From the NCBI GenBank assembly GCA_021323595.1, contig JAJPKR010000028.1:3762-67761 (forward strand): a stretch of DNA of 64,000 nt, given 5' to 3'. Below the pieces are notes generated by a model. The model saw only the letters and a list, made by a program, of their open reading frames with translations, was not told where the DNA came from and searched no databases. This DNA comes from Terriglobia bacterium (lineage in GTDB: Bacteria; Acidobacteriota; Terriglobia; Terriglobales; SCQP01). Made by a program: the position numbers and the translations under genes. Numbering within the stretch: the first letter of the stretch is position 1; every line of letters begins with the position of its first letter. Positions 1 through 64,000 of the stretch are shown here, in pieces.

Positions 1-687
1 GGGCTCGGGCGCGGCCTCGCGGCGCTCTTCGCGCATGTGGTGGCGCACATCCACGCCCTCGACCCAAAAAATGACCTCTTCGGCGATGTTGGTGGCATGG
101 TCGGCGATGCGCTCCAAATTCCGCGCCACCAGGATCAAGCTCAGCGCCCGCTCGACGAGCGAGGGGTCGTGCAGCATCTTGTCGAGCAGATTGCGGAAGA
201 CCTGGTCGCGCAGCGCGTCCACTTCGTCGTCGGTCTCGAGCACCTGCCGCGCCAGCGCCACGTCGCGGGCCATGAGCGCATCGAGCGCCTGCCGCACCAT
301 GCCTTCCACCTTGGCGGCCATCAGGGGCAGGTCCACCAGGGGCCGGGCCAAGGGCTGCTCGATCATGTGCGGCACCGCCTGGCAGATGTTCACCGCCAAA
401 TCCCCCATGCGCTCGAGATTGTTGTTGATCTTGACCACCGCCGCCAAGAAGCGCAAATCCACCGCCAGCGGCTGCTGCAGGGCGAAGAGGCGCAGCGCGC
501 GCTCATCCACCTCGACCTCGAGGGCGTTGATTTCCGGCTCGATGCCCTGGATGACCTTTTCCGCTTCCGAGGGATCGCGCTCGGTGAGAGCGCGCATGCA
601 GCGGTGGATGGCGGTTTCCACCAGCCCGCCCATATAGACGACGCGCTCCTTGAGCTCGTCGAGTTCTTCGGAAAAATGTCTTCTCAT
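1..687 (-). CDS. phoU: PhoU phosphate-signalling accessory protein (partial: C-terminal end runs off the window start)
   Basis: Own minus-strand translation from ATG (685-687): MRRHFSEELDELKERVVYMGGLVETAIHRCMRALTERD...VDLRFLAAVVKINNNLERMGDLAVNI...SLILVARNLERIADHATNIAEEVIFWVEG, i.e. two PhoU helical repeats. It lies 17 nt downstream of pstB. It is open to position 1, so it is absent from the ORF track; plus-strand ORFs 35..637 and 37..708 are its antisense shadows. Confidence 0.9.
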   Translation of the reverse strand, partial: MRRHFSEELDELKERVVYMGGLVETAIHRCMRALTERDPSEAEKVIQGIEPEINALEVEVDERALRLFALQQPLAVDLRFLAAVVKINNNLERMGDLAVNICQAVPHMIEQPLARPLVDLPLMAAKVEGMVRQALDALMARDVALARQVLETDDEVDALRDQVFRNLLDKMLHDPSLVERALSLILVARNLERIADHATNIAEEVIFWVEGVDVRHHMREERREAAPEP

Positions 688-704
688 GAAGCCCCCAGCC
701 GAGC

Positions 705-1518
705 CTAGCCGAAGCGCCCGGTAATGTAATCCTCGGTTTCTTTCCGCGCCGGCGTGGTGAAGAGCTGCTGCGTGCGGCCGACCTCGATGAGGCGTCCGGA
801 GAGGAAAAAGGCCGTGCGGTCGCTGATGCGCGCCGCTTGCTGCAAGTTGTGGGTGACGATGACGATGGTGTAACGCTGCTTCAGCTCGAGCGCCAGCTCC
901 TCGATGCGGCCGGTGGCGATGGGATCGAGGGCGGAGGCGGGCTCGTCCATGAGCAGGATTTCCGGCTCGATCGCCAGCGCGCGCGCGATGCAGAGCCGCT
1001 GCTGCTGGCCGCCGGAGAGAGACAAGGCGGGGGCGTCGAGCCGGTCCCGAACCTCGTCCCAGAGCCCGGCGGCGCGCAGGCTGCGCTCGATGACCGCTTC
1101 GCGTTCGCCGTGGCCGCGCGCCAGACCGTTCACGCGCAATCCGAAAGCGACGTTGTCGCGCACCGAAAAGGGGAAGGGATTCGAGCGCTGAAAGATCATC
1201 CCCACGCGCCGCCGCAGGCTGATCACGTCGGCGCCGGGCGCGTAGATGTCCTCGCCATCGAGCAGGACGCTGCCCTCGAAGCGCGCCTCGGGAATGGTGT
1301 CGTTCATGCGGTTGAGCGTGCGCAGGAACGTGCTCTTGCCGCAGCCCGAGGGGCCGATCAAGGCGAAGATTTCGCCGTGCCGGATCTCGAGGCTGATGTC
1401 GAAGAGCACCTGGTTGGCGCCGTAGAAGAAATTCACATGGCGCGCCTCCAGGACGTTGGCGCTGGCGGCCGGCGGAGCCGGCGCAGCCGCGCGGGCGAGA
1501 GCGGGAGTCGGGTGCAGG

Positions 1519-1526
<8 letters not shown>
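705..1526 (-). CDS. pstB: Phosphate ABC transporter ATP-binding protein PstB
   Basis: Walker [10 protein letters not shown], signature LSGGQQQRL, Walker [12 protein letters not shown], PstB-type C-terminus [10 protein letters not shown]. It sits in a pst gene context. Confidence 0.95.
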
Positions 1527-2756
<1,230 letters not shown>

Positions 2757-2760
<4 letters not shown>

Positions 2761-3629
2761 GCCATCCCTTTCCGCCGCCGGGCGAACGTCAGCCGGGCGG
2801 CCGCGCCGATGCCGACGATGATCGCGATGAGGGTCAACGACGCCGCCCACGCCTGCGCATGCCAGCTCGCATAGGGCGAAATGGCGTAATCGTAGATTTG
2901 CACGGTGAGCGAGGAGATCGGCTGATCGATGTAGCCCGACCAAAACGAATTGTTGAAGGCGGTGAAGAGCAGCGGCGCGGTTTCGCCGGCGACCCGCGCC
3001 ACGCCCAGTAGCGCACCGCTGACCAGCCCCACCCGCGCGGACGGCAAGACCACGCCGGCGACCATGCGCCAGCGGCTGGCGCCGAGCGCGAGCGCGGCGT
3101 CGCGATAGCCCTTGGGCACGCCCCGCAAGACTTCCTCCGCCGCCCGCAGCACCACCGGAATCATGATGACCGCCAGCGCCAAACCGCCCGCCAGCGCCGA
3201 AAAGCGGCGCATGGGCACGACGACGACCGCGTAAATGAACAGGCCGACGACGATGGTGGGCGTGCCGTTGAGGACGTCGGCGGCGAACCGCACGCCGGAA
3301 GCGAAGCGCTCGCGGCGAAACTCGGCGACATAGATCCCGCCGATCAACCCCAGCGGCACCCCCGCCAGGATCGCGATCGCCAGCAGCTCGAGCGTGCCGC
3401 CGATGGCATTCGCCATCCCCCCGCCGGGCATCCCCACCGGCCGCGGCGTTTGCAGGAAGAACGCCGGAGTCAGCGCCGCCGCGCCTTCGCGCGCGACATA
3501 ATACAGGATCAGAAACAGCGGCGCCAAGATCAGCGCGGTTGCCGCAGCCGTGAGCGCCAGCATGAAGCGGCTGCGCCAATGGCGCCGGCGCAAGCGGCGG
3601 CGGTCGGCGGCCGGCGCGGGCGTCATCAT
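2757..3629 (-). CDS. pstA: Phosphate ABC transporter permease PstA
   Basis: 290-aa polytopic membrane protein with the ABC permease EAA-type loop (ALALGASRWRMVAGVVLPSA). It is the second permease of the pst operon and overlaps the pstC stop by 4 nt. Confidence 0.9.
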
Positions 3630-4615
3630 GCGGCGCGGCCTCCCCAGCGGCGTTCGGCGCGCCAGACCATCACCCGGGCGACGATGTTGACGAGCAGGGT
3701 GATGGCGAAAAGGACCAGACCGATTTCCAGCAGCGCCGAGACGTACATCGCGGTCGTTGCTTCGGTGAACTCATTGGCAATGACGCTGGCCAAGGTGTAG
3801 CCGGGCGCGAAGAGCGAAGCGCTGACCGCCGGACGATTGCCGATGACCATCGTGACCGCCATGGTCTCGCCCAAAGCCCGGCCCATGCCCAGCATCACCC
3901 CGCCCCAGATGCCGGTGCGGGCGGCGGGCAGCACCACGCCCCAAATCGCGTCCCAGTGCGTGGCCGCCAAGGCATAGGCGCCATCGCGGTAGGCGCGCGG
4001 GACGGCGGCAATCACTTCCCGCGAAATGCCGATGATGTAGGGCGCGATCATCACCGCCAAGATCAGCCCGGCGGCGAGAAACCCGACGCCGTAGGCGGGC
4101 CCGCGAAACAGCGGCAGCCAGCCGAGGCGCGCCGCCAGCCACGGTTCCGCATTTCGTTGCAGCCAGGGCGCGAGAACGAAAATGCCCCACAGCCCGTACA
4201 CGACGCTCGGCACCGCCGCCAGCAGCTCGACCAGATACCCGACCGGCCCGCGCAGCCAAAACGGCGCCTGCTCCACCAGAAAAATCGCCACCGCGATGCT
4301 CAGGGGCACGGCCAGGATCAGCGCGACGGCGGTGGTGACGAGGGTGCCGAACAGGAACGGCCAGGCGCCGAAGTGACTGAAGACCGGGTCCCACGCCGAG
4401 CTCGACAAGAAGCGCCAGCCGAAGGCATGGCGCGTCAGCGCCGAACCGCGCACCAGCTGCCAGCCGATGCCCACGATCAGCAGCGGCGCGACCGCGGCCA
4501 GCGCCCGCGCGATCCAGGCAAAAACGGCGTCGCCGAAACGGCGGCGCGGCGTCGCCGCGCGTCTGCTCGCGTCTCTGACCAGGCGGGACATGGGAAGAGG
4601 CGATTGCTGCTGCAA
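3626..4615 (-). CDS. pstC: Phosphate ABC transporter permease PstC
   Basis: 329-aa polytopic membrane protein with an EAA-type loop (GAYALAATHWDAIWGVVLPAARTG). It is the first gene of the pstCA-phoR-pstB-phoU string. Confidence 0.9.
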   Translation of the reverse strand: MQQQSPLPMSRLVRDASRRAATPRRRFGDAVFAWIARALAAVAPLLIVGIGWQLVRGSALTRHAFGWRFLSSSAWDPVFSHFGAWPFLFGTLVTTAVALILAVPLSIAVAIFLVEQAPFWLRGPVGYLVELLAAVPSVVYGLWGIFVLAPWLQRNAEPWLAARLGWLPLFRGPAYGVGFLAAGLILAVMIAPYIIGISREVIAAVPRAYRDGAYALAATHWDAIWGVVLPAARTGIWGGVMLGMGRALGETMAVTMVIGNRPAVSASLFAPGYTLASVIANEFTEATTAMYVSALLEIGLVLFAITLLVNIVARVMVWRAERRWGGRAA

Positions 4616-4656
4616 TTATCCCAACCGCGCGCGCTGCCGCGCGCCCGCCCGGCGCG

Positions 4657-4678
4657 CTGTCATCGATCTGTAATCAAT
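4657..4678 (+). promoter_or_regulatory. Pho-box-like site 1 (two 7-nt direct repeats with 11-nt periodicity)
   Basis: CTGTCATCGATCTGTAATCAAT, compared with the E. coli Pho-box consensus CTGTCATA(A/T)A(A/T)CTGTCA(C/T). It lies in the pstC / porin-pstS divergent intergenic region, 42 nt from the pstC start. Confidence 0.5.
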
Positions 4679-4808
4679 CAGGCGGATCCCGCCAGATCCG
4701 CCTGCCCGCGCAGGCGCCCGGCGGGATCACGGCGGCGCGTCGTATCTGCCCGTCCTTAATAATCTCCGGCCGCCGGTCCCGCGCTTGGCCGCGGGCGGAT
4801 TTCTCCGC

Positions 4809-4830
4809 GCGTCATCGATCCGTAATCCAA
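4809..4830 (+). promoter_or_regulatory. Pho-box-like site 2
   Basis: GCGTCATCGATCCGTAATCCAA is near-identical (about 17 of 21 nt) to site 1, lies 152 nt downstream of it, and ends 65 nt before the porin ATG. Confidence 0.5.
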
Positions 4831-4894
4831 CACGCCGCCGCGATTGGGCATGCTGTTAGGGAGCAGATTTTATTAACACAGGAATGACGACTCC

Positions 4895-6247
4895 ATGACA
4901 CATCCTCTGACACGAACCGTTCGCATCGCAGCAGGAGCCTTGCTTTTGCTGGCCGGGGCTTGGGCGCAGGGCGGCACGCAGACCGCTGCCCCGCTCTCCG
5001 TGCAGATCGGCGGCGCCCAATTCACGCCGGGCGGCTTTTTGGATCTGACCTCGGTCTTCCGCACCACCAACGTGGGCAGCGGCATCGGCACGTCCTTCGG
5101 CTCGATCCCGTTCAGCAACACCGCCGCCGGCCAGCTCTCGGAATTCCGCTTCAGCGCGCAGAACTCACGCCTGTCGCTGCGGGTGGATTCCCAGCCGGGC
5201 GGCGCCAAGCTGACCGGCTATGTCGAAGCCGATTTTCTCGGCAACGCCCCGGCCAATCTGGTGGTCGGCAGCAACAGCAACACGCTGCGCATGCGCCTCT
5301 ACTGGCTGGACATCCGCAAGGGCGGCTGGGAGGTCTTGGCCGGCCAGTCCTGGAGCCTGCTCACGCCCAACCGCAAGGGCCTCTCGCCCATGCCCTCCGA
5401 TATCTTTTATAGCCAGGACATGGACACCAACTACCAAGTCGGGTTGACCTGGTCGCGCGACCCGCAATTGCGCGTCATCCGGCACTTCGGCTCGAGCTGG
5501 GCCTTGGGCGTCTCTTTCGAAAATCCCGAGCAATACATCGGCAGCGCCGGCACGGTGACGCTGCCGGCGGCTTCCTATGCCTCCCAGTTCAGCACCGGCG
5601 CCAACTCCGCCACCCCCAACCTTCATCCCGACATTGTCGCCAAGCTGGCGTACGACACGACCGCCGCGGGCCACGCTGTCCATCTCGAACTCGCCGGCCT
5701 GGAGCGCACGTTCCGCGATGTCAACCCGGCAACGAATGTGAAGAACACCCTTGCCGGCGGCGGCGTTTCGCTGAACGGAAACATCGAGGTGGTGAAGAAT
5801 TTCCGCGTGATCGCCACCAGCTTCTACAGCGACGGCGGGGGGCGCTATATCTTCGGCTTGGGGCCGGATCTGGTGGTTCACGCCGACGGCACGCTTTCGG
5901 CGGTCCATTCCGCTTCCGGAATCGGCGGCTTCGAGTGGCAGGCCACCCCGGCCTGGATGCTCTACGGGTACTATGGCGGCGCCTACTTCCAGCGCAACTT
6001 CGAGACCACGGCTGCCGGCGATATCGGTTTCGGCTACGCCGGCTCGCCCTCGGCTGCCAATCGCGCCATCCAAGAAGGGACGATGGGCATCATCCACACC
6101 TTCTGGCACAAGCCGAGCTACGGCGCGCTGGCCCTGATCACGCAATACTCCTATCTCGTGCGCGCGCCCTGGTCGGTGGCCGCCGGCTCGCCGCGCACCG
6201 CCAAATCGAACATGGTTTGGGTCGACCTCCGGTACACGCTGCCGTAA
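4895..6247 (+). CDS. Outer-membrane beta-barrel porin, possibly phosphate-selective (function assigned by context only)
   Basis: Signal peptide MTHPLTRTVRIAAGALLLLAGAWAQG, then alternating amphipathic beta-strand-like sequence rich in G/S/N/Y/F. It lies directly upstream of pstS and downstream of a Pho-box-like site. Confidence 0.6.
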   Translation: MTHPLTRTVRIAAGALLLLAGAWAQGGTQTAAPLSVQIGGAQFTPGGFLDLTSVFRTTNVGSGIGTSFGSIPFSNTAAGQLSEFRFSAQNSRLSLRVDSQPGGAKLTGYVEADFLGNAPANLVVGSNSNTLRMRLYWLDIRKGGWEVLAGQSWSLLTPNRKGLSPMPSDIFYSQDMDTNYQVGLTWSRDPQLRVIRHFGSSWALGVSFENPEQYIGSAGTVTLPAASYASQFSTGANSATPNLHPDIVAKLAYDTTAAGHAVHLELAGLERTFRDVNPATNVKNTLAGGGVSLNGNIEVVKNFRVIATSFYSDGGGRYIFGLGPDLVVHADGTLSAVHSASGIGGFEWQATPAWMLYGYYGGAYFQRNFETTAAGDIGFGYAGSPSAANRAIQEGTMGIIHTFWHKPSYGALALITQYSYLVRAPWSVAAGSPRTAKSNMVWVDLRYTLP

Positions 6248-6285
6248 CGGCGGTGCCCGCAAAATCTAGAAAGGAACCACTCGCC

Positions 6286-7356
6286 ATGAAGGCCTCATCT
6301 CGCACTTTCTTTTCGGCGGGCGTTGCCGCGCTGGCCCTCGCAAGTTGGGCGTGCAGCCCGTCCTCCAAGAGCGGCGGCGCGAGCGGCAATGTCTCGCTGA
6401 CCGGCGCGGGCAGCACGTTTGTCTATCCGATCATGTCGCGCTGGATCAACGACTACGAACGGGCCCATCCCACCGTGCGGCTCAACTACCAATCCATCGG
6501 CAGCGGCGGGGGGATTCAGCAAGTCAAGAACGGCACGGTGCAATTCGGCGCCAGCGACATGGCGTTGAGCGACGCCCAACTCGCCACGATGCCGCCGGTC
6601 GTGCAGCTTGCCGAAAGCGCGGGGCCCGTTTGTATCACCTACAACCTGCCGGGATTGCAAGAGCCGTTACACCTCACCGGCGTCGTGCTCGCCGGCATCT
6701 ACCTAGGCAAGATCAAGAATTGGCGCGATCCCGCCATTCTCCGCGCCAATCCCGGCGTGTCCCTGCCGAATCGCCCGATCTTGGTCGTGCATCGCTCCGA
6801 TGGCAGCGGCACCAGCAATATCTTCACCACCTACCTTGCCGCAGTCAGCGCGGAGTGGGCCAAGCGCATCGGCGCGGGATTGTCGGTCGCATGGCCGGTG
6901 GGCTTGGGGGGAAAGGGCAGCGAAGGCGTGACCGGCCTGGCGCGGCAGACGGAAGGCGCGATCGGCTATGTCGAGCTGAACTACGCCCAAGCCAATCAGT
7001 TGCCGGTGGCGGCGATCCAGAATCCCAACGGCGACTGGGTCACCCCCTCGACGGAAAGCGCCACCGCCGCCATCGCCGCCGGCGCTGCCAGCCTGGCGCG
7101 CGACGTGCGGGCGCCGATGGTGAACGAACGCGCGCCGGGCGCCTACCCGATCACCGGCCTGACCTTCTTGATCGTGCCCCGCGACGGTCCGGATCGGGCG
7201 CAGCGCATTGCGCTCAAGGACTTCATTGCCTGGGTGTTGAGCACCGGCCAGACCTCGGCCGCGGAGATGAACTACGCGCCGCTGCCGCCGTCGCTGGTCG
7301 CCGCGGACACGCGACTGCTGGCGCAGCTCCAAGCCGCCGGCCAGCCGCTTCCCTAG
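6286..7356 (+). CDS. pstS: Phosphate-binding protein PstS (probable lipoprotein)
   Basis: Internal ATG of ORF 5935..7356. MKASSRTFFSAGVAALALASWAC, then GAGSTFVYPIMSRWINDY...YQSIGSGGGIQQ...FGASDMALSD...HRSDGSGTS, which are typical PstS phosphate-binding motifs. The 5-prime part of the long ORF overlaps the porin gene out of frame. Confidence 0.92.
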   Translation: MKASSRTFFSAGVAALALASWACSPSSKSGGASGNVSLTGAGSTFVYPIMSRWINDYERAHPTVRLNYQSIGSGGGIQQVKNGTVQFGASDMALSDAQLATMPPVVQLAESAGPVCITYNLPGLQEPLHLTGVVLAGIYLGKIKNWRDPAILRANPGVSLPNRPILVVHRSDGSGTSNIFTTYLAAVSAEWAKRIGAGLSVAWPVGLGGKGSEGVTGLARQTEGAIGYVELNYAQANQLPVAAIQNPNGDWVTPSTESATAAIAAGAASLARDVRAPMVNERAPGAYPITGLTFLIVPRDGPDRAQRIALKDFIAWVLSTGQTSAAEMNYAPLPPSLVAADTRLLAQLQAAGQPLP

Positions 7357-7461
7357 GCGCCCGCACCGGCGCGTCCCGGGGGAAAAGCCGGGCACAGCCT
7401 CGCCGAGCCCGGTTCCATCCCGCCCGCCGCGCCCTTCGCGGTCTGCTCCGGCAGCTCGGCT

Positions 7462-8157
<696 letters not shown>

Positions 8158-8241
8158 GAGAGAACTTCGATTCTAACGTGAGCTCGCGCACCGGCGCGCG
8201 CGCCAGCGCTCGCCTACAATGGTGGGAAGCTCGCGAGGGGT

Positions 8242-9396
8242 TTGGATCTGTCCGCTGCTACGTTTCACTTCGAGCCGCCGGCCTTGCAGTTCAAGCCGGC
8301 CGCGCCGCTTGCGATTCGCTCCGGAATCGACCGCGACCATGCGGTTGACCTGATCAAGGGCGTCGCCTGCCTGCTGATGGTGCTGGCGCACGTACGCTTC
8401 GCGGATGCGCCCTGGCTGCGCGAAGCGACGATGGCTTCGGTGCTGTTCTTCGCCTCCACGGGCATGAACCTCGTCGGCATCGTCGAGCGCCGCCGCGGCG
8501 ACGAGCCGCGCCTGGCTGCCAATGCCCTGTTCTTGATCTTTGCCGGCTTTGCCGACAACTATGTCCAAGGCACGCTCTGGCAGGCCGACGTCTTTCAAAG
8601 CGCGGGCCTGGCGATGCTGGCGATGTTGCTGCTGCGCCGGCTCTGGCCGCGTTATTGGACCTGGCTGTTCCCGCTGCCGTTCCTGATTCATCTTGCCAAT
8701 CAGCACTTCTATTGGAAGATCGCGGACGGCGGCGTGAGCTCGTTCTTCCTCACTCCGGGGCTCTTTCCCCTGCTGCCTTGGCTCAGTTTCTATCTGCTCG
8801 GAGCCCACTTGAAGAAGTACGGCAGCCAAACGCAGGGCTGGCTGATCGGCGGCGGCGCGGCGGTGAGCCTCGGCGCCTATCTGGCGTTTCAGCCGTTCTC
8901 GTTCAACAAGTGGTGGATGAGCATCGACTACTTCCTCATCGCCTGCATGCTGGCGGCCTGGTCGTTTGCCGGGTTGAAGCGGCTGCTGGCGCGGATTCGG
9001 CGGCCGCCGCTCGCGGAAGTGCGGCGCTGGGGAGCGAACTCGCTGGTGTTTTACATCCTCCACATGTTCGTGATCCGCGTGTTGGAGCAGCTCATGCCGC
9101 ACGGGCTGGCGCTGTTCCTGTTGGCGGTGGCCGGCACGGCGCTGCTGCTGCGCCCGGGCCTGGCGCTGCAACGGTGGGCGGTTCGCCAGCGACCCGGCTG
9201 GGTGTTGCTCGGCGGCAGCGCCGTCGCGGCGGCGGTGATCGCGGCCAACGCCACGGTTTTTGCGCCTTGGGCTTTGCTCCGCACGTTGGCCAGCTTCGGC
9301 GTGACGTTCTCGTTTATCGCCGGCTATCCGGCCTGGAAGAACCTCTCCCAGCGGCTCCGCCGCGCGCCGCGTGCCGCCGGCGCCGGCGTCAGTTGA
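8242..9396 (+). CDS. Polytopic membrane protein, DUF1624 / heparan-alpha-glucosaminide N-acetyltransferase-like (tentative)
   Basis: About 9-10 hydrophobic helices. The N-terminal DLIKGVACLLMVLAHV resembles the conserved start of DUF1624 acyltransferase-type proteins. Family assignment is from memory only. Confidence 0.5.
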   Translation: MDLSAATFHFEPPALQFKPAAPLAIRSGIDRDHAVDLIKGVACLLMVLAHVRFADAPWLREATMASVLFFASTGMNLVGIVERRRGDEPRLAANALFLIFAGFADNYVQGTLWQADVFQSAGLAMLAMLLLRRLWPRYWTWLFPLPFLIHLANQHFYWKIADGGVSSFFLTPGLFPLLPWLSFYLLGAHLKKYGSQTQGWLIGGGAAVSLGAYLAFQPFSFNKWWMSIDYFLIACMLAAWSFAGLKRLLARIRRPPLAEVRRWGANSLVFYILHMFVIRVLEQLMPHGLALFLLAVAGTALLLRPGLALQRWAVRQRPGWVLLGGSAVAAAVIAANATVFAPWALLRTLASFGVTFSFIAGYPAWKNLSQRLRRAPRAAGAGVS

Positions 9397-10789
9397 CGGG
9401 GTAAGCGCGGGCGCGTTCGCCGCGGCCGGTGTTGCTGAGCCCGCGCAGGTTCACGTCGTCGAGGCTGGCGGCCACGATATTCGCGACCTCTTCGCGCACC
9501 GCCATGACTCCGGCGCCGGGCGCGGCCTCCGGATGGACGCGGCTGGTGAGAATGATGAGATAGGTCTGGGTGACCGGATCGATCCAGATGGAGGTGCCGG
9601 TCCAGCCGGTGTGGCCGAACGAGCCGATCGGAAACAGCACGCCGCGATTGCGCGAGTACGCCGAGTCGAGATCCCACCCCAGCCCGCGGATGTCCGTGAG
9701 CCCGAGCGGCGTCTGCGGCGTGGTCATCTTCAGCACCGCCAGCGGGCCCAGGATGCGCGCCGCGCGGCGGTGGCCGTGGCCGTCGGAGACGCGGAGCACC
9801 CCGCCGTTGAGCAGGCACTGCGCGTACCGGCCCAGGTCGTGCGCGTCGGAGAACAATCCCGCCAGGCCCGAGACGCCGCCCATCGCCTTGGCCGTGGGAT
9901 CGTGCACGACGCCCCAGCGCAACACGCCGTTGATGATCTGCGTGGGCGCGATGCGGTTCTTCAGCGCCGCCGGCGGCAAGAACATCGTGCTCGTCATCCC
10001 CAGCGGAGTGTAGATGTGCCGGGCGGCATAGACGTTGAGCGGCTCGCCGCCCAGCCGCTCGACCAGGTAGCCGAGCACGATGAAGTTGATGTCGCTATAC
10101 ACGAACTTCTTGCCCGGCGGATTGATCAGCGCGACCTGCTCGACCAGCTTCAGCGCCGCCGCCTCGCCGTGCCAGGGCGCGGCGACATTTTTGTCGGGCG
10201 GCCAGCCGGGAAAACCGGTCGGCGGCAGATGCAACAGCAGCAGCAGCTCCGGCGAAGGAATGTCCGGCGGCAGCCCCGAGGTATGGGTCAGCAGCTCGCG
10301 AATCGTCACCTTGCCTTTGCCGTTCTCGGCGAACTCCGGCCAGTAGTGCGCCACCGGCTCGTCCAGGCGAATCTTGCCCTCTTCGAGCAATTGCATGATC
10401 GCGGGGGTGGTGGCGATGACCTTGGTGAGGGAGGCGAGGTCGAACATCGTGTCGAAGCGCATCGGCTGCACGCTCGGCACGATGCTGCGATTGCCGAACA
10501 CGCCGCGGTAGATCACGCGGCCGTGGTGCGCCGCCAGCACCACGGCGCCGGGAAACGCTCCCCGCGCGATCGCGCGCTCGACCACCGGCGCGATGGCATG
10601 GAGCAGCGCTGCGTTGACGCCGCCCACCGCGGGAATCGCGACCTGCGCCACCCCCGGCGGAAAGCTCGTCGCCGGCGGCGGCGCTTGCGGCAGCAGCCGC
10701 GCGGACAAGGCGAAGGCAATGGCGACGGCCGGCAAGAGGCGGCGGAGCGATGGCACGAACGCGAGTTGGCGGAGCGATGGCGCGAACAT
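9389..10789 (-). CDS. Secreted serine hydrolase, beta-lactamase class C / PBP-like family
   Basis: Signal peptide; S-x-x-K motif ASLTKVIAT, YSD(IN) second motif, HTGWTG third motif. Confidence 0.85.
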   Translation of the reverse strand: MFAPSLRQLAFVPSLRRLLPAVAIAFALSARLLPQAPPPATSFPPGVAQVAIPAVGGVNAALLHAIAPVVERAIARGAFPGAVVLAAHHGRVIYRGVFGNRSIVPSVQPMRFDTMFDLASLTKVIATTPAIMQLLEEGKIRLDEPVAHYWPEFAENGKGKVTIRELLTHTSGLPPDIPSPELLLLLHLPPTGFPGWPPDKNVAAPWHGEAAALKLVEQVALINPPGKKFVYSDINFIVLGYLVERLGGEPLNVYAARHIYTPLGMTSTMFLPPAALKNRIAPTQIINGVLRWGVVHDPTAKAMGGVSGLAGLFSDAHDLGRYAQCLLNGGVLRVSDGHGHRRAARILGPLAVLKMTTPQTPLGLTDIRGLGWDLDSAYSRNRGVLFPIGSFGHTGWTGTSIWIDPVTQTYLIILTSRVHPEAAPGAGVMAVREEVANIVAASLDDVNLRGLSNTGRGERARAYPVN

Positions 10790-10805
10790 GACGTGCCATC
10801 ATACG

Positions 10806-13485
<2,680 letters not shown>

Positions 13486-13573
13486 TCAGCAGGTCAGCCG
13501 TGGCCGCAAACTTCCGACCCCCCGTGGCCGAGTCTCGCCGGCGGCCGCCCGCCGGCGCGCGAGTGATAGGATC

Positions 13574-13918
13574 GTGAGCGGAATGAGCGACGTTAAGACA
13601 CAAATTTCCCGGCGGCAGTTCGGACGCGGTGCGGCGCTGGCGGCGGCGGGATTGCCGCTGCTGGGGAAGCGCGCCGCCGCGCCGGCCGCGCCCGCCGCGC
13701 CGGCGACGCCGCCCGAGGCCGAAGTCGCCGCGAAATATCAACGCCTTGTGGCCGAATACGGCCAGCGCATGACGCCGGCGCAATTGGCGCGCGCCCGCCG
13801 CACCATCGCCGAGCACGTGCGCATGCTCGAGGCGGTGCGGCGCTACTCGATGGCCAACGGCGATGCGCCCGCCACGGTGCTGCGGTTGGTGACCGGCGAA
13901 AACGCCCATGGTGAGTGA
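13574..13918 (+). CDS. Small Tat-leader protein, possible GatC/AtzG-like amidase partner subunit
   Basis: Twin-arginine leader SRRQFGRGAALAAAGLPLL. The C-terminal half LARARRTIAEHVRMLEAVRRYSMANGDAPATVLRL resembles GatC/AtzG (DUF4089)-type helices. It overlaps the amidase start by 11 nt. The start may be GTG 13574 or ATG 13583. Confidence 0.6.
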   Translation: MSGMSDVKTQISRRQFGRGAALAAAGLPLLGKRAAAPAAPAAPATPPEAEVAAKYQRLVAEYGQRMTPAQLARARRTIAEHVRMLEAVRRYSMANGDAPATVLRLVTGENAHGE

Positions 13919-15356
13919 CGACGTCCTCTATCTGCCCATCCGCCAGCTCGCCGAGCGCATTCGCGCCCGCCGGCTCTCGCCGGTCGAGCTGACCGACGCG
14001 TATCTTGCGCGCAGCGAACGCATCGGCCGGCGCTTGCACGCCTATGTGACGCTGACGCCGGAGCTGGCGCGCGCGCAGGCGCGGCGCGCCGAGCGGGAGA
14101 TCGCCGCCGGCCATTATCGCGGCCCGCTGCACGGCATTCCTTACGCCGCCAAAGATCTGCTCGCCGTCCTAGGCTATCCGACCACCTGGGGCGCGCGCCC
14201 CTTCGCCGCGCAGCGCTTCGACTACGACGCCGCCGTGATCGAGCGGCTGAACGCCGCCGGCGCCGTCCTGATCGGCAAGGCGGCGATGATCGAGCTGGCA
14301 GGCGGACTCGGTTACACCGGTCCTTACGCGTCGCTCACCGGCCCTTGCCACAACCCCTGGGACGTCACCCGCTGGACGTGCGGCTCCTCGAGCGGCTCCG
14401 GCGCCATCGCCTCGGCCGCGCTGGCCGCCTTCGCCCTCGGTTCCGACACCCGCGGTTCGATCATTTGCCCTTCCTCCTGGTGCGGCATCTCCGGCCTGCG
14501 GCCCAGCTTCGGCCGGGTCAGCCGGCACGGCGCGATGGCGATCGCCTGGTCCATGGACAAGATCGGGCCGATGGCGCGCAGCGCCGATTGCTGCGCGCTC
14601 GTGCTGGAGGCCATCGCCGGCCACGATCCCCGCGACTTCGACAGCTTGCCCGCGCCGCAGGCGGCCTTTCGCTGGAACGGCGGCGCGAGCGGCGCCCGCC
14701 TGCGCATCGGCCGGCTCACGAACGTCTTCCCCGACGCCCGCCCCGAAATCCACGCCGCCACCGATGCCGCGCTGCGCATTATGGAGCGCCAGGGCGCGCA
14801 GGTCGCCGACGCGCAGTTGCCCGATGGACCCTTCGAAGAAGCGGCGGAGTTGGTGATCTTGATCGAAGCGGCTTCGTCGTTTTCGCGCCTGATTGACTCG
14901 GGCCGCTGCGCCCAACTGGAAGATCCGCTCGGCCAAATCAACGGCTACGTGAGCCGCCTGTTTTCCGCTCACGATCTGCTGCACATCGAGCGCCTGCGCA
15001 CGGTGCTGCAACGCGATATCGACCGCCTCTTCGATCGTTTCGATGTGCTGGCCGCTCCCGGCGAGGGCGAAACCGCCTCGCCGATCGGGCCGCCGCCGGG
15101 AACCACGCCGCTCGCGCCGCGGCCGCGGTCCGAAACCCGCCCGCGCCGCCGCTATCAATACGACAGCAAGCAGCCGGACGCGATCTCCAGCCTCTGCGGC
15201 TTGCCGGCGCTGAGCGTGCCCGCCGGCCTCAGCGCCGAGCGCCTGCCGATCAACGTCCAGTTCATGGGGCGCGCGCTGCGCGACGATCTCGTGCTGGAGG
15301 CGGGCCGCTTCCTGCAAGCCCACTCCGACTTCCACCTTCACCGGCCGCCCATCTGA
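13908..15356 (+). CDS. Amidase-signature family amidase (GatA/AtzE-like), no signal peptide
   Basis: AS signature CGSSSGSGAIASAALAAFALGSDTRGSIICPSSWCGISGLRPSFGRVSRHG, with a catalytic Ser-cisSer-Lys context (KDL...). Confidence 0.9.
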   Translation: MVSDDVLYLPIRQLAERIRARRLSPVELTDAYLARSERIGRRLHAYVTLTPELARAQARRAEREIAAGHYRGPLHGIPYAAKDLLAVLGYPTTWGARPFAAQRFDYDAAVIERLNAAGAVLIGKAAMIELAGGLGYTGPYASLTGPCHNPWDVTRWTCGSSSGSGAIASAALAAFALGSDTRGSIICPSSWCGISGLRPSFGRVSRHGAMAIAWSMDKIGPMARSADCCALVLEAIAGHDPRDFDSLPAPQAAFRWNGGASGARLRIGRLTNVFPDARPEIHAATDAALRIMERQGAQVADAQLPDGPFEEAAELVILIEAASSFSRLIDSGRCAQLEDPLGQINGYVSRLFSAHDLLHIERLRTVLQRDIDRLFDRFDVLAAPGEGETASPIGPPPGTTPLAPRPRSETRPRRRYQYDSKQPDAISSLCGLPALSVPAGLSAERLPINVQFMGRALRDDLVLEAGRFLQAHSDFHLHRPPI

Positions 15357-15428
15357 GCGCCTGGCTGCCAGCCGCCGCCCTGCGGTCCCCGGGCGTATGA
15401 TGAGGCCAGCAAGTCTCGGAGGGGAAAC

Positions 15429-16037
15429 ATGCGTCATGGGAATCGCCGGTGTTGGCGTTGGGCCTGGCTGCTTCCGGTTTTCGTCGCGGTGCTGGCCGCG
15501 CAAACGTCCATGTCCTCGGGGCCCTTCGGCATCGAGAATTTCTCGGCGACGATGGTGTTCAACGGACCGCAGGGCGAGGTCAGCCAAAAGATCTACAAGC
15601 TGGGTGACAAGATCCGCATGGAGATGCCGCGCCGCGCCGGCGCGTATTCGATCATGGATCTCTCCGCACACAAGATGTACATGGTGATGAGCCCGCAGAT
15701 GTGCATGGAGATGGACACGACCCACCGTCTCGGCGCGCCCAATCCGTTCGCCGCGCGCGGCACCGTGAAGCGCGAGCCGCTCGGCGCCGAAACCGTGGAC
15801 GGCCACCCGTGCAAGGTGGAGCGCATCACCGTCACGCCCGCCGAAGGCGGCGCCCCAGTGGTCATGAAGGCCTGGGAGGCACAGGACCTCCAGGGCTTCC
15901 CGGTGCGGGTGGAGACGCAAACGGAACGCGGGCCGATGCGCATGGATTACCGCGACATCAGCTTGGCTCCGCCGGCGGCGTCGTTGCTGACGCCGCCGCA
16001 GAATTGCCGCGCCATGCCCGCGATGCCGCCGCACTAG
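15429..16037 (+). CDS. Secreted hypothetical protein (LolA-like / DUF4412-like guess)
   Basis: GGAGGGG Shine-Dalgarno before the ATG, a signal peptide WRWAWLLPVFVAVLAAQ, and a Met-rich beta-type sequence. No catalytic motifs recognised. Confidence 0.55.
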   Translation: MRHGNRRCWRWAWLLPVFVAVLAAQTSMSSGPFGIENFSATMVFNGPQGEVSQKIYKLGDKIRMEMPRRAGAYSIMDLSAHKMYMVMSPQMCMEMDTTHRLGAPNPFAARGTVKREPLGAETVDGHPCKVERITVTPAEGGAPVVMKAWEAQDLQGFPVRVETQTERGPMRMDYRDISLAPPAASLLTPPQNCRAMPAMPPH

Positions 16038-16076
16038 CCGCGGCCGGCCGTTCGCCGCCTGCGCCCGACAACCGCT

Positions 16077-19000
16077 TCAGCGACGGCCGGCGCTCGCCTC
16101 CCCGGCGCGTACTTGCGCGCGAGCGGAGGCGAGAAGCGCCTGTGCCTCGCGCCAGGCGCGCAGCGCCTCGGCCGTGGGCGGCGCATCCGCGCCCTCGATG
16201 CTGAACTCGATCTGGCGCAACAGGCCGCTGAGATAACGCAAGCTGGTGTGATCGGTTTCCGGTCCGCCTTCGCCGGAAAAATCCGCGCCGAGCGCCGGCT
16301 GCTCGCCCAAGAGCGCCGCCAAATGCCGCGCGCGCGCGAGCCGCAGGAGCCGTGCCGCCTCGACGCTCGCCGCTTGCACTTGCTGCCCCAGCTCGAACTG
16401 CCGGCGCAGGACCGCCAGCGGCACATGCACGCGAGGATCCATGACCAGCGTCAGCGGCCGCGTGTACGCACGCCCATCCACGGTCAGCCGCACCTGATAC
16501 TGGCCCGGCACCGCCCACAATCCGCCCCCGCCGCGGAAGAACCCGAAGCCGCGCCCGACGCCGCCCGCCCCGGCCGGCGTGGCATAGTGCAAGTCCCACA
16601 CCCAGCGGTGCAGTCCGGCGCCGGCGGCGAGCACCGGCGCGGGGTGAATCCAGTACATGGGAATATCGAGCGACTTGGGATTGACCGCGGGCGGATGGTC
16701 CGCGCTCGAATAGCGCCGCACGAGGCGCCCGGCGCCGTCGAGAATCTCGAGCGTCACCGCCCCCTGTGCCGGCGCCGCGAGATAGTAATCGAGGATCGCA
16801 CCGCTCGGCGGCTCCTCGCCGGTCGGCGTCTCCGGCGGCAGGGGCGTGCCGTCGTTCGAGCCGGGACGCACCCGGTACGCGGTTTCGGGCGCGAACAGAA
16901 ACGCCTTCGCGCCGCCGCCCACGGACTGTTTCAGCGCGCTCCACTGGCGCAGCAGGGTGATGTCATCGAGAATCCAGAACGCGCGCCCGTGAGTCGCCAC
17001 CGCGAGGTCGTTGTCATGCACGACGATGTCGCGGATCGAGGTGACCGGCAGGTTCATCTGCAGCGGCTGCCACGCGCCGCCGTCGTCGAAGCTGACGTAG
17101 ATGCCGAGTTCGGTGCCGGCATACAGCAGCCCGGCGCGCTTGGGGTCCTCGCGGATGGCATTGACGAAGGCCCCCTCGGGAATGCCGGCGACGATCTTCT
17201 GCCACGTGCGCCCGCCGTCGCGGGTGCGATAGATATACGGCGCGAGGTCGTCGAGGCGATGCCGGTCCACGGCCGCGTAGGCGGTGTCGACGTGGAAATG
17301 CGAGGCCTCGATCATCCCCACTTTGCTCCAGGGCGTGAGCGCGGCGGGGGTGACGTTGCGCCAGCTCCGGCCGTCATCGCGCGAGAGTTGGATCAAGCCG
17401 TCATCGGTGCCGATCCAGATCGTGTGGGCGTCGAGCGGTGACGGCGCGATGGTGTAGATCACGCCGCGCCGCGGCCCGCCGAAGGCGTCTTTCGCGGTCA
17501 CCGGGTCGAGATTGGAGGGCACGCCCGGGTCGGGGCGCGTGAGATCGGGGCTGATGCGCCGCCACGACTGGCCGCCGTCGCGGGTGACGAACAAGTATTG
17601 ATTGCTGAAGTAGAGCGCGTGCGGATCGGCGGGCGAGAAAATTAGAGGCAACGTCCAGGTATGGCGAAATACCTGCGTGCGCCCGAGCATGGGCGAAATG
17701 TTGCGCGTCGCCCCCGTGGCTTGGTCGTAGCGCGTGACCGTCCCGCCGTAAAGGATGTTGCCATCCAGCGGATCGGGCACGACCGTGCCGCTCTCGCCCC
17801 CGGCGCCGATCGGATGCCAATCGCGAAAGCTGATGGTCCCGTAATGGCTGGCGCTCGGCACCGCCATCGCCCCGCTATCCTGCTGCGCGCCGTACAGCCA
17901 GAAGGGAAAGCGGTTGTCGGCGGAAACGTGATAGAACTGCGCCGTCGGCTGGTTGTACCAACTGCTCCACGTGCGCCCGTCGTTCAGGCTGACGATCACG
18001 CCCTGATCGCTGGCCAGAATGATGTGATTGGAATCGTCGGGCGACACCCAGATCGAGTGATAATCGTCGCCGCCGGGCGCGCCCTTCAGCGCGTCGAAGG
18101 AATGGCCGCCGTCGGTGGAGCGATACGTCGAGGTATTCGCCACGTAAACCACGTCGGCATTCTTCGGGTCCACCGTAATCCCGCCGAAGTACCATCCCCG
18201 GCCCCATATGCGCCGTTCGCCATCCACGAGGCTGAAGCTCTGGCCGCCGTCGTCGGAACGGTAAACGCCGCCGTGCTCGGCATCCACGATGAGATAAACG
18301 CGCTGCGGCGCACTCGGCGCCACGGCAATGCCGATGCGGCCGACCTGGCGGGGCAAACCCTGCGTGAGTTGCGTCCAGGTCGCGCCGCCGTCGGTGGACT
18401 TGTACAGCCCGCTGCCCGGGCCGTTTGCAGGCGGATAGATATTCCACGGCGGGCGCCGCGTCTGCCACAAGGCGGCATAGATCACGTTGGCATTGCCGGG
18501 CTCGAAGGCGAGCGCGATCGCCCCCGTGTTCTCGTCCTTGTACAGAACCTTCTGCCAGGTCTGCCCGCCGTTCGTGGACTTGAACACGCCGCGCTCCTGG
18601 TTGGGCCCGTACGCGTGGCCCAGCGCCGCCACGTACACGACGTCGGGATTCGCCGGATCGATCAGGATCGCGCCGATGTGCCGCGTGTCGTCGAGGCCGA
18701 TGTGCGTCCACGTCTTGCCGCCATCGGTGGACTTGTACATCCCGTCGCCGTACGAAATATCCGAGCGCATGTCCGCCTCGCCCGAACCGGCGTAGATCAC
18801 CTTCGGATCGGAGGGAGCAACCGCGACGGCGCCGATCGAAGCGATCGGCTCGCCATCGAAGATCGGCTTCCAAGTGTTGCCGGCATCGGTAGTCTTCCAA
18901 ACGCCGCCGCCGACCGCACCGAAGTAGAAAACGCTGGGCTGGCCAGGCACGCCGACGGCGCTCAGCGAACGTCCGCCGCGGAACGGCCCCACCAAGCGCC

Positions 19001-19091
19001 AGCGCATCGCCGTGGGCCCGGGCGCGAACGTTTGCGCCGCCAGCGGCAGCGCCGCCAAAGCGAGCAAGTAAGGACAAAGGCGTCGAGTCAC
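16077..19091 (-). CDS. Secreted BNR/Asp-box repeat protein, sortilin-VPS10 / GH74-like double beta-propeller
   Basis: Signal peptide plus at least 10 Asp-box motifs S/T-x-D-x-G-x-T/S-W/F (TTDAGNTW, STDGGKTW, STNGGQTW, STDGGATW, SDDGGQSF, STDGGHSF, TRDGGQSW, SRDDGRSW, TRDGGRTW). Confidence 0.85.
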   Translation of the reverse strand: MTRRLCPYLLALAALPLAAQTFAPGPTAMRWRLVGPFRGGRSLSAVGVPGQPSVFYFGAVGGGVWKTTDAGNTWKPIFDGEPIASIGAVAVAPSDPKVIYAGSGEADMRSDISYGDGMYKSTDGGKTWTHIGLDDTRHIGAILIDPANPDVVYVAALGHAYGPNQERGVFKSTNGGQTWQKVLYKDENTGAIALAFEPGNANVIYAALWQTRRPPWNIYPPANGPGSGLYKSTDGGATWTQLTQGLPRQVGRIGIAVAPSAPQRVYLIVDAEHGGVYRSDDGGQSFSLVDGERRIWGRGWYFGGITVDPKNADVVYVANTSTYRSTDGGHSFDALKGAPGGDDYHSIWVSPDDSNHIILASDQGVIVSLNDGRTWSSWYNQPTAQFYHVSADNRFPFWLYGAQQDSGAMAVPSASHYGTISFRDWHPIGAGGESGTVVPDPLDGNILYGGTVTRYDQATGATRNISPMLGRTQVFRHTWTLPLIFSPADPHALYFSNQYLFVTRDGGQSWRRISPDLTRPDPGVPSNLDPVTAKDAFGGPRRGVIYTIAPSPLDAHTIWIGTDDGLIQLSRDDGRSWRNVTPAALTPWSKVGMIEASHFHVDTAYAAVDRHRLDDLAPYIYRTRDGGRTWQKIVAGIPEGAFVNAIREDPKRAGLLYAGTELGIYVSFDDGGAWQPLQMNLPVTSIRDIVVHDNDLAVATHGRAFWILDDITLLRQWSALKQSVGGGAKAFLFAPETAYRVRPGSNDGTPLPPETPTGEEPPSGAILDYYLAAPAQGAVTLEILDGAGRLVRRYSSADHPPAVNPKSLDIPMYWIHPAPVLAAGAGLHRWVWDLHYATPAGAGGVGRGFGFFRGGGGLWAVPGQYQVRLTVDGRAYTRPLTLVMDPRVHVPLAVLRRQFELGQQVQAASVEAARLLRLARARHLAALLGEQPALGADFSGEGGPETDHTSLRYLSGLLRQIEFSIEGADAPPTAEALRAWREAQALLASARAQVRAGEASAGRR

Positions 19092-19328
19092 GCGCTAGAG
19101 TATACGCCACGACGAAACAGCGGTCAGGAGCCGCCGATCGGGATCAGATTCCGGGCAGAACGCGTGCCCAGTCACGCCCAGCGTTCGCAATCCGCATCAG
19201 CGGCCCGCGCACGCCATCCGCCGCTTCTTTAGGATTGGGCTCCGCTCAGCCTGGTCCGGCTGCGCCGTGGACGGATCCGCTCCGCGAAGCGGCTTTCCCG
19301 GCGCCCTCCGAAGGCATCTAGAAAGCCT

Positions 19329-19580
19329 ATGGACCCTGAACCAATCCGCGAAGGTGAGTTCACCAAGACGGTCGAGCGCGGCACCGCCCGCATTCCCTCC
19401 GGCGGCTACTTGGGAGCGGCGCTCGGCTCGATGGGGATATCGGCAATTCTCATGATGGCGCGCAAGGAGAGAATGGCGCTCTTTGTGGGCCAATGGGCGG
19501 CGCCATTTTTGATCATGGGGCTCTATAACAAGCTCGTGAAGCAGCTCGGCTCGGAGGGCGAGCTGCGCCGCGTCGCCTAA
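19329..19580 (+). CDS. Small membrane protein, hypothetical
   Basis: 83 aa with two hydrophobic helices (GGYLGAALGSMGISAILMM and LFVGQWAAPFLIMGLY). Codon usage looks coding, but there is no clear RBS. Confidence 0.45.
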   Translation: MDPEPIREGEFTKTVERGTARIPSGGYLGAALGSMGISAILMMARKERMALFVGQWAAPFLIMGLYNKLVKQLGSEGELRRVA

Positions 19581-19929
19581 CCGTCCCCGGCGCCGCGGGC
19601 GGGCCCCGTCCCCGGCGCCGCGCGCGGGCGCCGAGCGCTGCCCACCGGCTGACCAAGACCGGAGCGGCCGCGGGGCCAGGAGAGCGCACGACCCGCCCGC
19701 GACCGGGCTGCTTCTGCCCTTGCTCCTCCTCGGGCGCGGCCCTCTTCTTGCCAGGCCTGCGCAGGCACTCGTGTCCAAGCGGCGAGCTGGCGCGGTGCGG
19801 TTCGCGTCGGCTCTGTTATTCCGGATCAAGGTGAACCTAGCTCGGAACTGCCGGCACCGTGAGCGGCCGGCCGGAGCGCGCCTGGACCTTTATACCGCCG
19901 GGCGGCAAACGGTGAGCTATTGTTTCTCC

Positions 19930-20433
19930 ATGCGCGTCCTCGGGATTGATTGCGGCAGCATGGCCACCGGGTACGGCCTCGTCGAGAGTGACGGACGCCG
20001 CCATCAGGCGCTCGACTTCGGTGTCGTGCGCGCCGGAGCGCGCGAGGCTTTCGCGCCGCGCCTGCACCGCATTCATTGCCGCCTGACGGAGCTGATCCTG
20101 GCGCATCAGCCCGATTGCGTGGCGATCGAAAACGTTTTTTATGCCGAAAATGTGCGCTCGGCGCTCAAGCTCGGGCACGTGCGCGGCGTCGCCATGCAAG
20201 CGGCGGCGGCACAGGGGCTGACCATCGCCGAGTATTCGCCGCTCGAGGTCAAGAGCGCCTTGACCGGTTATGGGCGCGCGGAGAAGCACCAGGTTCAGCG
20301 GATGGTGCAAGAGCTGCTGCGGCTGGCCGTTGCGCCGGTCTCGCTCGACGCCAGCGATGCCCTCGCCGTGGCCATCTGCCACATCCATTACTCCCAGGGC
20401 CAAGCGCTTGCCGCGCCGGGCCTGGGCCGATGA
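19930..20433 (+). CDS. ruvC: Crossover junction endodeoxyribonuclease RuvC
   Basis: Internal ATG of ORF 19720..20433. MRVLGIDCGSMATGYG, IENVFY, LKLGHVRGV, PLEVKSALTGYGRAEKHQV, SDALAVAICH, i.e. the RuvC catalytic acidic residues in the canonical order. Confidence 0.93.
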   Translation: MRVLGIDCGSMATGYGLVESDGRRHQALDFGVVRAGAREAFAPRLHRIHCRLTELILAHQPDCVAIENVFYAENVRSALKLGHVRGVAMQAAAAQGLTIAEYSPLEVKSALTGYGRAEKHQVQRMVQELLRLAVAPVSLDASDALAVAICHIHYSQGQALAAPGLGR

Positions 20434-20524
20434 ACCGTCTTGCGCCGGCACGCGCCGCGGCGGAACGGCAGAGTCGCGCGCGGCGGCCGCCCGCGGCGCT
20501 CAGAGCTTCTCCGCTGCGCCGCGA

Positions 20525-22333
20525 TTAGACCTCCTCGAAAATGCCCTTTTCGAAGCCCAGGTCGCGCGCCGAGGGCGTCAGCAGGGTCTTCGGCCCGATG
20601 CGGATCCGGCGGCGCTCGCGCAGCGCCTCGCGCACATCGCTCTCGCAGACGAACTCGGCCGGCGGCGCTGGCGGCGCCGCTGCGGGCCGCGCCGGCGGAG
20701 AGGGCGGCGACTGCGGTTCCGCCGTCGGCGCAGGCGGCGGCGTTGCCGCCGGCATGGCCGCCGGCGCCAGGGCCGGCGCCGGTATACCGGCGGCGCCGCC
20801 GGCAAGCTTTTCCGCCAAGAAGCGCTCGATCACTTGGCGAATCGCCGCCCGGTCCAAACCGCCGGCGGCCGGCGGCGTGAAAGCCGGCTCGCGGGCCGCG
20901 ACGGCCGGCGGCGGGGCCGGCGCGTGCTGGCAGGCGCAGGCCGCCCCGGCGCCGTCCGGCGATGCCACGGCAGCGGCGGCGGCCGGCGGCCGGGTTTCGC
21001 GCGCGATGCGTTTGATGTTGATCAGGTGTTGCGGGCCGATGTTGTCGGAGGTGATGTTGCCGCCGGCGGCGCCGCAGCCCAGCGTCATCGCCGGAAACAA
21101 GTTCGTCGTCGCTCCGATCGAGCCCTGCGGTGCCGGGCTGTTCACGACCACGCGAAACGCCGGCATGCGCAGGCCATATTCGCGGATTACATCCCGATCC
21201 TGGGCATGAATGACGCAGGTATGGCCGAGCCCGCCGAAGTGCAGCAGATTCGAGCACAACTCGAAGGCCGCCGCGCGGTCGGCGGTGAAATAGAGGGCCA
21301 GCACCGGCGAGAGCTTTTCCGCCGACAGCGGCACTTGCTTGCCCATGCCCTTCAGCTCGGCCACCAGCACCCGCGCCTCCGCCGGCACTGCGAAGCCGGC
21401 CAGCTCGCCCAACCGCTGCGGCGACTGGCCGACGCATTTGGGATTGACGGTGAACGATTCGCGGAGGATGAGCGTATTGCCGAGCTTCTCGGTCTCCTCC
21501 GCATTGAGGAAATAGGCGCCGTTCTTGCGCAGCTCTTCGGTGACCGGCGCGCGCAGCGCCTCCTCGGCCACCAGCGCCTGCTCGGAAGAGCAGATCGTAC
21601 CCCAGTCGAAGGTCTTGCCGGCGACGACGTCGGCGACGGCCTTGGCAAGCTGGGCGGAACGATCCACGAACGCGGGCACGTTCCCCGGGCCCACGCCGAA
21701 GGCGGGCTTGCCCGAGCTATACGCCGCCCGCACGATGCTCATGCCGCCGGTGGCCAAGATGACGCCGGTGCGGCGGTGCCGCATCAATTCCTGTGTGCCG
21801 GCCATGGAAGGCAGCGCGAAGCAGCCGATCAGGCCCTCGGGCGCGCCCGCGCTTTTCGCCGCCTGCCACATCAACCCTACGGTTTCGCAGATGCAGCGCA
21901 TCGCCGCCGGATGGGGGCTGACGACGATCGCGTTGCCGGCCTTGAGCGCGATCAAGATCTTGTAAATCGCCGTGCTCGTGGGATTCGTGCAAGGCAGCAC
22001 CGCCGCGACCACGCCCACCGGCTCGGCGATCTCCGTGATGCCGGCGGCAGGGTCGTCGCGGATCACGCCGATCGTGGGCAGCGCGCGAATCGCCTCATAG
22101 ACGCGCTGCGAGGCGAAGAGATTCTTTTGGATCTTGTCGGCGACCTTGCCGTAGGTCGTCTCCTCCACCGCCAGCCGCGCCAGCCGCTCGGCGTTGGCGG
22201 TGGCGGCGGCGGCCATGGCGCCGACGATGCCATCCACCTGCGCCTGCGCAAAGCCGCGATAGGTGAGAAAGGCGGCGTGGGCGCGCTCGATCAAGTCGCG
22301 CGCCTCTTGTACGGATTGGAGATCCTTGTCCAT
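20525..22333 (-). CDS. CoA-acylating aldehyde dehydrogenase (EutE/PduP-type, BMC-associated) with a 155-aa C-terminal extension
   Basis: N-terminal 447 aa match EutE/PduP-type AldDH (EPVGVVAAVLPCTNPTST, FDWGTICSSEQ with the catalytic Cys, GLGHTCVIH, TLGCGAAGGNITSDN). This is followed by Pro/Ala linkers and two short structured segments. It lies 52 nt downstream of a BMC-H gene. Confidence 0.88.
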   Translation of the reverse strand: MDKDLQSVQEARDLIERAHAAFLTYRGFAQAQVDGIVGAMAAAATANAERLARLAVEETTYGKVADKIQKNLFASQRVYEAIRALPTIGVIRDDPAAGITEIAEPVGVVAAVLPCTNPTSTAIYKILIALKAGNAIVVSPHPAAMRCICETVGLMWQAAKSAGAPEGLIGCFALPSMAGTQELMRHRRTGVILATGGMSIVRAAYSSGKPAFGVGPGNVPAFVDRSAQLAKAVADVVAGKTFDWGTICSSEQALVAEEALRAPVTEELRKNGAYFLNAEETEKLGNTLILRESFTVNPKCVGQSPQRLGELAGFAVPAEARVLVAELKGMGKQVPLSAEKLSPVLALYFTADRAAAFELCSNLLHFGGLGHTCVIHAQDRDVIREYGLRMPAFRVVVNSPAPQGSIGATTNLFPAMTLGCGAAGGNITSDNIGPQHLINIKRIARETRPPAAAAAVASPDGAGAACACQHAPAPPPAVAAREPAFTPPAAGGLDRAAIRQVIERFLAEKLAGGAAGIPAPALAPAAMPAATPPPAPTAEPQSPPSPPARPAAAPPAPPAEFVCESDVREALRERRRIRIGPKTLLTPSARDLGFEKGIFEEV

Positions 22334-22385
22334 GGCCGGCCCGCGCGCGGCGAAGGGCGGCGCGCGCGGCTGCCGCGCGCGCGCG

Positions 22386-22670
22386 CTACTTGGGGGCCTG
22401 GCCCTTGTTGGGGAGGATCTTTTCGACTTCCGCGTGCGGCCGCGGGATGACGTGCACGCTCACCAACTCGCCTACCCGCCGCGCCGCCGCCGCGCCGGCG
22501 TCGGTGGCGGCCTTCACCGCGCCGACGTCGCCGCGCACCATCACCGTCACGTAGCCGGCGCCGATGTATTCGCGGCCGATCAGCACCACGTTTGCCGCCT
22601 TGACCATGGCGTCGGCTGCCTCGATCGAGCCGACCAGCCCCTTGGTTTCGATCAGTCCCAACGCTTCCAT
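22386..22670 (-). CDS. Bacterial microcompartment hexameric shell protein (BMC-H, Pfam00936 type; PduA/EutM/CcmK-like)
   Basis: [59 protein letters not shown]...VHVIPRPH is a canonical single-domain BMC-H sequence. GGGAGAGG RBS upstream. Confidence 0.93.
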
Positions 22671-22905
22671 TGCCTCTCCCTTCGCCGCAACAACCGCTAA
22701 GGCGCTAAACGTAGCAGAATCCAGACGCTTGCGCCAGTGTGGATTCGCGCGCCCTCGCGCCGCAGCCGGCCCCTGCGGCTTGGCCTTCCTCGCCCGGGCG
22801 CCCGTCGCAGGCCCCGATTTTCGTCATCGCCCGAAGTGCGGCCGCATCGGCTCCTGCCGCGTGGTTCCCGCCTTTGGTTCGGCAAGCCGTAAGCTATCCT
22901 GAGAT

Positions 22906-23565
22906 TTGGGACACTTAACCCGTCTTTTTCTGCATTTCGAGCTATTTTTCCTCGGGCTGGGCCCGCTCGGCTTGTTCCTCATGAGCATCGAGGATTCGGC
23001 CGGAATCGCGCTGGTGCCGGAAATCCTCATGGTGGATCTCACCCTCCACCATCCCCACCGCATGTTCGAGTACATCCTGATCACGGTGGCGGGGACGGTG
23101 ATCGGCAGCCTCATCCTATTTTTTATCGCCCGGGAGCTGGGCCTGCACTGGGTGGAGAAGCACATGTCGCCGGAGCGGTTTCACCGCATCCATCGCTGGT
23201 TCGAACGCAACGAGCTTGTGGCGGTGGCGGTGCCGGCGGTGGCGCCGCCGCCGGTGCCTTTCAAACTGTTCGTGCTCGTCGCCGGCTTATTCGAGATGTC
23301 CTGGCTGCACTTCATCGGCGCGATGGCCGCGGCTCGCTTCGTGCGCTATTACCTCGAGGCCTGGCTGGCGTTGCGCTACGGACCGCAAGCCGAGCAGTTT
23401 TTCCAGCACCATCCGGAGGTGCTGGTCGCGGTGGTGGCCGCGCTCTTTATCGCTGCGTTCTTAATCGGCCGCTGGCGGGAAAGGCGCAATCACGCGCGCC
23501 GTCCTAACGCCTCCCATCCCGATTCGCAGCCCCCCTCGCCCGCCCCCGTCGGCCATCGGCAGTGA
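22906..23565 (+). CDS. DedA / SNARE-associated (VTT domain) family membrane protein (YqaA-like)
   Basis: Polytopic protein. FLMSIEDSAGIALVPE ... VAVPAVAPPPVPFKLFVLVAGL resembles the VTT re-entrant-loop motifs. Confidence 0.6.
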   Translation: MGHLTRLFLHFELFFLGLGPLGLFLMSIEDSAGIALVPEILMVDLTLHHPHRMFEYILITVAGTVIGSLILFFIARELGLHWVEKHMSPERFHRIHRWFERNELVAVAVPAVAPPPVPFKLFVLVAGLFEMSWLHFIGAMAAARFVRYYLEAWLALRYGPQAEQFFQHHPEVLVAVVAALFIAAFLIGRWRERRNHARRPNASHPDSQPPSPAPVGHRQ

Positions 23566-23616
23566 GGCCGCTCCGCGGCCTGCCGGCGGCGCTGGTCGCC
23601 TGATACTCTATCGCCC

Positions 23617-24717
23617 ATGGCTCGTACTTGGCTCGTACTGGCGGCGCTCGCCGCATTCGCCGCGGCATTGGGTGCGCAATCGAAGCCCTATCCCGCGCCT
23701 CGGCCGGGCGACTTCGTGCTTCATAACTATCGGTTCGCCTCCGGCGAGACGCTGCCCACCTTGCGGTTGCACTATTACACGCTGGGCGCCCCGCGCCGCG
23801 ATGCCGCCGGCCGCGTCACCAACGCCGTCTTGGTGCTGCACGGCACCGGCGGCTCCGGCCGCAACTTCCTGAATCCGCGCTTTGCGGGCGTGCTCTTCGC
23901 TCCCGGCGAGCTGCTCGATGCCGCGCGCTATTTCCTCATCCTGCCCGACGACGTCGGCCACGGCGGTTCCAGCAAGCCGAGCGACGGCCTGCGCGCACGC
24001 TTCCCGCATTACACCTACACCGACATGGTGCGGCTGGAACACGCGCTGGTCACGCAAGTCCTCGGCGTCAATCATTTGCGCCTGGTCATGGGCACCTCGA
24101 TGGGCTGCATGCATAGCTGGATGTGGGGTGAGATGTATCCCGACTTCGAGGACGGCCTGGTGCCTCTCGCCTGCTTGCCGGAGCCGATCGCCGGCCGCAA
24201 TCGCATCATGCGCGACCTGATCCATGACGCCATCGTCAACGATCCCGGCTACGACGGCGGCAATTACAAGACCGAGCCCGCCGGCCTGCTCACCGCCGCG
24301 CAGTTCGAATGGATCATGGTCAGCGCGCCGCGGTATTGGCGGCGCTTAGCGCCCACGGGCGCCGCCGCCGACGCCATGCTGGCGCGCTTCAATCGCGGCG
24401 TGCGCGCGCGCATGGCCTCGGGCCGGCTCGACGCCAACGATCTGCTATACGCCTTCGCTGCTTCCCGCGACTACGATCCCGCGCCGCGGCTGGGCACGAT
24501 TCGCGCCCATGTGCTGGCGATCAACTCCGCCGACGATTTCGTCAACCCGCCCGGCCTCGGCATCATGCCCCGCGATATCGCCCGCGTGCCGCACGGCGAG
24601 TTCGTGCTGCTGCCCGTCACCGACGCCACCCGCGGCCACGGCACGCACAGCCTGCCCGCCGTCTGGGGCGGCTACCTGGCCCGCTTCCTCGCGGCCTTGC
24701 CTGCTAAACTGAATTGA
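23617..24717 (+). CDS. Secreted alpha/beta hydrolase (homoserine O-acetyltransferase-like fold)
   Basis: Signal peptide, oxyanion LHGTGGSG, nucleophile elbow GTSMGC, C-terminal GHGTH. Confidence 0.8.
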   Translation: MARTWLVLAALAAFAAALGAQSKPYPAPRPGDFVLHNYRFASGETLPTLRLHYYTLGAPRRDAAGRVTNAVLVLHGTGGSGRNFLNPRFAGVLFAPGELLDAARYFLILPDDVGHGGSSKPSDGLRARFPHYTYTDMVRLEHALVTQVLGVNHLRLVMGTSMGCMHSWMWGEMYPDFEDGLVPLACLPEPIAGRNRIMRDLIHDAIVNDPGYDGGNYKTEPAGLLTAAQFEWIMVSAPRYWRRLAPTGAAADAMLARFNRGVRARMASGRLDANDLLYAFAASRDYDPAPRLGTIRAHVLAINSADDFVNPPGLGIMPRDIARVPHGEFVLLPVTDATRGHGTHSLPAVWGGYLARFLAALPAKLN

Positions 24718-24758
24718 GCGCTCCGCGCCCCCGCGCGGCGGCGCTTCCCGCCCAGCGC

Positions 24759-24836
24759 GTCCCCGTCGTCTAGCCCGGCCTAGGACATCGCCCTTTCACG
24801 GCGGTAACGCGGGTTCGAATCCCGCCGGGGACGCCA
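24759..24836 (+). tRNA. tRNA-Glu (anticodon UUC), CCA encoded
   Basis: GTCCCCG TC GTC-TAGCCCGGCCTA-GGAC A TCGCC CTTTCAC GGCGG TAAC GCGGG TTCGAAT CCCGC CGGGGAC G CCA folds as a cloverleaf and is near-colinear with E. coli tRNA-Glu. Confidence 0.95.
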
Positions 24837-24867
24837 ACTGAACTAGCCGCCCGGGCGAATCCTGTGC

Positions 24868-24999
24868 GGAGCTCAGCATGACGTTCTTCCGTCGTATCGA
24901 GCCGTCGCCCTGAACCTCTCGCCATCGGAAATCCCAAACCTCGCCCTCGCTGCGCTCCACCAACTTCAAACTTCCCTCCGGAAAGCTCGTGCGCCCCAT
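24868..24999 (-). pseudogene. Possible N-terminal remnant of a tyrosine-recombinase (phage-type integrase) gene
   Basis: Within ORF 24796..25086: MGRTSFPEGSLKLVERSEGEVWDFRWREVQGDGSIRRKNVMLSS resembles integrase arm-binding N-termini (G-S-[IL]-K...G..W.FRWRE...DG..R.K.V.L). The reading frame then runs into the tRNA-Glu antisense. No catalytic domain is present. Confidence 0.3.
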
Positions 25000-25235
25000 G
25001 GTTTTTCTCCGAGGCTGCACGGGCGGCTCTCTCGGGAGCGTAGTGTGCCGTGCGGAGGCCGTTGAGCCGCTTGCGCTGCAATTCAAACTGACGCTACGAA
25101 CGGCGCCGAGAAGTGTCCAAGATTTCCGCGGACGCGATCCACAAGGGCCAGCTTTGAGCGGCGCCCGCCCGAGATACGTGCCGCACGTGATCTCACTGCG
25201 GGCAATGTGCAGCCCGAAGCGGGACAGACCCGTGC

Positions 25236-26252
25236 CTAATTCACTTCGTAGACGTAAACGGCGCCGGCGGCGCCGCCGTGCGGCGGAATCGTCACGTAAA
25301 GCCGGTCAAGTTGCGGTACCAGCACTTCGTTCTTCCCGCCGGGCGCGGAGGCCACAGTAGTCAGTGAACGGTACTGATCCGGACTTTCTTCCTGATACAC
25401 CGCGATCGCGCCGGAGCCGCTGCCGCAACTAGCGTAAAGCCGCTGACGTGCCGCGTCGAAGATGAGGTCGTCAATGCCGGTCGGTATCGGCAAGGCTCGC
25501 AACTGCTTGCCGGTTTGCGTGTCGAACACCACGATTGCGCCGCCGCGGCAGCCAATGAACAAGCGGTGATGGGCCTCGTCCAGCGCCATGGCTACGTTTT
25601 CCCTGGAAAGCGTTACCGGCCAATTGGCGACGATGCGGTGCGTCGTGCGGTCGACAATCGTGATCTGGTTCTTCGCGCGGTTATTGATGTAGATGAGCGG
25701 GCTCTGGCGCGCGAGGGCCATCGCCTCGAGCGTATCGCCGTCGATCTTGATTTGCCAGGCCATCCTGCCGGTGGCGGTGTCGATGGCGCTAAAAATGGAA
25801 AAGGACTCGCCCGCATCGCCGCCGCCATTGTCCACATAGAGGACGCCGGTCGCGCGATCGAAGGCAATGGAATCGGCATCCTTCTTTAATGGCACGGTGG
25901 CCAGCAGTGCATAGGTACGAGCATTGTAAATACGGACCGCCCCCGCGCCGCCGTCCGTGACGAAGATGCGGCCCAACCGCGGTCGCACCAAAACGGCATG
26001 CGGTATGCCGATGCCGGGGATCGCTCGCTCGTACCGGCCGGTGCGCAGATTGAATACCAGCACTTCATGCGCGCTCTCGGCGGCAAGAAAAAGCCGGTTG
26101 CTTGCCGGATCGGCAGCGAGATGGTCGAAGCGGCCCGTCACCGAAGCCGGCATCCGAAACTTGGCCGCCAAGCGCAGCGGCGGCACGGCAGCCGCCGCTA
26201 GGCAGAGCGCGCCAGCGCAGGCCGCACTTCGAGTCCACGATCTCACCGGCAT
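25236..26252 (-). CDS. Secreted YncE/YVTN-type beta-propeller repeat protein
   Basis: Signal peptide. Repeated about 40-aa units with the pattern hydrophobic-x-V/I-x-D...G.V.V(F/Y)(N/D) (LFLAAESAHEVLVFNLRTG, IFVTDGGAGAVRIYNARTY, LYVDNGGG, IYINNRAKNQITIVDRTTH, LFIGCRGGAIVVFDTQTG, LYASCGSGSGAIAVY). GC is visibly lower than in the neighbours. Confidence 0.65.
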   Translation of the reverse strand: MPVRSWTRSAACAGALCLAAAAVPPLRLAAKFRMPASVTGRFDHLAADPASNRLFLAAESAHEVLVFNLRTGRYERAIPGIGIPHAVLVRPRLGRIFVTDGGAGAVRIYNARTYALLATVPLKKDADSIAFDRATGVLYVDNGGGDAGESFSIFSAIDTATGRMAWQIKIDGDTLEAMALARQSPLIYINNRAKNQITIVDRTTHRIVANWPVTLSRENVAMALDEAHHRLFIGCRGGAIVVFDTQTGKQLRALPIPTGIDDLIFDAARQRLYASCGSGSGAIAVYQEESPDQYRSLTTVASAPGGKNEVLVPQLDRLYVTIPPHGGAAGAVYVYEVN

Positions 26253-26460
26253 GTGAAACGGCCCTCTCTCGAATTGCTCGGATTCATTGTACTTGGGATC
26301 AGCGCTGCGGCAGGCGGGACTTCCCGGAATGAGTCAGACCATGCTCCGCTGCTGACTTTAGCCGCACGCAATCAGCTCCGTCGGATCTGCCGGCACCGAC
26401 GGCACGGCGTGACCCTGGCGGCGCGGTCGCGCTACCATCCGGCTAGCGGGCGAGAGCTTC

Positions 26461-27861
26461 ATGACCGGATCTTGGGTCTTAGTCGCGTGGCTGGGCATGG
26501 CGACCGTGGCGAGCGGGCCGGCGCTGCCGCCGCTGCCGGCGGTGCGCTATGACAGTCCCTATCCCGCCATTCGCGCCGAGCTGCAGCGGGCGGAAGCGGC
26601 GGCGCGGGCGCGTCCGCTCGATGCCGCCGCCAACGGCCGCCTGGCGATGACGCTGGACGCGTACCAGCAGTACGGCGCCGCGGCGGTCTGTTACCGCCGC
26701 GCGCACCGGCTCGACCCCAGCCGCTTCGCCTGGATCTACGACCTGGCCTTCGTCGAGAGCCGGCAGGGACGCTATGCCGAGGCCGCCGCCGCCTTCCGCG
26801 AGTCCCTGCGCCGCCGCCCGGACTATCTTCCCGCGCGCCTGCACCTGGCCGAGACCTTGCGGGCCGAGGGCCGGCTCGGGGAGAGCGCCGCGCTCTACGA
26901 CGCGATTCTCCGCGAACATGCCGGCGACGCGCGCGCCTACTTCGGACGCGGCCAGGTCGCCGCCGCCGCCGGCGATGCCGCCGCCGCCCTGCGGGACTTC
27001 ACGCGCGCTTGCGCGCTCTTCCCCGCTTACGGCCGCGCGCACTATGCGCTAGCGCTGGCCTACCGCCGTTTGGGCCGCTCCCAGCAAGCGGCGGCGGAGA
27101 TGGCGGCCTTCCAGGCCGGCCGGGATCGCGAACCGCCCGCCGCCGATCCCGAGCGCGCCGCCGTGCTGGCGCTCGATCACACGCCGCAGAGCTACCTCGA
27201 GCGCGCCAAAGTGCGGGCGCAGGCGGGCGACTTGGCGGGCGCCGTCGCCGCCGAGGAAGAGGCCGCGCGCATCGAGCCCCGCCTGGCCGACGCCTATGTC
27301 AATTTGATCGAGCTCTACGCGCGCCTCGGCGAGAACGACAAAGCCGAAGCCGCCTACCAGACGGCGGTGAAGCTCGATCCCAAGCGCGCCGACTGCTACT
27401 ACAACCATGGCGTCCTGCTGTTCCGCGAAGGCCAATTCGACGCCGCCGCCGCGGCCTTCCGCCAAGCTCTCGCGCTCGATCCCAACGATCCGGAGGCGCT
27501 CAACAATCTTGGATTCCTGCTGGCGCGGCAGGGCGACGCCGCCGGCGCCGAGGCCGCGTTCGGCAAGGCCATCGCCGCCAGGCCGGGCTACCGGCTGGCC
27601 CGCTTTCATCTCGGCCAGCTCTTGGTGGCGCAAGGCCGCTATGCCGAGGCCATCGCGCAATTTCGCCAAATCCTCGCGCCCGACGACGCGCAGACCCCGG
27701 CGTACTTGTACGCCTTGGGCGCGACCTACGCGCGCGCCGGCCAGCCGGTTCAGGCCCGCGCCGCCTTGCGCCAAGCGCAGGAAGACGCCCGCCGCCACGG
27801 CCAAGGCGCCCTGGCCGAGTCCATCGCCGCCGATCTGCGCCGGCTCGAAGCGGCGCGGTAG
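26461..27861 (+). CDS. Tetratricopeptide-repeat (TPR) protein
   Basis: About 10 consecutive 34-aa TPR-like units (e.g. AYFGRGQVAAAAGDAAAALRDFTRACALFPAYGRA, CYYNHGVLLFREGQFDAAAAAFRQALALDPNDPEA). Confidence 0.8.
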   Translation: MTGSWVLVAWLGMATVASGPALPPLPAVRYDSPYPAIRAELQRAEAAARARPLDAAANGRLAMTLDAYQQYGAAAVCYRRAHRLDPSRFAWIYDLAFVESRQGRYAEAAAAFRESLRRRPDYLPARLHLAETLRAEGRLGESAALYDAILREHAGDARAYFGRGQVAAAAGDAAAALRDFTRACALFPAYGRAHYALALAYRRLGRSQQAAAEMAAFQAGRDREPPAADPERAAVLALDHTPQSYLERAKVRAQAGDLAGAVAAEEEAARIEPRLADAYVNLIELYARLGENDKAEAAYQTAVKLDPKRADCYYNHGVLLFREGQFDAAAAAFRQALALDPNDPEALNNLGFLLARQGDAAGAEAAFGKAIAARPGYRLARFHLGQLLVAQGRYAEAIAQFRQILAPDDAQTPAYLYALGATYARAGQPVQARAALRQAQEDARRHGQGALAESIAADLRRLEAAR

Positions 27862-27936
27862 CGGCGGGCGGCGCGCTGCCGCGCAACATCGCCAAAACCC
27901 CCGGCGCCGCTCGGCTCGCTCGGGCGCGATCGGCGC

Positions 27937-27966
27937 TTGACTTGCGCCGCCGTATCTGAGCACAAT
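27937..27966 (+). promoter_or_regulatory. Candidate sigma70-type promoter of the Tat-leader sugar operon
   Basis: TTGACT (27937-27942), 18 nt spacer, CACAAT (27961-27966), 34 nt before the ATG at 28000. Confidence 0.35.
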
Positions 27967-27999
27967 GCGCCTGAATCCGACAAGAATCGAGCCTAAACG

Positions 28000-28953
28000 A
28001 TGAATTCCGAAAATCGCCGTGAGTTCCTCAAACGCACCGCCGCCGCCGCGCTGGCGGCCCAGGTGTTGCCCGTTGCCGCCCGCGCGGCGGCGCCCGCGGC
28101 GGCGGGAGCCGCGCAGGCCGAGGCGGCCGGCCGACCCGCGCCGTTCGCGCTGGGCGTGATCACCGGCCTCGGCAACGATCCGGCGGCGGCGATCGCGCGG
28201 GTCAAGGCGCTGGAGATGCCCACCTGCCAGGTCGAGCTCGGCGAGCTCGATCCGGAGCGCATCCGCCAGCTCGGCGATGCGTTGCGCGCCAATGACATCG
28301 TTTGCACGGCGCTTGGCACTTCCGGCCCCGGTCCCGACATTTACGACTTCTATAACGGCCCGCTGACGCTGGGCTTGGTGCCGCGGACCTTTCGCGCCCA
28401 GCGCATCGAGAAGATCCTCCAGCTCTCCGATTACGCCAAGCAGCTCGGCGTGCCGGCGATTCGCATTCACGTCGGCTTCATCCCGGAGGATCCCAATCTG
28501 CTGCTGTATCGCGAAGTCATCGAGGCGCTGCGGCAAGTCGTCGGCTACTGCCGCCGCAACGGCCAGGACTTTCTCTACGAGACGGGCACGGAGTCGCCGG
28601 TGACCCTCCTGCGCGCGATCGAAGACGTCGGCTTCGACAATCAAGGCGTCAACCTCGACACCGGCAATTTCATTCTTTACGGCAAGGCCAATCCCGTGGA
28701 TGCGCTCGACATGATCGGCAAGTACGTCAAGAACACCCACGCCAAGGACGGCCTCTATCCGACCGGCACGCGCGAGCTCGGTCAGGAGGTGGCGATTCCG
28801 CACGGCAAGGTGGATTTCCCGCGTCTGATCGCGCGCCTCAAGGAGCTGAACTACCAAGGGCCGATCACCATCGAGCGCGAAATCTCGGGGCCGCAGCAAA
28901 TGGCAGACGTGAGGGCGGAGCGTGACTATCTGCGGCGCCTGATCGCGGCGTAG
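28000..28953 (+). CDS. Tat-exported xylose-isomerase-like TIM-barrel protein (sugar phosphate isomerase/epimerase family)
   Basis: Consensus Tat leader NRREFLKRTAAAALA. Also IRIHVGF, YETGTES, GVNLDTGNF, ITIERE, i.e. metal-ligand style motifs of the AP-endonuclease-2/xylose-isomerase-like TIM fold. Confidence 0.8.
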   Translation: MNSENRREFLKRTAAAALAAQVLPVAARAAAPAAAGAAQAEAAGRPAPFALGVITGLGNDPAAAIARVKALEMPTCQVELGELDPERIRQLGDALRANDIVCTALGTSGPGPDIYDFYNGPLTLGLVPRTFRAQRIEKILQLSDYAKQLGVPAIRIHVGFIPEDPNLLLYREVIEALRQVVGYCRRNGQDFLYETGTESPVTLLRAIEDVGFDNQGVNLDTGNFILYGKANPVDALDMIGKYVKNTHAKDGLYPTGTRELGQEVAIPHGKVDFPRLIARLKELNYQGPITIEREISGPQQMADVRAERDYLRRLIAA

Positions 28954-28967
28954 GCAAGGAGAGGAAC

Positions 28968-30266
28968 ATGAGCGCAACGAAAACTGCCATCACCCGGCGG
29001 GACTTCATCGGACAGACGGCGGCGGCCACGGCCGCGGCGGCGGGCTTTTTGATCGTGAAGCCGCAGCAGGTGCGCGGCAGCCAGGCCAATTCCGCGCTGC
29101 GCGTCGGGCTGCTCGGCTGCGGCGGCCGCGGCCACGCCGACACCAGCTATCTGCTCAAGACCGGCAAGTGCCGGGTCACCGCCCTGGCCGACTTGTTCCA
29201 AGATCAGTTGGATAAGGCCAAGCAGGCCTACGACGCGCTGAACCAGCAGCAGGGCTTCGGCGCCGTCCCTTCTTCGCAAATGTTTCGCGGCCCGCGCGCC
29301 TTCGAGGCCATCGCCGACTCGCGCGAGGTGGACGTGGTCGTGATCACCACGCCGCCCTACTTCCACCCGCAGCATCTCGACGCCGTGGTCACGGCCGGCA
29401 AGCACGTCTACTGCGAGAAGCCGGTCGCCGTGGATGTCGCAGGCTGCAACCGCGTGCTCGACTGCGGCCGCCGCGCCGACGGCCGGCTCAGCCTCGAAGT
29501 CGGCTTTCAGTTGCGCAACGCCCCGCCTTATGTCGAGCAGACCAAGCGCATTCAGGCGGGCGCGCTGGGCACGATCGCCTGCGGCGAGGGCTATTACTTC
29601 TCCAGCTATTTGCAGAGGCCGGCCTGGCCCGGCGCCTCGAACGACGAGCGCCTGATCCGCAATTGGGTGCACTATCGCATTCCCTCGGGCGACATCATCG
29701 TCGAGCAAAACATTCACGTCATCGACGTTTGGAATTGGGTGTTGGGCGCGCATCCGCTGCGCGCGCAGGCCGGCGGCGGCCGGGCGCCGTTCCGTCCCGA
29801 TCGCGGCAACGCGTACACCAACTACAACGTCATCTTCGAGTATCCCAACGGCGTCACCATGACGTTCAGCTCGACGCAGTTCGACAAGGGCTGGTGGGAC
29901 GTGGCGTGGCGCTTCTTCGGCGATAAGGGCACCTCCGAAGCGCATTACTCCGGTCCAGTGGCCATTTACGGCGACCAGCCCTGGCAGTGGCAGAGCGGCC
30001 CGGCGCCGGCTTCCGGCGGGGCTTTCTCGGCCACCGGCGAATTCACCGACAATCTGGCGCAAGCCGATCCGGAGAAAAAGGCGTCGTTCGTCGAAAGCAT
30101 CCTCAGCGGCAAATACCACAACCAAGCGGCGCAGGGCGTGGAGTCGGCGCTGAGCGCGATGCTGGCGCGCGAAGCCGCCTATCGCGGCGAGCCGGTGACC
30201 TGGGACGGCCTGGTGGGCAGCGGCCTGAGCTGGGATCTGCCGGTCAATCTCGCCCAGTTCGCGTAG
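28968..30266 (+). CDS. Tat-exported Gfo/Idh/MocA family NAD(P)-dependent oxidoreductase
   Basis: Tat leader TRRDFIGQTAAATAAAAG, Rossmann motif LRVGLLGCGGRG, family motif VYCEKPVA. Confidence 0.88.
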   Translation: MSATKTAITRRDFIGQTAAATAAAAGFLIVKPQQVRGSQANSALRVGLLGCGGRGHADTSYLLKTGKCRVTALADLFQDQLDKAKQAYDALNQQQGFGAVPSSQMFRGPRAFEAIADSREVDVVVITTPPYFHPQHLDAVVTAGKHVYCEKPVAVDVAGCNRVLDCGRRADGRLSLEVGFQLRNAPPYVEQTKRIQAGALGTIACGEGYYFSSYLQRPAWPGASNDERLIRNWVHYRIPSGDIIVEQNIHVIDVWNWVLGAHPLRAQAGGGRAPFRPDRGNAYTNYNVIFEYPNGVTMTFSSTQFDKGWWDVAWRFFGDKGTSEAHYSGPVAIYGDQPWQWQSGPAPASGGAFSATGEFTDNLAQADPEKKASFVESILSGKYHNQAAQGVESALSAMLAREAAYRGEPVTWDGLVGSGLSWDLPVNLAQFA

Positions 30267-30277
30267 GGACCGGACCC

Positions 30278-31210
30278 ATGGCGAACCATGCGACGCGGCG
30301 CGAATTCCTCAAAATTTCCGCTGGCTCGGCGCTTGCCGGAAGCGCGTTGGCCACCGCCGCCCGGGGCGACGAGCCGCTGCTCGCGGCGGCGCCGCCGCTG
30401 GGACCGGGACCGCTGCCGATCCAAAAAGGCGTGCTGATCAGCATGCTGCCGCGCCAGTTGAGCTATGTCGAGCGCTTTCGCTTGGCGCGCGCAGCGGGGT
30501 TCGCGGTCATCCAGGCGCAGACGATCTCGGATCCCGCCGAGGCCGAGGCGATTGGCCGCGCCTCGCGCGAGGCCGGCATTCCCATCGATTCGGTCGAGAA
30601 TCTCGGCCACTGGCGCTATCCCTTCAGTTCCGCCGATCCGGCGGTGGCCGAGCAGGGCATGGAGATCGCTCGCACCTCGCTGCGCAACGCCAAGCTTTGG
30701 GGCGCGGGCGCGGTGTTGATGGTCGCGGGCGTGGTCAATCCGGAAACCCGTTACGAAGAGGCGTGGCGGCGCTCGGTGCCGCGCATTCGCGAGCTGGCCG
30801 AACTGGCCGGGCAGTTGCGGGTCGTGATCGCGCTCGAGGAGGTGTGGAGCAAGTTCTTGCTGAGCCCGCTCGAGATGGCGCGCTATATCGATCAGTTCCA
30901 CAGCCCCTGGGTGCGGTCGTGGTTCGACGTGGGCAACGTCGTGCTCTACGGCTATCCGCAGGATTGGATCCGCACGCTGGGTTCGCGCATCGCCCGCCTG
31001 CACGTAAAGGACTTCAAGCTCACCGGCAACTGCTACCATTGGGTGAATCTGGGCGAGGGCGCGGTGGATTGGCCGGCGGTGCGGGAAGCGCTGCGCGCGG
31101 TGGGCTTCCGCGGCTCGGCTACCTGCGAGTTGCCGGCCGGAGACGAGGCGTACTTGCGCGACGTCAGCAGCCGCATGAGCCGGCTGGTCGTGGGCGCGGA
31201 CACGGCGTGA
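30278..31210 (+). CDS. Tat-exported xylose-isomerase-like TIM-barrel protein (second copy, hydroxypyruvate-isomerase-like)
   Basis: Internal ATG of ORF 29987..31210. Tat leader TRREFLKISAGSALAG. Also VIALEEVW, WFDVGNV, LHVKDF. It starts 11 nt after the preceding gene. Confidence 0.8.
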   Translation: MANHATRREFLKISAGSALAGSALATAARGDEPLLAAAPPLGPGPLPIQKGVLISMLPRQLSYVERFRLARAAGFAVIQAQTISDPAEAEAIGRASREAGIPIDSVENLGHWRYPFSSADPAVAEQGMEIARTSLRNAKLWGAGAVLMVAGVVNPETRYEEAWRRSVPRIRELAELAGQLRVVIALEEVWSKFLLSPLEMARYIDQFHSPWVRSWFDVGNVVLYGYPQDWIRTLGSRIARLHVKDFKLTGNCYHWVNLGEGAVDWPAVREALRAVGFRGSATCELPAGDEAYLRDVSSRMSRLVVGADTA

Positions 31211-32871
31211 AGCATTGGAATCGGCGGGAGTGGCTGGCGGCGGGGCTGGGATTTTGCGCCCTGCCGGCGTGGCGGCGCGCCGGCGCGCCCCTCGCGGCTG
31301 CCGGGCCGATTCGCTTTCGCAATGTCGCGGCGGAAGCCGGCCTGCGCTTCACGCTGGAAAATCACCCCACGCCCGACAAGTATCTGATCGAGACGATGCC
31401 CGGCGGCATTGCCGTCTTCGATTACAACAACGACGGCCGCCCGGACATCTTCTTCGCCAACGGCGCCGCCATCCCTTCGCTCGAAAAGAACGACCCCAAA
31501 TACTACAACCGCCTGTTTCGCAACGACGGTGGCATGAAATTCACCGATGTCACCGCCGAGGCCGGCCTTGCCGGCGCCGGCTATGCCATGGGCGCCGCCG
31601 CCGCCGACTACGACAACGACGGCCGCGTGGACCTGCTCGTGCCGGGCGTGTTCCGCACCACGTTATATCGCAATCTCGGCAACGGCCGCTTCGAAGACGT
31701 GACGGCCCGCGCCGGCATTCGCGGCGGGCAATGGTCGGTGGCGGCGGCCTGGTTCGACTATGACAACGACGGCTGGCTCGACCTGTTCGTCGCCAACTAC
31801 GCCAAGTTCTCGTTCGCCGACCATCGCTTCTGCGGCGACCGCGACCGCAACCTGCGCACCTATTGCCACCCCCGCTACTTCGAGGGGCTGACCGGCACGC
31901 TCTATCGCAATCGTGGCGACGGCACCTTCGAGGACGTGACCGCGCGCTCCGGCATCGGGGCACACGTGGGCCGGGGCATGAGCGCCGCCGTGGCCGACTA
32001 CGACGGCGACGGCTACCTCGATCTCTTCGTCACCAACGATAACCAGCCGAACTTCCTATTCCACAACCTCGGCGACGGCCGCTTCGAGGAAGCCGGCTTG
32101 CTCGCGGGCGTGGCGCTGGGCGACAACGGCGAGCCGGTGTCGAGCATGGGCGCCGAGTTTCGCGATTACGATAACGACGGCCGGCCGGACCTGGTGGTGA
32201 CGGATTTGGCGCGCGAGACCTTCCAGCTTTTTCGCAACCAGGGACATGGCCTCTTCGAAGACGCCCGCTATCGCAGCGGGCTGGGCGCGCTGAGCGCGCG
32301 GCTGAGCGGCTGGGGCGCCGGCCTCTACGATTTCGACAACGACGGCTGGAAGGACCTGTTCACCGCCAATTCCCACGTGGATAGCAACGTCTCCCGTTTC
32401 GAAGCCACGGTCTACGAGCAGCCCAACGCCATCTTCCGCAATACCCGCGATGGCCGCTTTGCCGACGTCAGCCGCGGCGCCGGCGCCGACTTCCAAGTGC
32501 CGCGCGCTCATCGCGGCGCCGCCTTCGCCGACTTCAACGGCGACGGGCGCATGGACGTCGTGACCTCCGCGCTCGGCGGCCCCGCCGAGCTTTGGGAGAA
32601 CGTCAGCCCCGGCGGCAATCATTGGATCATCGTCAAGCTGACCGGCACGCGCAGCAATCGCGACGGCATCGGCGCGACGATCCGCATCGGCGATCAAGTC
32701 AATCACATGACCAGCGCCGTCGGCTATGCCTCGTCCAGCCACGCCGGAGTGCATTTCGGGCTGGGGCGAAGCGCCAAGATCGCCGAGATCGAGATTCGCT
32801 GGCCGAGCGGCCGCCGCCAGGTGCTGCGCGACGTCGCCGCCGACCAAGTGCTCCCCGTGCGCGAACCGTAG
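31207..32871 (+). CDS. CRTAC1 / ASPIC-UnbV family FG-GAP (VCBS) repeat protein
   Basis: GTG start overlapping the upstream stop (GTGA), with a leader NRREWLAAGLGF. Seven D-[YF]-[DN]-x-DG-x-x-D repeats (FDYNNDGRPDIFFANG, DYDNDGRVDLLV, DYDNDGWLDLFVANY, DYDGDGYLDLFVTND, DYDNDGRPDLVVTD, DFDNDGWKDLFTAN, DFNGDGRMDVVT). The C-terminal UnbV_ASPIC-like segment is NHWIIVKLTGTRSNRDGIGATIRI...IEIRWPSG. Confidence 0.88.
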   Translation: MKHWNRREWLAAGLGFCALPAWRRAGAPLAAAGPIRFRNVAAEAGLRFTLENHPTPDKYLIETMPGGIAVFDYNNDGRPDIFFANGAAIPSLEKNDPKYYNRLFRNDGGMKFTDVTAEAGLAGAGYAMGAAAADYDNDGRVDLLVPGVFRTTLYRNLGNGRFEDVTARAGIRGGQWSVAAAWFDYDNDGWLDLFVANYAKFSFADHRFCGDRDRNLRTYCHPRYFEGLTGTLYRNRGDGTFEDVTARSGIGAHVGRGMSAAVADYDGDGYLDLFVTNDNQPNFLFHNLGDGRFEEAGLLAGVALGDNGEPVSSMGAEFRDYDNDGRPDLVVTDLARETFQLFRNQGHGLFEDARYRSGLGALSARLSGWGAGLYDFDNDGWKDLFTANSHVDSNVSRFEATVYEQPNAIFRNTRDGRFADVSRGAGADFQVPRAHRGAAFADFNGDGRMDVVTSALGGPAELWENVSPGGNHWIIVKLTGTRSNRDGIGATIRIGDQVNHMTSAVGYASSSHAGVHFGLGRSAKIAEIEIRWPSGRRQVLRDVAADQVLPVREP

Positions 32872-32891
32872 CCGCCCGCCGCTGGGCGCGG

Positions 32892-34406
32892 TTAGGGCTG
32901 CGGCGGCAAGATCTGCACCTGCGCCTGCGCGGTTTGCTGGGCGCTTTCGGCGGCTTGATGAAGCCGCTGGTACTCGCGCAGGGCCGCCTGCGCCGCTTGC
33001 GTCGCGCCGCCGGCCTGATAGGCTCGCGCCAATTGGTAATGCAAGCTGCCGTCTTCGTCGAGCGGCAGCGCGGCTTTCAGGTGCGGAATCGCCAATTTCG
33101 TTTGCCCCGTCTCGAGATACGCTTCCGCCAGCGCGCGCTGCGCGTCGGCGAGCGCGGGATCGGCGCGCAAGCTGGCCGCGAGCAGCGGAATTGCGCGCTG
33201 GGGCTGCTGCTGCTGGAGGCGGATATAACCGAGCAGGAAGCTCAGTTGCGGCGAATCCGGCTGCTGCCGGCGCAGCGTCTCGAGTAACGGCCCGGCGTCG
33301 GCAAAATCATGCAGCTGCATCCAGGCCATGGCTAATTGCGTGCCGATGGCCGGATCATGGCCGGAGCGCTCGTACGCGGCCCGCCATTCCGCGGCTGCTT
33401 GGGCGTAATCCAAGGCATTGGCGTGGAGCGTCGCCAGCAGCTCATGCCGCTCGGCTGAGTCGGGAAAGTCGCCCAATCGGGCGAACGCTTGCATCGCAAG
33501 CCGATCGGCGGCCCGCGCGCGCCAGTACAGCGCGGCCGGGGTCGCGGCGGTGGCTGCGAGGATCCGGTCGTAGCTGCCGGCCTGATAGGCGCAGGCCAAC
33601 GGCTGCCGTTCGCAGGCGCTCCCATCGAGCGGGCGCTCGCGCGCCGCTTCCGCCGCCGCCCAGTCGGCGTGGCCGCTCTGCCGGTAAATGGCGGCTACGG
33701 CGGCGTGGAGGCCGGGCAAGCCCGGCAGTTTGGTCTGCGCCTGACGATAGAGGTAAAACGCGCCGCTGAGCTGGCCGGCCTTGGCGCGCGCGCCGGCGGC
33801 GAGCGCCAGCCAGTACGCCGAGCCGGGCGCGGCTCGGCCCAGCCGGTCGAAGGCCTGTTGCGCGATCGCGGCATAGCTGCGCCCGAGCCCGTACCAGGCC
33901 GCCGCGGTGCCCGGACCGTTGCCGATCGAACGGCGATACTCCGCGGCCGCCTCGCCACCGCGGCCGAGCTCGAGCAGCGCCGCCGCCAAGCTCTGGCGCG
34001 CCGCAGCCTCCTCCGGCTTGGCCCGCAATACCGCCCGCAGCAGCGGCACGGCGGCGGCGGGACGCCCCAGGCTCAGCTCGGCATTCCCCAAATACAACCG
34101 CGCCGGCAGCGAATCGGGATCGAGCGCCAGACTGCGGCGCAGGACTGCCGCCGCTTCGCGCTCGCGGCCGGCCATGTGCAAGGCCAAACCCAGATCGAAG
34201 GCTAATCCGGAGTTATCGGGTAAGGCCCGCGTCAGCGCGCGATACAGCGGAATGGCGCGATCAAACTGCCCTGCCGCCATGAATTCGCGGGCTTGATGCG
34301 ACTGTTCGGCGAGCGAATCGGCGCCGCTCTGGCCCGCGGTGGCCGCGCCGGATAAAACGCCAGCCAACACCGCCGCCGCGAATGCCGCCCTGAGCGCCAA
34401 CCGCAT
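32892..34406 (-). CDS. Secreted TPR repeat protein
   Basis: Signal peptide MRLALRAAFAAAVLAGVLSGAATA, followed by more than 10 TPR-like units. Confidence 0.8.
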   Translation of the reverse strand: MRLALRAAFAAAVLAGVLSGAATAGQSGADSLAEQSHQAREFMAAGQFDRAIPLYRALTRALPDNSGLAFDLGLALHMAGREREAAAVLRRSLALDPDSLPARLYLGNAELSLGRPAAAVPLLRAVLRAKPEEAAARQSLAAALLELGRGGEAAAEYRRSIGNGPGTAAAWYGLGRSYAAIAQQAFDRLGRAAPGSAYWLALAAGARAKAGQLSGAFYLYRQAQTKLPGLPGLHAAVAAIYRQSGHADWAAAEAARERPLDGSACERQPLACAYQAGSYDRILAATAATPAALYWRARAADRLAMQAFARLGDFPDSAERHELLATLHANALDYAQAAAEWRAAYERSGHDPAIGTQLAMAWMQLHDFADAGPLLETLRRQQPDSPQLSFLLGYIRLQQQQPQRAIPLLAASLRADPALADAQRALAEAYLETGQTKLAIPHLKAALPLDEDGSLHYQLARAYQAGGATQAAQAALREYQRLHQAAESAQQTAQAQVQILPPQP

Positions 34407-34482
34407 GGCCCAAGAATAGGCGATTTCGACCGCGCCGCCGCAGGGTAACGCGCGGCGGCGCGATCGCTGCCCGAACTTGGCG

Positions 34483-37400
34483 TTAGAAGCTCAACTGCGC
34501 TCCCAACTGCACCAAACGTTCGCCGTAGGTGGAAAAGATCTGGCCGAAGCTGCCGGCGCAAACGCCGTTCCGGATGGAGCACGTCGTACCGGGATTGTTC
34601 CAGTGCGGCGTGTTGGTCAGGTTCTGCGCCTCCGCTCTGGCCTCCAAATCGTATTTCTCACCCACCCGGAAATGGCGGAACAGGCTGAAATCGAGCTGCG
34701 CCAATCCCGGCCCGCGCAGCCAGGATAAGCCGCGCCCCGAGGTGCCGAACTGCGCCGTCGTGACCGGCGTGAACGCGTTGGTATTGAACCAGAATTGGCC
34801 CGGCCCCCGGCCGTGCGAGACTTGCAGCGGCCCGGTGAAATTGGGATCGGCCGCGGTCCAGGGAGTGTTGAGGTAGAGCGACGTTTGGCCGATGGTGAGC
34901 GGCGCGCCGTTCATCCAGGTGAAGATGCCGTTCACTTGCCAGCCGCCCAGCACCTTGCTCGCGGCGCCGGTGTTGGCCCACCTCTTGCCGCCGCCGAACG
35001 GCAGTTCGTAGACATACGCCATCTCCAGCATGTGGGTGTGATCGAAGCTCGGAGCGCCGCGATTCAGTCCCATACAGCCTTGCGGCATCGACGGCGACGA
35101 CGGGCAGTTGAACCGCAGGCCGTTTTCCCAGCCTTCGTCGTCCACGTAGCTGATGGCGTGGGAATAGGTGTACGCGCCCTGCAAGAAGAGGCCGGTCGTG
35201 ACGTGGCGATTGAGCGAAACCTGCAGGGAGTTGTAGTGCGAATCCAGATAGCCTTGGAACGCGTAGGTGTCGGCCGTGCGCCCGAAGGCGGCGTAGAGCG
35301 GCTGGCCGTTGGCGCCGCTGTTGAAGGGCGCCGCGTTCAGTTCCTGGCCATTGAACTCGTGCACGAAGTGATTGCCGACGTAGGCGACGTTGAGAAGAAT
35401 CTGGCTCGGCAGCTTCTTCTCCACCGCGAAGTTCCAAGACTCCACGTAGCCGCGATGGAACTCGCCGGGCGCCAGCGTGCCGATGGTCACGTCCGGAGGC
35501 GGCGTGATCGCGCCGGTGGAGATGCCGGCCGGCGGTTGAATGAGCGGCACGCCCTCGGCCAGCCCGGGAATGGCGTTGGCGGCGTTGGCGGTGGCGTTGA
35601 AATTGGCGTATGGCAAGAAGCGCGTGATCGCGCTGTTGCCGGAGACGAAATCGTCGGCGCCGATGGTCAGCGGATAGAAGCCGCGCAGCGGGCGCTCGAG
35701 CGGCAGCGTGTCGTAGCTGACGCCGAAGCCGGTGCGCACCACCGTGCTGTCGTTGAACTGATAGGCGAAGCCGACGCGCGGCGAAAACAGCTTCTTGCTG
35801 CTGGTCACCCCCAGGTGCGTGGGGTTGCCGCCGATGCCGCCCAGCTTGAGGATGTTGGTTGCCGGATCGTAGAGCTCGAATTTATCGATGCCGTCGCGCG
35901 TGATCAGCGGGAAATATTCCCAGCGCACGCCGAGATTCGCGGTCAACCGCGGCGTGAGGGTCCAGCGGTCGCCGACGTAGAGCGCCGTCTGCCAATCCTT
36001 GTTCGTGGCCTTGATGTATTGCTGGCCGTTCTGAACCTCGTTCGACAAACCAAGATCGAACTCGGCCACGCCGTTCCAGGGGTTGGAATCGAAGCCCACC
36101 GGCGTCAGCGTGCCGCCGCTGCTGGTGTACACCGTCTGGGTGGCGCTGGCCGGATCGAGGGGGTTCGACGGCAGGTTCAAGAAAGTATTGTCGTCGGCGG
36201 TGCTGACGAAGCCGCGCGGGCAGCAGACGATTTCCGGCTGCCAGTGGTTCATGTGATTGTGAGCGGCGTCAAACCCGAAGGAGATCTCGTGCGCGCCGCG
36301 CACCCAGCTCACGTTTTCATCCAGAGTCACCGACCAGTCATTGCGCTGCACCGGCTCCCAGGAGGCGGCCGTTCCCAGCGTGGTGAAATCGCTGATTTGA
36401 ATGCCCGGCATGCCGCTGTAGCGCTTGTCGTTGGTGGGGGTGTTGCTGTTCACCAAGCCCAGCACCGATTGCCCGAGATCTTGCCCATAGTCGGGCAGAT
36501 GGTTCTCCTCGCTCATGCGCGTGAAGCCGATATGCCCGGTCAGAACCATGTTGGGTGACGCGGTGTAGTTATCACCCAGCGTGACCATCTGCGCCACGTC
36601 GTTGGTGAGGCCGGTCCCGCCGCCCTGGCCGGCGATCCCGTAATCGGAGCCGTCGTTGAGCCGGGCGCGCTGCATGGTGTACTTGAGCCAAACCTGCTGC
36701 CGGTCGCTGGGATAGTAATCCGTCCGCAGGGTGTAGATGTTGCGGTTCCAAGCCTGATGGCGGAGCTGAATGTCGTTGAAGGGCGTATCGATCGTGAACG
36801 GCACGTTCTGGTTGGGCGCCGACAGCAGCTTCCAGTAGTTGAGCGCGCCGGCGTACATGCGGTTGGCCGGGATCACGTTCAGCTTGCCGCCGGAGGAGAA
36901 CACGCAGCGGCCGGTGCCGGACGTGGGATCGCCGGTCGTGGGGTCGAAGACCATGCCTTCTTGCAACTGCACGGTCGCCCCCTCGGTGGTGCAGACGTTG
37001 ATGGGAGCGCCCGCCGAATTGTAGAGCGGCGCGCCGAGATAGGCGGAAAAGTCCCCCGTGCGCATGTCCGTCGGCGGGATCAGGTTCTCGTCGATGGGCT
37101 GCTGCCGCTGGAAGTAGCCGTCCCAGTTGCCGAAGTAGAACAGCTTGTGCTGGACGATGGGGCCGCCGACGGTGAACCCGTCGTTGTTGCGAATGTTCTG
37201 CGGCCGCGGCCCGGCGGGGGCGAACAGGTTCTTCGCGTCGAGCGCTTGGTCGGTATGGTAGCCGTACAGCGAGACGTGGAACTGATCGGAGCCGGATTTG
37301 GTGACGACATCGGTCGCCGCCCCCGCGGTCAGGCCCTTCTGCACGTTGTAGGTCGCGGTCTGCACGTTGACCTCTTCCACGCTCGCCGCCGGGGGCACGA

Positions 37401-38094
37401 TCACCATGTGATCCGGCAGCCAGAGGAAGATGTCGGTCGCGCCATCCACCCGCGTGGTATTGGCATGCGTCGGCAGGCCGTTGGTGTTGATGTCGAAGGA
37501 GCGGTCGGGCGTGTCGGCGATGGAGTTGGGGTAGCTATTGCGAATGCCCGAGGTCGAGTACACGCCCGGGGTCAACAGCTCCAGCGTTTGGAAGTTGTGG
37601 TAAACGTTCAGCGGCAGATTTTGCACCGCGTAGGTGCTGATCGTGGTGTGGACGTCGGTCTGTTGCGTTTGCAGCACCGCCGCCGAGCCCTGCACCGTGA
37701 CCTCTTGGCGCACCCCGCCCACCTGCAACTGGAAGTCTTGTTCATTGACCTGGCCGATGACGATCAAGACCCCCGTCTTCTTCACCGCCTGGAAACCCTG
37801 GACGGTCACGGTAACCGTGTAGGTTCCTGCCGGCAGGTCCGGGAAGCGATATTGCCCGCTGGGATTGGTCTTGGTCTGCCGCTGGATGCCGGTCGCGACG
37901 TTGCTGACCGTGATCTGTGCATTGGGCAAGGCGGCGCCGCTCTTATCCGTAACCGTGCCGGCGACCGAGCCGTACAACACTTGTGCGCTCGCTGGCGGCG
38001 AAACGAAAGCAAACGCTAATGCCATCGCCAGACACAGCGAAGACCACGTCACCCGAGATCGCGCGTTCATACACGACCCTCCTGGGTTCGGCAA
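34483..38094 (-). CDS. TonB-dependent outer-membrane receptor with N-terminal carboxypeptidase-regulatory-like domain
   Basis: Signal peptide (the likely true start is MNARSRV at about 38070). CarboxypepD_reg module GSVAGTVTDKSGAALPNAQITVSNVATGIQRQTKTNPSGQYRFPDLPAGTYTVTV, a long beta-barrel and a terminal aromatic residue (...GAQLSF). Confidence 0.9.
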   Translation of the reverse strand: MPNPGGSCMNARSRVTWSSLCLAMALAFAFVSPPASAQVLYGSVAGTVTDKSGAALPNAQITVSNVATGIQRQTKTNPSGQYRFPDLPAGTYTVTVTVQGFQAVKKTGVLIVIGQVNEQDFQLQVGGVRQEVTVQGSAAVLQTQQTDVHTTISTYAVQNLPLNVYHNFQTLELLTPGVYSTSGIRNSYPNSIADTPDRSFDINTNGLPTHANTTRVDGATDIFLWLPDHMVIVPPAASVEEVNVQTATYNVQKGLTAGAATDVVTKSGSDQFHVSLYGYHTDQALDAKNLFAPAGPRPQNIRNNDGFTVGGPIVQHKLFYFGNWDGYFQRQQPIDENLIPPTDMRTGDFSAYLGAPLYNSAGAPINVCTTEGATVQLQEGMVFDPTTGDPTSGTGRCVFSSGGKLNVIPANRMYAGALNYWKLLSAPNQNVPFTIDTPFNDIQLRHQAWNRNIYTLRTDYYPSDRQQVWLKYTMQRARLNDGSDYGIAGQGGGTGLTNDVAQMVTLGDNYTASPNMVLTGHIGFTRMSEENHLPDYGQDLGQSVLGLVNSNTPTNDKRYSGMPGIQISDFTTLGTAASWEPVQRNDWSVTLDENVSWVRGAHEISFGFDAAHNHMNHWQPEIVCCPRGFVSTADDNTFLNLPSNPLDPASATQTVYTSSGGTLTPVGFDSNPWNGVAEFDLGLSNEVQNGQQYIKATNKDWQTALYVGDRWTLTPRLTANLGVRWEYFPLITRDGIDKFELYDPATNILKLGGIGGNPTHLGVTSSKKLFSPRVGFAYQFNDSTVVRTGFGVSYDTLPLERPLRGFYPLTIGADDFVSGNSAITRFLPYANFNATANAANAIPGLAEGVPLIQPPAGISTGAITPPPDVTIGTLAPGEFHRGYVESWNFAVEKKLPSQILLNVAYVGNHFVHEFNGQELNAAPFNSGANGQPLYAAFGRTADTYAFQGYLDSHYNSLQVSLNRHVTTGLFLQGAYTYSHAISYVDDEGWENGLRFNCPSSPSMPQGCMGLNRGAPSFDHTHMLEMAYVYELPFGGGKRWANTGAASKVLGGWQVNGIFTWMNGAPLTIGQTSLYLNTPWTAADPNFTGPLQVSHGRGPGQFWFNTNAFTPVTTAQFGTSGRGLSWLRGPGLAQLDFSLFRHFRVGEKYDLEARAEAQNLTNTPHWNNPGTTCSIRNGVCAGSFGQIFSTYGERLVQLGAQLSF

Positions 38095-38164
38095 GTTAGT
38101 GCAAAATGTCTCATTCTGTCAAGTGCTTTCGAAAAGTTTTTCTTTTTGACGAACGGGGTAGGCC

Positions 38165-38992
38165 GTGAGCGGAGCCGCCGATCCCGGCGCCGCCGAGGGC
38201 GCTATGCTAGCGGGCGTGTCCGGCGAGAGCAATTTGCTCAATGAAGAGCGCCGCCGCGCCATCTTGGCGATGGTGCGCCGCGACGGAAGGGTGCTGGTCA
38301 ATACGGTCGCCGAGCGGTTCGGCGTCTCCCCGGTGACTGCGCGCAATGACCTGCTGGCGCTGCACAAGCGGGGGCTGGTGCAGCGGGTGCATGGCGGCGC
38401 CATTTCGGTCGGTTTTACCGCCGCCGATCCGGCGCTGAGGCAGAAGGCGGCGCTGCATGGCCGCGAAAAGGCGGCAATCGCGCAAGCCGCCGCCAAGCTG
38501 GTGCAGGCGGGGGAAACCATCGTGCTCGACTCCGGCTCGACGACCATGGAGATCGCCAAGCAGTTGCGCAAGATCACGCCGCTCACGGTGGTGACGAACG
38601 CCGTGAACATCGCTGAAACCCTCGCCGGCAGCGAGGTCGAAGTCGTGCTGACCGGCGGCACCCTGCGCGAGAATTCCTTTTCGCTGGTCGGACCGCTGGC
38701 GGAGGAAACGCTGGCTCAGCTCAACGCCGACCGCCTGTTTCTGGGCGTGGATGGAATCGATACGCTGCGTGGCGTGACCACGCCCAACCTGCTCGAAGCC
38801 AAGGTCAACCGCGTGATGATCTCGATCGCCCGCGAGGTCGTGGTGGTCAGCGATTCCTCGAAGTTCGGCCGCCGCAGCCTCTGCCATATCGCGCCGCTGC
38901 GCGCCCTGCACCGCCTGATCACCGATCGCGGCATCCCGCCCGCCGACCTCAAGCGTCTGCGCGAGGCGGGCGTGGAGGTCACCCTGGTCTAA
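38165..38992 (+). CDS. DeoR/GlpR family transcriptional regulator
   Basis: N-terminal HTH EERRRAILAMVRRDGRVLVNTVAERFGVSPVTARNDLLALHKRGLVQRVHGGA, and a C-terminal DeoR sugar-phosphate sensor domain (IVLDSGSTT, LFLGVDGI). Confidence 0.88.
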   Translation: MSGAADPGAAEGAMLAGVSGESNLLNEERRRAILAMVRRDGRVLVNTVAERFGVSPVTARNDLLALHKRGLVQRVHGGAISVGFTAADPALRQKAALHGREKAAIAQAAAKLVQAGETIVLDSGSTTMEIAKQLRKITPLTVVTNAVNIAETLAGSEVEVVLTGGTLRENSFSLVGPLAEETLAQLNADRLFLGVDGIDTLRGVTTPNLLEAKVNRVMISIAREVVVVSDSSKFGRRSLCHIAPLRALHRLITDRGIPPADLKRLREAGVEVTLV

Positions 38993-39900
38993 GGGCGTCG
39001 CGCGGCGGCCAGATGCGCCAGCCGCTCCCGCAAGCGCTCGCCGGCGGGACCGGCGAAGGCGGCGGTGCCGCCGAGCGCCCCGCAAGCGGCGGCGGCGCAG
39101 CGCGCGGCGAAGGCCAGCGCGGTCGGCAACGGCAAACCGCGCAGCCGCGCGGCGACGAAGCCGGCATCGAAGCTGTCGCCCGCGCCGGTGGTTTCGAGCG
39201 TGCGCGCGCGGAAGGCCGGCACCCGCAGCCGCTGCGTCCCTTGGCGATATTCGGCGCCCCGGCCGCCGCGCTTGACGATGACCGCGCCCGCCGCGTTGCC
39301 GCCCACCCCCGCGGCTTCGCGTTCATTCGGCAAGAAGTAATCCGTGGCCGCCAGCGCGGCGTGAATGCCCGAGCCGTACCGCAGCGACGGATCGGGATTG
39401 GGGTCGAGCGAGGTGCTGAGGCCGAGACGGCGCGCCCGGCGCAGCAGCGCCGGCGCCTGCGGCTGCAAGCGGGTGAGCAGGAAATACGAGGCGATATGCA
39501 GATGGCGCGCGCGCGCGAGCCAGGGCGCCACCTGCGCGGCGCTGGTTTCGGCAAGCGCGCCGGGAAAGGTCAGCAGCGCCTTCTCGCGCCGGCCGCGCGG
39601 TTGCAAGCCCACCGTCAGACCCGTGGGGCGGCGGCTGCGCCGCACCGGCGCAATTTCCACGCCCGCGCCCTGCAGCTGCGCCAGCAGCCAATCGCCCAGC
39701 GCATCCTGGCCCACCACCGCAACCAGCGCGACCCGCAATCCCAGGCGCGCGGCGTTATGGGCGAAGATCCCCGCCGAGCCGCCGATCGTCAGCAGCCCCT
39801 GGCGCGCCAGCCTCTCGCGCCCCAGCGCCGGCCAATCCACGTCGGTCAAGATCAGGTCGGCGTTGAGATCGCCGGCCGCGATGAGGTCGTATGGCGCCAT
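38989..39900 (-). CDS. PfkB-family carbohydrate (sugar/sugar-phosphate) kinase
   Basis: N-terminal GDLNADL/GGSAG motifs and the C-terminal PfkB signature TTGAGDSFDAGF. Confidence 0.88.
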   Translation of the reverse strand: MAPYDLIAAGDLNADLILTDVDWPALGRERLARQGLLTIGGSAGIFAHNAARLGLRVALVAVVGQDALGDWLLAQLQGAGVEIAPVRRSRRPTGLTVGLQPRGRREKALLTFPGALAETSAAQVAPWLARARHLHIASYFLLTRLQPQAPALLRRARRLGLSTSLDPNPDPSLRYGSGIHAALAATDYFLPNEREAAGVGGNAAGAVIVKRGGRGAEYRQGTQRLRVPAFRARTLETTGAGDSFDAGFVAARLRGLPLPTALAFAARCAAAACGALGGTAAFAGPAGERLRERLAHLAAARRP

Positions 39901-39909
39901 TCCAGCGCC

Positions 39910-40938
39910 CTACTCCAGGCTGACGTCGACCACGGCGGAGAGGGCGCGCGGGCGGTCGGCATCCACGGCTTTCGCCCGCGCCCGCGTCAGCGCCAGCCAT
40001 TGGCAGGGCAGAATGTAGAGGGGCAGGCGCCGGTATAGCTCGAGACCGCTCGACAGGGAAAAGTCGCCGCCCGTTTCGTCGATCTGCCAGGTGGCCGCGC
40101 CCAATTCCTTCAATTCGCTCAACAGCGGCCGCTCCCACTCTCGCGAGTTTTCGCTCGACAACAGCACGACGGCGGTCCGCTCCCCCACCACGCTCTTCGG
40201 CCCGTGGCGCTCTTCGAGCGAGTGAAAGGCTTCGGAGGTGGAGAGCGACATCTCTTTCATCTTGAGTGACGCTTCGCGGGCCAGGCCGAAGAGCGGCCCC
40301 TGCCCCAGGAATACGAACTCGGCGGGACCGCTGCGCAGCCAGCTCGCCGCCAGGGCGGCGAACCGCCGCAGCACGTCTTCGCCGGCGGCCACGAGCGGCT
40401 CCATGGACTGGGGTGCGACGCCGGCGAAGACCAGCAGCGCCACCAGCATCGTCGTGAACGAGCGGGTCATGACCACGCTCTCGTCGAAGCCCTCGGGAAA
40501 AACGTAGACTTGCGTCGCGTGCGCGGCCAAATCGCTGGCTTCGCAGCAAGTGAAAACGTGTACCTGGCCCCGCGGCAGCGCCATGCAGCGCTCCGCCGCC
40601 TTGACCACCTCGCTGGTCGCGCCCGAGCGCGACACCATGACAAAGCGGTCGTCCCGGTCAGCCCGCAGATACAGTTCCGGATACAGCAGCAGTTCCGACG
40701 CGGGCACGGCGCGCGATTCCCCGCCCGCCAAAACCCGCCACGCCGCCGCCGCCGCTTCGGCGAGATAGTAGGAAGTGCCGCAGCCCACGAAAAACGTGAC
40801 ACCGGCGGGCGCTTGCCCCGTCGTGCGCCAGAACGGCAGATAGTCGCCGCAGCGCTCCAACGCCGCGCGCCAGACCCGCGGCTGCGAAAGGATCTCCGCT
40901 TCCGTCAGCCGGCCCAAGATGGAGGCGCTTTCGATCAA
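39910..40938 (-). CDS. Tandem-SIS-domain sugar-phosphate isomerase/deaminase (AgaS / FrlB / GlmS C-terminal-like)
   Basis: FVGCGTSYY and VSRSGATSE in SIS domain 1; a second SIS with FLGQGPLFGLAREASLKMKE. It ends 9 nt upstream of the kinase gene. Confidence 0.85.
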   Translation of the reverse strand: MIESASILGRLTEAEILSQPRVWRAALERCGDYLPFWRTTGQAPAGVTFFVGCGTSYYLAEAAAAAWRVLAGGESRAVPASELLLYPELYLRADRDDRFVMVSRSGATSEVVKAAERCMALPRGQVHVFTCCEASDLAAHATQVYVFPEGFDESVVMTRSFTTMLVALLVFAGVAPQSMEPLVAAGEDVLRRFAALAASWLRSGPAEFVFLGQGPLFGLAREASLKMKEMSLSTSEAFHSLEERHGPKSVVGERTAVVLLSSENSREWERPLLSELKELGAATWQIDETGGDFSLSSGLELYRRLPLYILPCQWLALTRARAKAVDADRPRALSAVVDVSLE

Positions 40939-41101
40939 TATAATTTATTTTCGGCAAGCCCAACGCAAATCGTCAACCGAAATCGAACGCAACGATCGAT
41001 TGAAGCAACGCTCGGCGCGCGCCCGGCAATCGTCCCGGCGGCCGGTCTTGCCCCTGCCTGGAAAGCCCGCCGGCGGAAGGACCGCGCCCGCGCCGGCGCG
41101 G

Positions 41102-42796
41102 TCACCGCACGACGCTGCCGGGGCCGCGAATCACCTTGCCGGGACGGGCGGAAGTGAGGCGGCCGTCGAGCAGCACCGGCACGCCGTTGACCAAGACGTC
41201 GTCCATGCCGCTGGAATAGCGCCACGGATCGGCGTAGGTGGCGTGGTCCTGCACGGCCTTGGGATCGAAGATCACCACGTCGGCGGCGAAGCCGGGCCGG
41301 AGCAGGCCGCGATCCTGAATGTGGAGGGTCTCGGCGGCGAGCGAGGTCATTTTGCGAATCGCCTCGGCGAGCGTGAACAGATGTTGGTCGCGCGCCCACA
41401 CCAAGACACGCGTGTTGGCGCCGAAAAAGCGCGGGTGCGGCGCCGCGTAGCCGGTGCGGTCGGCGATATCCATGTCGATCGCGTCCCCGCCGATGCTGAC
41501 GAAAGGCGCGGCGACGATCTGGCGCACGGAAGCGGCGCTCTTGTTGAAAAAGATGCGGCCGAAACTACCGCCCTCGCGCTCGAGCAGGTTCGCGATCGCC
41601 TCGGCGGGCGGCAAGTGATCGAGCGCGCCGGCTTGCTCGAAGGTAAGGCCGACGTAGCGGCGGTCCTCGGCGCGGCGGACGGAGCTGATGAATTCTTCGC
41701 GCCAGCCCTCCGGGTCGTCGGGCGTGCCCAGGGAACGCGCCGAGGCGGCGATGCCGGCGACGATGGCCGGACGCAGCTTCGGATCGCGCAGCCGCCGGGC
41801 GAGCGCGGCGGTGCCGCCGTCGAGAAATTGCTTGGGCACCATCGAAAACGCCGGATTGGCGGCGGCGCGGTAAGGATACGCGTCGGCGGTCACCTCCAGG
41901 CCGTCATCCCGCGCCTGTTGGATCAAGCGCAGCGCCTGGGTGGCGGCGTCGGGCCCGGCGCGGCGCCCGACCTGCAAATGGAAGACATGAAACGGCAACC
42001 CGGCGGCGCGGGCGATGGCGATGCCCTCGGCGATGCCGCCGGCGCGCGGATTGTCGAGCCCGCGCACGTGCGAAGCGTAGATGCCGCCCGCGCCCGCCGC
42101 CACTCGCGCCAAGGCGATGACTTCCGGGTCCTTGGCGAAGATATCCGGCGTGTAGCTGAAGCCGGTGGCCAGGCCGAAAGCGCCGTCGCGCATCGCCCCC
42201 GCCATGAGGCGCTCTTCGCGCGCCAGCTCCGCCGCCGTCGGATCGCGGTCGGCCATGCCGAGCACGGCTTCGCGAATGGCGCCGAAGGTCGCGTAGCTGG
42301 CGACGTTGACGCGGATGCCTTGCCGCTCCAAGCGCGCGAAATACTGGCCCAGGGAACTCCAGTCCAGCGTGATGCCTTGATCTTCGAACAGCCGCCCTTG
42401 TTGCGCCCGCGCCGGCCCGAAGAGTGGTCCCGCCACCGCCACTGCGGTCGTCTCGCCGAGCACTTCGGTGGTCACGCCCTCGTAGATCTTGCTGCAACAG
42501 CCTCCGTTCTTCAGCAGCGCCGCGTCGGAGTGCGAGTGCATGTCGAAGAATCCCGGCGCCGCGACCCGGCCGCGGGCGTCGATCGTGCGGCGCGCCCAGG
42601 CGCCGGCGAGTTTGCCGATGGCGGCGATGCGGCCGTCGCGAATCCCGATGTCGGCGGCGTACCAGGGATTGCCGGTGCCGTCGATCACGTGGGCGTTGCG
42701 GATGAGGATGTCGAATCGCCGGCGGTGCCGCGGCGGCGGGGCGGCGGCCAGCGCCGCCGCCAGCGCGAGGCATAGGACTAGGCGCGCGGAGCCCAT
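41102..42796 (-). CDS. Secreted amidohydrolase, N-acyl-D-amino-acid deacylase (D-aminoacylase) family
   Basis: Signal peptide. FDILIRNAHVIDGTGNPWYAADIGIRDGRIAAIG, PGFFDMHSHSD (H-x-H metal site) and the C-terminal VNGVPVLLDGRLT are typical of the D-aminoacylase subfamily. Confidence 0.85.
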   Translation of the reverse strand: MGSARLVLCLALAAALAAAPPPRHRRRFDILIRNAHVIDGTGNPWYAADIGIRDGRIAAIGKLAGAWARRTIDARGRVAAPGFFDMHSHSDAALLKNGGCCSKIYEGVTTEVLGETTAVAVAGPLFGPARAQQGRLFEDQGITLDWSSLGQYFARLERQGIRVNVASYATFGAIREAVLGMADRDPTAAELAREERLMAGAMRDGAFGLATGFSYTPDIFAKDPEVIALARVAAGAGGIYASHVRGLDNPRAGGIAEGIAIARAAGLPFHVFHLQVGRRAGPDAATQALRLIQQARDDGLEVTADAYPYRAAANPAFSMVPKQFLDGGTAALARRLRDPKLRPAIVAGIAASARSLGTPDDPEGWREEFISSVRRAEDRRYVGLTFEQAGALDHLPPAEAIANLLEREGGSFGRIFFNKSAASVRQIVAAPFVSIGGDAIDMDIADRTGYAAPHPRFFGANTRVLVWARDQHLFTLAEAIRKMTSLAAETLHIQDRGLLRPGFAADVVIFDPKAVQDHATYADPWRYSSGMDDVLVNGVPVLLDGRLTSARPGKVIRGPGSVVR

Positions 42797-42851
42797 CGCC
42801 GCGGATCATACACCACGCGCGGCGCGCGCGCAGCGGCGCGGCGGCGCGCCG

Positions 42852-43709
42852 TCAGCGGGCGGGCTCGCGCAGGTAGCGCGCGAGCGCGTCGGGCCAGGCG
42901 GGCGGCGGCGCCAGCCCGATCGCGCGCAAACCGGCCTTGGCCAGCACCGAATACGCCGGACGGCGCACCGGACTGCGAAATTCCGCCGAACTCACCGGCT
43001 GCAAGTCCGGCCGCAGCCCCGACAGTTCGAAGATCTTGGCGGCGAAGTCGTACCAAGAGCACTGCCCCTCGCTGGTGACGTGATAAAGGCCGTAGCGGCC
43101 GCTGCCGAGCAATTCGAGCACTTTGGCCGCCAGGTCCACCGTGTAGGTCGGCGTCAGCACCTGATCGTGGACCACGCGAATCGCCTCGCCGGCGCGTGCC
43201 TTCCGCAGCATGGTTTCGACGAAATTGCCGCCCTTGCCGTTGCTCCCGGCTTTGCCATAGAGGCCGGTCGTACGGATCACGAAATGCTTGGGACAAAACG
43301 CCCGCGCCAGCAGCTCCCCGGCCGCCTTCGACGCGCCGTAAACGTTCACCGGCGCCGGCAGATCGGATTCGACATAAGGCGCTCCTTTTGCGCCATCGAA
43401 GACGTAGTCGGTGCTGAAATGCACCAGCGCCGCTCCCGCCTCCGCGCAAGCGCGCGCCAAGTTCAACACCGCGATGGCATTGACCGCGAACGCCGATTCC
43501 GCCTCCTGCTCGCAGACCTCAACCTTGTGGAACGCCGAAGTATTGATCACGGCTTCGGGCCGGTGCGCCGCCAGGGCGCGGCCGATCGCCGCCGCATCGC
43601 GCACGTCGAGGTCGGCGTGCCGCATCGCTACCACCTCGTGCCCAACTGCCGCCAGCCGGCACAGATCGCTGCCCAACTGCCCATTCGCGCCAAGGATCAA
43701 GAGTTTCAT
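42852..43709 (-). CDS. rmlD: dTDP-4-dehydrorhamnose reductase
   Basis: MKLLILGANGQLG Rossmann motif, STDYVFDG, catalytic YGASKAAGE, and colinear RmlD length (285 aa). Confidence 0.88.
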   Translation of the reverse strand: MKLLILGANGQLGSDLCRLAAVGHEVVAMRHADLDVRDAAAIGRALAAHRPEAVINTSAFHKVEVCEQEAESAFAVNAIAVLNLARACAEAGAALVHFSTDYVFDGAKGAPYVESDLPAPVNVYGASKAAGELLARAFCPKHFVIRTTGLYGKAGSNGKGGNFVETMLRKARAGEAIRVVHDQVLTPTYTVDLAAKVLELLGSGRYGLYHVTSEGQCSWYDFAAKIFELSGLRPDLQPVSSAEFRSPVRRPAYSVLAKAGLRAIGLAPPPAWPDALARYLREPAR

Positions 43710-43760
43710 GCGCGAATCATTGTAACGGCTTGCCGCCCGCCGGACCCGGCCGGGGGCAGT

Positions 43761-44516
43761 TCAGCGCCATACGCGCACGATGAAGCCGAAGCTGGCTTGG
43801 AAATTGTGGTAGCTCAATACGGAAGGCGCCAAGAAATCGTAGGGCGAAACACCGGGATAGTAGTTCTCGTTCAAGCTCACGAACGCATCCGCCAGGTCCA
43901 GCCGCAGCGCGTACCGGTACGAGAGGTAGTACTCGATCACCCCGGCGTTCTCCAACATGAAGGCGAGGCGGTCGTGGGTCTTGAACTGCACCGCCGTCTG
44001 CCCACAGGAGAAGACGTCGCCGAAGTCGTTCCCGAAATCGATCAGGCCTGGCGCGATCTTGTAAAAGACGCCCAGGCGCCGCCACCGCCAGCCGGGGCGC
44101 AACCCTACGCTCAACTCCGTGATATCCAGTCCGCCGGCGAAGGGCGCTTGCGAACCTTGCCGCGGAGAATAATCGAGTTCGGCTTCGAGCGCGACCACCG
44201 GGTTAGAGTTGAACCCGAAGCGAACGCCGAAGCCGGGGTAATAGCAGAAACAGCCGCCGCCGAGAAACTGCGCGACCGTGCGCCCGGTTCCCAAGTGCGG
44301 CTGAAAAGTCCGCAGGGCGGTAAATTGCTCGCCGAAGTAATAGCGCGGCGCCGGCTGCTGCGCCGGCGCGGCGGCGAGAACGAGCAGAGTTATTGCGATC
44401 ACGCGCCCGCCGCTCCGGACCGCGGCGGGCAGCCTAGAAGAAGAACACATAGCTGATGCCCAGTTGCGGATTATGAGTGCCGGCGGGCGGGGCGCCGAGA
44501 GCGGCCGGCTGGCCAA
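43761..44516 (-). CDS. Small outer-membrane beta-barrel protein (paralogue 2); the true start is probably internal
   Basis: Hydrophobic leader ITLLVLAAAPAQQ, then amphipathic strands. It aligns by eye with the upstream paralogue (PGFGVRFGFNSNPVVALEAELDYSPR vs PGFAVSFDTNLSSWFALDGQVDFLPQ; LRLDLADAF vs LRLELSDTF). As drawn, the ORF overlaps the upstream gene by 83 nt, so a later start (about 44450 or later) is likely. Confidence 0.6.
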   Translation of the reverse strand: MASRPLSAPRPPALIIRNWASAMCSSSRLPAAVRSGGRVIAITLLVLAAAPAQQPAPRYYFGEQFTALRTFQPHLGTGRTVAQFLGGGCFCYYPGFGVRFGFNSNPVVALEAELDYSPRQGSQAPFAGGLDITELSVGLRPGWRWRRLGVFYKIAPGLIDFGNDFGDVFSCGQTAVQFKTHDRLAFMLENAGVIEYYLSYRYALRLDLADAFVSLNENYYPGVSPYDFLAPSVLSYHNFQASFGFIVRVWR

Positions 44517-45063
44517 AGATGAAGGTATCGCTCAGTTCCAAGCGCAGGCCGGTGTGCCGTGACAGGCGGATCAAGGCCAGACCGCCATAGTTGAGGGCGT
44601 TGTAGGTCTTGCGGCCGATCACGAAGCGATTGCCCGGCAACTGCGGCGGGCCGGCAACGATGGCTGCGCCATAGCTAACGACTCCAGGGCGCAAGAGAAA
44701 GAAGAGGCCGAGGCGCTGTCTTGCACGCAGTCCCAGGCCCCATCGAAAGCGCCGCCCGATGCGGGCGCCGAATAGCGCTATCGTCGTGCGACCGCCCGCA
44801 TTGCTGGTTTCACCGATTCCGGCCTGCGGCAGGAAGTCGACCTGCCCGTCCAAGGCGAACCAAGAACTTAGGTTGGTATCGAAGCTGACCGCAAAGCCCG
44901 GTACCTGTCCGGGGCAGTATGTGCATGAGTACACGCTTGTCCGCGTGCTGACTGCGGCGAAGCCGCCCGCCAGCTCGTAGGCTGGCGGCCGCTGCTGGCC
45001 CGGCAGCGGCCGCGCCCCGGCCAACGTGAGCGCAAGAACGATCGCAGCGCACTGGAATCGCAT
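44434..45063 (-). CDS. Small outer-membrane beta-barrel protein (paralogue 1)
   Basis: Signal peptide MRFQCAAIVLALTLAGA, alternating beta-strand pattern, C-terminal ...GISYVFFF (aromatic terminus typical of OMPs). It starts 8 nt after the lipoprotein gene. Confidence 0.65.
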   Translation of the reverse strand: MRFQCAAIVLALTLAGARPLPGQQRPPAYELAGGFAAVSTRTSVYSCTYCPGQVPGFAVSFDTNLSSWFALDGQVDFLPQAGIGETSNAGGRTTIALFGARIGRRFRWGLGLRARQRLGLFFLLRPGVVSYGAAIVAGPPQLPGNRFVIGRKTYNALNYGGLALIRLSRHTGLRLELSDTFIFGQPAALGAPPAGTHNPQLGISYVFFF

Positions 45064-45071
45064 GGGACGGG

Positions 45072-46787
45072 CTAACTATTCGGTGATATCGGAATGGTGA
45101 GCACTTGGTTGCTGTCCGGCACCGTCACCCAGCCCAGATTCTGGCTCGGCATCACCGCGATCCCGCGTACGGGGTTCGGCGTCCCGCCCTGAAAAATAAC
45201 TTGGTTGCTCATCAACGAGACCAGCGCAAAGCCATTGGGCGTCGCGCCGACCGCCAAGCCGTTGTTAAGGATATTGCTGACTAGAGTCGAGTTGGCCTGC
45301 AGGGGCGGGTCGGTCGGGCCGCCGCAGCCCCAGCAGCCGCTGACCGGCTGAGTACCGAAGGAATAGCTGGCGATGACCTGGTGCGAGCCGATGCTTTGCG
45401 CCTCGGCGGCGACCCCGCCGGACGTGGCAGCAACCGTGTAGAAGATCTCACCCTGCCCCTGGCTGACGGCAAGCGACGACACAAACCCGCCCACGCCGTA
45501 GCTCGCCTCCAAGGCGAGACTGCTCGTCGAGAATTGGTCGATGTACCCGTCGCCGCCGACCCAAAAGCTCGCGCCGCTCGGATCCATTGCGACTGCGGCC
45601 GGGTACGCGCCAACGGAAACCAGATTCGTCTGAGCGTGAGCGCCCAGCGAGACGACCGAAATCGTCGCATCGTCGTAGTTGGCGACGTAGGCCGTCGAGC
45701 CGGCCGGATCTACGGCCACGGCCACGGGTGCATGGCCAACGGTGACGCTGGCGACGTTGCTGTTGTTCGCGAGGCTCACGATGCTCACTGTATTGGCGCC
45801 GGAATTGGTGACCACCGCGTAGCCGGTAAGCGTGGTGGTCGCCGTGCTATCACACTGGCCGCCGAGGTTCCTCGTTACCGTCGCTGTGCCATAGGTGGCG
45901 ACCGCGGTCGGATTCTGGCCCACCGGAATTGCGCCAGCGTCGCCATAGACGGACGCGGTCGAGTACGACGTAACAACCGGCCAATTGTCGGTGCTGCTGG
46001 AGTTCGAGTAGATGCAGCGCCCGAAGTCATACACTCCGATGTGCTCTGTCGTGCTGCTCGTCGCGGGCGCGACCCCGAAGGGGCTCGGAATCGCCGTGCT
46101 CTCGCTCGCCATTAGGACCGGTGCGTAGGCCACCTGCGTGGGATTGGAGCCTAGGCCGTCGTCAACCGTGATTACGTACTCGCCGGCTTGAAAAGGATGC
46201 CCGGAACCGTCGTTGACCGGCCAGACGAAGGAAACCGTCCCGGGGCTCACGCTCGTCGTGTACCTTACCGTCCCGCTGCCATCAATGATGTTCACTTCCC
46301 CGTCGCTGGTCGAGGTGGCAACGGAAACAGTTGTCGGAAGCAGATTCTGGTAAACGGTGCCCGGCGTCGTTGGGAACGCCGTTTGGGGATATTGCGGGCA
46401 AACCCAGGTGATGGAGCCGCCCGGACTTGTTACATAGTTGACGACCTGGGTCGCGGAAGGGGAGGATGGGCAGCCGGTCCAATCCACGTTGTGCGTCCAG
46501 GCGTAGCTGCCACTGACAGCCACGGGGTACTGGCCCACGAGGCTCGTTTCGTTCCCGTACTGTTGCGCAGCCGAGATCGGGCACGTCTGGCAATAACCGT
46601 TGACAGGGACGAACGCGTGCGGTGTAGGGCCGAAGATCACTGCACCACTCGAGTCCAACTGCTTGTCAACGGTGTTGACGACGAAATAGGACGGCGAGCT
46701 GGAGCTGAAGCAACCGGCAGTGAGAAGGCAGATTACCGCTGCCCCCCGCCCACGACCTTGAGAACCGAACGGCGAACCATGTTTCAC
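45072..46787 (-). CDS. Lipoprotein with Ser/Thr-rich N-terminal region and a C-terminal YVTN-type beta-propeller
   Basis: Lipobox LLTAGC and a strong RBS GGAGGTG. YVTN-like repeats (AVVTNSGANTVSIVSL, AYVANYDDATISVVSL, FWVGGDGYIDQF). GC is lower than in the flanks. Confidence 0.7.
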   Translation of the reverse strand: MKHGSPFGSQGRGRGAAVICLLTAGCFSSSSPSYFVVNTVDKQLDSSGAVIFGPTPHAFVPVNGYCQTCPISAAQQYGNETSLVGQYPVAVSGSYAWTHNVDWTGCPSSPSATQVVNYVTSPGGSITWVCPQYPQTAFPTTPGTVYQNLLPTTVSVATSTSDGEVNIIDGSGTVRYTTSVSPGTVSFVWPVNDGSGHPFQAGEYVITVDDGLGSNPTQVAYAPVLMASESTAIPSPFGVAPATSSTTEHIGVYDFGRCIYSNSSSTDNWPVVTSYSTASVYGDAGAIPVGQNPTAVATYGTATVTRNLGGQCDSTATTTLTGYAVVTNSGANTVSIVSLANNSNVASVTVGHAPVAVAVDPAGSTAYVANYDDATISVVSLGAHAQTNLVSVGAYPAAVAMDPSGASFWVGGDGYIDQFSTSSLALEASYGVGGFVSSLAVSQGQGEIFYTVAATSGGVAAEAQSIGSHQVIASYSFGTQPVSGCWGCGGPTDPPLQANSTLVSNILNNGLAVGATPNGFALVSLMSNQVIFQGGTPNPVRGIAVMPSQNLGWVTVPDSNQVLTIPISPNS

Positions 46788-46823
46788 CTCCGCGGCGTCC
46801 CTGACCGGCGCCGCATGGCCATT

Positions 46824-46852
46824 AAACTAATCCAGACAACATGCGAAGTCAA
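46824..46852 (-). promoter_or_regulatory. Candidate sigma70-type promoter for the lipoprotein / OMP trio
   Basis: Minus strand reads TTGACT (46852-46847), 17 nt spacer, TAGTTT (46829-46824), about 35 nt upstream of the ATG at 46787. Confidence 0.4.
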
Positions 46853-46898
46853 GCTCCGGGCGTCATGTTGCCCTTGAGCCGTACAGCGACAAACGATG

Positions 46899-49800
46899 TT
46901 AGTGAATTGGGCCGGTGACGGGCAGGTGATCGCGGCTATCCACGACTTCGCCGAAACGCCGGAAGTTCGCATACTGATCCGGCGTAATGTAATTGGCTTT
47001 CAGGTAAACGGCGCGGCTCAAATCGAGTTCGTTGCCGGTCACCTGATAGGTGGCCTTGTAGGAGCCGAAGGGATTGGAGATGTCGGCGCCGCCCGGCACC
47101 GCCGGCGCGGCGAAGGGCGCGGCCAGCGTGACTTTGACTTGCGTGGTCTCGAAGCTGTCGCCGGGAATGACCAGCGGATGAATCCGCGCGGGCAAGGAGG
47201 CATAGCGCGAAAGCAATCCCACCGAGCCGATTAAGTGATCGATCTCCCAGCTATCGCCTTCGCGGCGCACGAAACCGGGAATCGTGCCGTCCACACTGAT
47301 CACGAGCGGCTGATCATGCGCTTCCAGGCCCTGAATCTGGCCGTTGTCCGCGGTGGCGTTGGGATAGCTTTGCAGCAAGACCTGCTGATAAACCTGCGGC
47401 AGTTGCGACGCCGGAATCGAGGCCAAGCTTTGGCGAATTTTCTCCCCCAGCGGGCCGCGAAACTCGAGCACCAGATGCAGCTGGCCATCGCCGCTGGGCT
47501 GGACGCGAATGTCGGCCGTCGTCGCCATGCCGTCCAAGGGCGAGGGCTGATTGGGCACGGTCGTGAAGACCGCGCCTTCGTTCGGCGCCCCGGCCAGCAG
47601 CGCTTGCCCGCCGCGGAAGGCGGGGTTGATGTAGTCGCTGCGGGCGAAGTCGTTGTTGAGGTCGAACCAAGCTGCCTGCTCGCCCATCCCGACCTTCACC
47701 AGCGGATATTGGAAGGAGGCGAAGTTGGGAATCTCGAGCGCGGAGTGATCGGTGAAAGGCCGCGCCATTGCCAGCTGGGGGTGAATGCCGGCCGCCGCCA
47801 GCAAGCCGAGAAAGGTCGCCAAACGGCTGCCGGAACGGTCGGTGAAGTACTGGCGCGCCGGCGCCAGCGGCGCGCCCTCGCCGGGGGTGATATTGGCCGC
47901 CACCCAATCGAAGATCTTGCGCGCTTGCGCCACCGGATCGGCCTTGCCGGCCGCAGCGCTGAGTTGCCGGGCGGTTTGCCGCATCTCCGCCGTGTAACGC
48001 TCCACCGGAAACATGGCGTCGGCCAGGTAATCGGAGATGTCCTTCCAGGTCATCTTGCTGCTCACCCAGACCATCGGCACCAACTGCGGCTCCGGCGGCA
48101 TATTCGGCTCGACGCCCAAGATGCGCGTCTTTTGAATCAGCCACTCCCGCGCCGTCCAGCCCGCCATCGCGCCGGTCAGCTTCGTGACCTTGGCGGGATA
48201 GGGGAACCGCTCGGTTTCGATCATCAGCGGGTCGTCGTTGGGCGTGAGCACGATGTAATCGGAATAGTGATACGGCTCGCGCGAGGAATTGAAGACGAAA
48301 AACATGTTGTTGTCGATCGTCCCCGGCACGGCATTGGACGCGGGCTGATGCATCACATACTCGGTTTCGATGAAGTCGCCCGGCTCGAGCCCCGGCATCT
48401 GCACGCTATTGAGGTTCGCGTGAATCTCGGGCAGCAGGGCGGTGCCGTCGGGTTTGATCGTGCGCAGGGTGATGATGTCGCTGCCGGCGGGAATCTGCAC
48501 CGTGCCCTGCGTTTCGATGCCGGTCGAATTCAGCACGCGGATGATCTGGTGGATGTACGAATCGCGCGTGTGATCGGGATTGATGCGATCCACCATCTGG
48601 TCGAGCACCAAGATCGAGGCGGCGTTCGGGTATTCAGCGCCGTTCGGCGCGTCCTTCAAAACCTCGGCGGCGGAGTGGTACCACGGCGCCCAGAAGCGAT
48701 CGCCGGCGAGAAAGTCCGCCTCGTGGCGCAGTGCATTGCGCCCGAACTCCACTCTCCGCAGCACGGCCAGGCCGGCCTGTTGATCGGCGGCCAAGGCGAT
48801 GTCGGCGGCGGCGGCGGCGACCTGCGCGTCGTCGGGAAAATCGGCCAGCGCCTGCCGCGCCGCTGCTTGCGCGGCATCCAGCCGGCGCGCCTCGAGCAAC
48901 GCTTCCAGATAGTCGCGGCGCAACGGCCCGGAGGAGGGATCGAGCTCGACTTCGGCGGCCAGCAAGCTCGCGGCGTCCGCCGCGCGCCCATGATGGAGGA
49001 AAAAGCGCGCCAGCGCGGCGTGGCCGCGGGGATCGCGCAGCAACTCGGACGTGAGCTGGCGGGCCTGCTCTTGGTCGCCGAGGTCGGTGTAAAACTCCAG
49101 GCCGTCGGCGAGCCCGGCCCAATCCGAGGGGCTGGCGGCGAGGGCGTGCGCCAGGGCCTGCCGCGCCTCGGGCGTCCAATGGCGCCCGGCGGCGAGATGA
49201 AATTCGGCCCAATCGCAGGGCGCGTAGCCGCGTCCGGCGCAGCGCTGGAAATCGCGCGCGGCCGCCGTGAACTGCCCCTGCGAATCTTCGACTTCGCCCA
49301 AATGCTCGATGGCCGGCAATACGGCGGGGTCGATGCGCTCGGCAGCGTGGGCGGCGGCGCTGGTTTGGGCCGAGGCCCAAGTTTGGCTGGCGTCGTCGAG
49401 ATTGGAATAGACGTCGGTGAGCGCCAGCCAGGCGGGCACCGCCTCCGGCGCCAGCTTCGTGGCGCGCTCCAGTTCGACCCGGGCGGTCTCGCCGTCTTCA
49501 TCCTCGCCGCGCCAAACGCCGTCGGCCCAGAGCGCGACCAAATCGTCGGGATGGGCGCGCAGCCGCGCCGCGCTCCAGGCGCCGAGCGTCAGCGGCGGCG
49601 GCAGCAGGCGGGGCGCGCCCGCCAGCCGTTGCCCCGGCGGCAGCGCGGCCGCGCTGGCCAGCGGCGACGGCGGCGCGGCGCTGACCGGCCGCAGCATCAG
49701 GCTGAAACTGCGGGCGGCATAGCCGCCCAGTTTCACCACCAGGCGATTCCAGCCCGCATCCAGCTCGACCGCCGCCGTCGCGGTCGCGGGCACGTACGAC

Positions 49801-50768
49801 GAGCGCCGGTCGTTGCGCACTACGGCGCGGCCGTTGATGAAGATCGCGGCCGAGGCGGGCGAATAGATGCGCAGCGCGTAGGCTTCCCGCCGCGGCACGC
49901 GCACGTACGTGACCGCATAATCGATGCCGCGATTGCGCCAATCCTCGGGGAAATCCACCAACCCGCGCACCGCGAGGAAGGGCCGGCCGGTGATGGCGCG
50001 CCCGTCGTCGTTGTAGCTCGCCGCGGCGCTGCGCTCGATGGCGAAGGCGCGATCGAAGTCGAGATTGCGCCAGCGGCCCATCGGACCGTAAAGCGTCCAG
50101 CGCTCGGGACGGCCGGCGAGCGCAATCGCCTCCTCCAAGGTCAGCGGCACGCCCGGCGCGCGCACCAGCGCCAGCAAGGGCCGGCCGAGCATGTAGGCGG
50201 TGGTGGGGTCCGCCAGCGGGCGCGCCGTGACCTGCCGCAGTTCCGGCGCGGCATCGAGCAGTTCCCTGCCCTCGCCGTCGAGCACGCCGCTCAGCTCGCG
50301 CGCCGCCAGTTCCGCGGCCGGATCGTTCGGAATCAGCGCCAGCAGCTTCAACGCCGCGCGCATCTCCTCGCGCTGCCGCCCCTCCAGCTTGTCGAGCACG
50401 AACTGCGCGAACACCGCCTCGGCGTCATTGGGCGCCCGTACCGCGAGCTCCTGCAAGGTGCGGCGGGCGGCGCGGTGCGCCGCGGCGTCGCCGTAAAAGA
50501 CCTCGATCCAAGCGGCATCGGCCTGGCCCGCTGCGCCGCGCGCCTGCGCGCGCGCCACCGCCGCCCGCCATTCGGCCGGGGTCGGCCGCGGCAATCGGTC
50601 CAGCAGCGAGCCGGCGGGAGCGGCCGCGGCGGCGGCCAGCGCCAGCGCCAGCACGAGCGCGCCAACGGACCAAAATCCTCGCGCCGCGAGCCCGCCGCGC
50701 AAGCGGCGGCCAGCCGGCCGGGCCGCGCGGCCGCCGGCGCGGAAGCGGGATGGCCGGGGCGCTCTCAT
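46899..50768 (-). CDS. Giant (1289 aa) TPR / DUF3857-like / transglutaminase-fold protein, active site degenerate (TGL-B)
   Basis: Start placed at ATG 50766-50768 (MRAPRPSRF...), overlapping the upstream stop as ATGA. Hydrophobic leader GFWSVGALVLALALAAAAAA. Same module order as its upstream paralogue, but the transglutaminase core reads DRSGSRLATFLGLLAAAGI and SFQYPLVKV, where the paralogue has GDCKDKASLLIAMLARAGV and DFDHAIVYV. Confidence 0.8.
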   Translation of the reverse strand: MRAPRPSRFRAGGRAARPAGRRLRGGLAARGFWSVGALVLALALAAAAAAPAGSLLDRLPRPTPAEWRAAVARAQARGAAGQADAAWIEVFYGDAAAHRAARRTLQELAVRAPNDAEAVFAQFVLDKLEGRQREEMRAALKLLALIPNDPAAELAARELSGVLDGEGRELLDAAPELRQVTARPLADPTTAYMLGRPLLALVRAPGVPLTLEEAIALAGRPERWTLYGPMGRWRNLDFDRAFAIERSAAASYNDDGRAITGRPFLAVRGLVDFPEDWRNRGIDYAVTYVRVPRREAYALRIYSPASAAIFINGRAVVRNDRRSSYVPATATAAVELDAGWNRLVVKLGGYAARSFSLMLRPVSAAPPSPLASAAALPPGQRLAGAPRLLPPPLTLGAWSAARLRAHPDDLVALWADGVWRGEDEDGETARVELERATKLAPEAVPAWLALTDVYSNLDDASQTWASAQTSAAAHAAERIDPAVLPAIEHLGEVEDSQGQFTAAARDFQRCAGRGYAPCDWAEFHLAAGRHWTPEARQALAHALAASPSDWAGLADGLEFYTDLGDQEQARQLTSELLRDPRGHAALARFFLHHGRAADAASLLAAEVELDPSSGPLRRDYLEALLEARRLDAAQAAARQALADFPDDAQVAAAAADIALAADQQAGLAVLRRVEFGRNALRHEADFLAGDRFWAPWYHSAAEVLKDAPNGAEYPNAASILVLDQMVDRINPDHTRDSYIHQIIRVLNSTGIETQGTVQIPAGSDIITLRTIKPDGTALLPEIHANLNSVQMPGLEPGDFIETEYVMHQPASNAVPGTIDNNMFFVFNSSREPYHYSDYIVLTPNDDPLMIETERFPYPAKVTKLTGAMAGWTAREWLIQKTRILGVEPNMPPEPQLVPMVWVSSKMTWKDISDYLADAMFPVERYTAEMRQTARQLSAAAGKADPVAQARKIFDWVAANITPGEGAPLAPARQYFTDRSGSRLATFLGLLAAAGIHPQLAMARPFTDHSALEIPNFASFQYPLVKVGMGEQAAWFDLNNDFARSDYINPAFRGGQALLAGAPNEGAVFTTVPNQPSPLDGMATTADIRVQPSGDGQLHLVLEFRGPLGEKIRQSLASIPASQLPQVYQQVLLQSYPNATADNGQIQGLEAHDQPLVISVDGTIPGFVRREGDSWEIDHLIGSVGLLSRYASLPARIHPLVIPGDSFETTQVKVTLAAPFAAPAVPGGADISNPFGSYKATYQVTGNELDLSRAVYLKANYITPDQYANFRRFGEVVDSRDHLPVTGPIH

Positions 50769-53700
50769 GGCCGCGCCCTCAGCGGCAAATCGAGCACGCG
50801 GTCCAAGTTCGCCCAAAACGCCCGGAAGGCGGGGTACTCGCTCACCGGAATCAGCGATTGCGTCACCTCGATCTCGGTATCGATCGTCAGCGTGTTGCTG
50901 TCGTCGATGGTGGCCGTGCTGCTCGCGCGGGCAAACGGCGCCTGCGCTTGAAACGGCGCGGGCAAGCCGACCTTGTAGCCCGGCGGCAGCGTGATATGAA
51001 GGACGTTGCGGATGCTCTGCGGCGGCCCGATCAAGACCGGCACCTGCCGCGACGCCAGCGGCGCCATGCGCGGCAGCCAATCGCGCCCGGTCATTTGCCG
51101 GGGAATCAGCAGCAGGCCCTGCCCGTCGCCGGGATCGGGGCTGGCGAAATGCGGCACCTGGCCCTGAAAGAGGACTTGCACCGGCTCGTTCCAATGATCG
51201 TCATTGGGCGCCGAGGCGCTGAACACGCTGATGCCCGGAAGCTGCTCGCGCAGCATCGCCTGCAGCGCGCCGGCGCGCCGCTCGGGGATCTGCAGCCGCG
51301 CCCGCAACTCCGGCGCGCGCTCGCCTTGCGCTTGCCATTGCGCGCTGAAATCCAAATCGCCTTGCGCGTCCAATTGGCCGGTGACCACGCGCACGATGGA
51401 ATTTTGCGAAGCCGGCAGCTCCGGCGTCACCACCGGCGCGAGCGCCGCTCCGGCGTCATGCCGCGGATCGTAGGCCCGCAGCATGGGAATGCGAAAGACG
51501 AAGGCGCGCTGATCCTGGTCGGGCAGCTCGCTGACGCCGTTGTACTCGGTGGTGCCGTCGAGATAAAGATGCAGCGACGGCACATACACGATCGCATGGT
51601 CGAAATCGGCGACGGAAGGGATCTTGGGATCCACCAGGCCGCGATCGCGCGTGCGGACCAACACGAAATCCGCCGGAACGCCGGCGCGCGCCAGCATGGC
51701 GATGAGCAAGGAAGCTTTGTCCTTGCAATCGCCGAAGCGCCGGTGGAATACCTGCGCCACGGGATAGGGCCGGTAACCGTGAATGCCGAACTCCAGCGCG
51801 ACGTAATGGGTGTTGCGAATGACGTAATCGTAAATCGCTTCGACTTTCTGCCGTTCGGTGGTCAAGCCCTTGAGCAGTTGATCGGTCGTTTGCCGCAGCG
51901 CGTCGTCGAGCACGAAGGTGTCGCGCACCAGGCCGCGATACCAGTCGGCGAATTGGCCCCACGTGGCGAAGCTCGAGACCGCGACATACGGGACCTGCTC
52001 GATCGCCGGCGGCGACTCCGGCTCGGCGACGAAGGCCGGCTCGTCGCGCAGCGTCCAACGGTAGATCTTTTCGCCGCCGCGGGCTTCGACCGTGTGCTCG
52101 CCATGGAAGCGCACCGCCTCGCTGACTAGCGTCTTGTCCGCCGGTGCGATCACCACGAACTGGCGGAAAACCGCGGCGGCTTCGTCCTGAAACGCCACGA
52201 TATCGCCGTAGTAATCGCCGTAGAGCGATTCCAGCGTGGTGGGCATCACCCGGTACGCGATCTCGACGTAATCGCCCGGCTGGATCGCCGGCAAGACGAC
52301 GTATTTGTTGCGCACGTCGTAAAACGTCTCGTAGCCGACCGATTCGCTGACCGGCGCGTCCTCGGCCTCGGGCGCTTGGGTCCAGCTCCCCGCATGGCGC
52401 ACGCGCGCCGCCAGGTACCGCACTTGCTCGGTCGCGGGATCGTAGGTGACCGCATACGTGGCGAGCTGCTGCGCCCCGACTTGATTGTTCACCTTGTAGA
52501 TCTGCTGGACGTAGCGGCCGACGTTGCCGGAAGGAAAAATCTGCGTGACGGTCGAATCGACCAGCAAGACCAGCGGCCCGCCGCTCAGCGCCGCGGGACG
52601 CTTCTTGTAGGCGGCGATGGCCGCGTCGGCGGCCACCGCGTAGGGCTGCTCGAAGCTGGCTTCGCCGCCGCCCGCGCCGCGCTCGAGCTGCAGGCGATCG
52701 CGCAGGTCGGAATCTTGCGGGTTCAGCGCCAGCGCGGCTTGCCAATCTGCCAGTGCCGCGCGGCGATCGCCGAACCGGCGTTCCAGGTCGCCGGCGGTAG
52801 CGCGCAAATCGGGGTTTTGCGGATCGAGTTCGGTGGCGCGATGGATGGCGGCCAGCGCCTCCGTCCGTCGGCCCAGCCCGGCTTCAGCGCGTGCGAGCAC
52901 GGCTTCGAGCAGCGGCACGTCCGGGGTCAGCGCCTGAATGGCGGTCAGCGTGGCCACCGCGGCTTCGAACTTCCCGGCATTCCGCTGCAGGTTGGCCAGC
53001 GCCAAACTGCCGTTCAGGTCGCCGCGATCGTGCGCGACGAGGGCTTCCGCCCAGGGCAGCGCCGCCTCTTCCATCCCCATCTGTTCCAGCGTGTGCGCGA
53101 CGATCGCCGCGATCGCCGGAGAGCGGTCGTAGCCGGCCTGCTGCAGTTTCGCGGCATAGTCGAGCGCGACCGGCCGCACCCCGAATCCGGCATAGGTGGC
53201 GAACATCCCCAGCAGCGCCTGCGGGACGTCGGCGGCATTGGCGGCGCCCCGCAGGGCGGCCTCGAAGTCTTGCCGCGCGGGCCAAAATTCGCGGCGGCTC
53301 AGCTCGACGTAGCCGCGGTCGGCCAGCGCCTCGGGATCGGCTGGCGCAAGCAGCAGCGCCCGGCTCAACGTGCGGAAGCGGCGGCTTTCGTCGGCATCAT
53401 GCTCGGCGTAGTCCAGCAGCACCGCGGCGTTGCCGGCGTTGAGCGCGGCGGCGGACTCGAACGCGTTGGCGGCGTTGTGATCGCCTTGGTTATAGTTGCT
53501 CTTCTTCGCCAGCACCCAGGCATAATTCCAGGCGCCATCGGGAGTGCCGGCCGCCTGCTTGGCCTCGGCGGTCAGGTCCGCGACCGCAGGCGCCGGCGCC
53601 GCCGCTGCCGCCGCGGCGCGGCCCGCCAAAGGCGGCGTATCGGTGGCCTCGAGCGGCAGCGCCGCGCCCGCCGGCGTGGTCAGGCGCAGCGCGAAATGCC

Positions 53701-54547
53701 AATTCGCCGACTCCGTCGCGCCGGTCTTGACCAGGATCTCGTTCCAGCCCGCGCCTAGATTGGCGCCCACGGCGTGCATGTCGAAGGCGAACAGACGGTG
53801 GCTGCCCGCCTCCTCGAAGACCGGCTGGCCGTTCACCCAGATCCGCGTCGCCCCGCCGTCGCTGAAGCGCAGCGCCACCGGCTGCGCCGAGCGGCTCAGC
53901 ACCCAAGTGACGAGGTAGGCCGAGGCGCTGCGGGAAGGCGTGAAGTAAAGGCCGAGATTATAGCTGCCCTCGGCCGCCGGAAACGGGAGCACGCGCCAGT
54001 GAACCTTCGCCTGCTTGCCGGAATAGCTGGCGGCGAGATCGATGCCCTTTTCCGGTCCTTCCTCCCGCCTGATGGCCTGCGGCGTGGAGTTGTCGAAGGG
54101 GCCGAGAGCGCGCCAGCTTTCGACCATCCCGAGATTGCGCCACGTCGCTTTCGCGGCGGCGGCATCGCCCTGCCGCAACTCCTGCCGGGCGATTTCGGCC
54201 TCGACTTCGCCCTCGACCAGCGGTGACAGGCCGGGAACCGAGGCCATCGCCCGCAGCGCCGGCAAAATTGCCTGTTGGTTGGGAGTCTGATTGGCGGCCT
54301 CGGCGAAGCGATAGAGCGCTACCAGCCGCGCTACATCCGAGGTCGCGTTCTGGAACTGCCGCTGCTGCGCGGTGATGCGGGCGGCGGGCGCCAAATAGAG
54401 GGCCGGCGCCGCCGCCAGCGTTGCCGCCAGCACCGCGGTAAGTCCCGCGATGCAAACGCAGGAGCAAACCCGGGAGCCAGCCTTGGCGGGGAAAAGAAAG
54501 GACGAGGGCAATGGGGCAGGACGTCTCCGGCGAGGGCTGTTTCCCAT
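50765..54547 (-). CDS. Giant (about 1260 aa) TPR / DUF3857-like / transglutaminase-like cysteine-protease-fold protein, catalytic triad intact (TGL-A)
   Basis: Likely start MGNSPRRRRPAPL... at 54547 (the ORF is open to 54643), with signal-anchor CIAGLTAVLAATLAAAPALYL. Beta-rich module (WRALGPFDN...GAGWNEILVKTG), TPR units, DUF3857-like segment (PGDYVEIAYRV), and a transglutaminase core RRFGDCKDKASLLIAMLARAG ... FDHAIVYV ... LYLDGT. Confidence 0.8.
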   Translation of the reverse strand: MGNSPRRRRPAPLPSSFLFPAKAGSRVCSCVCIAGLTAVLAATLAAAPALYLAPAARITAQQRQFQNATSDVARLVALYRFAEAANQTPNQQAILPALRAMASVPGLSPLVEGEVEAEIARQELRQGDAAAAKATWRNLGMVESWRALGPFDNSTPQAIRREEGPEKGIDLAASYSGKQAKVHWRVLPFPAAEGSYNLGLYFTPSRSASAYLVTWVLSRSAQPVALRFSDGGATRIWVNGQPVFEEAGSHRLFAFDMHAVGANLGAGWNEILVKTGATESANWHFALRLTTPAGAALPLEATDTPPLAGRAAAAAAAPAPAVADLTAEAKQAAGTPDGAWNYAWVLAKKSNYNQGDHNAANAFESAAALNAGNAAVLLDYAEHDADESRRFRTLSRALLLAPADPEALADRGYVELSRREFWPARQDFEAALRGAANAADVPQALLGMFATYAGFGVRPVALDYAAKLQQAGYDRSPAIAAIVAHTLEQMGMEEAALPWAEALVAHDRGDLNGSLALANLQRNAGKFEAAVATLTAIQALTPDVPLLEAVLARAEAGLGRRTEALAAIHRATELDPQNPDLRATAGDLERRFGDRRAALADWQAALALNPQDSDLRDRLQLERGAGGGEASFEQPYAVAADAAIAAYKKRPAALSGGPLVLLVDSTVTQIFPSGNVGRYVQQIYKVNNQVGAQQLATYAVTYDPATEQVRYLAARVRHAGSWTQAPEAEDAPVSESVGYETFYDVRNKYVVLPAIQPGDYVEIAYRVMPTTLESLYGDYYGDIVAFQDEAAAVFRQFVVIAPADKTLVSEAVRFHGEHTVEARGGEKIYRWTLRDEPAFVAEPESPPAIEQVPYVAVSSFATWGQFADWYRGLVRDTFVLDDALRQTTDQLLKGLTTERQKVEAIYDYVIRNTHYVALEFGIHGYRPYPVAQVFHRRFGDCKDKASLLIAMLARAGVPADFVLVRTRDRGLVDPKIPSVADFDHAIVYVPSLHLYLDGTTEYNGVSELPDQDQRAFVFRIPMLRAYDPRHDAGAALAPVVTPELPASQNSIVRVVTGQLDAQGDLDFSAQWQAQGERAPELRARLQIPERRAGALQAMLREQLPGISVFSASAPNDDHWNEPVQVLFQGQVPHFASPDPGDGQGLLLIPRQMTGRDWLPRMAPLASRQVPVLIGPPQSIRNVLHITLPPGYKVGLPAPFQAQAPFARASSTATIDDSNTLTIDTEIEVTQSLIPVSEYPAFRAFWANLDRVLDLPLRARP

Positions 54548-54755
54548 TATAGGGGCGGCGCCTTTGCCTCGAACCAAGCGGCGCTGGATTCTTCGCCTCC
54601 GCGGGCTTCGTCGCCGCCGGCGCATGCCGCGGTCCTGCCGCACTTGCCGGGCAGGCGGGCGCTAGGGGAGGCGCAGCGCAGCATCCGCCAGGGCGTGCGG
54701 GCGCAGACTGGACGGCGCGGTCTCCCCGCGCTCCGGTTCTGGAAGAGCTCCCCAG

Positions 54756-57143
54756 CTAGCCGGCGGCGGCGCGGGCCCGTGCCGCCGGGACGTTGGAGGC
54801 GGCGACCGGTATGACGGCTGGCCGCGAAGCCGCGCCCCCGATACGGACGATGCGCAGTGGTACGGCATGGAGCACCACCCCGAGCAACCGCGTTGAGTTC
54901 TCGTGCAGCAGCGCTGCCGCTCGGCTCAAGGAAGCCGTGCGCTCGCCGGTGCGGGCAACGAGTACGGCGGCATCGGCTTGCGCCGCGAGCAGGCGCGCGC
55001 CCGGCGACGCAGGCAGCGGACCGCCGTCCAGCAAGATCCAGTCCCAGCGCTGGCGGGCCGCGGCCGCGAATCCCCGCATCGCCGGCCCCGCCAGCGCGGT
55101 CGCGGAAAATGCGCCGCGGCCGGAGCCGATAACGCTGGGCCCCTCCTCGCTGCGGGCTGCGGTCGCGAGCAGCATGTCCAGGGCGCAATCACCCGCCAGG
55201 TAATCGCCCAGGCCCGGCGCAGCCGGCGCGGCCGTGCTCGCGTCCGCATCTGCCGCGCCGGCGCGGCAGTCCACGAGCAGAACCCGTTCGCCGGCGTCAT
55301 GCAACCCTCGCGCCAGCAAAACCGAGACGGCGCCCGCGCCGGCGCCGGCGACCAGCACGATCCTCGTGTCCTCGGCGGCCATGAGCAGCAGCGACGCCGT
55401 TAAGGCATCCAGGGCGCTGCGCGCGCAGCGCGGCAGCGGCAACCCCACGGCGGCTTCGAGCGATCGCGGGCCCGCGACAGGATCGCGCTGCGCCTTTCGG
55501 CGCGTGCTCACGGGCAAGTGGATGCGGACGCGCACGAACGGCGGCTTGCTCGACGCCGCGGGCAGCCGTCCTCCCGGATCCGCTTCCGCCGCCCGCGCCC
55601 CGGCCCCGCGGCGCTCTGCCCTTGCGGCAAGGCCGCCGCGCACGGACCACGCAGAAGGACGCGAAGTCGGTTGAGAAACTTGGACCGGCAGCAACGATTC
55701 GTTCGGCTCCGGTTGCGCTCGGGGCGCCCCCGGCGCTTCTCGCTGCGCCTCATCCCCAAGCTCGGGAATCGCCGGCATCGAGCCCAGCAGGGGCAGCCGC
55801 AGCGCCGCCAGTGCCGCCGGGCCCGCGCGCGCCACGGCGCGCCATTCGTCAAGACCTATTAGCAGCGCGGCGCAAAGGATTCCCGCTAACAGCCCCAATC
55901 CGAGACTCACCGGCCAGCGCGGCCGAATCGGGCGCAGCGGCACGCGCGCAGGCGCGAGCACTTGCACCGGATTGCGGAGTAGCCCCTCGCTCACGGCCAT
56001 TTGCCGGCGCCTTTCCCAAAGCGATTCGTAGAGCGTCATCTGCGCCTGCGCGCGCGCCGCCAGCCAGCCGTCCTGAGCGGCGTTGCGCGCGGCGGCATCG
56101 AGCCAAACTTGTTGCCGCGCGAGCGCCGCCCGCAGTCGCGACAACGCCCATCGGTCGGCGCCGGCCGAAACGCCGTGGCCCGCCAGCGTCGCCCGCCGAT
56201 ACTGAGCCAGGCTGGCCTCCACGCTCGCCAAGGCCTGGCGCGCCTGGCGCAGGGGTAATGCGTTCGGCCCGTATTGCGCGGCGAGGCGGCTCGCTTGCGC
56301 CGCCAGCTCCGCCCGGCGCACGCGCAGTTCGGTCCACGGCCGCTGTTCTTCAGCGGTTAGCCGGGCTGCGGCGCCGCCTGCGGTCTGAGCCGCCCGTTGT
56401 TGCCAAAGATCGATCTCGGTGCGGTTCACCGCTTGCGCCAAGTCGTCGAGCCGCGCCCGCGCCGCGCTTGCCCCCGGCGCCGCGGCGTCGGCCGGGTGCG
56501 CCGCCCGGAAGCGCGACAGCGCCGCTTCCGCGGCCTGCCAGTTGCGGCGCGCGCCGGCGAGCTGCGTGTCGAGAAAGGCCGCCGCCGACGCCGCCGACTG
56601 CGTTTCCCGCGCGGCCATCTGCCCGCGCAATTCGGCGATGAGGCCGTCGGCAAGGGCGGCGGCCACGGCGGGGTGCTGATCTTCCACCGAGAGCGCGAGC
56701 AAATCCCCGCCCGGCCGCCGCTGCACTTGCACGTGCCGCAGCAAGGCCTCGCCCAGCGCATCCTCGCTCGCGGCGCCGGCGGCGGCGCTCACCGCGGGCG
56801 CGGCCGCCGCCGCGGCGCGATAGTCGGGATCGCGAGCCAAGTCCAGCCGGCGCGCCACCGGCTGCGCGATTTGCTGGCTGCGCAACAGGCGGGCGGCGAT
56901 CGCGGCGGGCTCGTCATCGCGGCCAGCCGCGGGCGCGGGGGCCAGCGCCGGCGCCCAATCGCCCACCCGCAGCAGCGCCTGCGCGCGATAGGTCGCCGGC
57001 AGCACCAAGGTCACAGCGGCGCTCGCCGCCAGCGCCAGCGCGATCGCCAGCGCGGCGCGCGCGCCGTGGCGGCGCAGGGCGGCGCCCAGGCGCGAGAAGC
57101 TTTCGCCAACAACGGGGGCGCGGGAGATCGGCGCTTGAAGCAT
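54756..57143 (-). CDS. Polysaccharide co-polymerase (Wzz/GumC-type, PCP-2-like) with a degenerate C-terminal BY-kinase-like domain
   Basis: Start at ATG 57141-57143 (MLQAPISRAP...), 8 nt after the wza stop. TM helix plus PATYRAQALLRV Wzz motif, a long Ala/Gln-rich coiled coil and a second TM (WPVSLGLGLLAGILCAALLIGL). The C-terminal P-loop-NTPase-like fold has VLLVDCRAG (Walker A-prime-like) and WDWILLDGGP (Walker B-like), but Walker A is replaced by IVLVAGAGAGAVSVLL. Confidence 0.8.
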   Translation of the reverse strand: MLQAPISRAPVVGESFSRLGAALRRHGARAALAIALALAASAAVTLVLPATYRAQALLRVGDWAPALAPAPAAGRDDEPAAIAARLLRSQQIAQPVARRLDLARDPDYRAAAAAAPAVSAAAGAASEDALGEALLRHVQVQRRPGGDLLALSVEDQHPAVAAALADGLIAELRGQMAARETQSAASAAAFLDTQLAGARRNWQAAEAALSRFRAAHPADAAAPGASAARARLDDLAQAVNRTEIDLWQQRAAQTAGGAAARLTAEEQRPWTELRVRRAELAAQASRLAAQYGPNALPLRQARQALASVEASLAQYRRATLAGHGVSAGADRWALSRLRAALARQQVWLDAAARNAAQDGWLAARAQAQMTLYESLWERRRQMAVSEGLLRNPVQVLAPARVPLRPIRPRWPVSLGLGLLAGILCAALLIGLDEWRAVARAGPAALAALRLPLLGSMPAIPELGDEAQREAPGAPRAQPEPNESLLPVQVSQPTSRPSAWSVRGGLAARAERRGAGARAAEADPGGRLPAASSKPPFVRVRIHLPVSTRRKAQRDPVAGPRSLEAAVGLPLPRCARSALDALTASLLLMAAEDTRIVLVAGAGAGAVSVLLARGLHDAGERVLLVDCRAGAADADASTAAPAAPGLGDYLAGDCALDMLLATAARSEEGPSVIGSGRGAFSATALAGPAMRGFAAAARQRWDWILLDGGPLPASPGARLLAAQADAAVLVARTGERTASLSRAAALLHENSTRLLGVVLHAVPLRIVRIGGAASRPAVIPVAASNVPAARARAAAG

Positions 57144-57151
57144 GGCGGCGG

Positions 57152-58087
57152 CTAGTGAAAGATGATCAATCCGGTGAAGATCGTCATGCTGGCGGCCAGC
57201 GCGACTTCGCCGCCGCGAATCAGCGTCAGCTTGCCGAGGTTGGCCGGCACATAGACGAAGTCGAAGGGCTCGAGGCGCGGATCGGGAGCGCGGCCGGCGC
57301 GAATGCGGCCCAGATTCACCAACTCCCGCCGCCGCGCGCCGGCCGCGCCGGCGTGCACGATCCACGTTCGCTTCTGCCCCGCCCCGCGCTGGATGCCGCC
57401 CGCCAGGCTCAGCGCCTCGAGCAGCGTCAAGCCGTTCGGCGGCAGGGTGAAGCGCCCCGGCTGGCGCACCTCGCCGCCGACATAGATCGCGGCGGCGGGC
57501 AAGACGCGCACGAGGTCGCCGGCGCGGAGCGTCAGCGCCGGATCGCTCTCGCCTCGCGCCAGCGCCGGCAGGCTCACCTGCTCGCGCGTCGGCGCCGCGC
57601 CGCCGTGGCCCGCGTGCGTGATCACCACCGCTTCCCCGGCATCGCCGGTGAAACCGCCGGCCTGCGCCAGGATCTCCGTTAATCCGCGATTTTGGCGCGT
57701 CCAATACACGCCCGGGTTCCGCACCGCCCCTAGCACCGTCACCGGCACGCCCGCGTATTGGCGGACCAGCAGTTGCACTTGCGGCGCCAGCAAATAGCCG
57801 GTGGCGCGCAACTGCGCGGCGATGCGGCGCTCCGCCTCGCTCGGCGTCGCTCCCGCCAGCGGCACGGCGCCGATGACCGGCATTTGCAGCGTGCCCTGGG
57901 CGTCGAGGCGGGCGATCGTCGTGAGTTCCGGTGTTTCAAACACCGTGACTTCGACTAAGTCGCCCGGGGCCAGGCGTGCCGGCGCCGCCGGTTCCGGAGT
58001 ATGCTCGATGGGCGGCGGCGGGCCCTGCTGGGCGGCCCAAAGCAGGCCCGACGACGCGAGCAGCATCCATACGGCGAAGTGGCGCAT
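57152..58087 (-). CDS. wza: Polysaccharide export outer-membrane protein (Wza / Poly_export + SLBB)
   Basis: Start at ATG 58085-58087 (MRHFAVWMLLASSGLLWA signal peptide). Poly_export motif LAPGDLVEVTVFETPELT and SLBB-like GEVRQPGRFTLP...LTLLEALSLAGG. Confidence 0.85.
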   Translation of the reverse strand: MRHFAVWMLLASSGLLWAAQQGPPPPIEHTPEPAAPARLAPGDLVEVTVFETPELTTIARLDAQGTLQMPVIGAVPLAGATPSEAERRIAAQLRATGYLLAPQVQLLVRQYAGVPVTVLGAVRNPGVYWTRQNRGLTEILAQAGGFTGDAGEAVVITHAGHGGAAPTREQVSLPALARGESDPALTLRAGDLVRVLPAAAIYVGGEVRQPGRFTLPPNGLTLLEALSLAGGIQRGAGQKRTWIVHAGAAGARRRELVNLGRIRAGRAPDPRLEPFDFVYVPANLGKLTLIRGGEVALAASMTIFTGLIIFH

Positions 58088-58154
58088 GACCGACGCGGGA
58101 TCAGCATCGGCGCAGGCGGACGCGCCGTCAATTCGCCCAAACAGGGGGTCTGCG

Positions 58155-59639
58155 ATGAAAACACCGAAGCGCGAACCACGCCGCAACACTCGGCCCGCCG
58201 CCCTCCCGGCCGGCGCCGTCGCCGGGCTGCTCGCCGCCGCCCTTGCCTGCGCCGCGCCCGCCATGGCGCCGGCCGCCCAACTCGCACCCGCGGTGCGGGC
58301 TTATGTCGCCGTGGAGGCGCCGGTGGTGGCGCTCGAACATGTGCGGGTCGTGGACGGCTCCGGCGCGCCGCCGCGCGCCGATCAAACCATCGTGTTGCGC
58401 GGCGGCCGCATCGCGGCCGTGGGCGCGGCCGGCGCGGTGGCGGTGCCGCCGGATGCCAAGGTGCTCGACCTGAAGGGCGCCACGGTGATCCCCGGCCTGG
58501 TGGGCATGCACGATCATATGTTCTATCCTGCCGGGCGGCGCGCGCCGCTCTATAACGAGCAGGCATACAGCTTCCCTCGCCTCTATCTCGCCTGCGGCGT
58601 CACCTCCCTGCGCACGACCGGCAGCATCGAGCCTTACACCGACCTGCAGCTCAAACAGGCGATCGATGCCGGGCTCGTGCCCGGCCCCAAGCTGCACGTC
58701 ACCGGGCCTTACCTCGAAGGCGCCGGCGCCTACACCTTGCAGATGCACGTGCTGCGCGGCCCCGAGGACGCCGCTCGAACCGTCGACTACTGGGCCGGCG
58801 AAGGGGTGACGTCCTTCAAGGCCTACATGCACATCACCCGCGCCGAGTTGGCGGCCGCGGTCGCGGCGGTCCATCGCCACGGTTTGACCATCACCGGCCA
58901 TCTTTGCTCGATCGGCTTTCGCGAGGCGGCGGCGCTCGGCATCGACGATCTCGAGCACGGCCTGATGGTGGACACCGAATTCGACCCGGATAAGCGCCCC
59001 GACTTCTGCCCCTCGCAAGCGGAAACCGCGCGCACCCTCGCGGCCATCGATGTCGCCGGACCGCAAGTGCAAGCGACCATTCGCGACCTGGTGGCTCATC
59101 ACGTGGCGGTCACCTCGACCCTGCCGGTCTTTGAGACGTTCGCGCCCAATCGCCCGCCCCTCGAGCAGCGAGTTCTGCAAGCGATGTCGCCCGAGGCGCG
59201 TTCGGACTACCTGACCCGCCGCGCCCTCATCGGCGAGCAAGCGGACTCGCCCTGGCCGGTGCTGCTGAAAAAAGAGGAGGAGTTCGAGCGCAGCTTCGTC
59301 GCCGCCGGAGGGCTGCTGCTGGCGGGCGAGGACCCGACCGGATACGGCGGCGATCTCGCCGGATTCGGCGACCAGCGCGAGGTGGAGTTGCTGGTCGAGG
59401 GCGGGTTCTCGCCGGTCGCGGCCATCCACATCGCCACCGCCAACGGAGCGCGCTTCTTGCACGACGATCGCATCGGCGCGATCGCGCCCGGCAAGGACGC
59501 CGATTTGGTGGTGATCGCCGGTGATCCCGCCCGGAACATCGCCGACATCGAAAACGTGAAGCTGGTGTTCAAAGACGGCGTCGGCTACGACGCCGCCCGG
59601 CTGCTCGCCGACGTGCACGGCACCGTGGGCATTTATTGA
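58155..59639 (+). CDS. Secreted metal-dependent amidohydrolase (imidazolonepropionase / Xaa-Pro dipeptidase-like)
   Basis: Internal ATG of ORF 57801..59639 with a signal peptide. VIPGLVGMHDHMF (H-x-H), ITGHLCS, AGEDPTGYG, GKDADLVVI. Confidence 0.85.
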   Translation: MKTPKREPRRNTRPAALPAGAVAGLLAAALACAAPAMAPAAQLAPAVRAYVAVEAPVVALEHVRVVDGSGAPPRADQTIVLRGGRIAAVGAAGAVAVPPDAKVLDLKGATVIPGLVGMHDHMFYPAGRRAPLYNEQAYSFPRLYLACGVTSLRTTGSIEPYTDLQLKQAIDAGLVPGPKLHVTGPYLEGAGAYTLQMHVLRGPEDAARTVDYWAGEGVTSFKAYMHITRAELAAAVAAVHRHGLTITGHLCSIGFREAAALGIDDLEHGLMVDTEFDPDKRPDFCPSQAETARTLAAIDVAGPQVQATIRDLVAHHVAVTSTLPVFETFAPNRPPLEQRVLQAMSPEARSDYLTRRALIGEQADSPWPVLLKKEEEFERSFVAAGGLLLAGEDPTGYGGDLAGFGDQREVELLVEGGFSPVAAIHIATANGARFLHDDRIGAIAPGKDADLVVIAGDPARNIADIENVKLVFKDGVGYDAARLLADVHGTVGIY

Positions 59640-59731
59640 ACCGGCGTCCGCGAAGTTCTTTCTTGATCTGAACCCTTGGCAGCGGCGCCGGCGCGCTTCG
59701 AGCCAGCCGAGCACGCCGCGCGCGGGTGCGA

Positions 59732-59890
59732 TCAGGCGGCGCGGCGGCGAGGTGGGCCGACGCGAATCGGCCAAGGCGGCGGATCGCTGGCGGGAAAGCT
59801 CTCGGCCACGATCTCGTCCCACTCCGAAAGCGGCTCCGCGGTCGGCGGCGGGCGCTTCGGGGGAGGCTGCGGGGGTTGCGGTTCAGCCAT
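59732..59890 (-). CDS. Small (52 aa) Pro-rich protein with a conserved-looking SFPASDPP motif
   Basis: Internal ATG of ORF 59732..59983, preceded by GGAGG at -9. MAEPQPPQPPPKRPPPTAEPLSEWDEIVAESFPASDPPPW. From memory, the E-SFPASDPP-W motif recurs in small stress-associated proteins of many bacteria. Confidence 0.5.
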   Translation of the reverse strand: MAEPQPPQPPPKRPPPTAEPLSEWDEIVAESFPASDPPPWPIRVGPPRRRAA

Positions 59891-60007
59891 GCTTCGATGC
59901 CTCCGCGTGCTCCCATCATAGCGCGGGGTTGCGGCCGCCGCGCGGCGGCGTGCGCCGCGCAACGCCCGCCCTCCCTTACGCATCTCGCCCAGGAACGGAG
60001 AGTCCCC

Positions 60008-60517
60008 ATGCCCTCAGCCGAGCAAGAGCGCTACGTACTTCACCTGAATCATGCCCTGGCGATGGAAAGCGCGTTAGTGGACCATCTCGCCAAACGCGCC
60101 GCCGAGATCAGCGACCCCAAGATCAAGCAGCGCATCGAGCAGCACCAAAGCGAAACCATGGCGCACCGCGACACCGTCCGCGGCCTGATCGAAGCGCTGC
60201 ACAGCCAGCCCACCAGCGGCAAGGCGACGGTGCAGCCGCCCATCAGCCCCGGCTTGATCGGCGCCGTCAAAACCGCGCTCGAAGGCGAGAAGGAAGACAG
60301 GGCGCTCTCCCACGCCCTGGCCGACTATTCCGTCGAGCACTTCGAGGCCGGCTTGTACGCCGCCCTGGCGCAAATCGCTCGCAACCTCGGCTATTCCGAC
60401 CACGCGCAGCAATTCGAGCGCATTCGCCGCCAGGAACAGGACATGGCGGAATTCCTGGCCGGTTGCGCCCCCGAGATCGTGGACGAAGCCTTTCCACCCA
60501 CGCGGCGGGCGGCCTGA
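60008..60517 (+). CDS. Ferritin-like four-helix protein, DUF892 (YciE/YciF-like) family
   Basis: Internal ATG of ORF 59726..60517, preceded by GGAGAG. LNHALAMESALVDHL...IEQHQSETMAHRDTV...DYSVEHFEAGLYAAL...EQDMAEFL shows the helix pattern and E/H ligand-like positions of DUF892. Confidence 0.7.
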   Translation: MPSAEQERYVLHLNHALAMESALVDHLAKRAAEISDPKIKQRIEQHQSETMAHRDTVRGLIEALHSQPTSGKATVQPPISPGLIGAVKTALEGEKEDRALSHALADYSVEHFEAGLYAALAQIARNLGYSDHAQQFERIRRQEQDMAEFLAGCAPEIVDEAFPPTRRAA

Positions 60518-60614
60518 GCGCGTCTCCCGCCCGCCGGTGTCCCGCGTCCCGCGTCCGGCCCTTGGCCGGAATCGCCGGGGATGAGCCGCCGCCGCGGCGA
60601 GCCTCGCGGCTCGC

Positions 60615-61916
60615 CTAATCCGTGATTCGCGCCAAGGTGGAATAGAACTCCGGGTACGAAATCGCCGCGCAGTCGGCGCCGGCGATCTCGACCGGCCCAT
60701 CGGCAACCAAACCGGCAATGGCGAAGGCCATCGCGATCCGGTGGTCGCCGCGGCTATCGACGGCGGCGGCGTGGAGCTGCTGCGGGCCGGGCACGATCAA
60801 GCCGTCGGGCCGCTCTTCGCAGCGGGCGCCCATCCGCCGGAGATTTTCGGCGATGGCGGCGATCCGGTCGCTCTCCTTCACGCGCAATTCGGCGGCATCG
60901 GCGACGTGCAGGCCTCCTTCGCAGGCGGTCGCCAGCACGGCGAGCACGGGGATTTCGTCAATCAGCGCGACCGTCTCCGCGCCCGCGATGCTGGTGCCTT
61001 GCAGGCGTCCGCGGGCCGGGCCGGCGGCGCTCAGCGTGCCCACCAGCTCGCCCGCCGTCTCTGCGATCTCGACAATGCCGATGCGCGCGCCCATGCGCCG
61101 CAGCACATCCAGCAGGACGGCGCGGCGCGGATTCACGCTCACCCCTTGGATCACCAGCGTGGCTTCGGGAAACATCGCCGCCGCGCAGAGGAAGAAGGCC
61201 GCCGAGCTGGGATCGCCCGGGATAGTCAGATCCACCGGGCGCAGCTCGCCGGGGGCGGCGGCCAGTTCGACCCGGCCGCGCTGCACCGAGATTCTGGCGC
61301 CGCATTGTCGCAGCGCGATCTCGGTGTGATCGCGCGTCGGTTGCGGCTCGATCACCGCGGTCGCCCCCCGGGCGAAAAGCCCGGCGAACAGCACCGCGGT
61401 CTTGACTTGCGCGCTGGCCACCGGCAACCGGTATTCGATGCCGCTCAGCCCGGAAGGCGCCGGCGCGAAGCGCAGCGGCGGCAGGCCGCCTTCGGCTGCG
61501 GCGATCGCCGCGCCCATCTGCTGCAGCGGCTCGACGACGCGCCGCATCGGCCGCCGCGAGAGGGAGGCGTCGCCGCCGATTTCGCTGGCGAACGGTTGGC
61601 CGGCCAAAATCCCCGCCAGCATGCGGATGGTCGAGCCGGAATTGCCGGCGTCGAGCGGCGCCGCCGGCGGGCGCAGGCCGCGCAGCCCGGCGCCCTCGAT
61701 CTCGACCACGTCGTCGCGGCGCTCGATCTTCGCGCCCAGGGCCGCCATGCACGCCAGCGTCGAAGCGCAGTCGGCGCCCGTGGAATAGTTGGCCAGGTGC
61801 GACCTTCCCGACGCCAAGGCGCCCAGCATGCCATAGCGGTGGGAGATGGATTTATCGCCCGGCGGCCGCACGGCGCCGCTGAGATTGCACGCCGGGCGAA
61901 TGACTTGCGTGGACAT
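60615..61916 (-). CDS. aroA: 3-phosphoshikimate 1-carboxyvinyltransferase (EPSP synthase)
   Basis: MSTQVIRPACNLSGAVRPPGDKSISHRYGMLGALASG matches the class II EPSPS N-terminus. Also DAGNSGSTIRML, RPMRRV, LRVKESDRIAA, DHRIAMAF. Start set at ATG 61914-61916, because the longer ORF (to 61979) would overlap RNase P RNA. Confidence 0.93.
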   Translation of the reverse strand: MSTQVIRPACNLSGAVRPPGDKSISHRYGMLGALASGRSHLANYSTGADCASTLACMAALGAKIERRDDVVEIEGAGLRGLRPPAAPLDAGNSGSTIRMLAGILAGQPFASEIGGDASLSRRPMRRVVEPLQQMGAAIAAAEGGLPPLRFAPAPSGLSGIEYRLPVASAQVKTAVLFAGLFARGATAVIEPQPTRDHTEIALRQCGARISVQRGRVELAAAPGELRPVDLTIPGDPSSAAFFLCAAAMFPEATLVIQGVSVNPRRAVLLDVLRRMGARIGIVEIAETAGELVGTLSAAGPARGRLQGTSIAGAETVALIDEIPVLAVLATACEGGLHVADAAELRVKESDRIAAIAENLRRMGARCEERPDGLIVPGPQQLHAAAVDSRGDHRIAMAFAIAGLVADGPVEIAGADCAAISYPEFYSTLARITD

Positions 61917-61927
61917 GAACGAGGGTT

Positions 61928-62346
61928 CCAGGCGGGCTGTAAGCCGGATTCTGTGCCCCGTCCGAAGGCGGGGCGGCAATCATTCCTCTCGAACGGCCAT
62001 TACTGGCCGCCTCTAGCGACCTACCCGAGGGTTGTGGCGGACCGGGCCAGCCCGCGCACCCGCCTCGCGGCGAGCGCTCCCCTCCTATTTGGTCTTGCTC
62101 CGCGTGGGGTTTTCCCTGCCTCGCGCCGTCGCCGGCGGAGCGGTGCGCTCTTACCGCACCTTTTCACCCTTACCGCGCCCGTTTCCGAGCGCGGCGGTAT
62201 GTTCTCTGTGGCACTGTCCGTGACGCGGCTATTTGGAGCCGCACCCCTGGCCGTTAGCCAGCACGCCGCCCTGCGGAGTCCGGACTTTCCTCTGCCCCCG
62301 ACCGCGCTCGCGCGCTTCCGGCGACAGCGATTGCCCGCCCGCCTGG
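61928..62346 (-). ncRNA. rnpB: RNase P RNA, bacterial type A
   Basis: Minus strand reads CCAGGCGGGC...GGCAGAGGAAAGTCCGGACTCC...CGGTAAGGGTGAAAAGGTGCGGTAAGAGCGCACC...GAGCAAGACCAAATAGG...GGCACAGAATCCGGCTTACAGCCCGCCTGG. These are the universally conserved RNase P blocks in the E. coli order, and the P1 helix is closed by CCAGGCGGGC / GCCCGCCTGG. Confidence 0.92.
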
Positions 62347-62356
62347 ACCAAATTCA

Positions 62357-62362
62357 ATTATA
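62357..62362 (-). promoter_or_regulatory. Candidate -10 box of the rnpB promoter
   Basis: A perfect TATAAT on the minus strand, 10 nt upstream of the 5-prime strand of P1. No convincing -35 box seen. Confidence 0.45.
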
Positions 62363-62475
62363 GGCGCGGCGGAAGGGGGCGCCGGCAACGCGCGCGTGGC
62401 CTTAAGCCGGCGCGTGGCGCGTTGCCGCGAAGGGCAGCGTGTGGTACAAAGTCGGAGCCGGTTGCGGGAGGGGAA

Positions 62476-64000
62476 ATGGGCCTTTACGCGCTCGTGCTTT
62501 TCGCCGCCGCCATCATATTGGCGATCGTCGCGTTGTCGAGGAGCGCGGGGGCCGAGCGCAGGTGGGAACAGTCGCGGCAGCAGCTTTCCCACCGGATCTA
62601 CGACCTCGAGTCTCGCCTGCTGAAACTGGAGCGCCAACAAGCGGCGCCCATCCGAGAAGCAACGCCGGTGCCGGCCGCGGCACCGGCGGCGGCGGCGACG
62701 GCGGCACCCAAGGCGGCGACCTCGTTGCCACCGGCAACCGGGCCGGCACCGCGCGCGGAAGCGCCAGCCATGCCACACGACGGCGATGCGAAGATAGGCG
62801 CGGAAGCGCTGTTCGCAGGGCGATGGTTGAATTACATCGGCCTGCTGGCGCTGGCTGTGGCGGCAGCGTTCTTTTTGAAATACGCCTTCGACAACGGCTG
62901 GATCGGACCGGCGGGGCGAGTAGGCATCGGGCTGGCAATTGGCGGCGCGCTGTATCCGCTCAGCCATCGTGTTTTGCGGCGCGGACTGGCGGTTTTTTCC
63001 GAGGGGCTGGTCGGGCTCGGCGCCGCGATCCTCTTTCTGAGCATTTGGGCCGGTTGGCATTACTACCTGCTCTTTCCGCAACCCGCCCCGTTCGCGATGA
63101 TGGTGGGCGTCACGGTGGCTACCGCGATCATCGCCGCCGGACGGCGCAGCCAGCGCATCGCGGTGCTGGCGGCTGTCGGCGGGGCGCTGACGCCGGCGCT
63201 GGTCTCGACCGGCGCCAATGCGGAGCTGGCGCTCTTCGCCTACCTGACGGCGTTGGCGGCTGGGTTTCTGGCGCTGGCATGGAAATACGATTGGCGAGGT
63301 CTCGCGCCGCTGCTCTTCGCGGCGGCGCAACTCTATTTTTGGGGCTGGTTCATTGCGTTTTATCGCCAAGACGAGATGGCGGCGACGCTGGCTTTCGCTA
63401 CCGTCTTCTTCGTGCTCTTCGCGGCGCGCAGCGTGCTGCGGCGGAGCCGCGATCTGGAGCGCGAGGAGATCGCATTGGCGCTGGCCAACGCCGGCCTATA
63501 TTTCGCCGCCTTGATGAGCATGCTTTGGGTACGGGACCGCTGGGGGTTGACTCTGGCGGTTTTGGCGTTGGCCGCGGCGCATTGGAGGGCTATGCGGGCG
63601 CTGGGCGCAGAGCGGCAGGCCAAGGCACGGATGTTGCATGCGTGTCTGGCGCTGGCCTGGGCGACTCTGGCGGTACCGATCCGGCTGACGGGAAAGTGGA
63701 TCGCGATTGCCTGGGCGATCGAGGGGGTCGGATTGATCGCGGCGGGGACCGAGCGCAGCCGCAGAGCGCTGGCGAGCCTGGGGCTTGGCCTGCTAGCTTT
63801 GGTTGGATTGGAACTATGCCTGGTTCCCTTCCACGCCGGCCCGGCTTTCCTCTGGAATGAGCGCTTCTTGACGCTGGCGTTTTGCAGCGCGTGCTTTGCG
63901 ACCGCCGCCCTTATCGGGACTCGCGCGGATTTGCGAATCGGGCTGGAACAGCGGCAGTTATTTCCGGGTCTCTACGTCGCCGCCAACATCTGCCTTCTCA
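62476..64000 (+). CDS. DUF2339-type polytopic membrane protein (partial: runs off the window end)
   Basis: Own translation from ATG 62476 (RBS GGGAGGGG): MGLYALVLFAAAIILAIVAL, coiled-coil IYDLESRLLKLERQQ, a Pro/Ala linker, then FFLKYAFDNGWIGPAGRVGIGLAIGG and more than 10 further TM helices. There is no stop before 64000, so it is absent from the ORF track. Track ORF 62439..63860 is a different, Arg-rich frame. Confidence 0.7.
   Translation, partial: MGLYALVLFAAAIILAIVALSRSAGAERRWEQSRQQLSHRIYDLESRLLKLERQQAAPIREATPVPAAAPAAAATAAPKAATSLPPATGPAPRAEAPAMPHDGDAKIGAEALFAGRWLNYIGLLALAVAAAFFLKYAFDNGWIGPAGRVGIGLAIGGALYPLSHRVLRRGLAVFSEGLVGLGAAILFLSIWAGWHYYLLFPQPAPFAMMVGVTVATAIIAAGRRSQRIAVLAAVGGALTPALVSTGANAELALFAYLTALAAGFLALAWKYDWRGLAPLLFAAAQLYFWGWFIAFYRQDEMAATLAFATVFFVLFAARSVLRRSRDLEREEIALALANAGLYFAALMSMLWVRDRWGLTLAVLALAAAHWRAMRALGAERQAKARMLHACLALAWATLAVPIRLTGKWIAIAWAIEGVGLIAAGTERSRRALASLGLGLLALVGLELCLVPFHAGPAFLWNERFLTLAFCSACFATAALIGTRADLRIGLEQRQLFPGLYVAANICLL

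Follow-up and report, generated by a model that had tools for sequence, protein, structure and literature searches.

A BMC-H and aldehyde dehydrogenase gene pair from a Terriglobales bacterium as a probable satellite module of an ACI-type bacterial microcompartment

Introduction

Among described bacterial microcompartments (BMCs), the closest counterpart of the locus analysed here is the ACI type of Acidobacteria. Its aldehyde dehydrogenase (AldDH) is encoded apart from the main locus (Sutter et al., 2021, Nat Commun 12:3809; Supplementary Data 2), has, near its C-terminal end, an encapsulation peptide (EP) and after it a domain of ~50 aa without assigned function, is phylogenetically closest to that of MIC3 and is sometimes accompanied by a BMC-H (Sutter et al., 2021). 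Subdivisions 4 and 6, rather than Terriglobales, are where the type was ‘primarily’ reported, and a ‘fourth BMC-P’ variant of it has been published (Sutter et al., 2021). No experimental characterisation of any ACI compartment was found in the literature searched, so that its substrate and the roles of its parts have to be deduced.

The AldDH considered here belongs to the same enzyme family as EutE and PduP of the EUT and PDU metabolosomes (PDB 3K9D, 5J78, 5JFL) and has the same catalytic cysteine. Those enzymes are microcompartment cargo with a short amphipathic helix on a flexible linker, a feature predicted here from the sequence and an AF2 model. In PduP of the PDU system the EP is found at the N-terminus. 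Here, in contrast, the EP is internal to a C-terminal extension of ~155 residues, with an additional folded module behind it, the enzyme bears a C-x-C motif, and no phosphotransacylase or alcohol dehydrogenase partner lies nearby, unlike the situation in the EUT and PDU systems. A further parallel is offered by CcmK3/CcmK4 of the beta-carboxysome, shell hexamer paralogs encoded away from the main locus, presumably for separate regulation or tuning of the shell, although the shell gene of the present satellite does not stand alone but goes with the gene of a core enzyme.

Results

A BMC-H gene paired with an AldDH gene

The window, by which we mean the whole 64-kb stretch of DNA that was analysed, contains a BMC-H gene 5′ of an AldDH gene on the same strand (Table 1). 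The ORF positions and the PF00936 and PF00171 matches of the pair are far beyond chance, and coordinates, Pfam and PDB matches all agree with the original prediction of a BMC-H gene 52 nt before a 602-aa EutE/PduP-type AldDH. The flanks that it had named, a convergent ruvC and a divergent DedA-type gene, are borne out by the PF02075 and PF09335 matches. Proteins identical to those of the pair (HZT73016.1 and HZT73017.1) belong to a Terriglobales bacterium, MAG GCA_035653215.1, phylum Acidobacteriota.

Table 1. Positions of the BMC-H/AldDH pair, its parts and its flanking genes in the window.
Feature	Position	Strand	Basis and remarks
ruvC, convergent flank	19930..20433	plus	PF02075 E=5.6e-48; outside the system, marks the locus boundary
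AldDH, EutE-type CoA-acylating (predicted)	20525-22333	minus	602 aa, PF00171 E=3.7e-22
C-terminal 44-aa module, residues 559-602, FVCESDVREAL..IRIGPKTLLTPSARDLG..IFEEV	20528..20659	minus	AF2 and conservation
EP-like helix, residues 495-510, RAAIRQVIERFLAEKL	20804..20851	minus	AF2 helix, conservation, position
C466-A-C468-Q-H470 motif	20924..20938	minus	disordered linker after the core
AldDH catalytic core, residues 1-446	20996..22333	minus	PDB and TIGR02518 matches
BMC-H/AldDH spacer	22334..22385	minus	52 nt, GC-rich
BMC-H shell gene	22386..22670	minus	94 aa, PF00936 E=5.4e-29; NCBI HZT73017.1
Shine-Dalgarno-like GGGAGAGG	22673..22680	minus	read from sequence; 2 nt before the BMC-H ATG
VTT/DedA-family membrane protein gene, divergent flank	22906..23565	plus	PF09335 E=8.5e-15

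Pfam scans of the called genes detected no other BMC component in the window and no PTAC or Fe-ADH family, while six-frame HMM and phmmer searches of every window ORF of at least 30 aa gave no BMC-P, second BMC-H, class II aldolase or 2-hydroxyacid dehydrogenase at E<=10. With these scans empty, the claim that the 64 kb holds no BMC-P, signature enzyme, phosphotransacylase or alcohol dehydrogenase stands. A canonical metabolosome core locus would combine BMC-H and BMC-P with a signature enzyme, an AldDH, a phosphotransacylase and an alcohol dehydrogenase. The window has an AldDH and one BMC-H only and is therefore no such locus.

The shell protein and expression signals

The BMC-H is predicted to be a shell hexamer of a subtype that is paired with the AldDH. 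PF00936 covers residues 3-78 of this single-domain protein (profile positions 1-75 of 75), the translation carries the interface motifs VKAAN (in VKAANV) and IPRPH (in IPRPHAEV), and the pore region reads EYIGAGYVT. Orthologs of 86-98% identity adjoin the same AldDH in five look-ups, and identity to the distinct BMC-H type of main loci is 74-83%. As a route to a main locus, the relatives of this protein led only to the AldDH-paired subtype, to which all top matches belong.

The Shine-Dalgarno-like site lies within the 235-nt divergent intergenic region 22671-22905, which presumably contains the promoter; no match to the sigma-70 consensus was found in it. The two genes are probably co-transcribed, since they share a strand and are separated by a short spacer in which no terminator-like site was found and whose hairpin is no better than that of shuffled sequence (z=-0.55).

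The AldDH core and its C-terminal extension

By its matches, the AldDH is a CoA-acylating enzyme of the EutE type. The core aligns with PDB 5J78 (E=3e-148, residues 2-448) and with Listeria EutE 3K9D (E=1e-144), and the best-scoring model is TIGR02518 (acetylating acetaldehyde dehydrogenase), at 596.7 bits, just below its equivalog cut-off of 620.1. The catalytic Cys248, in GTICSSEQ, aligns with the same motif of 5J78 and is invariant in 64 homologs, as are many other core residues. The AF2 model of the core is mostly confident, with short low-confidence loops.

Beyond the core (residues 1-446) come a linker, the helix 495-510, a second linker and a 44-aa alpha/beta module. In the AF2 model the helix is flanked by segments with pLDDT<50 (452-493 and 511-550); Pro and Ala make up 63-75% of the linkers around it, and its consensus over homologs is ..RAVERFLA.R... 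A hydrophobic-moment scan of the AldDH does not single out the EP, which is called here from position, conservation and the AF2 helix. The EP and the C-terminal module are conserved in at least 100 homologs, and 94 of 120 AldDH homologs have a C-x-C past residue 430.

The module is predicted to fold as beta-alpha-beta-beta-alpha-beta (AF2 pLDDT 96 alone and >90 in the full-length model). It has no Pfam family and no PDB fold match at E<0.001, and its occurrences among 1.84 billion representatives amount to 720 representative clusters, almost all of which are AldDH C-termini. An E2 peripheral-subunit-binding (E3-binding) domain was considered for it and dropped, the match being too weak (helix 1 only, 19 residues, E=0.01) and the fold different.

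Distribution of the pair and of ACI main loci

The same pair is found in many Acidobacteriota at unrelated genomic positions, and both the AldDH architecture and the pairing with a BMC-H are conserved across the phylum. It recurs as an isolated two-gene unit with differing neighbours (loci L007/L008, L009-L011, L012 and L013). Other Terriglobales sequences with the pair include the 5.4-Mb contig ERZ25072076 ctg246095 and the 3.69-Mb contig ctg246023. In the closest relative, L238, the pair lies between the same flanks as in the window; the VTT/DedA gene, which shows no sign of membership in the BMC system, is kept there only and is missing at the other pair loci. A BMC-P adjoins the pair in distant acidobacterial versions (L045, L047, L059 and L124; AldDH 45-50% identical, with the same EP and module), and these loci are the published ‘fourth BMC-P’ variant. 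A degenerate DNA motif on metagenome contigs served to bootstrap real ACI proteins. Among AldDHs that adjoin shell genes on such contigs, scores against the window core are bimodal, with E<=1e-109 for ACI-type enzymes and E>=1e-54 for the others apart from the partial ACI-like ORF of L125 (3e-78). A scan of viral_contigs with BMC-H, a typed BMC-P alignment and the DNA motif yielded nothing but a pdu locus of the Salmonella type, next to a prophage.

ACI main loci, defined as an EP-tagged PF00596 aldolase with a BMC-H and a BMC-P triplet, were sought in the best 80 of at least 600 genome-scan matches, the top 120 main-type BMC-H and four exact-protein look-ups. They were recovered from about 40 genomes of Vicinamibacterales or unclassified Acidobacteriota and also from within class Terriglobia (Bryobacterales, Ca. 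Acidiferrales, Ca. Versatilivoradales and unclassified members). The recovered loci encode three BMC-P, the main-type BMC-H and a class II aldolase that bears an EP at its C-terminus; some also have a 2-hydroxyacid dehydrogenase or a protein of ~79 aa with an EP and three Cys. For none of the acidobacterial main loci retrieved is there an AldDH within 10 kb. GCA_035653215.1 and its source samples are absent from the top 120 main-type BMC-H and the four look-ups, the member accessions of clusters likewise led to no main locus of this MAG, and no main locus, BMC-P or aldolase of this genome, or of any Terriglobales-labelled record, is among the matches listed.

Discussion

The BMC-H/AldDH pair is very probably the AldDH satellite module of an ACI-type microcompartment. 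It comes from an acidobacterial host, and its AldDH, which lies apart from any vertex genes, has an EP followed by a domain of ~50 aa and is adjoined by a BMC-H with standard KAAN and PRPH motifs. Of the two readings initially offered, a satellite or a minimal assembly, the former is backed at family level by this feature-for-feature match with the published description (Sutter et al., 2021), while a minimal assembly of a new kind finds no support. Nor is the locus novel, since it corresponds to the described ACI AldDH satellite (Sutter et al., 2021), and the match to the published module makes the pair an ordinary new example of ACI rather than a new minimal organelle. Since the main loci found come from other genomes, we infer the relation to a main locus in the genome of the host itself. 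The host differs from the published distribution, being a member of Terriglobales whereas most ACI reports concern subdivisions 4 and 6. Those main loci that were found in class Terriglobia are more compact and more scattered than the published Vicinamibacteria-type diagram and, unlike that diagram, have no 2-hydroxyacid dehydrogenase seen near the shell genes by phmmer with SerA.

From the ACI model and metabolosome biology, the AldDH helix would serve as an encapsulation peptide that recruits the enzyme into a shell whose main constituents, the second BMC-H type and a BMC-P triplet, are encoded at other sites. Within this shell the EP-tagged class II aldolase would cleave a sugar phosphate to DHAP and an aldehyde, which the AldDH would turn into acyl-CoA with NAD+ and CoA, and the paired BMC-H would be co-expressed with the AldDH and enter the shell as a minor facet tile. 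Our guess is that the 44-aa module serves for docking, either to the paired BMC-H or to a different component of the core.

It is unlikely that Terriglobales possess instead a stand-alone minimal system, in which the BMC-H and the EP-tagged AldDH, with neither pentamers nor a main locus, would concentrate the enzyme by assembling into an open sheet, a tube or a scaffold. Such a system would agree with the lack of BMC-P, aldolase and second BMC-H in the 64 kb and within 10 kb of the Terriglobales-like pairs examined, with the failure to find a main locus in a Terriglobales-labelled record among the matches listed, and with the paired BMC-H being a distinct, conserved subtype. This absence, however, stems from limited sampling and not from whole-genome scans, and a lone pair is to be expected of the ACI system, whose genes are typically dispersed as small modules. 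Against a stand-alone system, moreover, this AldDH architecture and this paired BMC-H subtype are also found in lineages that do bear BMC-P, sometimes directly adjacent, sister orders of the same class have compact main loci, and an AldDH with no co-localised producer of aldehyde has no obvious reason to keep an EP. We regard as similarly doubtful, if perhaps marginally less so, the notion of a self-sufficient Terriglobales pair in which the 44-aa module and the C-x-C motif would dock the AldDH onto its own BMC-H to give a vertex-less scaffold or an enzyme-bearing tile; if true, this would be a mode of cargo-to-shell attachment unlike the classical encapsulation peptide.

There is very little likelihood that the pair is the satellite of another BMC type, such as PVM-like, HO or MIC3. 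The affinity of the ACI AldDH to MIC3 (Sutter et al., 2021) and the classification of acidobacterial loci as PVM-like in an older survey might suggest so, but the EP followed by the ~50-aa module is the ACI signature, the module is nearly confined to AldDHs of this family, the AldDHs at other types of shell locus in our sample are, with the one exception given above, far more distant, and the host is an acidobacterium. Least probable of all is a decaying remnant of a lost microcompartment, no longer functional, as the isolation of the pair from other BMC genes could imply, given that neither ORF is disrupted, that the 64 homologs share the catalytic Cys and many core residues without exception, that the closest relative has an ortholog of 80% identity in the same position, and that the EP, the C-terminal module and the BMC-H are conserved as described.

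With the pair thus most plausibly an ACI satellite, the locus by itself adds little, being a further instance of a satellite module already on record. The wider comparison indicates that the range of the ACI-type system extends well inside class Terriglobia, which is a dominant group among soil bacteria; there the system is broken up into very small modules at scattered sites: an aldolase alone, shell genes only, or BMC-H with AldDH. The AldDH always comes with its own BMC-H subtype, and it bears the conserved 44-aa module, for which no known fold was matched, together with the Cys motif. As ACI is abundant in soils and experimentally uncharacterised in the literature searched, the module, the Cys motif and the scattered modules provide handles for a first biochemical study of this type of microcompartment.

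Results

Open reading frame calls and Pfam bear out the gene pair of the original prediction, including its coordinates, flanks and 52-nt spacer. The BMC-H (shell hexamer protein) presents the usual interface motifs VKAAN and IPRPH, while residues 1 to ~446 of the EutE-type AldDH are close to solved CoA-acylating acetaldehyde dehydrogenases (5J78, E=3e-148; Listeria EutE 3K9D, E=1e-144); the top NCBIfam model, TIGR02518, scores 596.7 bits, slightly lower than its cut-off of 620. The accompanying claim that the 64 kb hold no other microcompartment gene also stands, as Pfam scans of the called genes across the whole window gave none, and a six-frame scan of all ORFs of at least 30 aa returned the known BMC-H as sole match at E≤10, the queries being BMC-P (vertex pentamer) profiles, one of them built on 218 genuine BMC-P sequences, together with BMC-H, class II aldolase and 2-hydroxyacid dehydrogenase. 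Proteins identical to the pair (HZT73016.1 and HZT73017.1) are encoded by the metagenome-assembled genome (MAG) ‘Terriglobales bacterium’ GCA_035653215.1 on contig DASRCG010000022.1, which is also present in ENA, JGI (3300027773) and Logan assemblies.

Features of the gene pair and of the remainder of the window
Feature	Coordinates	Strand	Details
BMC-H ORF	22386-22670	-	94 aa; PF00936, E=5.4e-29; complete single domain
AldDH ORF	20525-22333	-	602 aa; PF00171 match
C-A-C-Q-H motif	20924-20938	-	AldDH residues 466-470; disordered linker after core
44-aa C-terminal module	20528-20659	-	AlphaFold
ruvC			Convergent flank of pair
VTT/DedA membrane protein			Divergent flank of pair
tRNA-Glu(TTC)	24759-24836	+	
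TonB-dependent-type outer-membrane barrel protein	34483-38118		Large; adjoins sugar-catabolism-like cluster
Sugar-catabolism-like cluster	38162-42805		DeoR regulator, PfkB kinase, SIS-domain protein, amidohydrolase
Two neighbouring paralogous proteins	46899-54661	-	Very large, ~1,300-1,430 aa; DUF3857, DUF3858, transglutaminase-like domains, TPR repeats
Open frame	54756-57704	-	982 aa; no Pfam match; most GC-rich part of window (0.72-0.74)
RNase P RNA	61924-62346	-	Class A bacterial; 252 bits

Elsewhere in the window, no link between the sugar-catabolism-like cluster and the microcompartment pair is evident. At its upstream end, the open frame that carries the EPSP synthase gene shares sequence with the RNase P gene. 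Several Arg-rich antisense frames overlap the 982-aa open frame, which may not be a real gene.

The pair recurs as an isolated two-gene unit among unrelated neighbours on contigs of 5.4 and 3.69 Mb and in several MAGs, with no other BMC genes within 10 kb; the neighbours are frequently type IV pilus genes, a lytic transglycosylase and a ComM-like gene. In the closest relative listed (GCA_975253525.1, CDHSOT010000202.1; L238), whose AldDH is 80% identical, the pair is flanked by VTT/DedA and ruvC as in the window, but the genes farther out differ.

The C-terminal extension of the AldDH, ~155 residues after the catalytic core, was compared in the 120 full-length homologs listed (58-80% identical). 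In these the core is followed by a Pro/Ala-rich linker, a helix-like segment (RAAIRQVIERFLAEKL in the window AldDH), a second Pro/Ala-rich linker and, at the terminus, a strongly conserved block, FV(C/S/G)E.(D/E)(V/I)R.A....KI.(I/V)G.KT..TP.ARDL. The first linker carries a C-x-C after residue 430, frequently as C-x-C-Q-H, in 94 of the 120. AlphaFold models the core of the full-length protein mostly with confidence, a few short loops being of low confidence, and reveals disorder at residues 452-493 and 511-550, a helix at 495-510 and a well-defined module at 556-602. Modelled by itself, the 44-aa module has a pLDDT of 96 and a beta-alpha-beta-beta-alpha-beta topology; it matches no Pfam family and has no significant match among PDB folds. 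A likeness to helix 1 of the E2 peripheral-subunit-binding domain (19 residues, E=0.01) was not relied on. A profile search across 1.84 billion representative proteins placed the module in 720 clusters, nearly all of them C-terminal parts of the AldDH family to which the window enzyme belongs; an exception among the module-bearing records (P0241-P0390) is a macro-domain protein (P0294).

The BMC-H sequences separate cleanly into two subtypes: those paired with the AldDH, including the window protein, present EYIGAGYVT and PHAEVE(K/R)ILP, whereas those of main loci (L186-L213), 74-83% identical to the window BMC-H, present EKIGSGYVT and LEDVLPIGK. By homology, the Ala-for-Ser difference should sit in the pore-lining region.

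When metagenome contigs were scanned for the BMC-P core by means of a degenerate DNA motif of high GC content, 114 of 120 matches contained BMC-P. Some have the Acidobacteria-type (ACI) main-locus order of aldolase, BMC-H, three BMC-P and 2-hydroxyacid dehydrogenase; others, with BMC-H, an ACI-type AldDH and one BMC-P, correspond to the published ‘fourth BMC-P’ variant. Against the window AldDH core, AldDHs of ACI architecture score E≤1e-109, compared with E≥1e-54 for those adjoining other shell-locus types, one excepted. The sole ‘viral’ contig with a BMC-H relative (IMGVR_UViG_2744054454_000014; L014) carries the start of an enterobacterial pdu locus (pduF, pduA, pduB, pduC) adjoining phage tail-fibre-like genes, and probably marks the edge of a prophage rather than a shell protein encoded by a phage.

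Discussion

The ACI microcompartment type is found in Acidobacteria only; its main locus encodes a PF00596 aldolase whose C-terminus bears an encapsulation peptide (EP), a hydroxyacid dehydrogenase, a BMC-P triplet, one or more BMC-H and small unknown proteins, including one of ~80 aa that has three cysteines and an EP at its N-terminus. The AldDH is described as encoded apart from the main locus, with an EP close to its C-terminus and then a ~50-aa domain of unknown function, and an extra BMC-H at times accompanies it (Sutter et al., 2021; PMC8217296). The window pair agrees with this description in each feature. The original prediction left open whether the locus type was catalogued and would have set novelty aside for a described satellite; given this agreement, the window locus belongs, at the level of locus type, to one already catalogued. 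The searchable literature yielded no experimental work on ACI.

What is established is the gene content, the enzyme family, its catalytic cysteine, an architecture of linker, helix, linker and module, and the conservation of the pairing; for the mechanism we draw on the ACI model as published and on metabolosome biology in general. The AldDH helix would serve as an EP, bringing the enzyme into a shell of main-type BMC-H and three BMC-P, where the EP-tagged aldolase would convert a sugar phosphate to an aldehyde in the lumen and the AldDH would convert this aldehyde to acyl-CoA. The paired BMC-H would be a co-expressed minor shell tile, and that the 44-aa module and C-x-C dock onto it is only a guess. 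The linker cysteines may relate to the metal-binding hints mentioned for ACI (Sutter et al., 2021; PMC8217296). ACI aldolases likewise retain cysteines in the linker ahead of the EP (PAPIC...CQ.V.AP or GCP).

Main loci were located in species-representative genomes by alignment of the recovered aldolases. Among the best 80 matches, ~40 main loci were from Vicinamibacterales or unclassified Acidobacteriota, and those of class Terriglobia were from Bryobacterales, Ca. Acidiferrales, Ca. Versatilivoradales (both Candidatus orders assigned by taxonomy look-up) and unclassified Terriglobia; no AldDH lay within 10 kb of the main loci listed. In these best 80 matches and the 120 homolog clusters listed there was no BMC-P, aldolase or main-type BMC-H of MAG GCA_035653215.1 or of any record labelled order Terriglobales, and four main-type BMC-H look-ups all landed in samples other than that of the MAG. 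That the pair is a stand-alone ‘minimal assembly’ is improbable, and we favour a satellite of an ACI main locus. The main-type BMC-H look-ups revealed very compact loci, one form comprising aldolase, BMC-H, three BMC-P and a small gene among them, and a shell-only form (L226-L229) comprising BMC-H, three BMC-P and a 79-aa protein with EP and three cysteines, without aldolase. The EP-tagged aldolase is solitary in some Acidiferrales genomes. Split modules in Terriglobia (loci including L215-L224 and L234-L237) comprise aldolase-alone loci (L200, L201, L207 and L212) with no shell genes within 10 kb, the shell-only form and a compact aldolase, BMC-H and three-BMC-P locus adjoining a rhomboid gene. 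The compact, shell-only and aldolase-only loci thus indicate that in Terriglobia the ACI system is scattered as small modules, such that a lone BMC-H and AldDH pair is what one would expect to see.

What the first reader, a model, noticed from the sequence alone, without database searches (positions are those of the whole stretch)
46899..54547. Translationally coupled giant paralogues: intact Cys-His-Asp transglutaminase core next to a Cys->Ser / His->Tyr copy
Both proteins share the same module order. This is a leader; a helical segment; a beta-rich module (WRALGPFDN...GAGWNEILVKTG in A, WTLYGPMGRW...DAGWNRLVVKLG in B); TPRs; a DUF3857-like segment; a transglutaminase core; and a C-terminal beta domain. 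In A the core is FGDCKDKASLLIAMLARAGV (Cys codon 51725-51727), DFDHAIVYV (His codon 51596-51598) and LYLDGT. In B the exactly aligned positions read DRSGSRLATFLGLLAAAGI (Ser codon 47832-47834), SFQYPLVKV (Tyr) and AWFDLN (Asp kept). The stop of A and the start of B overlap as ATGA (50765-50768). An enzyme / pseudo-enzyme heterodimer with fixed stoichiometry is the simplest reading. Alternatively, B may have switched to a Ser nucleophile.
Basis: seen in the sequence. Interest (0 to 1): 0.6.

Follow-up and report, generated by a model that had tools for sequence, protein, structure and literature searches.

The report
Transglutaminase-like enzyme with dead twin
Two overlapping genes in a soil acidobacterium encode a giant exported transglutaminase-like cysteine enzyme and a full-length copy that lost its catalytic centre long ago yet is still kept by selection; the same uncharacterised pair recurs in two bacterial phyla.

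Summary
Gene A (50765-54547, minus strand, 1260 aa) and gene B (46899-50768, minus strand, 1289 aa) are paralogues with the same module order, and they overlap in ATGA.

A keeps an invariant Cys941-His984-Asp997 centre. B does not carry a clean Cys-to-Ser change. Its catalytic Cys lies in a three-residue deletion (GDCKDK becomes G-[S/N]-R), a second active-site motif is deleted, and about 35 positions that are near-invariant in A-type proteins are lost.

B is not decaying:
- It is intact in 24 of 24 genomes of the same family.
- Its dN/dS (0.15-0.33) equals that of A.
- It models confidently (pLDDT 94) onto PDB 3KD4.

The A-then-B pair, mostly with an NTGA overlap, is present in 19 of 19 fetched relatives, in 34 of 34 Anaeromyxobacteraceae loci (including the isolate A. 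oryzae Red232), and in 6 of 8 other family members sampled. Flanking genes are not conserved, so the Wza/PCP-like neighbours here are incidental.

A physical complex is inferred, not shown. This scan has noted the same kind of pair before on other DNA. I found no functional literature in the open-access library searched.

The parts
50765..54547 (-). Gene A: exported giant transglutaminase-like cysteine enzyme, 1260 aa. The ATG at 54547 is the preferred start. A database entry starts 38 codons later at a GTG, which would lack the charged N-region of a signal peptide.
   Evidence: ORF and translation. Pfam DUF3857 1.6e-24, Transglut_core 3.3e-10, plus TPRs. AlphaFold2 pLDDT 92.8, pTM 0.87. Foldseek top hit 3kd4_A, E = 3.4e-24, TM 0.82.
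53642..54115 (-). A: N-terminal beta-sandwich module (residues about 145-302; motifs W-x-x-x-GPF and GAGWN).
   Evidence: Strands in the model. G149, P150 and G267 are shared-conserved between A-type and B-type proteins. Pfam gives only sub-threshold hits to the galactose-binding/GH2_N jelly roll (E = 0.018 and 0.047).
52586..53575 (-). A: TPR superhelix (residues about 325-654).
   Evidence: Pfam TPR families. Helical repeats in the model. TPR structures among the Foldseek hits.
51974..52573 (-). A: DUF3857 beta domain (residues about 659-858).
   Evidence: Pfam PF12969, 87.3 bits, residues 673-839.
51488..51961 (-). A: transglutaminase-like catalytic core (residues about 863-1020). Cys941 is at 51725-51727, His984 at 51596-51598 and Asp997 at 51557-51559.
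   Evidence: Pfam PF01841. Codons verified. GDCKD, H and DGT are invariant in 90 family members and in 20 of 20 close orthologues. This is the most conserved stretch of A, at 0.93 identity to the column mode.
50771..51400 (-). A: C-terminal DUF3858-like beta domain (residues about 1050-1259).
   Evidence: Model strands. The structural match to 3KD4 spans the whole 505-residue chain. The Pfam DUF3858 hit is only sub-threshold.
50765..50768 (-). ATGA stop/start overlap between A and B, with a GAGGG Shine-Dalgarno-like motif about 10 nt upstream, inside A.
   Evidence: ATGA or GTGA overlap in 17 of 20 Terriglobales pairs, with one further TTGA of uncertain start. ATGA or GTGA overlap in 18 of 18 intact Anaeromyxobacteraceae pairs.
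46899..50768 (-). Gene B: exported catalytically dead paralogue, 1289 aa.
   Evidence: Pfam DUF3857 2e-6 and DUF3858 8e-7, with no Transglut_core hit. AlphaFold2 pLDDT 94.0, pTM 0.91. Foldseek top hit 3kd4_A, E = 4.4e-20, TM 0.68. Intact orthologues in 24 of 24 genomes of the family. dN/dS 0.15-0.33.
50613..50768 (-). B: N-terminal signal peptide, followed by the conserved motif SLLDRLPR.
   Evidence: Read by eye from aligned orthologue N-termini; no signal-peptide predictor was run.
49602..50102 (-). B: N-terminal beta-sandwich module (residues about 223-389; motifs W-x-x-x-GP and AGWN).
   Evidence: BLASTP match to the same module of A. G228, P229 and G339 are invariant in 49-60 B-type sequences.
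48654..49586 (-). B: TPR superhelix (residues about 395-705), with a Cys510/Cys518 pair (49239-49241 and 49215-49217) that is invariant in the Terriglobales clade.
48057..48617 (-). B: DUF3857 beta domain (residues about 718-904), containing the B-specific conserved motif RTIKPDG.
47502..48047 (-). B: degenerate transglutaminase-like core (residues about 908-1089). The remnant G980-S981-R982 lies at 47823-47831. The DCK triplet and the upstream LEF...Y motif are deleted. Tyr1021 is at 47706-47708 and Asp1036 at 47661-47663.
   Evidence: Alignments. Joint conservation table. Codons verified.
46908..47486 (-). B: C-terminal DUF3858 beta domain (residues about 1095-1287).
   Evidence: Pfam PF12970, 29.6 bits. 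Model strands.

Best explanation
Genes A and B form a self-contained two-gene operon for a cell-envelope enzyme and its non-catalytic twin.

Shown:
- A is an exported transglutaminase-fold cysteine enzyme of about 1200 aa with a strictly conserved Cys-His-Asp centre.
- B is an ancient paralogue with the same six-module body. Its catalytic Cys and a neighbouring active-site motif were deleted, and its core has lost nearly all enzyme-specific conservation.
- B is nevertheless kept intact under the same selective pressure as A.
- B's start codon overlaps A's stop codon (ATGA), behind a Shine-Dalgarno-like motif inside A.

Inferred:
- A is most likely a peptidase or amidase rather than a cross-linker.
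- The overlap makes ribosomes produce the two proteins together, in a fixed ratio.
- After Sec export the two proteins act together, most likely as a complex.
- B would serve as scaffold, substrate-binding subunit or membrane/cell-surface tether for A. In Myxococcota, B carries a lipoprotein signal and A does not.
- The TPR superhelix and the N-terminal jelly-roll-like sandwich would provide substrate recognition.
- The conserved Gly-x-Arg and Asp in B's former active-site cleft suggest the cleft still binds something without cutting it.

The substrate is unknown.
For: - Paralogy and common architecture.
- A's triad is invariant in 20 close and 90 distant homologues. A's core is its conservation hot spot.
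- B has the three-residue deletion at the Cys in all 49 B-type sequences examined, and about 35 A-type near-invariant core positions are lost. Pfam finds no Transglut_core in B or in any of 64 B-type clusters.
- Purifying selection on B: intact in 24 of 24 family genomes at 48-75% identity. dN/dS is 0.15-0.33 and tracks A in each of 7 genome pairs.
- The fold is retained: pLDDT 94, and 3KD4 is the top structural hit for both proteins.
- Conserved adjacency and overlap: 19 of 19 Terriglobales loci; 34 of 34 Anaeromyxobacteraceae loci that have upstream DNA, and 18 of 18 intact pairs there with [AG]TGA; 6 of 8 further A-family members from Polyangia and other Acidobacteriota have the same kind of partner immediately downstream.
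- Single old origin of B: all deletion-bearing proteins fall on one side of a branch (SH-aLRT 97) and share the indel.
- Autonomy of the pair: none of the window's flanking genes is found next to the pair in 19 relatives.
- Export: N-terminal signal peptides in A and B, and lipobox-like leaders in myxobacterial B.
- Family members of another phylum were detected in outer-membrane vesicles of Tannerella forsythia (PMC10682907).
Against: - No direct evidence of a physical A-B complex.
- No enzymatic activity has been shown for any DUF3857 family member. The library search found no functional study.
- Equal dN/dS in A and B is also what two unrelated genes in the same genomes could show.
- One sampled A-type gene (P0148) has no adjacent partner, so the partner is not obligatory everywhere, or it may be encoded elsewhere.
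- Signal peptides and lipoboxes were read by eye only.
- The B clade has long branches. Its monophyly in the tree could be inflated by long-branch attraction, although the shared deletion argues independently for one origin.
Confidence: 0.6

Rival explanations
1. B is a co-regulated protein that works independently of A. Examples would be a non-catalytic binding protein, a structural envelope protein or a decoy/inhibitor. The overlap would then only ensure co-expression, and no stable A-B complex would form.
For: B has its own export signal, and in Myxococcota its own lipid anchor. B has conserved motifs of its own that A lacks: RTIKPDG, SLLDRLPR and the Cys510/Cys518 pair. One A-type gene has no adjacent partner.
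Against: The order A-then-B and the 4-nt overlap persist across two phyla and very different flanks. That is more than co-regulation needs. The two proteins share every module, as expected for subunits derived from a former homo-oligomer.
Confidence: 0.25
2. B is still an enzyme that uses a different nucleophile.
For: Ser979 and Ser981 flank the deletion in this genome, and Asp1036 is kept.
Against: Position 979 is S, N or A in close orthologues and R, Q, E, A or T in distant ones. Position 981 is S, N, G, D or E. The His position is Y, L, S, T, Q, A or H. No Ser, Cys or His is invariant anywhere in 49-60 B-type sequences. A second active-site motif (LEF..Y) is deleted.
Confidence: 0.03
3. The pair is the working module of the adjacent Wza/PCP-like polysaccharide-export genes, forming a new envelope system. 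This is the reading of the sister note e1-3559703.
For: A Wza-like gene (57152-58264; Poly_export plus SLBB domains) and a long ORF (54756-57161) lie directly upstream on the same strand, about 208 nt from A.
Against: tblastn finds none of the window's flanking genes next to the pair in 19 relatives, including one of the same genus. There the flanks are a DinB-like polymerase, a two-component system and sugar-phosphate enzymes. Flanks differ again in Myxococcota and in the other pairs. The putative PCP ORF has no Pfam match.
Confidence: 0.05
4. B is a decaying pseudogene.
For: The catalytic residues are lost and there is no Transglut_core hit.
Against: B has no stop codons or frameshifts in short-read assemblies or in the isolate genome. 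Its dN/dS is 0.15-0.33. Its model has pLDDT 94. The lineage is conserved across two phyla.
Confidence: 0.01

Closest known systems
Pfam DUF3857 - Transglut_core - DUF3858 proteins; solved example PDB 3KD4 (BDI_1141 of Parabacteroides distasonis, deposited as 'putative protease')
   Same: The C-terminal halves of A and B have the same three-domain body. 3KD4 is the top Foldseek hit for both (TM 0.82 and 0.68) and the only non-TPR sequence hit in the PDB.
   Different: A and B are more than twice as long, with an added N-terminal helical segment, a beta sandwich and a TPR superhelix. 3KD4 has no assigned function. In the phmmer alignment it reads GTPLEI where A reads GDCKDK, so the solved protein itself appears to lack the catalytic Cys.
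Transglutaminase-like cysteine protease superfamily (Makarova, Aravind & Koonin 1999); the characterised periplasmic member LapG (PDB 4FGQ); PNGase. All are cited in PMC4866520.
   Same: A has the papain-like/transglutaminase core with Cys-His-Asp. LapG is a precedent for a periplasmic member that cleaves a cell-surface protein (my own knowledge; the superfamily list is).
   Different: LapG is small, belongs to a different family (BTLCP) and has no dead paralogue partner. No substrate or activity is known for the DUF3857 family.
Enzyme/dead-paralogue heteromers: trypanosomatid AdoMetDC-prozyme, caspase-8/cFLIP. Transglutaminase-fold pseudoenzymes: erythrocyte protein 4.2, Rad4/XPC. (From my own knowledge.)
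   Same: A paralogue that lost its catalytic residues is kept by selection next to the active form.
   Different: Those cases are eukaryotic and their complexes are proven. Here the pair is bacterial, exported, translationally coupled and of unknown activity, and the complex is not shown.
TPR lipoprotein adaptors of periplasmic proteases (LbcA-CtpA of Pseudomonas aeruginosa, PDB 7RQF/8SXF; NlpI-Prc of E. coli)
   Same: In Myxococcota, B is a TPR-containing lipoprotein encoded with a soluble exported hydrolase-like partner. LbcA appears among the TPR structural hits of B.
   Different: LbcA and NlpI are not paralogues of their proteases. The structural similarity is generic to TPRs. In Terriglobales, B has no lipobox.

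Membership tests
DUF3857 / Transglut_core / DUF3858 family (3KD4-like) | DUF3857 (PF12969) match above Pfam's gathering score | tested here: met
   A scores 87.3 bits and B 28.4 bits, against a cut-off of 24.6.
DUF3857 / Transglut_core / DUF3858 family (3KD4-like) | Transglut_core (PF01841) match above the gathering score | tested here: inconclusive
   Met for A (40.6 bits against 23). Not met for B, which has no hit even at E <= 1. None of 64 B-type clusters carries PF01841.
DUF3857 / Transglut_core / DUF3858 family (3KD4-like) | DUF3858 (PF12970) match above the gathering score | tested here: inconclusive
   B scores 29.6 bits against 27, so it is met. A scores 12.1 bits, which is sub-threshold. 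The structural match nonetheless covers this domain in both proteins.
DUF3857 / Transglut_core / DUF3858 family (3KD4-like) | Three-domain fold as in PDB 3KD4 | tested here: met
   Foldseek: A has E = 3.4e-24 and TM (target) 0.82; B has E = 4.4e-20 and TM (target) 0.68.
Transglutaminase-like cysteine protease superfamily | Cys-His-Asp catalytic triad in the conserved motifs | tested here: inconclusive
   A meets it: C941, H984 and D997 are invariant in 90 homologues. B does not: the Cys is deleted, the His is replaced and only the Asp is kept.
Transglutaminase-like cysteine protease superfamily | Demonstrated peptidase, amidase or transamidase activity | not testable with these tools
   This needs biochemistry. 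No functional paper on DUF3857 proteins was found.
Enzyme / dead-paralogue partnership (prozyme type) | The partner is a paralogue that lost its catalytic residues but is under purifying selection | tested here: met
Enzyme / dead-paralogue partnership (prozyme type) | Physical complex between the two, and an effect of the dead subunit on activity | not testable with these tools
   No multimer prediction was available and no experiment was possible.
Translationally coupled gene pair | Stop/start overlap with a ribosome-binding motif inside the upstream gene, conserved in relatives | tested here: met
   ATGA at 50765-50768 with GAGGG upstream. NTGA overlap in 18 of 20 Terriglobales pairs and in 18 of 18 Anaeromyxobacteraceae pairs, mostly behind GGAGG-like motifs. 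Actual coupling of translation was not measured.

The most novel reading that the evidence does not exclude
A and B form an obligate heteromeric envelope machine found across at least Acidobacteriota and Myxococcota; earlier scan notes, which I did not check, add Bacteroidota. In this reading the dead twin is the substrate receptor, allosteric activator or membrane tether of a giant cysteine peptidase/transamidase that remodels cell-surface or matrix proteins. That would make it a bacterial, periplasmic counterpart of the eukaryotic 'prozyme' principle, and a new, widespread class of envelope enzyme complex.
Probability: 0.35. Interest if true: 0.7.

Novelty: new variant of a known kind. Interest (0 to 1): 0.55.

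Why it matters
The DUF3857/transglutaminase-like family is large: at least 761 homologues at E <= 1e-10 among the candidates scored. It is common in soil Acidobacteriota and Myxococcota, and it has had a crystal structure since 2009. Yet it has no known function in the literature I could search.

Three results give a concrete handle for experiments:
- These proteins typically come as an enzyme plus an anciently inactivated twin.
- The pair is kept in a fixed order with overlapping stop and start codons.
- The pair is independent of its gene neighbourhood.

The two proteins should therefore be studied together. The cultured isolate Anaeromyxobacter oryzae Red232 carries the pair. The result would also add a bacterial, exported example to the short list of enzyme/pseudoenzyme paralogue systems. 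Finally, it warns that the only solved structure (3KD4, 'putative protease') may itself be a non-catalytic member.

Tried and rejected
- A Ser nucleophile in B was rejected because the candidate residues are not conserved.
- B as a pseudogene was rejected.
- A functional link to the Wza/PCP-like genes upstream, or to the beta-propeller and outer-membrane-barrel genes downstream, was rejected. tblastn of all eight neighbours against 19 related loci gave nothing below E = 0.2. ORF clustering found only genus-restricted neighbours.
A narrower alignment, A3, worked.
- Identification of the N-terminal beta sandwich failed. Pfam gives only sub-threshold hits to galactose-binding jelly rolls. Whole-protein Foldseek lists are swamped by TPR hits.
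- Frameshifts in both genes in some myxobacterial loci (L035, L038, L046, L047, L050, L057, L066, L069). All are MAGs of one series (isolate names beginning MFD), most on contigs of hundreds of kilobases. I take the shifts to be assembly errors, because the isolate genome and the other assemblies are intact. This was not proven.
- Literature searches for DUF3857, DUF3858, 3KD4 and BDI_1141 gave only incidental mentions.


Full report
**1. What is in the sequence**

The minus strand carries two long ORFs. A runs from 54547 down to 50765 (1260 aa from the ATG). B runs from 50768 down to 46899 (1289 aa). The last sense codon and stop of A, and the start of B, read ccATGAgag, so the two genes share ATGA at 50765-50768.

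**2. Paralogy and architecture**

- BLASTP aligns A 660-989 with B 719-1026 (23% identity, E = 5e-14). It also aligns the N-terminal beta modules (31% over 103 aa, E = 4e-4).
- Pfam finds TPRs, DUF3857 (87 bits) and Transglut_core (40.6 bits) in A. In B it finds DUF3857 (28.4 bits), DUF3858 (29.6 bits) and a TPR, but no Transglut_core.
- AlphaFold2 models of residues 61-1260 of A and 90-1289 of B were built with alignments of 90 and 60 homologues. Both are confident: pLDDT 92.8 and 94.0, pTM 0.87 and 0.91.
- Both models show the same order of modules: helical segment, beta sandwich, about 300 residues of TPR helices, a beta domain, an alpha/beta core and a C-terminal beta domain.
- For both, the best structural match in the PDB is 3KD4, a 505-residue 'putative protease' of Parabacteroides distasonis. 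It is matched over its whole length: TM 0.82 for A and 0.68 for B.

**3. The active site**

In 20 close A orthologues the motifs GDCKDKASL, DF[DN]HAI and YLDGT are invariant. In 90 homologues down to 28% identity, G-D-C-K-D, H and D-G-T remain invariant. The core is the most conserved part of A.

In B, every alignment method places the Cys in a three-residue gap: A reads G-D-C-K-D-K and B reads G-[S/N]-R.

A joint table was made of 75 A-type and 49 B-type sequences.
- About 35 core positions are near-invariant in A-type proteins and are lost in B. They include T913, Y915, E919, F920, G921, P927, Y928, R936, D940, C941, K942, D943, H984, G998, T999, P1009 and D1012. Two of these stretches are deletions.
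- B keeps only G980, R982 (100% Arg, at the place of A's Lys944), R1003 and D1036 (86%).

Tyr1021 is present in 19 of 20 close copies but varies in myxobacterial copies. No Cys, His or Ser is invariant anywhere in 49-60 B-type sequences. B is therefore a pseudoenzyme, and the Ser-nucleophile alternative is rejected.

**4. B is maintained, not decaying**

- A whole-genome search found a full-length, stop-free B orthologue (48-75% identity) in 24 of 24 genomes of the window's family. In the sister family it found only weak matches.
- Nei-Gojobori dN/dS for seven genome pairs is 0.12-0.35 for A and 0.15-0.33 for B. The two values are almost identical within each pair.
- Source names identify the organism as an uncultured Terriglobales bacterium of the Acidobacteriota.

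**5. The pair is the conserved unit**

- I fetched 19 related loci. A lies immediately upstream of B in all 19.
- Of the 20 Terriglobales pairs (the window plus those 19), 17 overlap as ATGA or GTGA and one as TTGA, where the start is uncertain. Two have gaps of 9 and 20 nt. A GGAGG-like motif usually lies 8-12 nt upstream.
- None of the window's neighbours is found near the pair in any relative. This covers the Wza-like gene, the long ORF read elsewhere as a PCP, the 571-aa protein, the two small barrel proteins and the amidohydrolases.
- In the same-genus genome the flanks are a DinB-like polymerase, a histidine kinase with a response regulator, a SIS protein and a 6-phosphogluconolactonase-like gene.
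- Neighbour clustering found only genus-restricted companions.
- The adjacency to export genes in this window is therefore incidental.

**6. The pair is much older than this family**

- A second tier of B-type proteins (21-29% identity, none with Transglut_core) maps to Anaeromyxobacteraceae in the Myxococcota. It includes the complete genome of the isolate Anaeromyxobacter oryzae Red232.
- An A-type gene directly precedes the B-type gene in all 34 loci that have upstream sequence. All 18 intact pairs overlap as ATGA or GTGA.
- In these pairs B starts with a lipoprotein-like leader: a hydrophobic stretch followed by A/G-C. A has an ordinary signal peptide. In Terriglobales, B has an ordinary signal peptide followed by a conserved SLLDRLPR motif.
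- Within Acidobacteriota, 24 of 250 further sampled genomes have full-length B-type matches at E <= 1e-30. These are concentrated in a few families: 17 of 17 and 3 of 3 in two of them.
- I sampled eight other A-type genes from Polyangia, other Terriglobales and unnamed metagenome contigs. Six have a 1184-1264-aa DUF3857-only partner immediately downstream. Four of those overlap A by 4 nt, one shares a single base with it, and one follows a 49-nt gap. One sits at a contig end, and one has no partner. Three of the partners were compared by tblastn and are closer to B than to A.
- In a maximum-likelihood tree of the C-terminal halves (89 sequences), all deletion-bearing proteins lie on one side of a branch with SH-aLRT 97. 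Together with the shared indel, this indicates a single ancient inactivation. Long-branch effects cannot be excluded for the tree alone.

**7. How it most likely works**

Shown:
- There is an intact enzyme-type protein and a dead twin.
- Both carry export signals.
- Both are under equal constraint.
- They are encoded in a fixed order with a conserved stop/start overlap.
- The pair is independent of its gene neighbourhood.

Inferred:
- The overlap couples translation, so the two are made together.
- They act together in the envelope, probably as a complex derived from a former homo-oligomer.
- B provides binding, scaffolding or anchoring, consistent with its lipid anchor in Myxococcota.
- The conserved Gly-x-Arg and Asp in B's old cleft may still hold a ligand.
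- A is more likely a peptidase or amidase than a cross-linking transglutaminase. This is by analogy with characterised bacterial members of the superfamily such as LapG (listed in PMC4866520; the function is from my own knowledge).
- The N-terminal sandwich resembles galactose-binding jelly rolls only at sub-threshold level.
- Family members of another phylum were detected in outer-membrane vesicles of Tannerella forsythia (PMC10682907), which fits an envelope location.

**8. Comparison with what is known**

- The domain family and its structure are known but functionally blank. Full-text searches for DUF3857, DUF3858 and 3KD4 gave only incidental mentions.
- Dead transglutaminase-fold proteins (protein 4.2, Rad4/XPC) and enzyme/dead-paralogue heteromers (prozymes, cFLIP) are known in eukaryotes. 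This is from my own knowledge.
- I found no description of a bacterial, exported, translationally coupled pair of this kind in the library searched.
- In the phmmer alignment, 3KD4 reads GTPLEI where A reads GDCKDK. The one solved structure may therefore be a dead member.

**9. Earlier notes of this scan**

A word search returned 26 notes on the same kind of pair in other genomes. Four follow-up reports call it conserved and uncharacterised in myxobacteria, several phyla, an acidobacterial array and Bacteroidota. These are unchecked AI notes. My own results for Terriglobales, Anaeromyxobacteraceae and Polyangia agree with them. The sister note on this same stretch, which links the pair to the Wza/PCP genes, is contradicted by the lack of conserved flanks.

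**10. Verdict**

The enzyme/pseudoenzyme reading is well supported, while the heterodimer remains an inference. This window is one more example of a widespread but undescribed pairing within a known domain family. I rate it a new variant of a known kind, of moderate interest.

Noticed in passing
PDB 3KD4 compared with A residues 820-964 (window about 51656-52090): In the phmmer alignment the solved 'putative protease' BDI_1141 reads Y-G-T-P-L-E-I where A reads F-G-D-C-K-D-K. The only solved structure of the family therefore appears to lack the catalytic Cys and may itself be a dead member.
   Followed up: partly
window 54756-57161 (-) and 57152-58264 (-): The gene upstream of A, read elsewhere as a kinase-dead PCP, has no Pfam match at E <= 0.01. 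The next gene is a clear Wza-like exporter (Poly_export plus SLBB domains). Neither accompanies the A-B pair in any of 19 relatives.
   Followed up: partly
window 49215-49241 (-), B residues 510-518: A Cys-x7-Cys pair (RCAGRGYAPCDW) inside B's TPR region is invariant in the 20 Terriglobales copies. It may be a disulfide in an exported protein. A has no equivalent.
   Followed up: no
window about 50590-50615 (-), B residues about 53-60: The motif SLLDRLPR directly follows the predicted signal peptide of B and is conserved in most Terriglobales orthologues. Its role is unknown.
   Followed up: no
G000:C55:65886-66368 (L074) and G000:C49:198901-199380 (L075): The same genome has two further DUF3857 proteins, in open frames of 1117 and 684 aa. 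Both are A-like at about 28% identity, and tblastn finds no B-type gene within the fetched flanks.
   Followed up: partly
protein P0076 (1283 aa; sources NCBI, Logan and ENA): This homologue still scores as Transglut_core but reads GYGHEADR / DFQTPLV / YYLNDT at the three triad motifs. That would be a second, independent way of losing the triad, without the deletion. It sits on a very long branch.
   Followed up: no
L035, L038, L046, L047, L050, L057, L066, L069: Both genes are split over several reading frames in these myxobacterial loci, all from MAGs of one series (isolate names beginning MFD), most on contigs of hundreds of kilobases. The isolate genome and the other assemblies are intact. 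Assembly indel errors are the likely cause.
   Followed up: partly
L017, L020, L022, L025, L026, L028 (one genus of the family): A gene of about 1100-1190 aa is conserved upstream of A and divergently oriented, but only within one genus of the family. I did not identify it.
   Followed up: no
L032 4613-7882: The public gene call there is a 1089-aa protein with no Pfam match on the opposite strand. It covers what tblastn shows to be the A-type gene on the plus strand. This looks like a wrong-strand call in very GC-rich DNA.
   Followed up: partly
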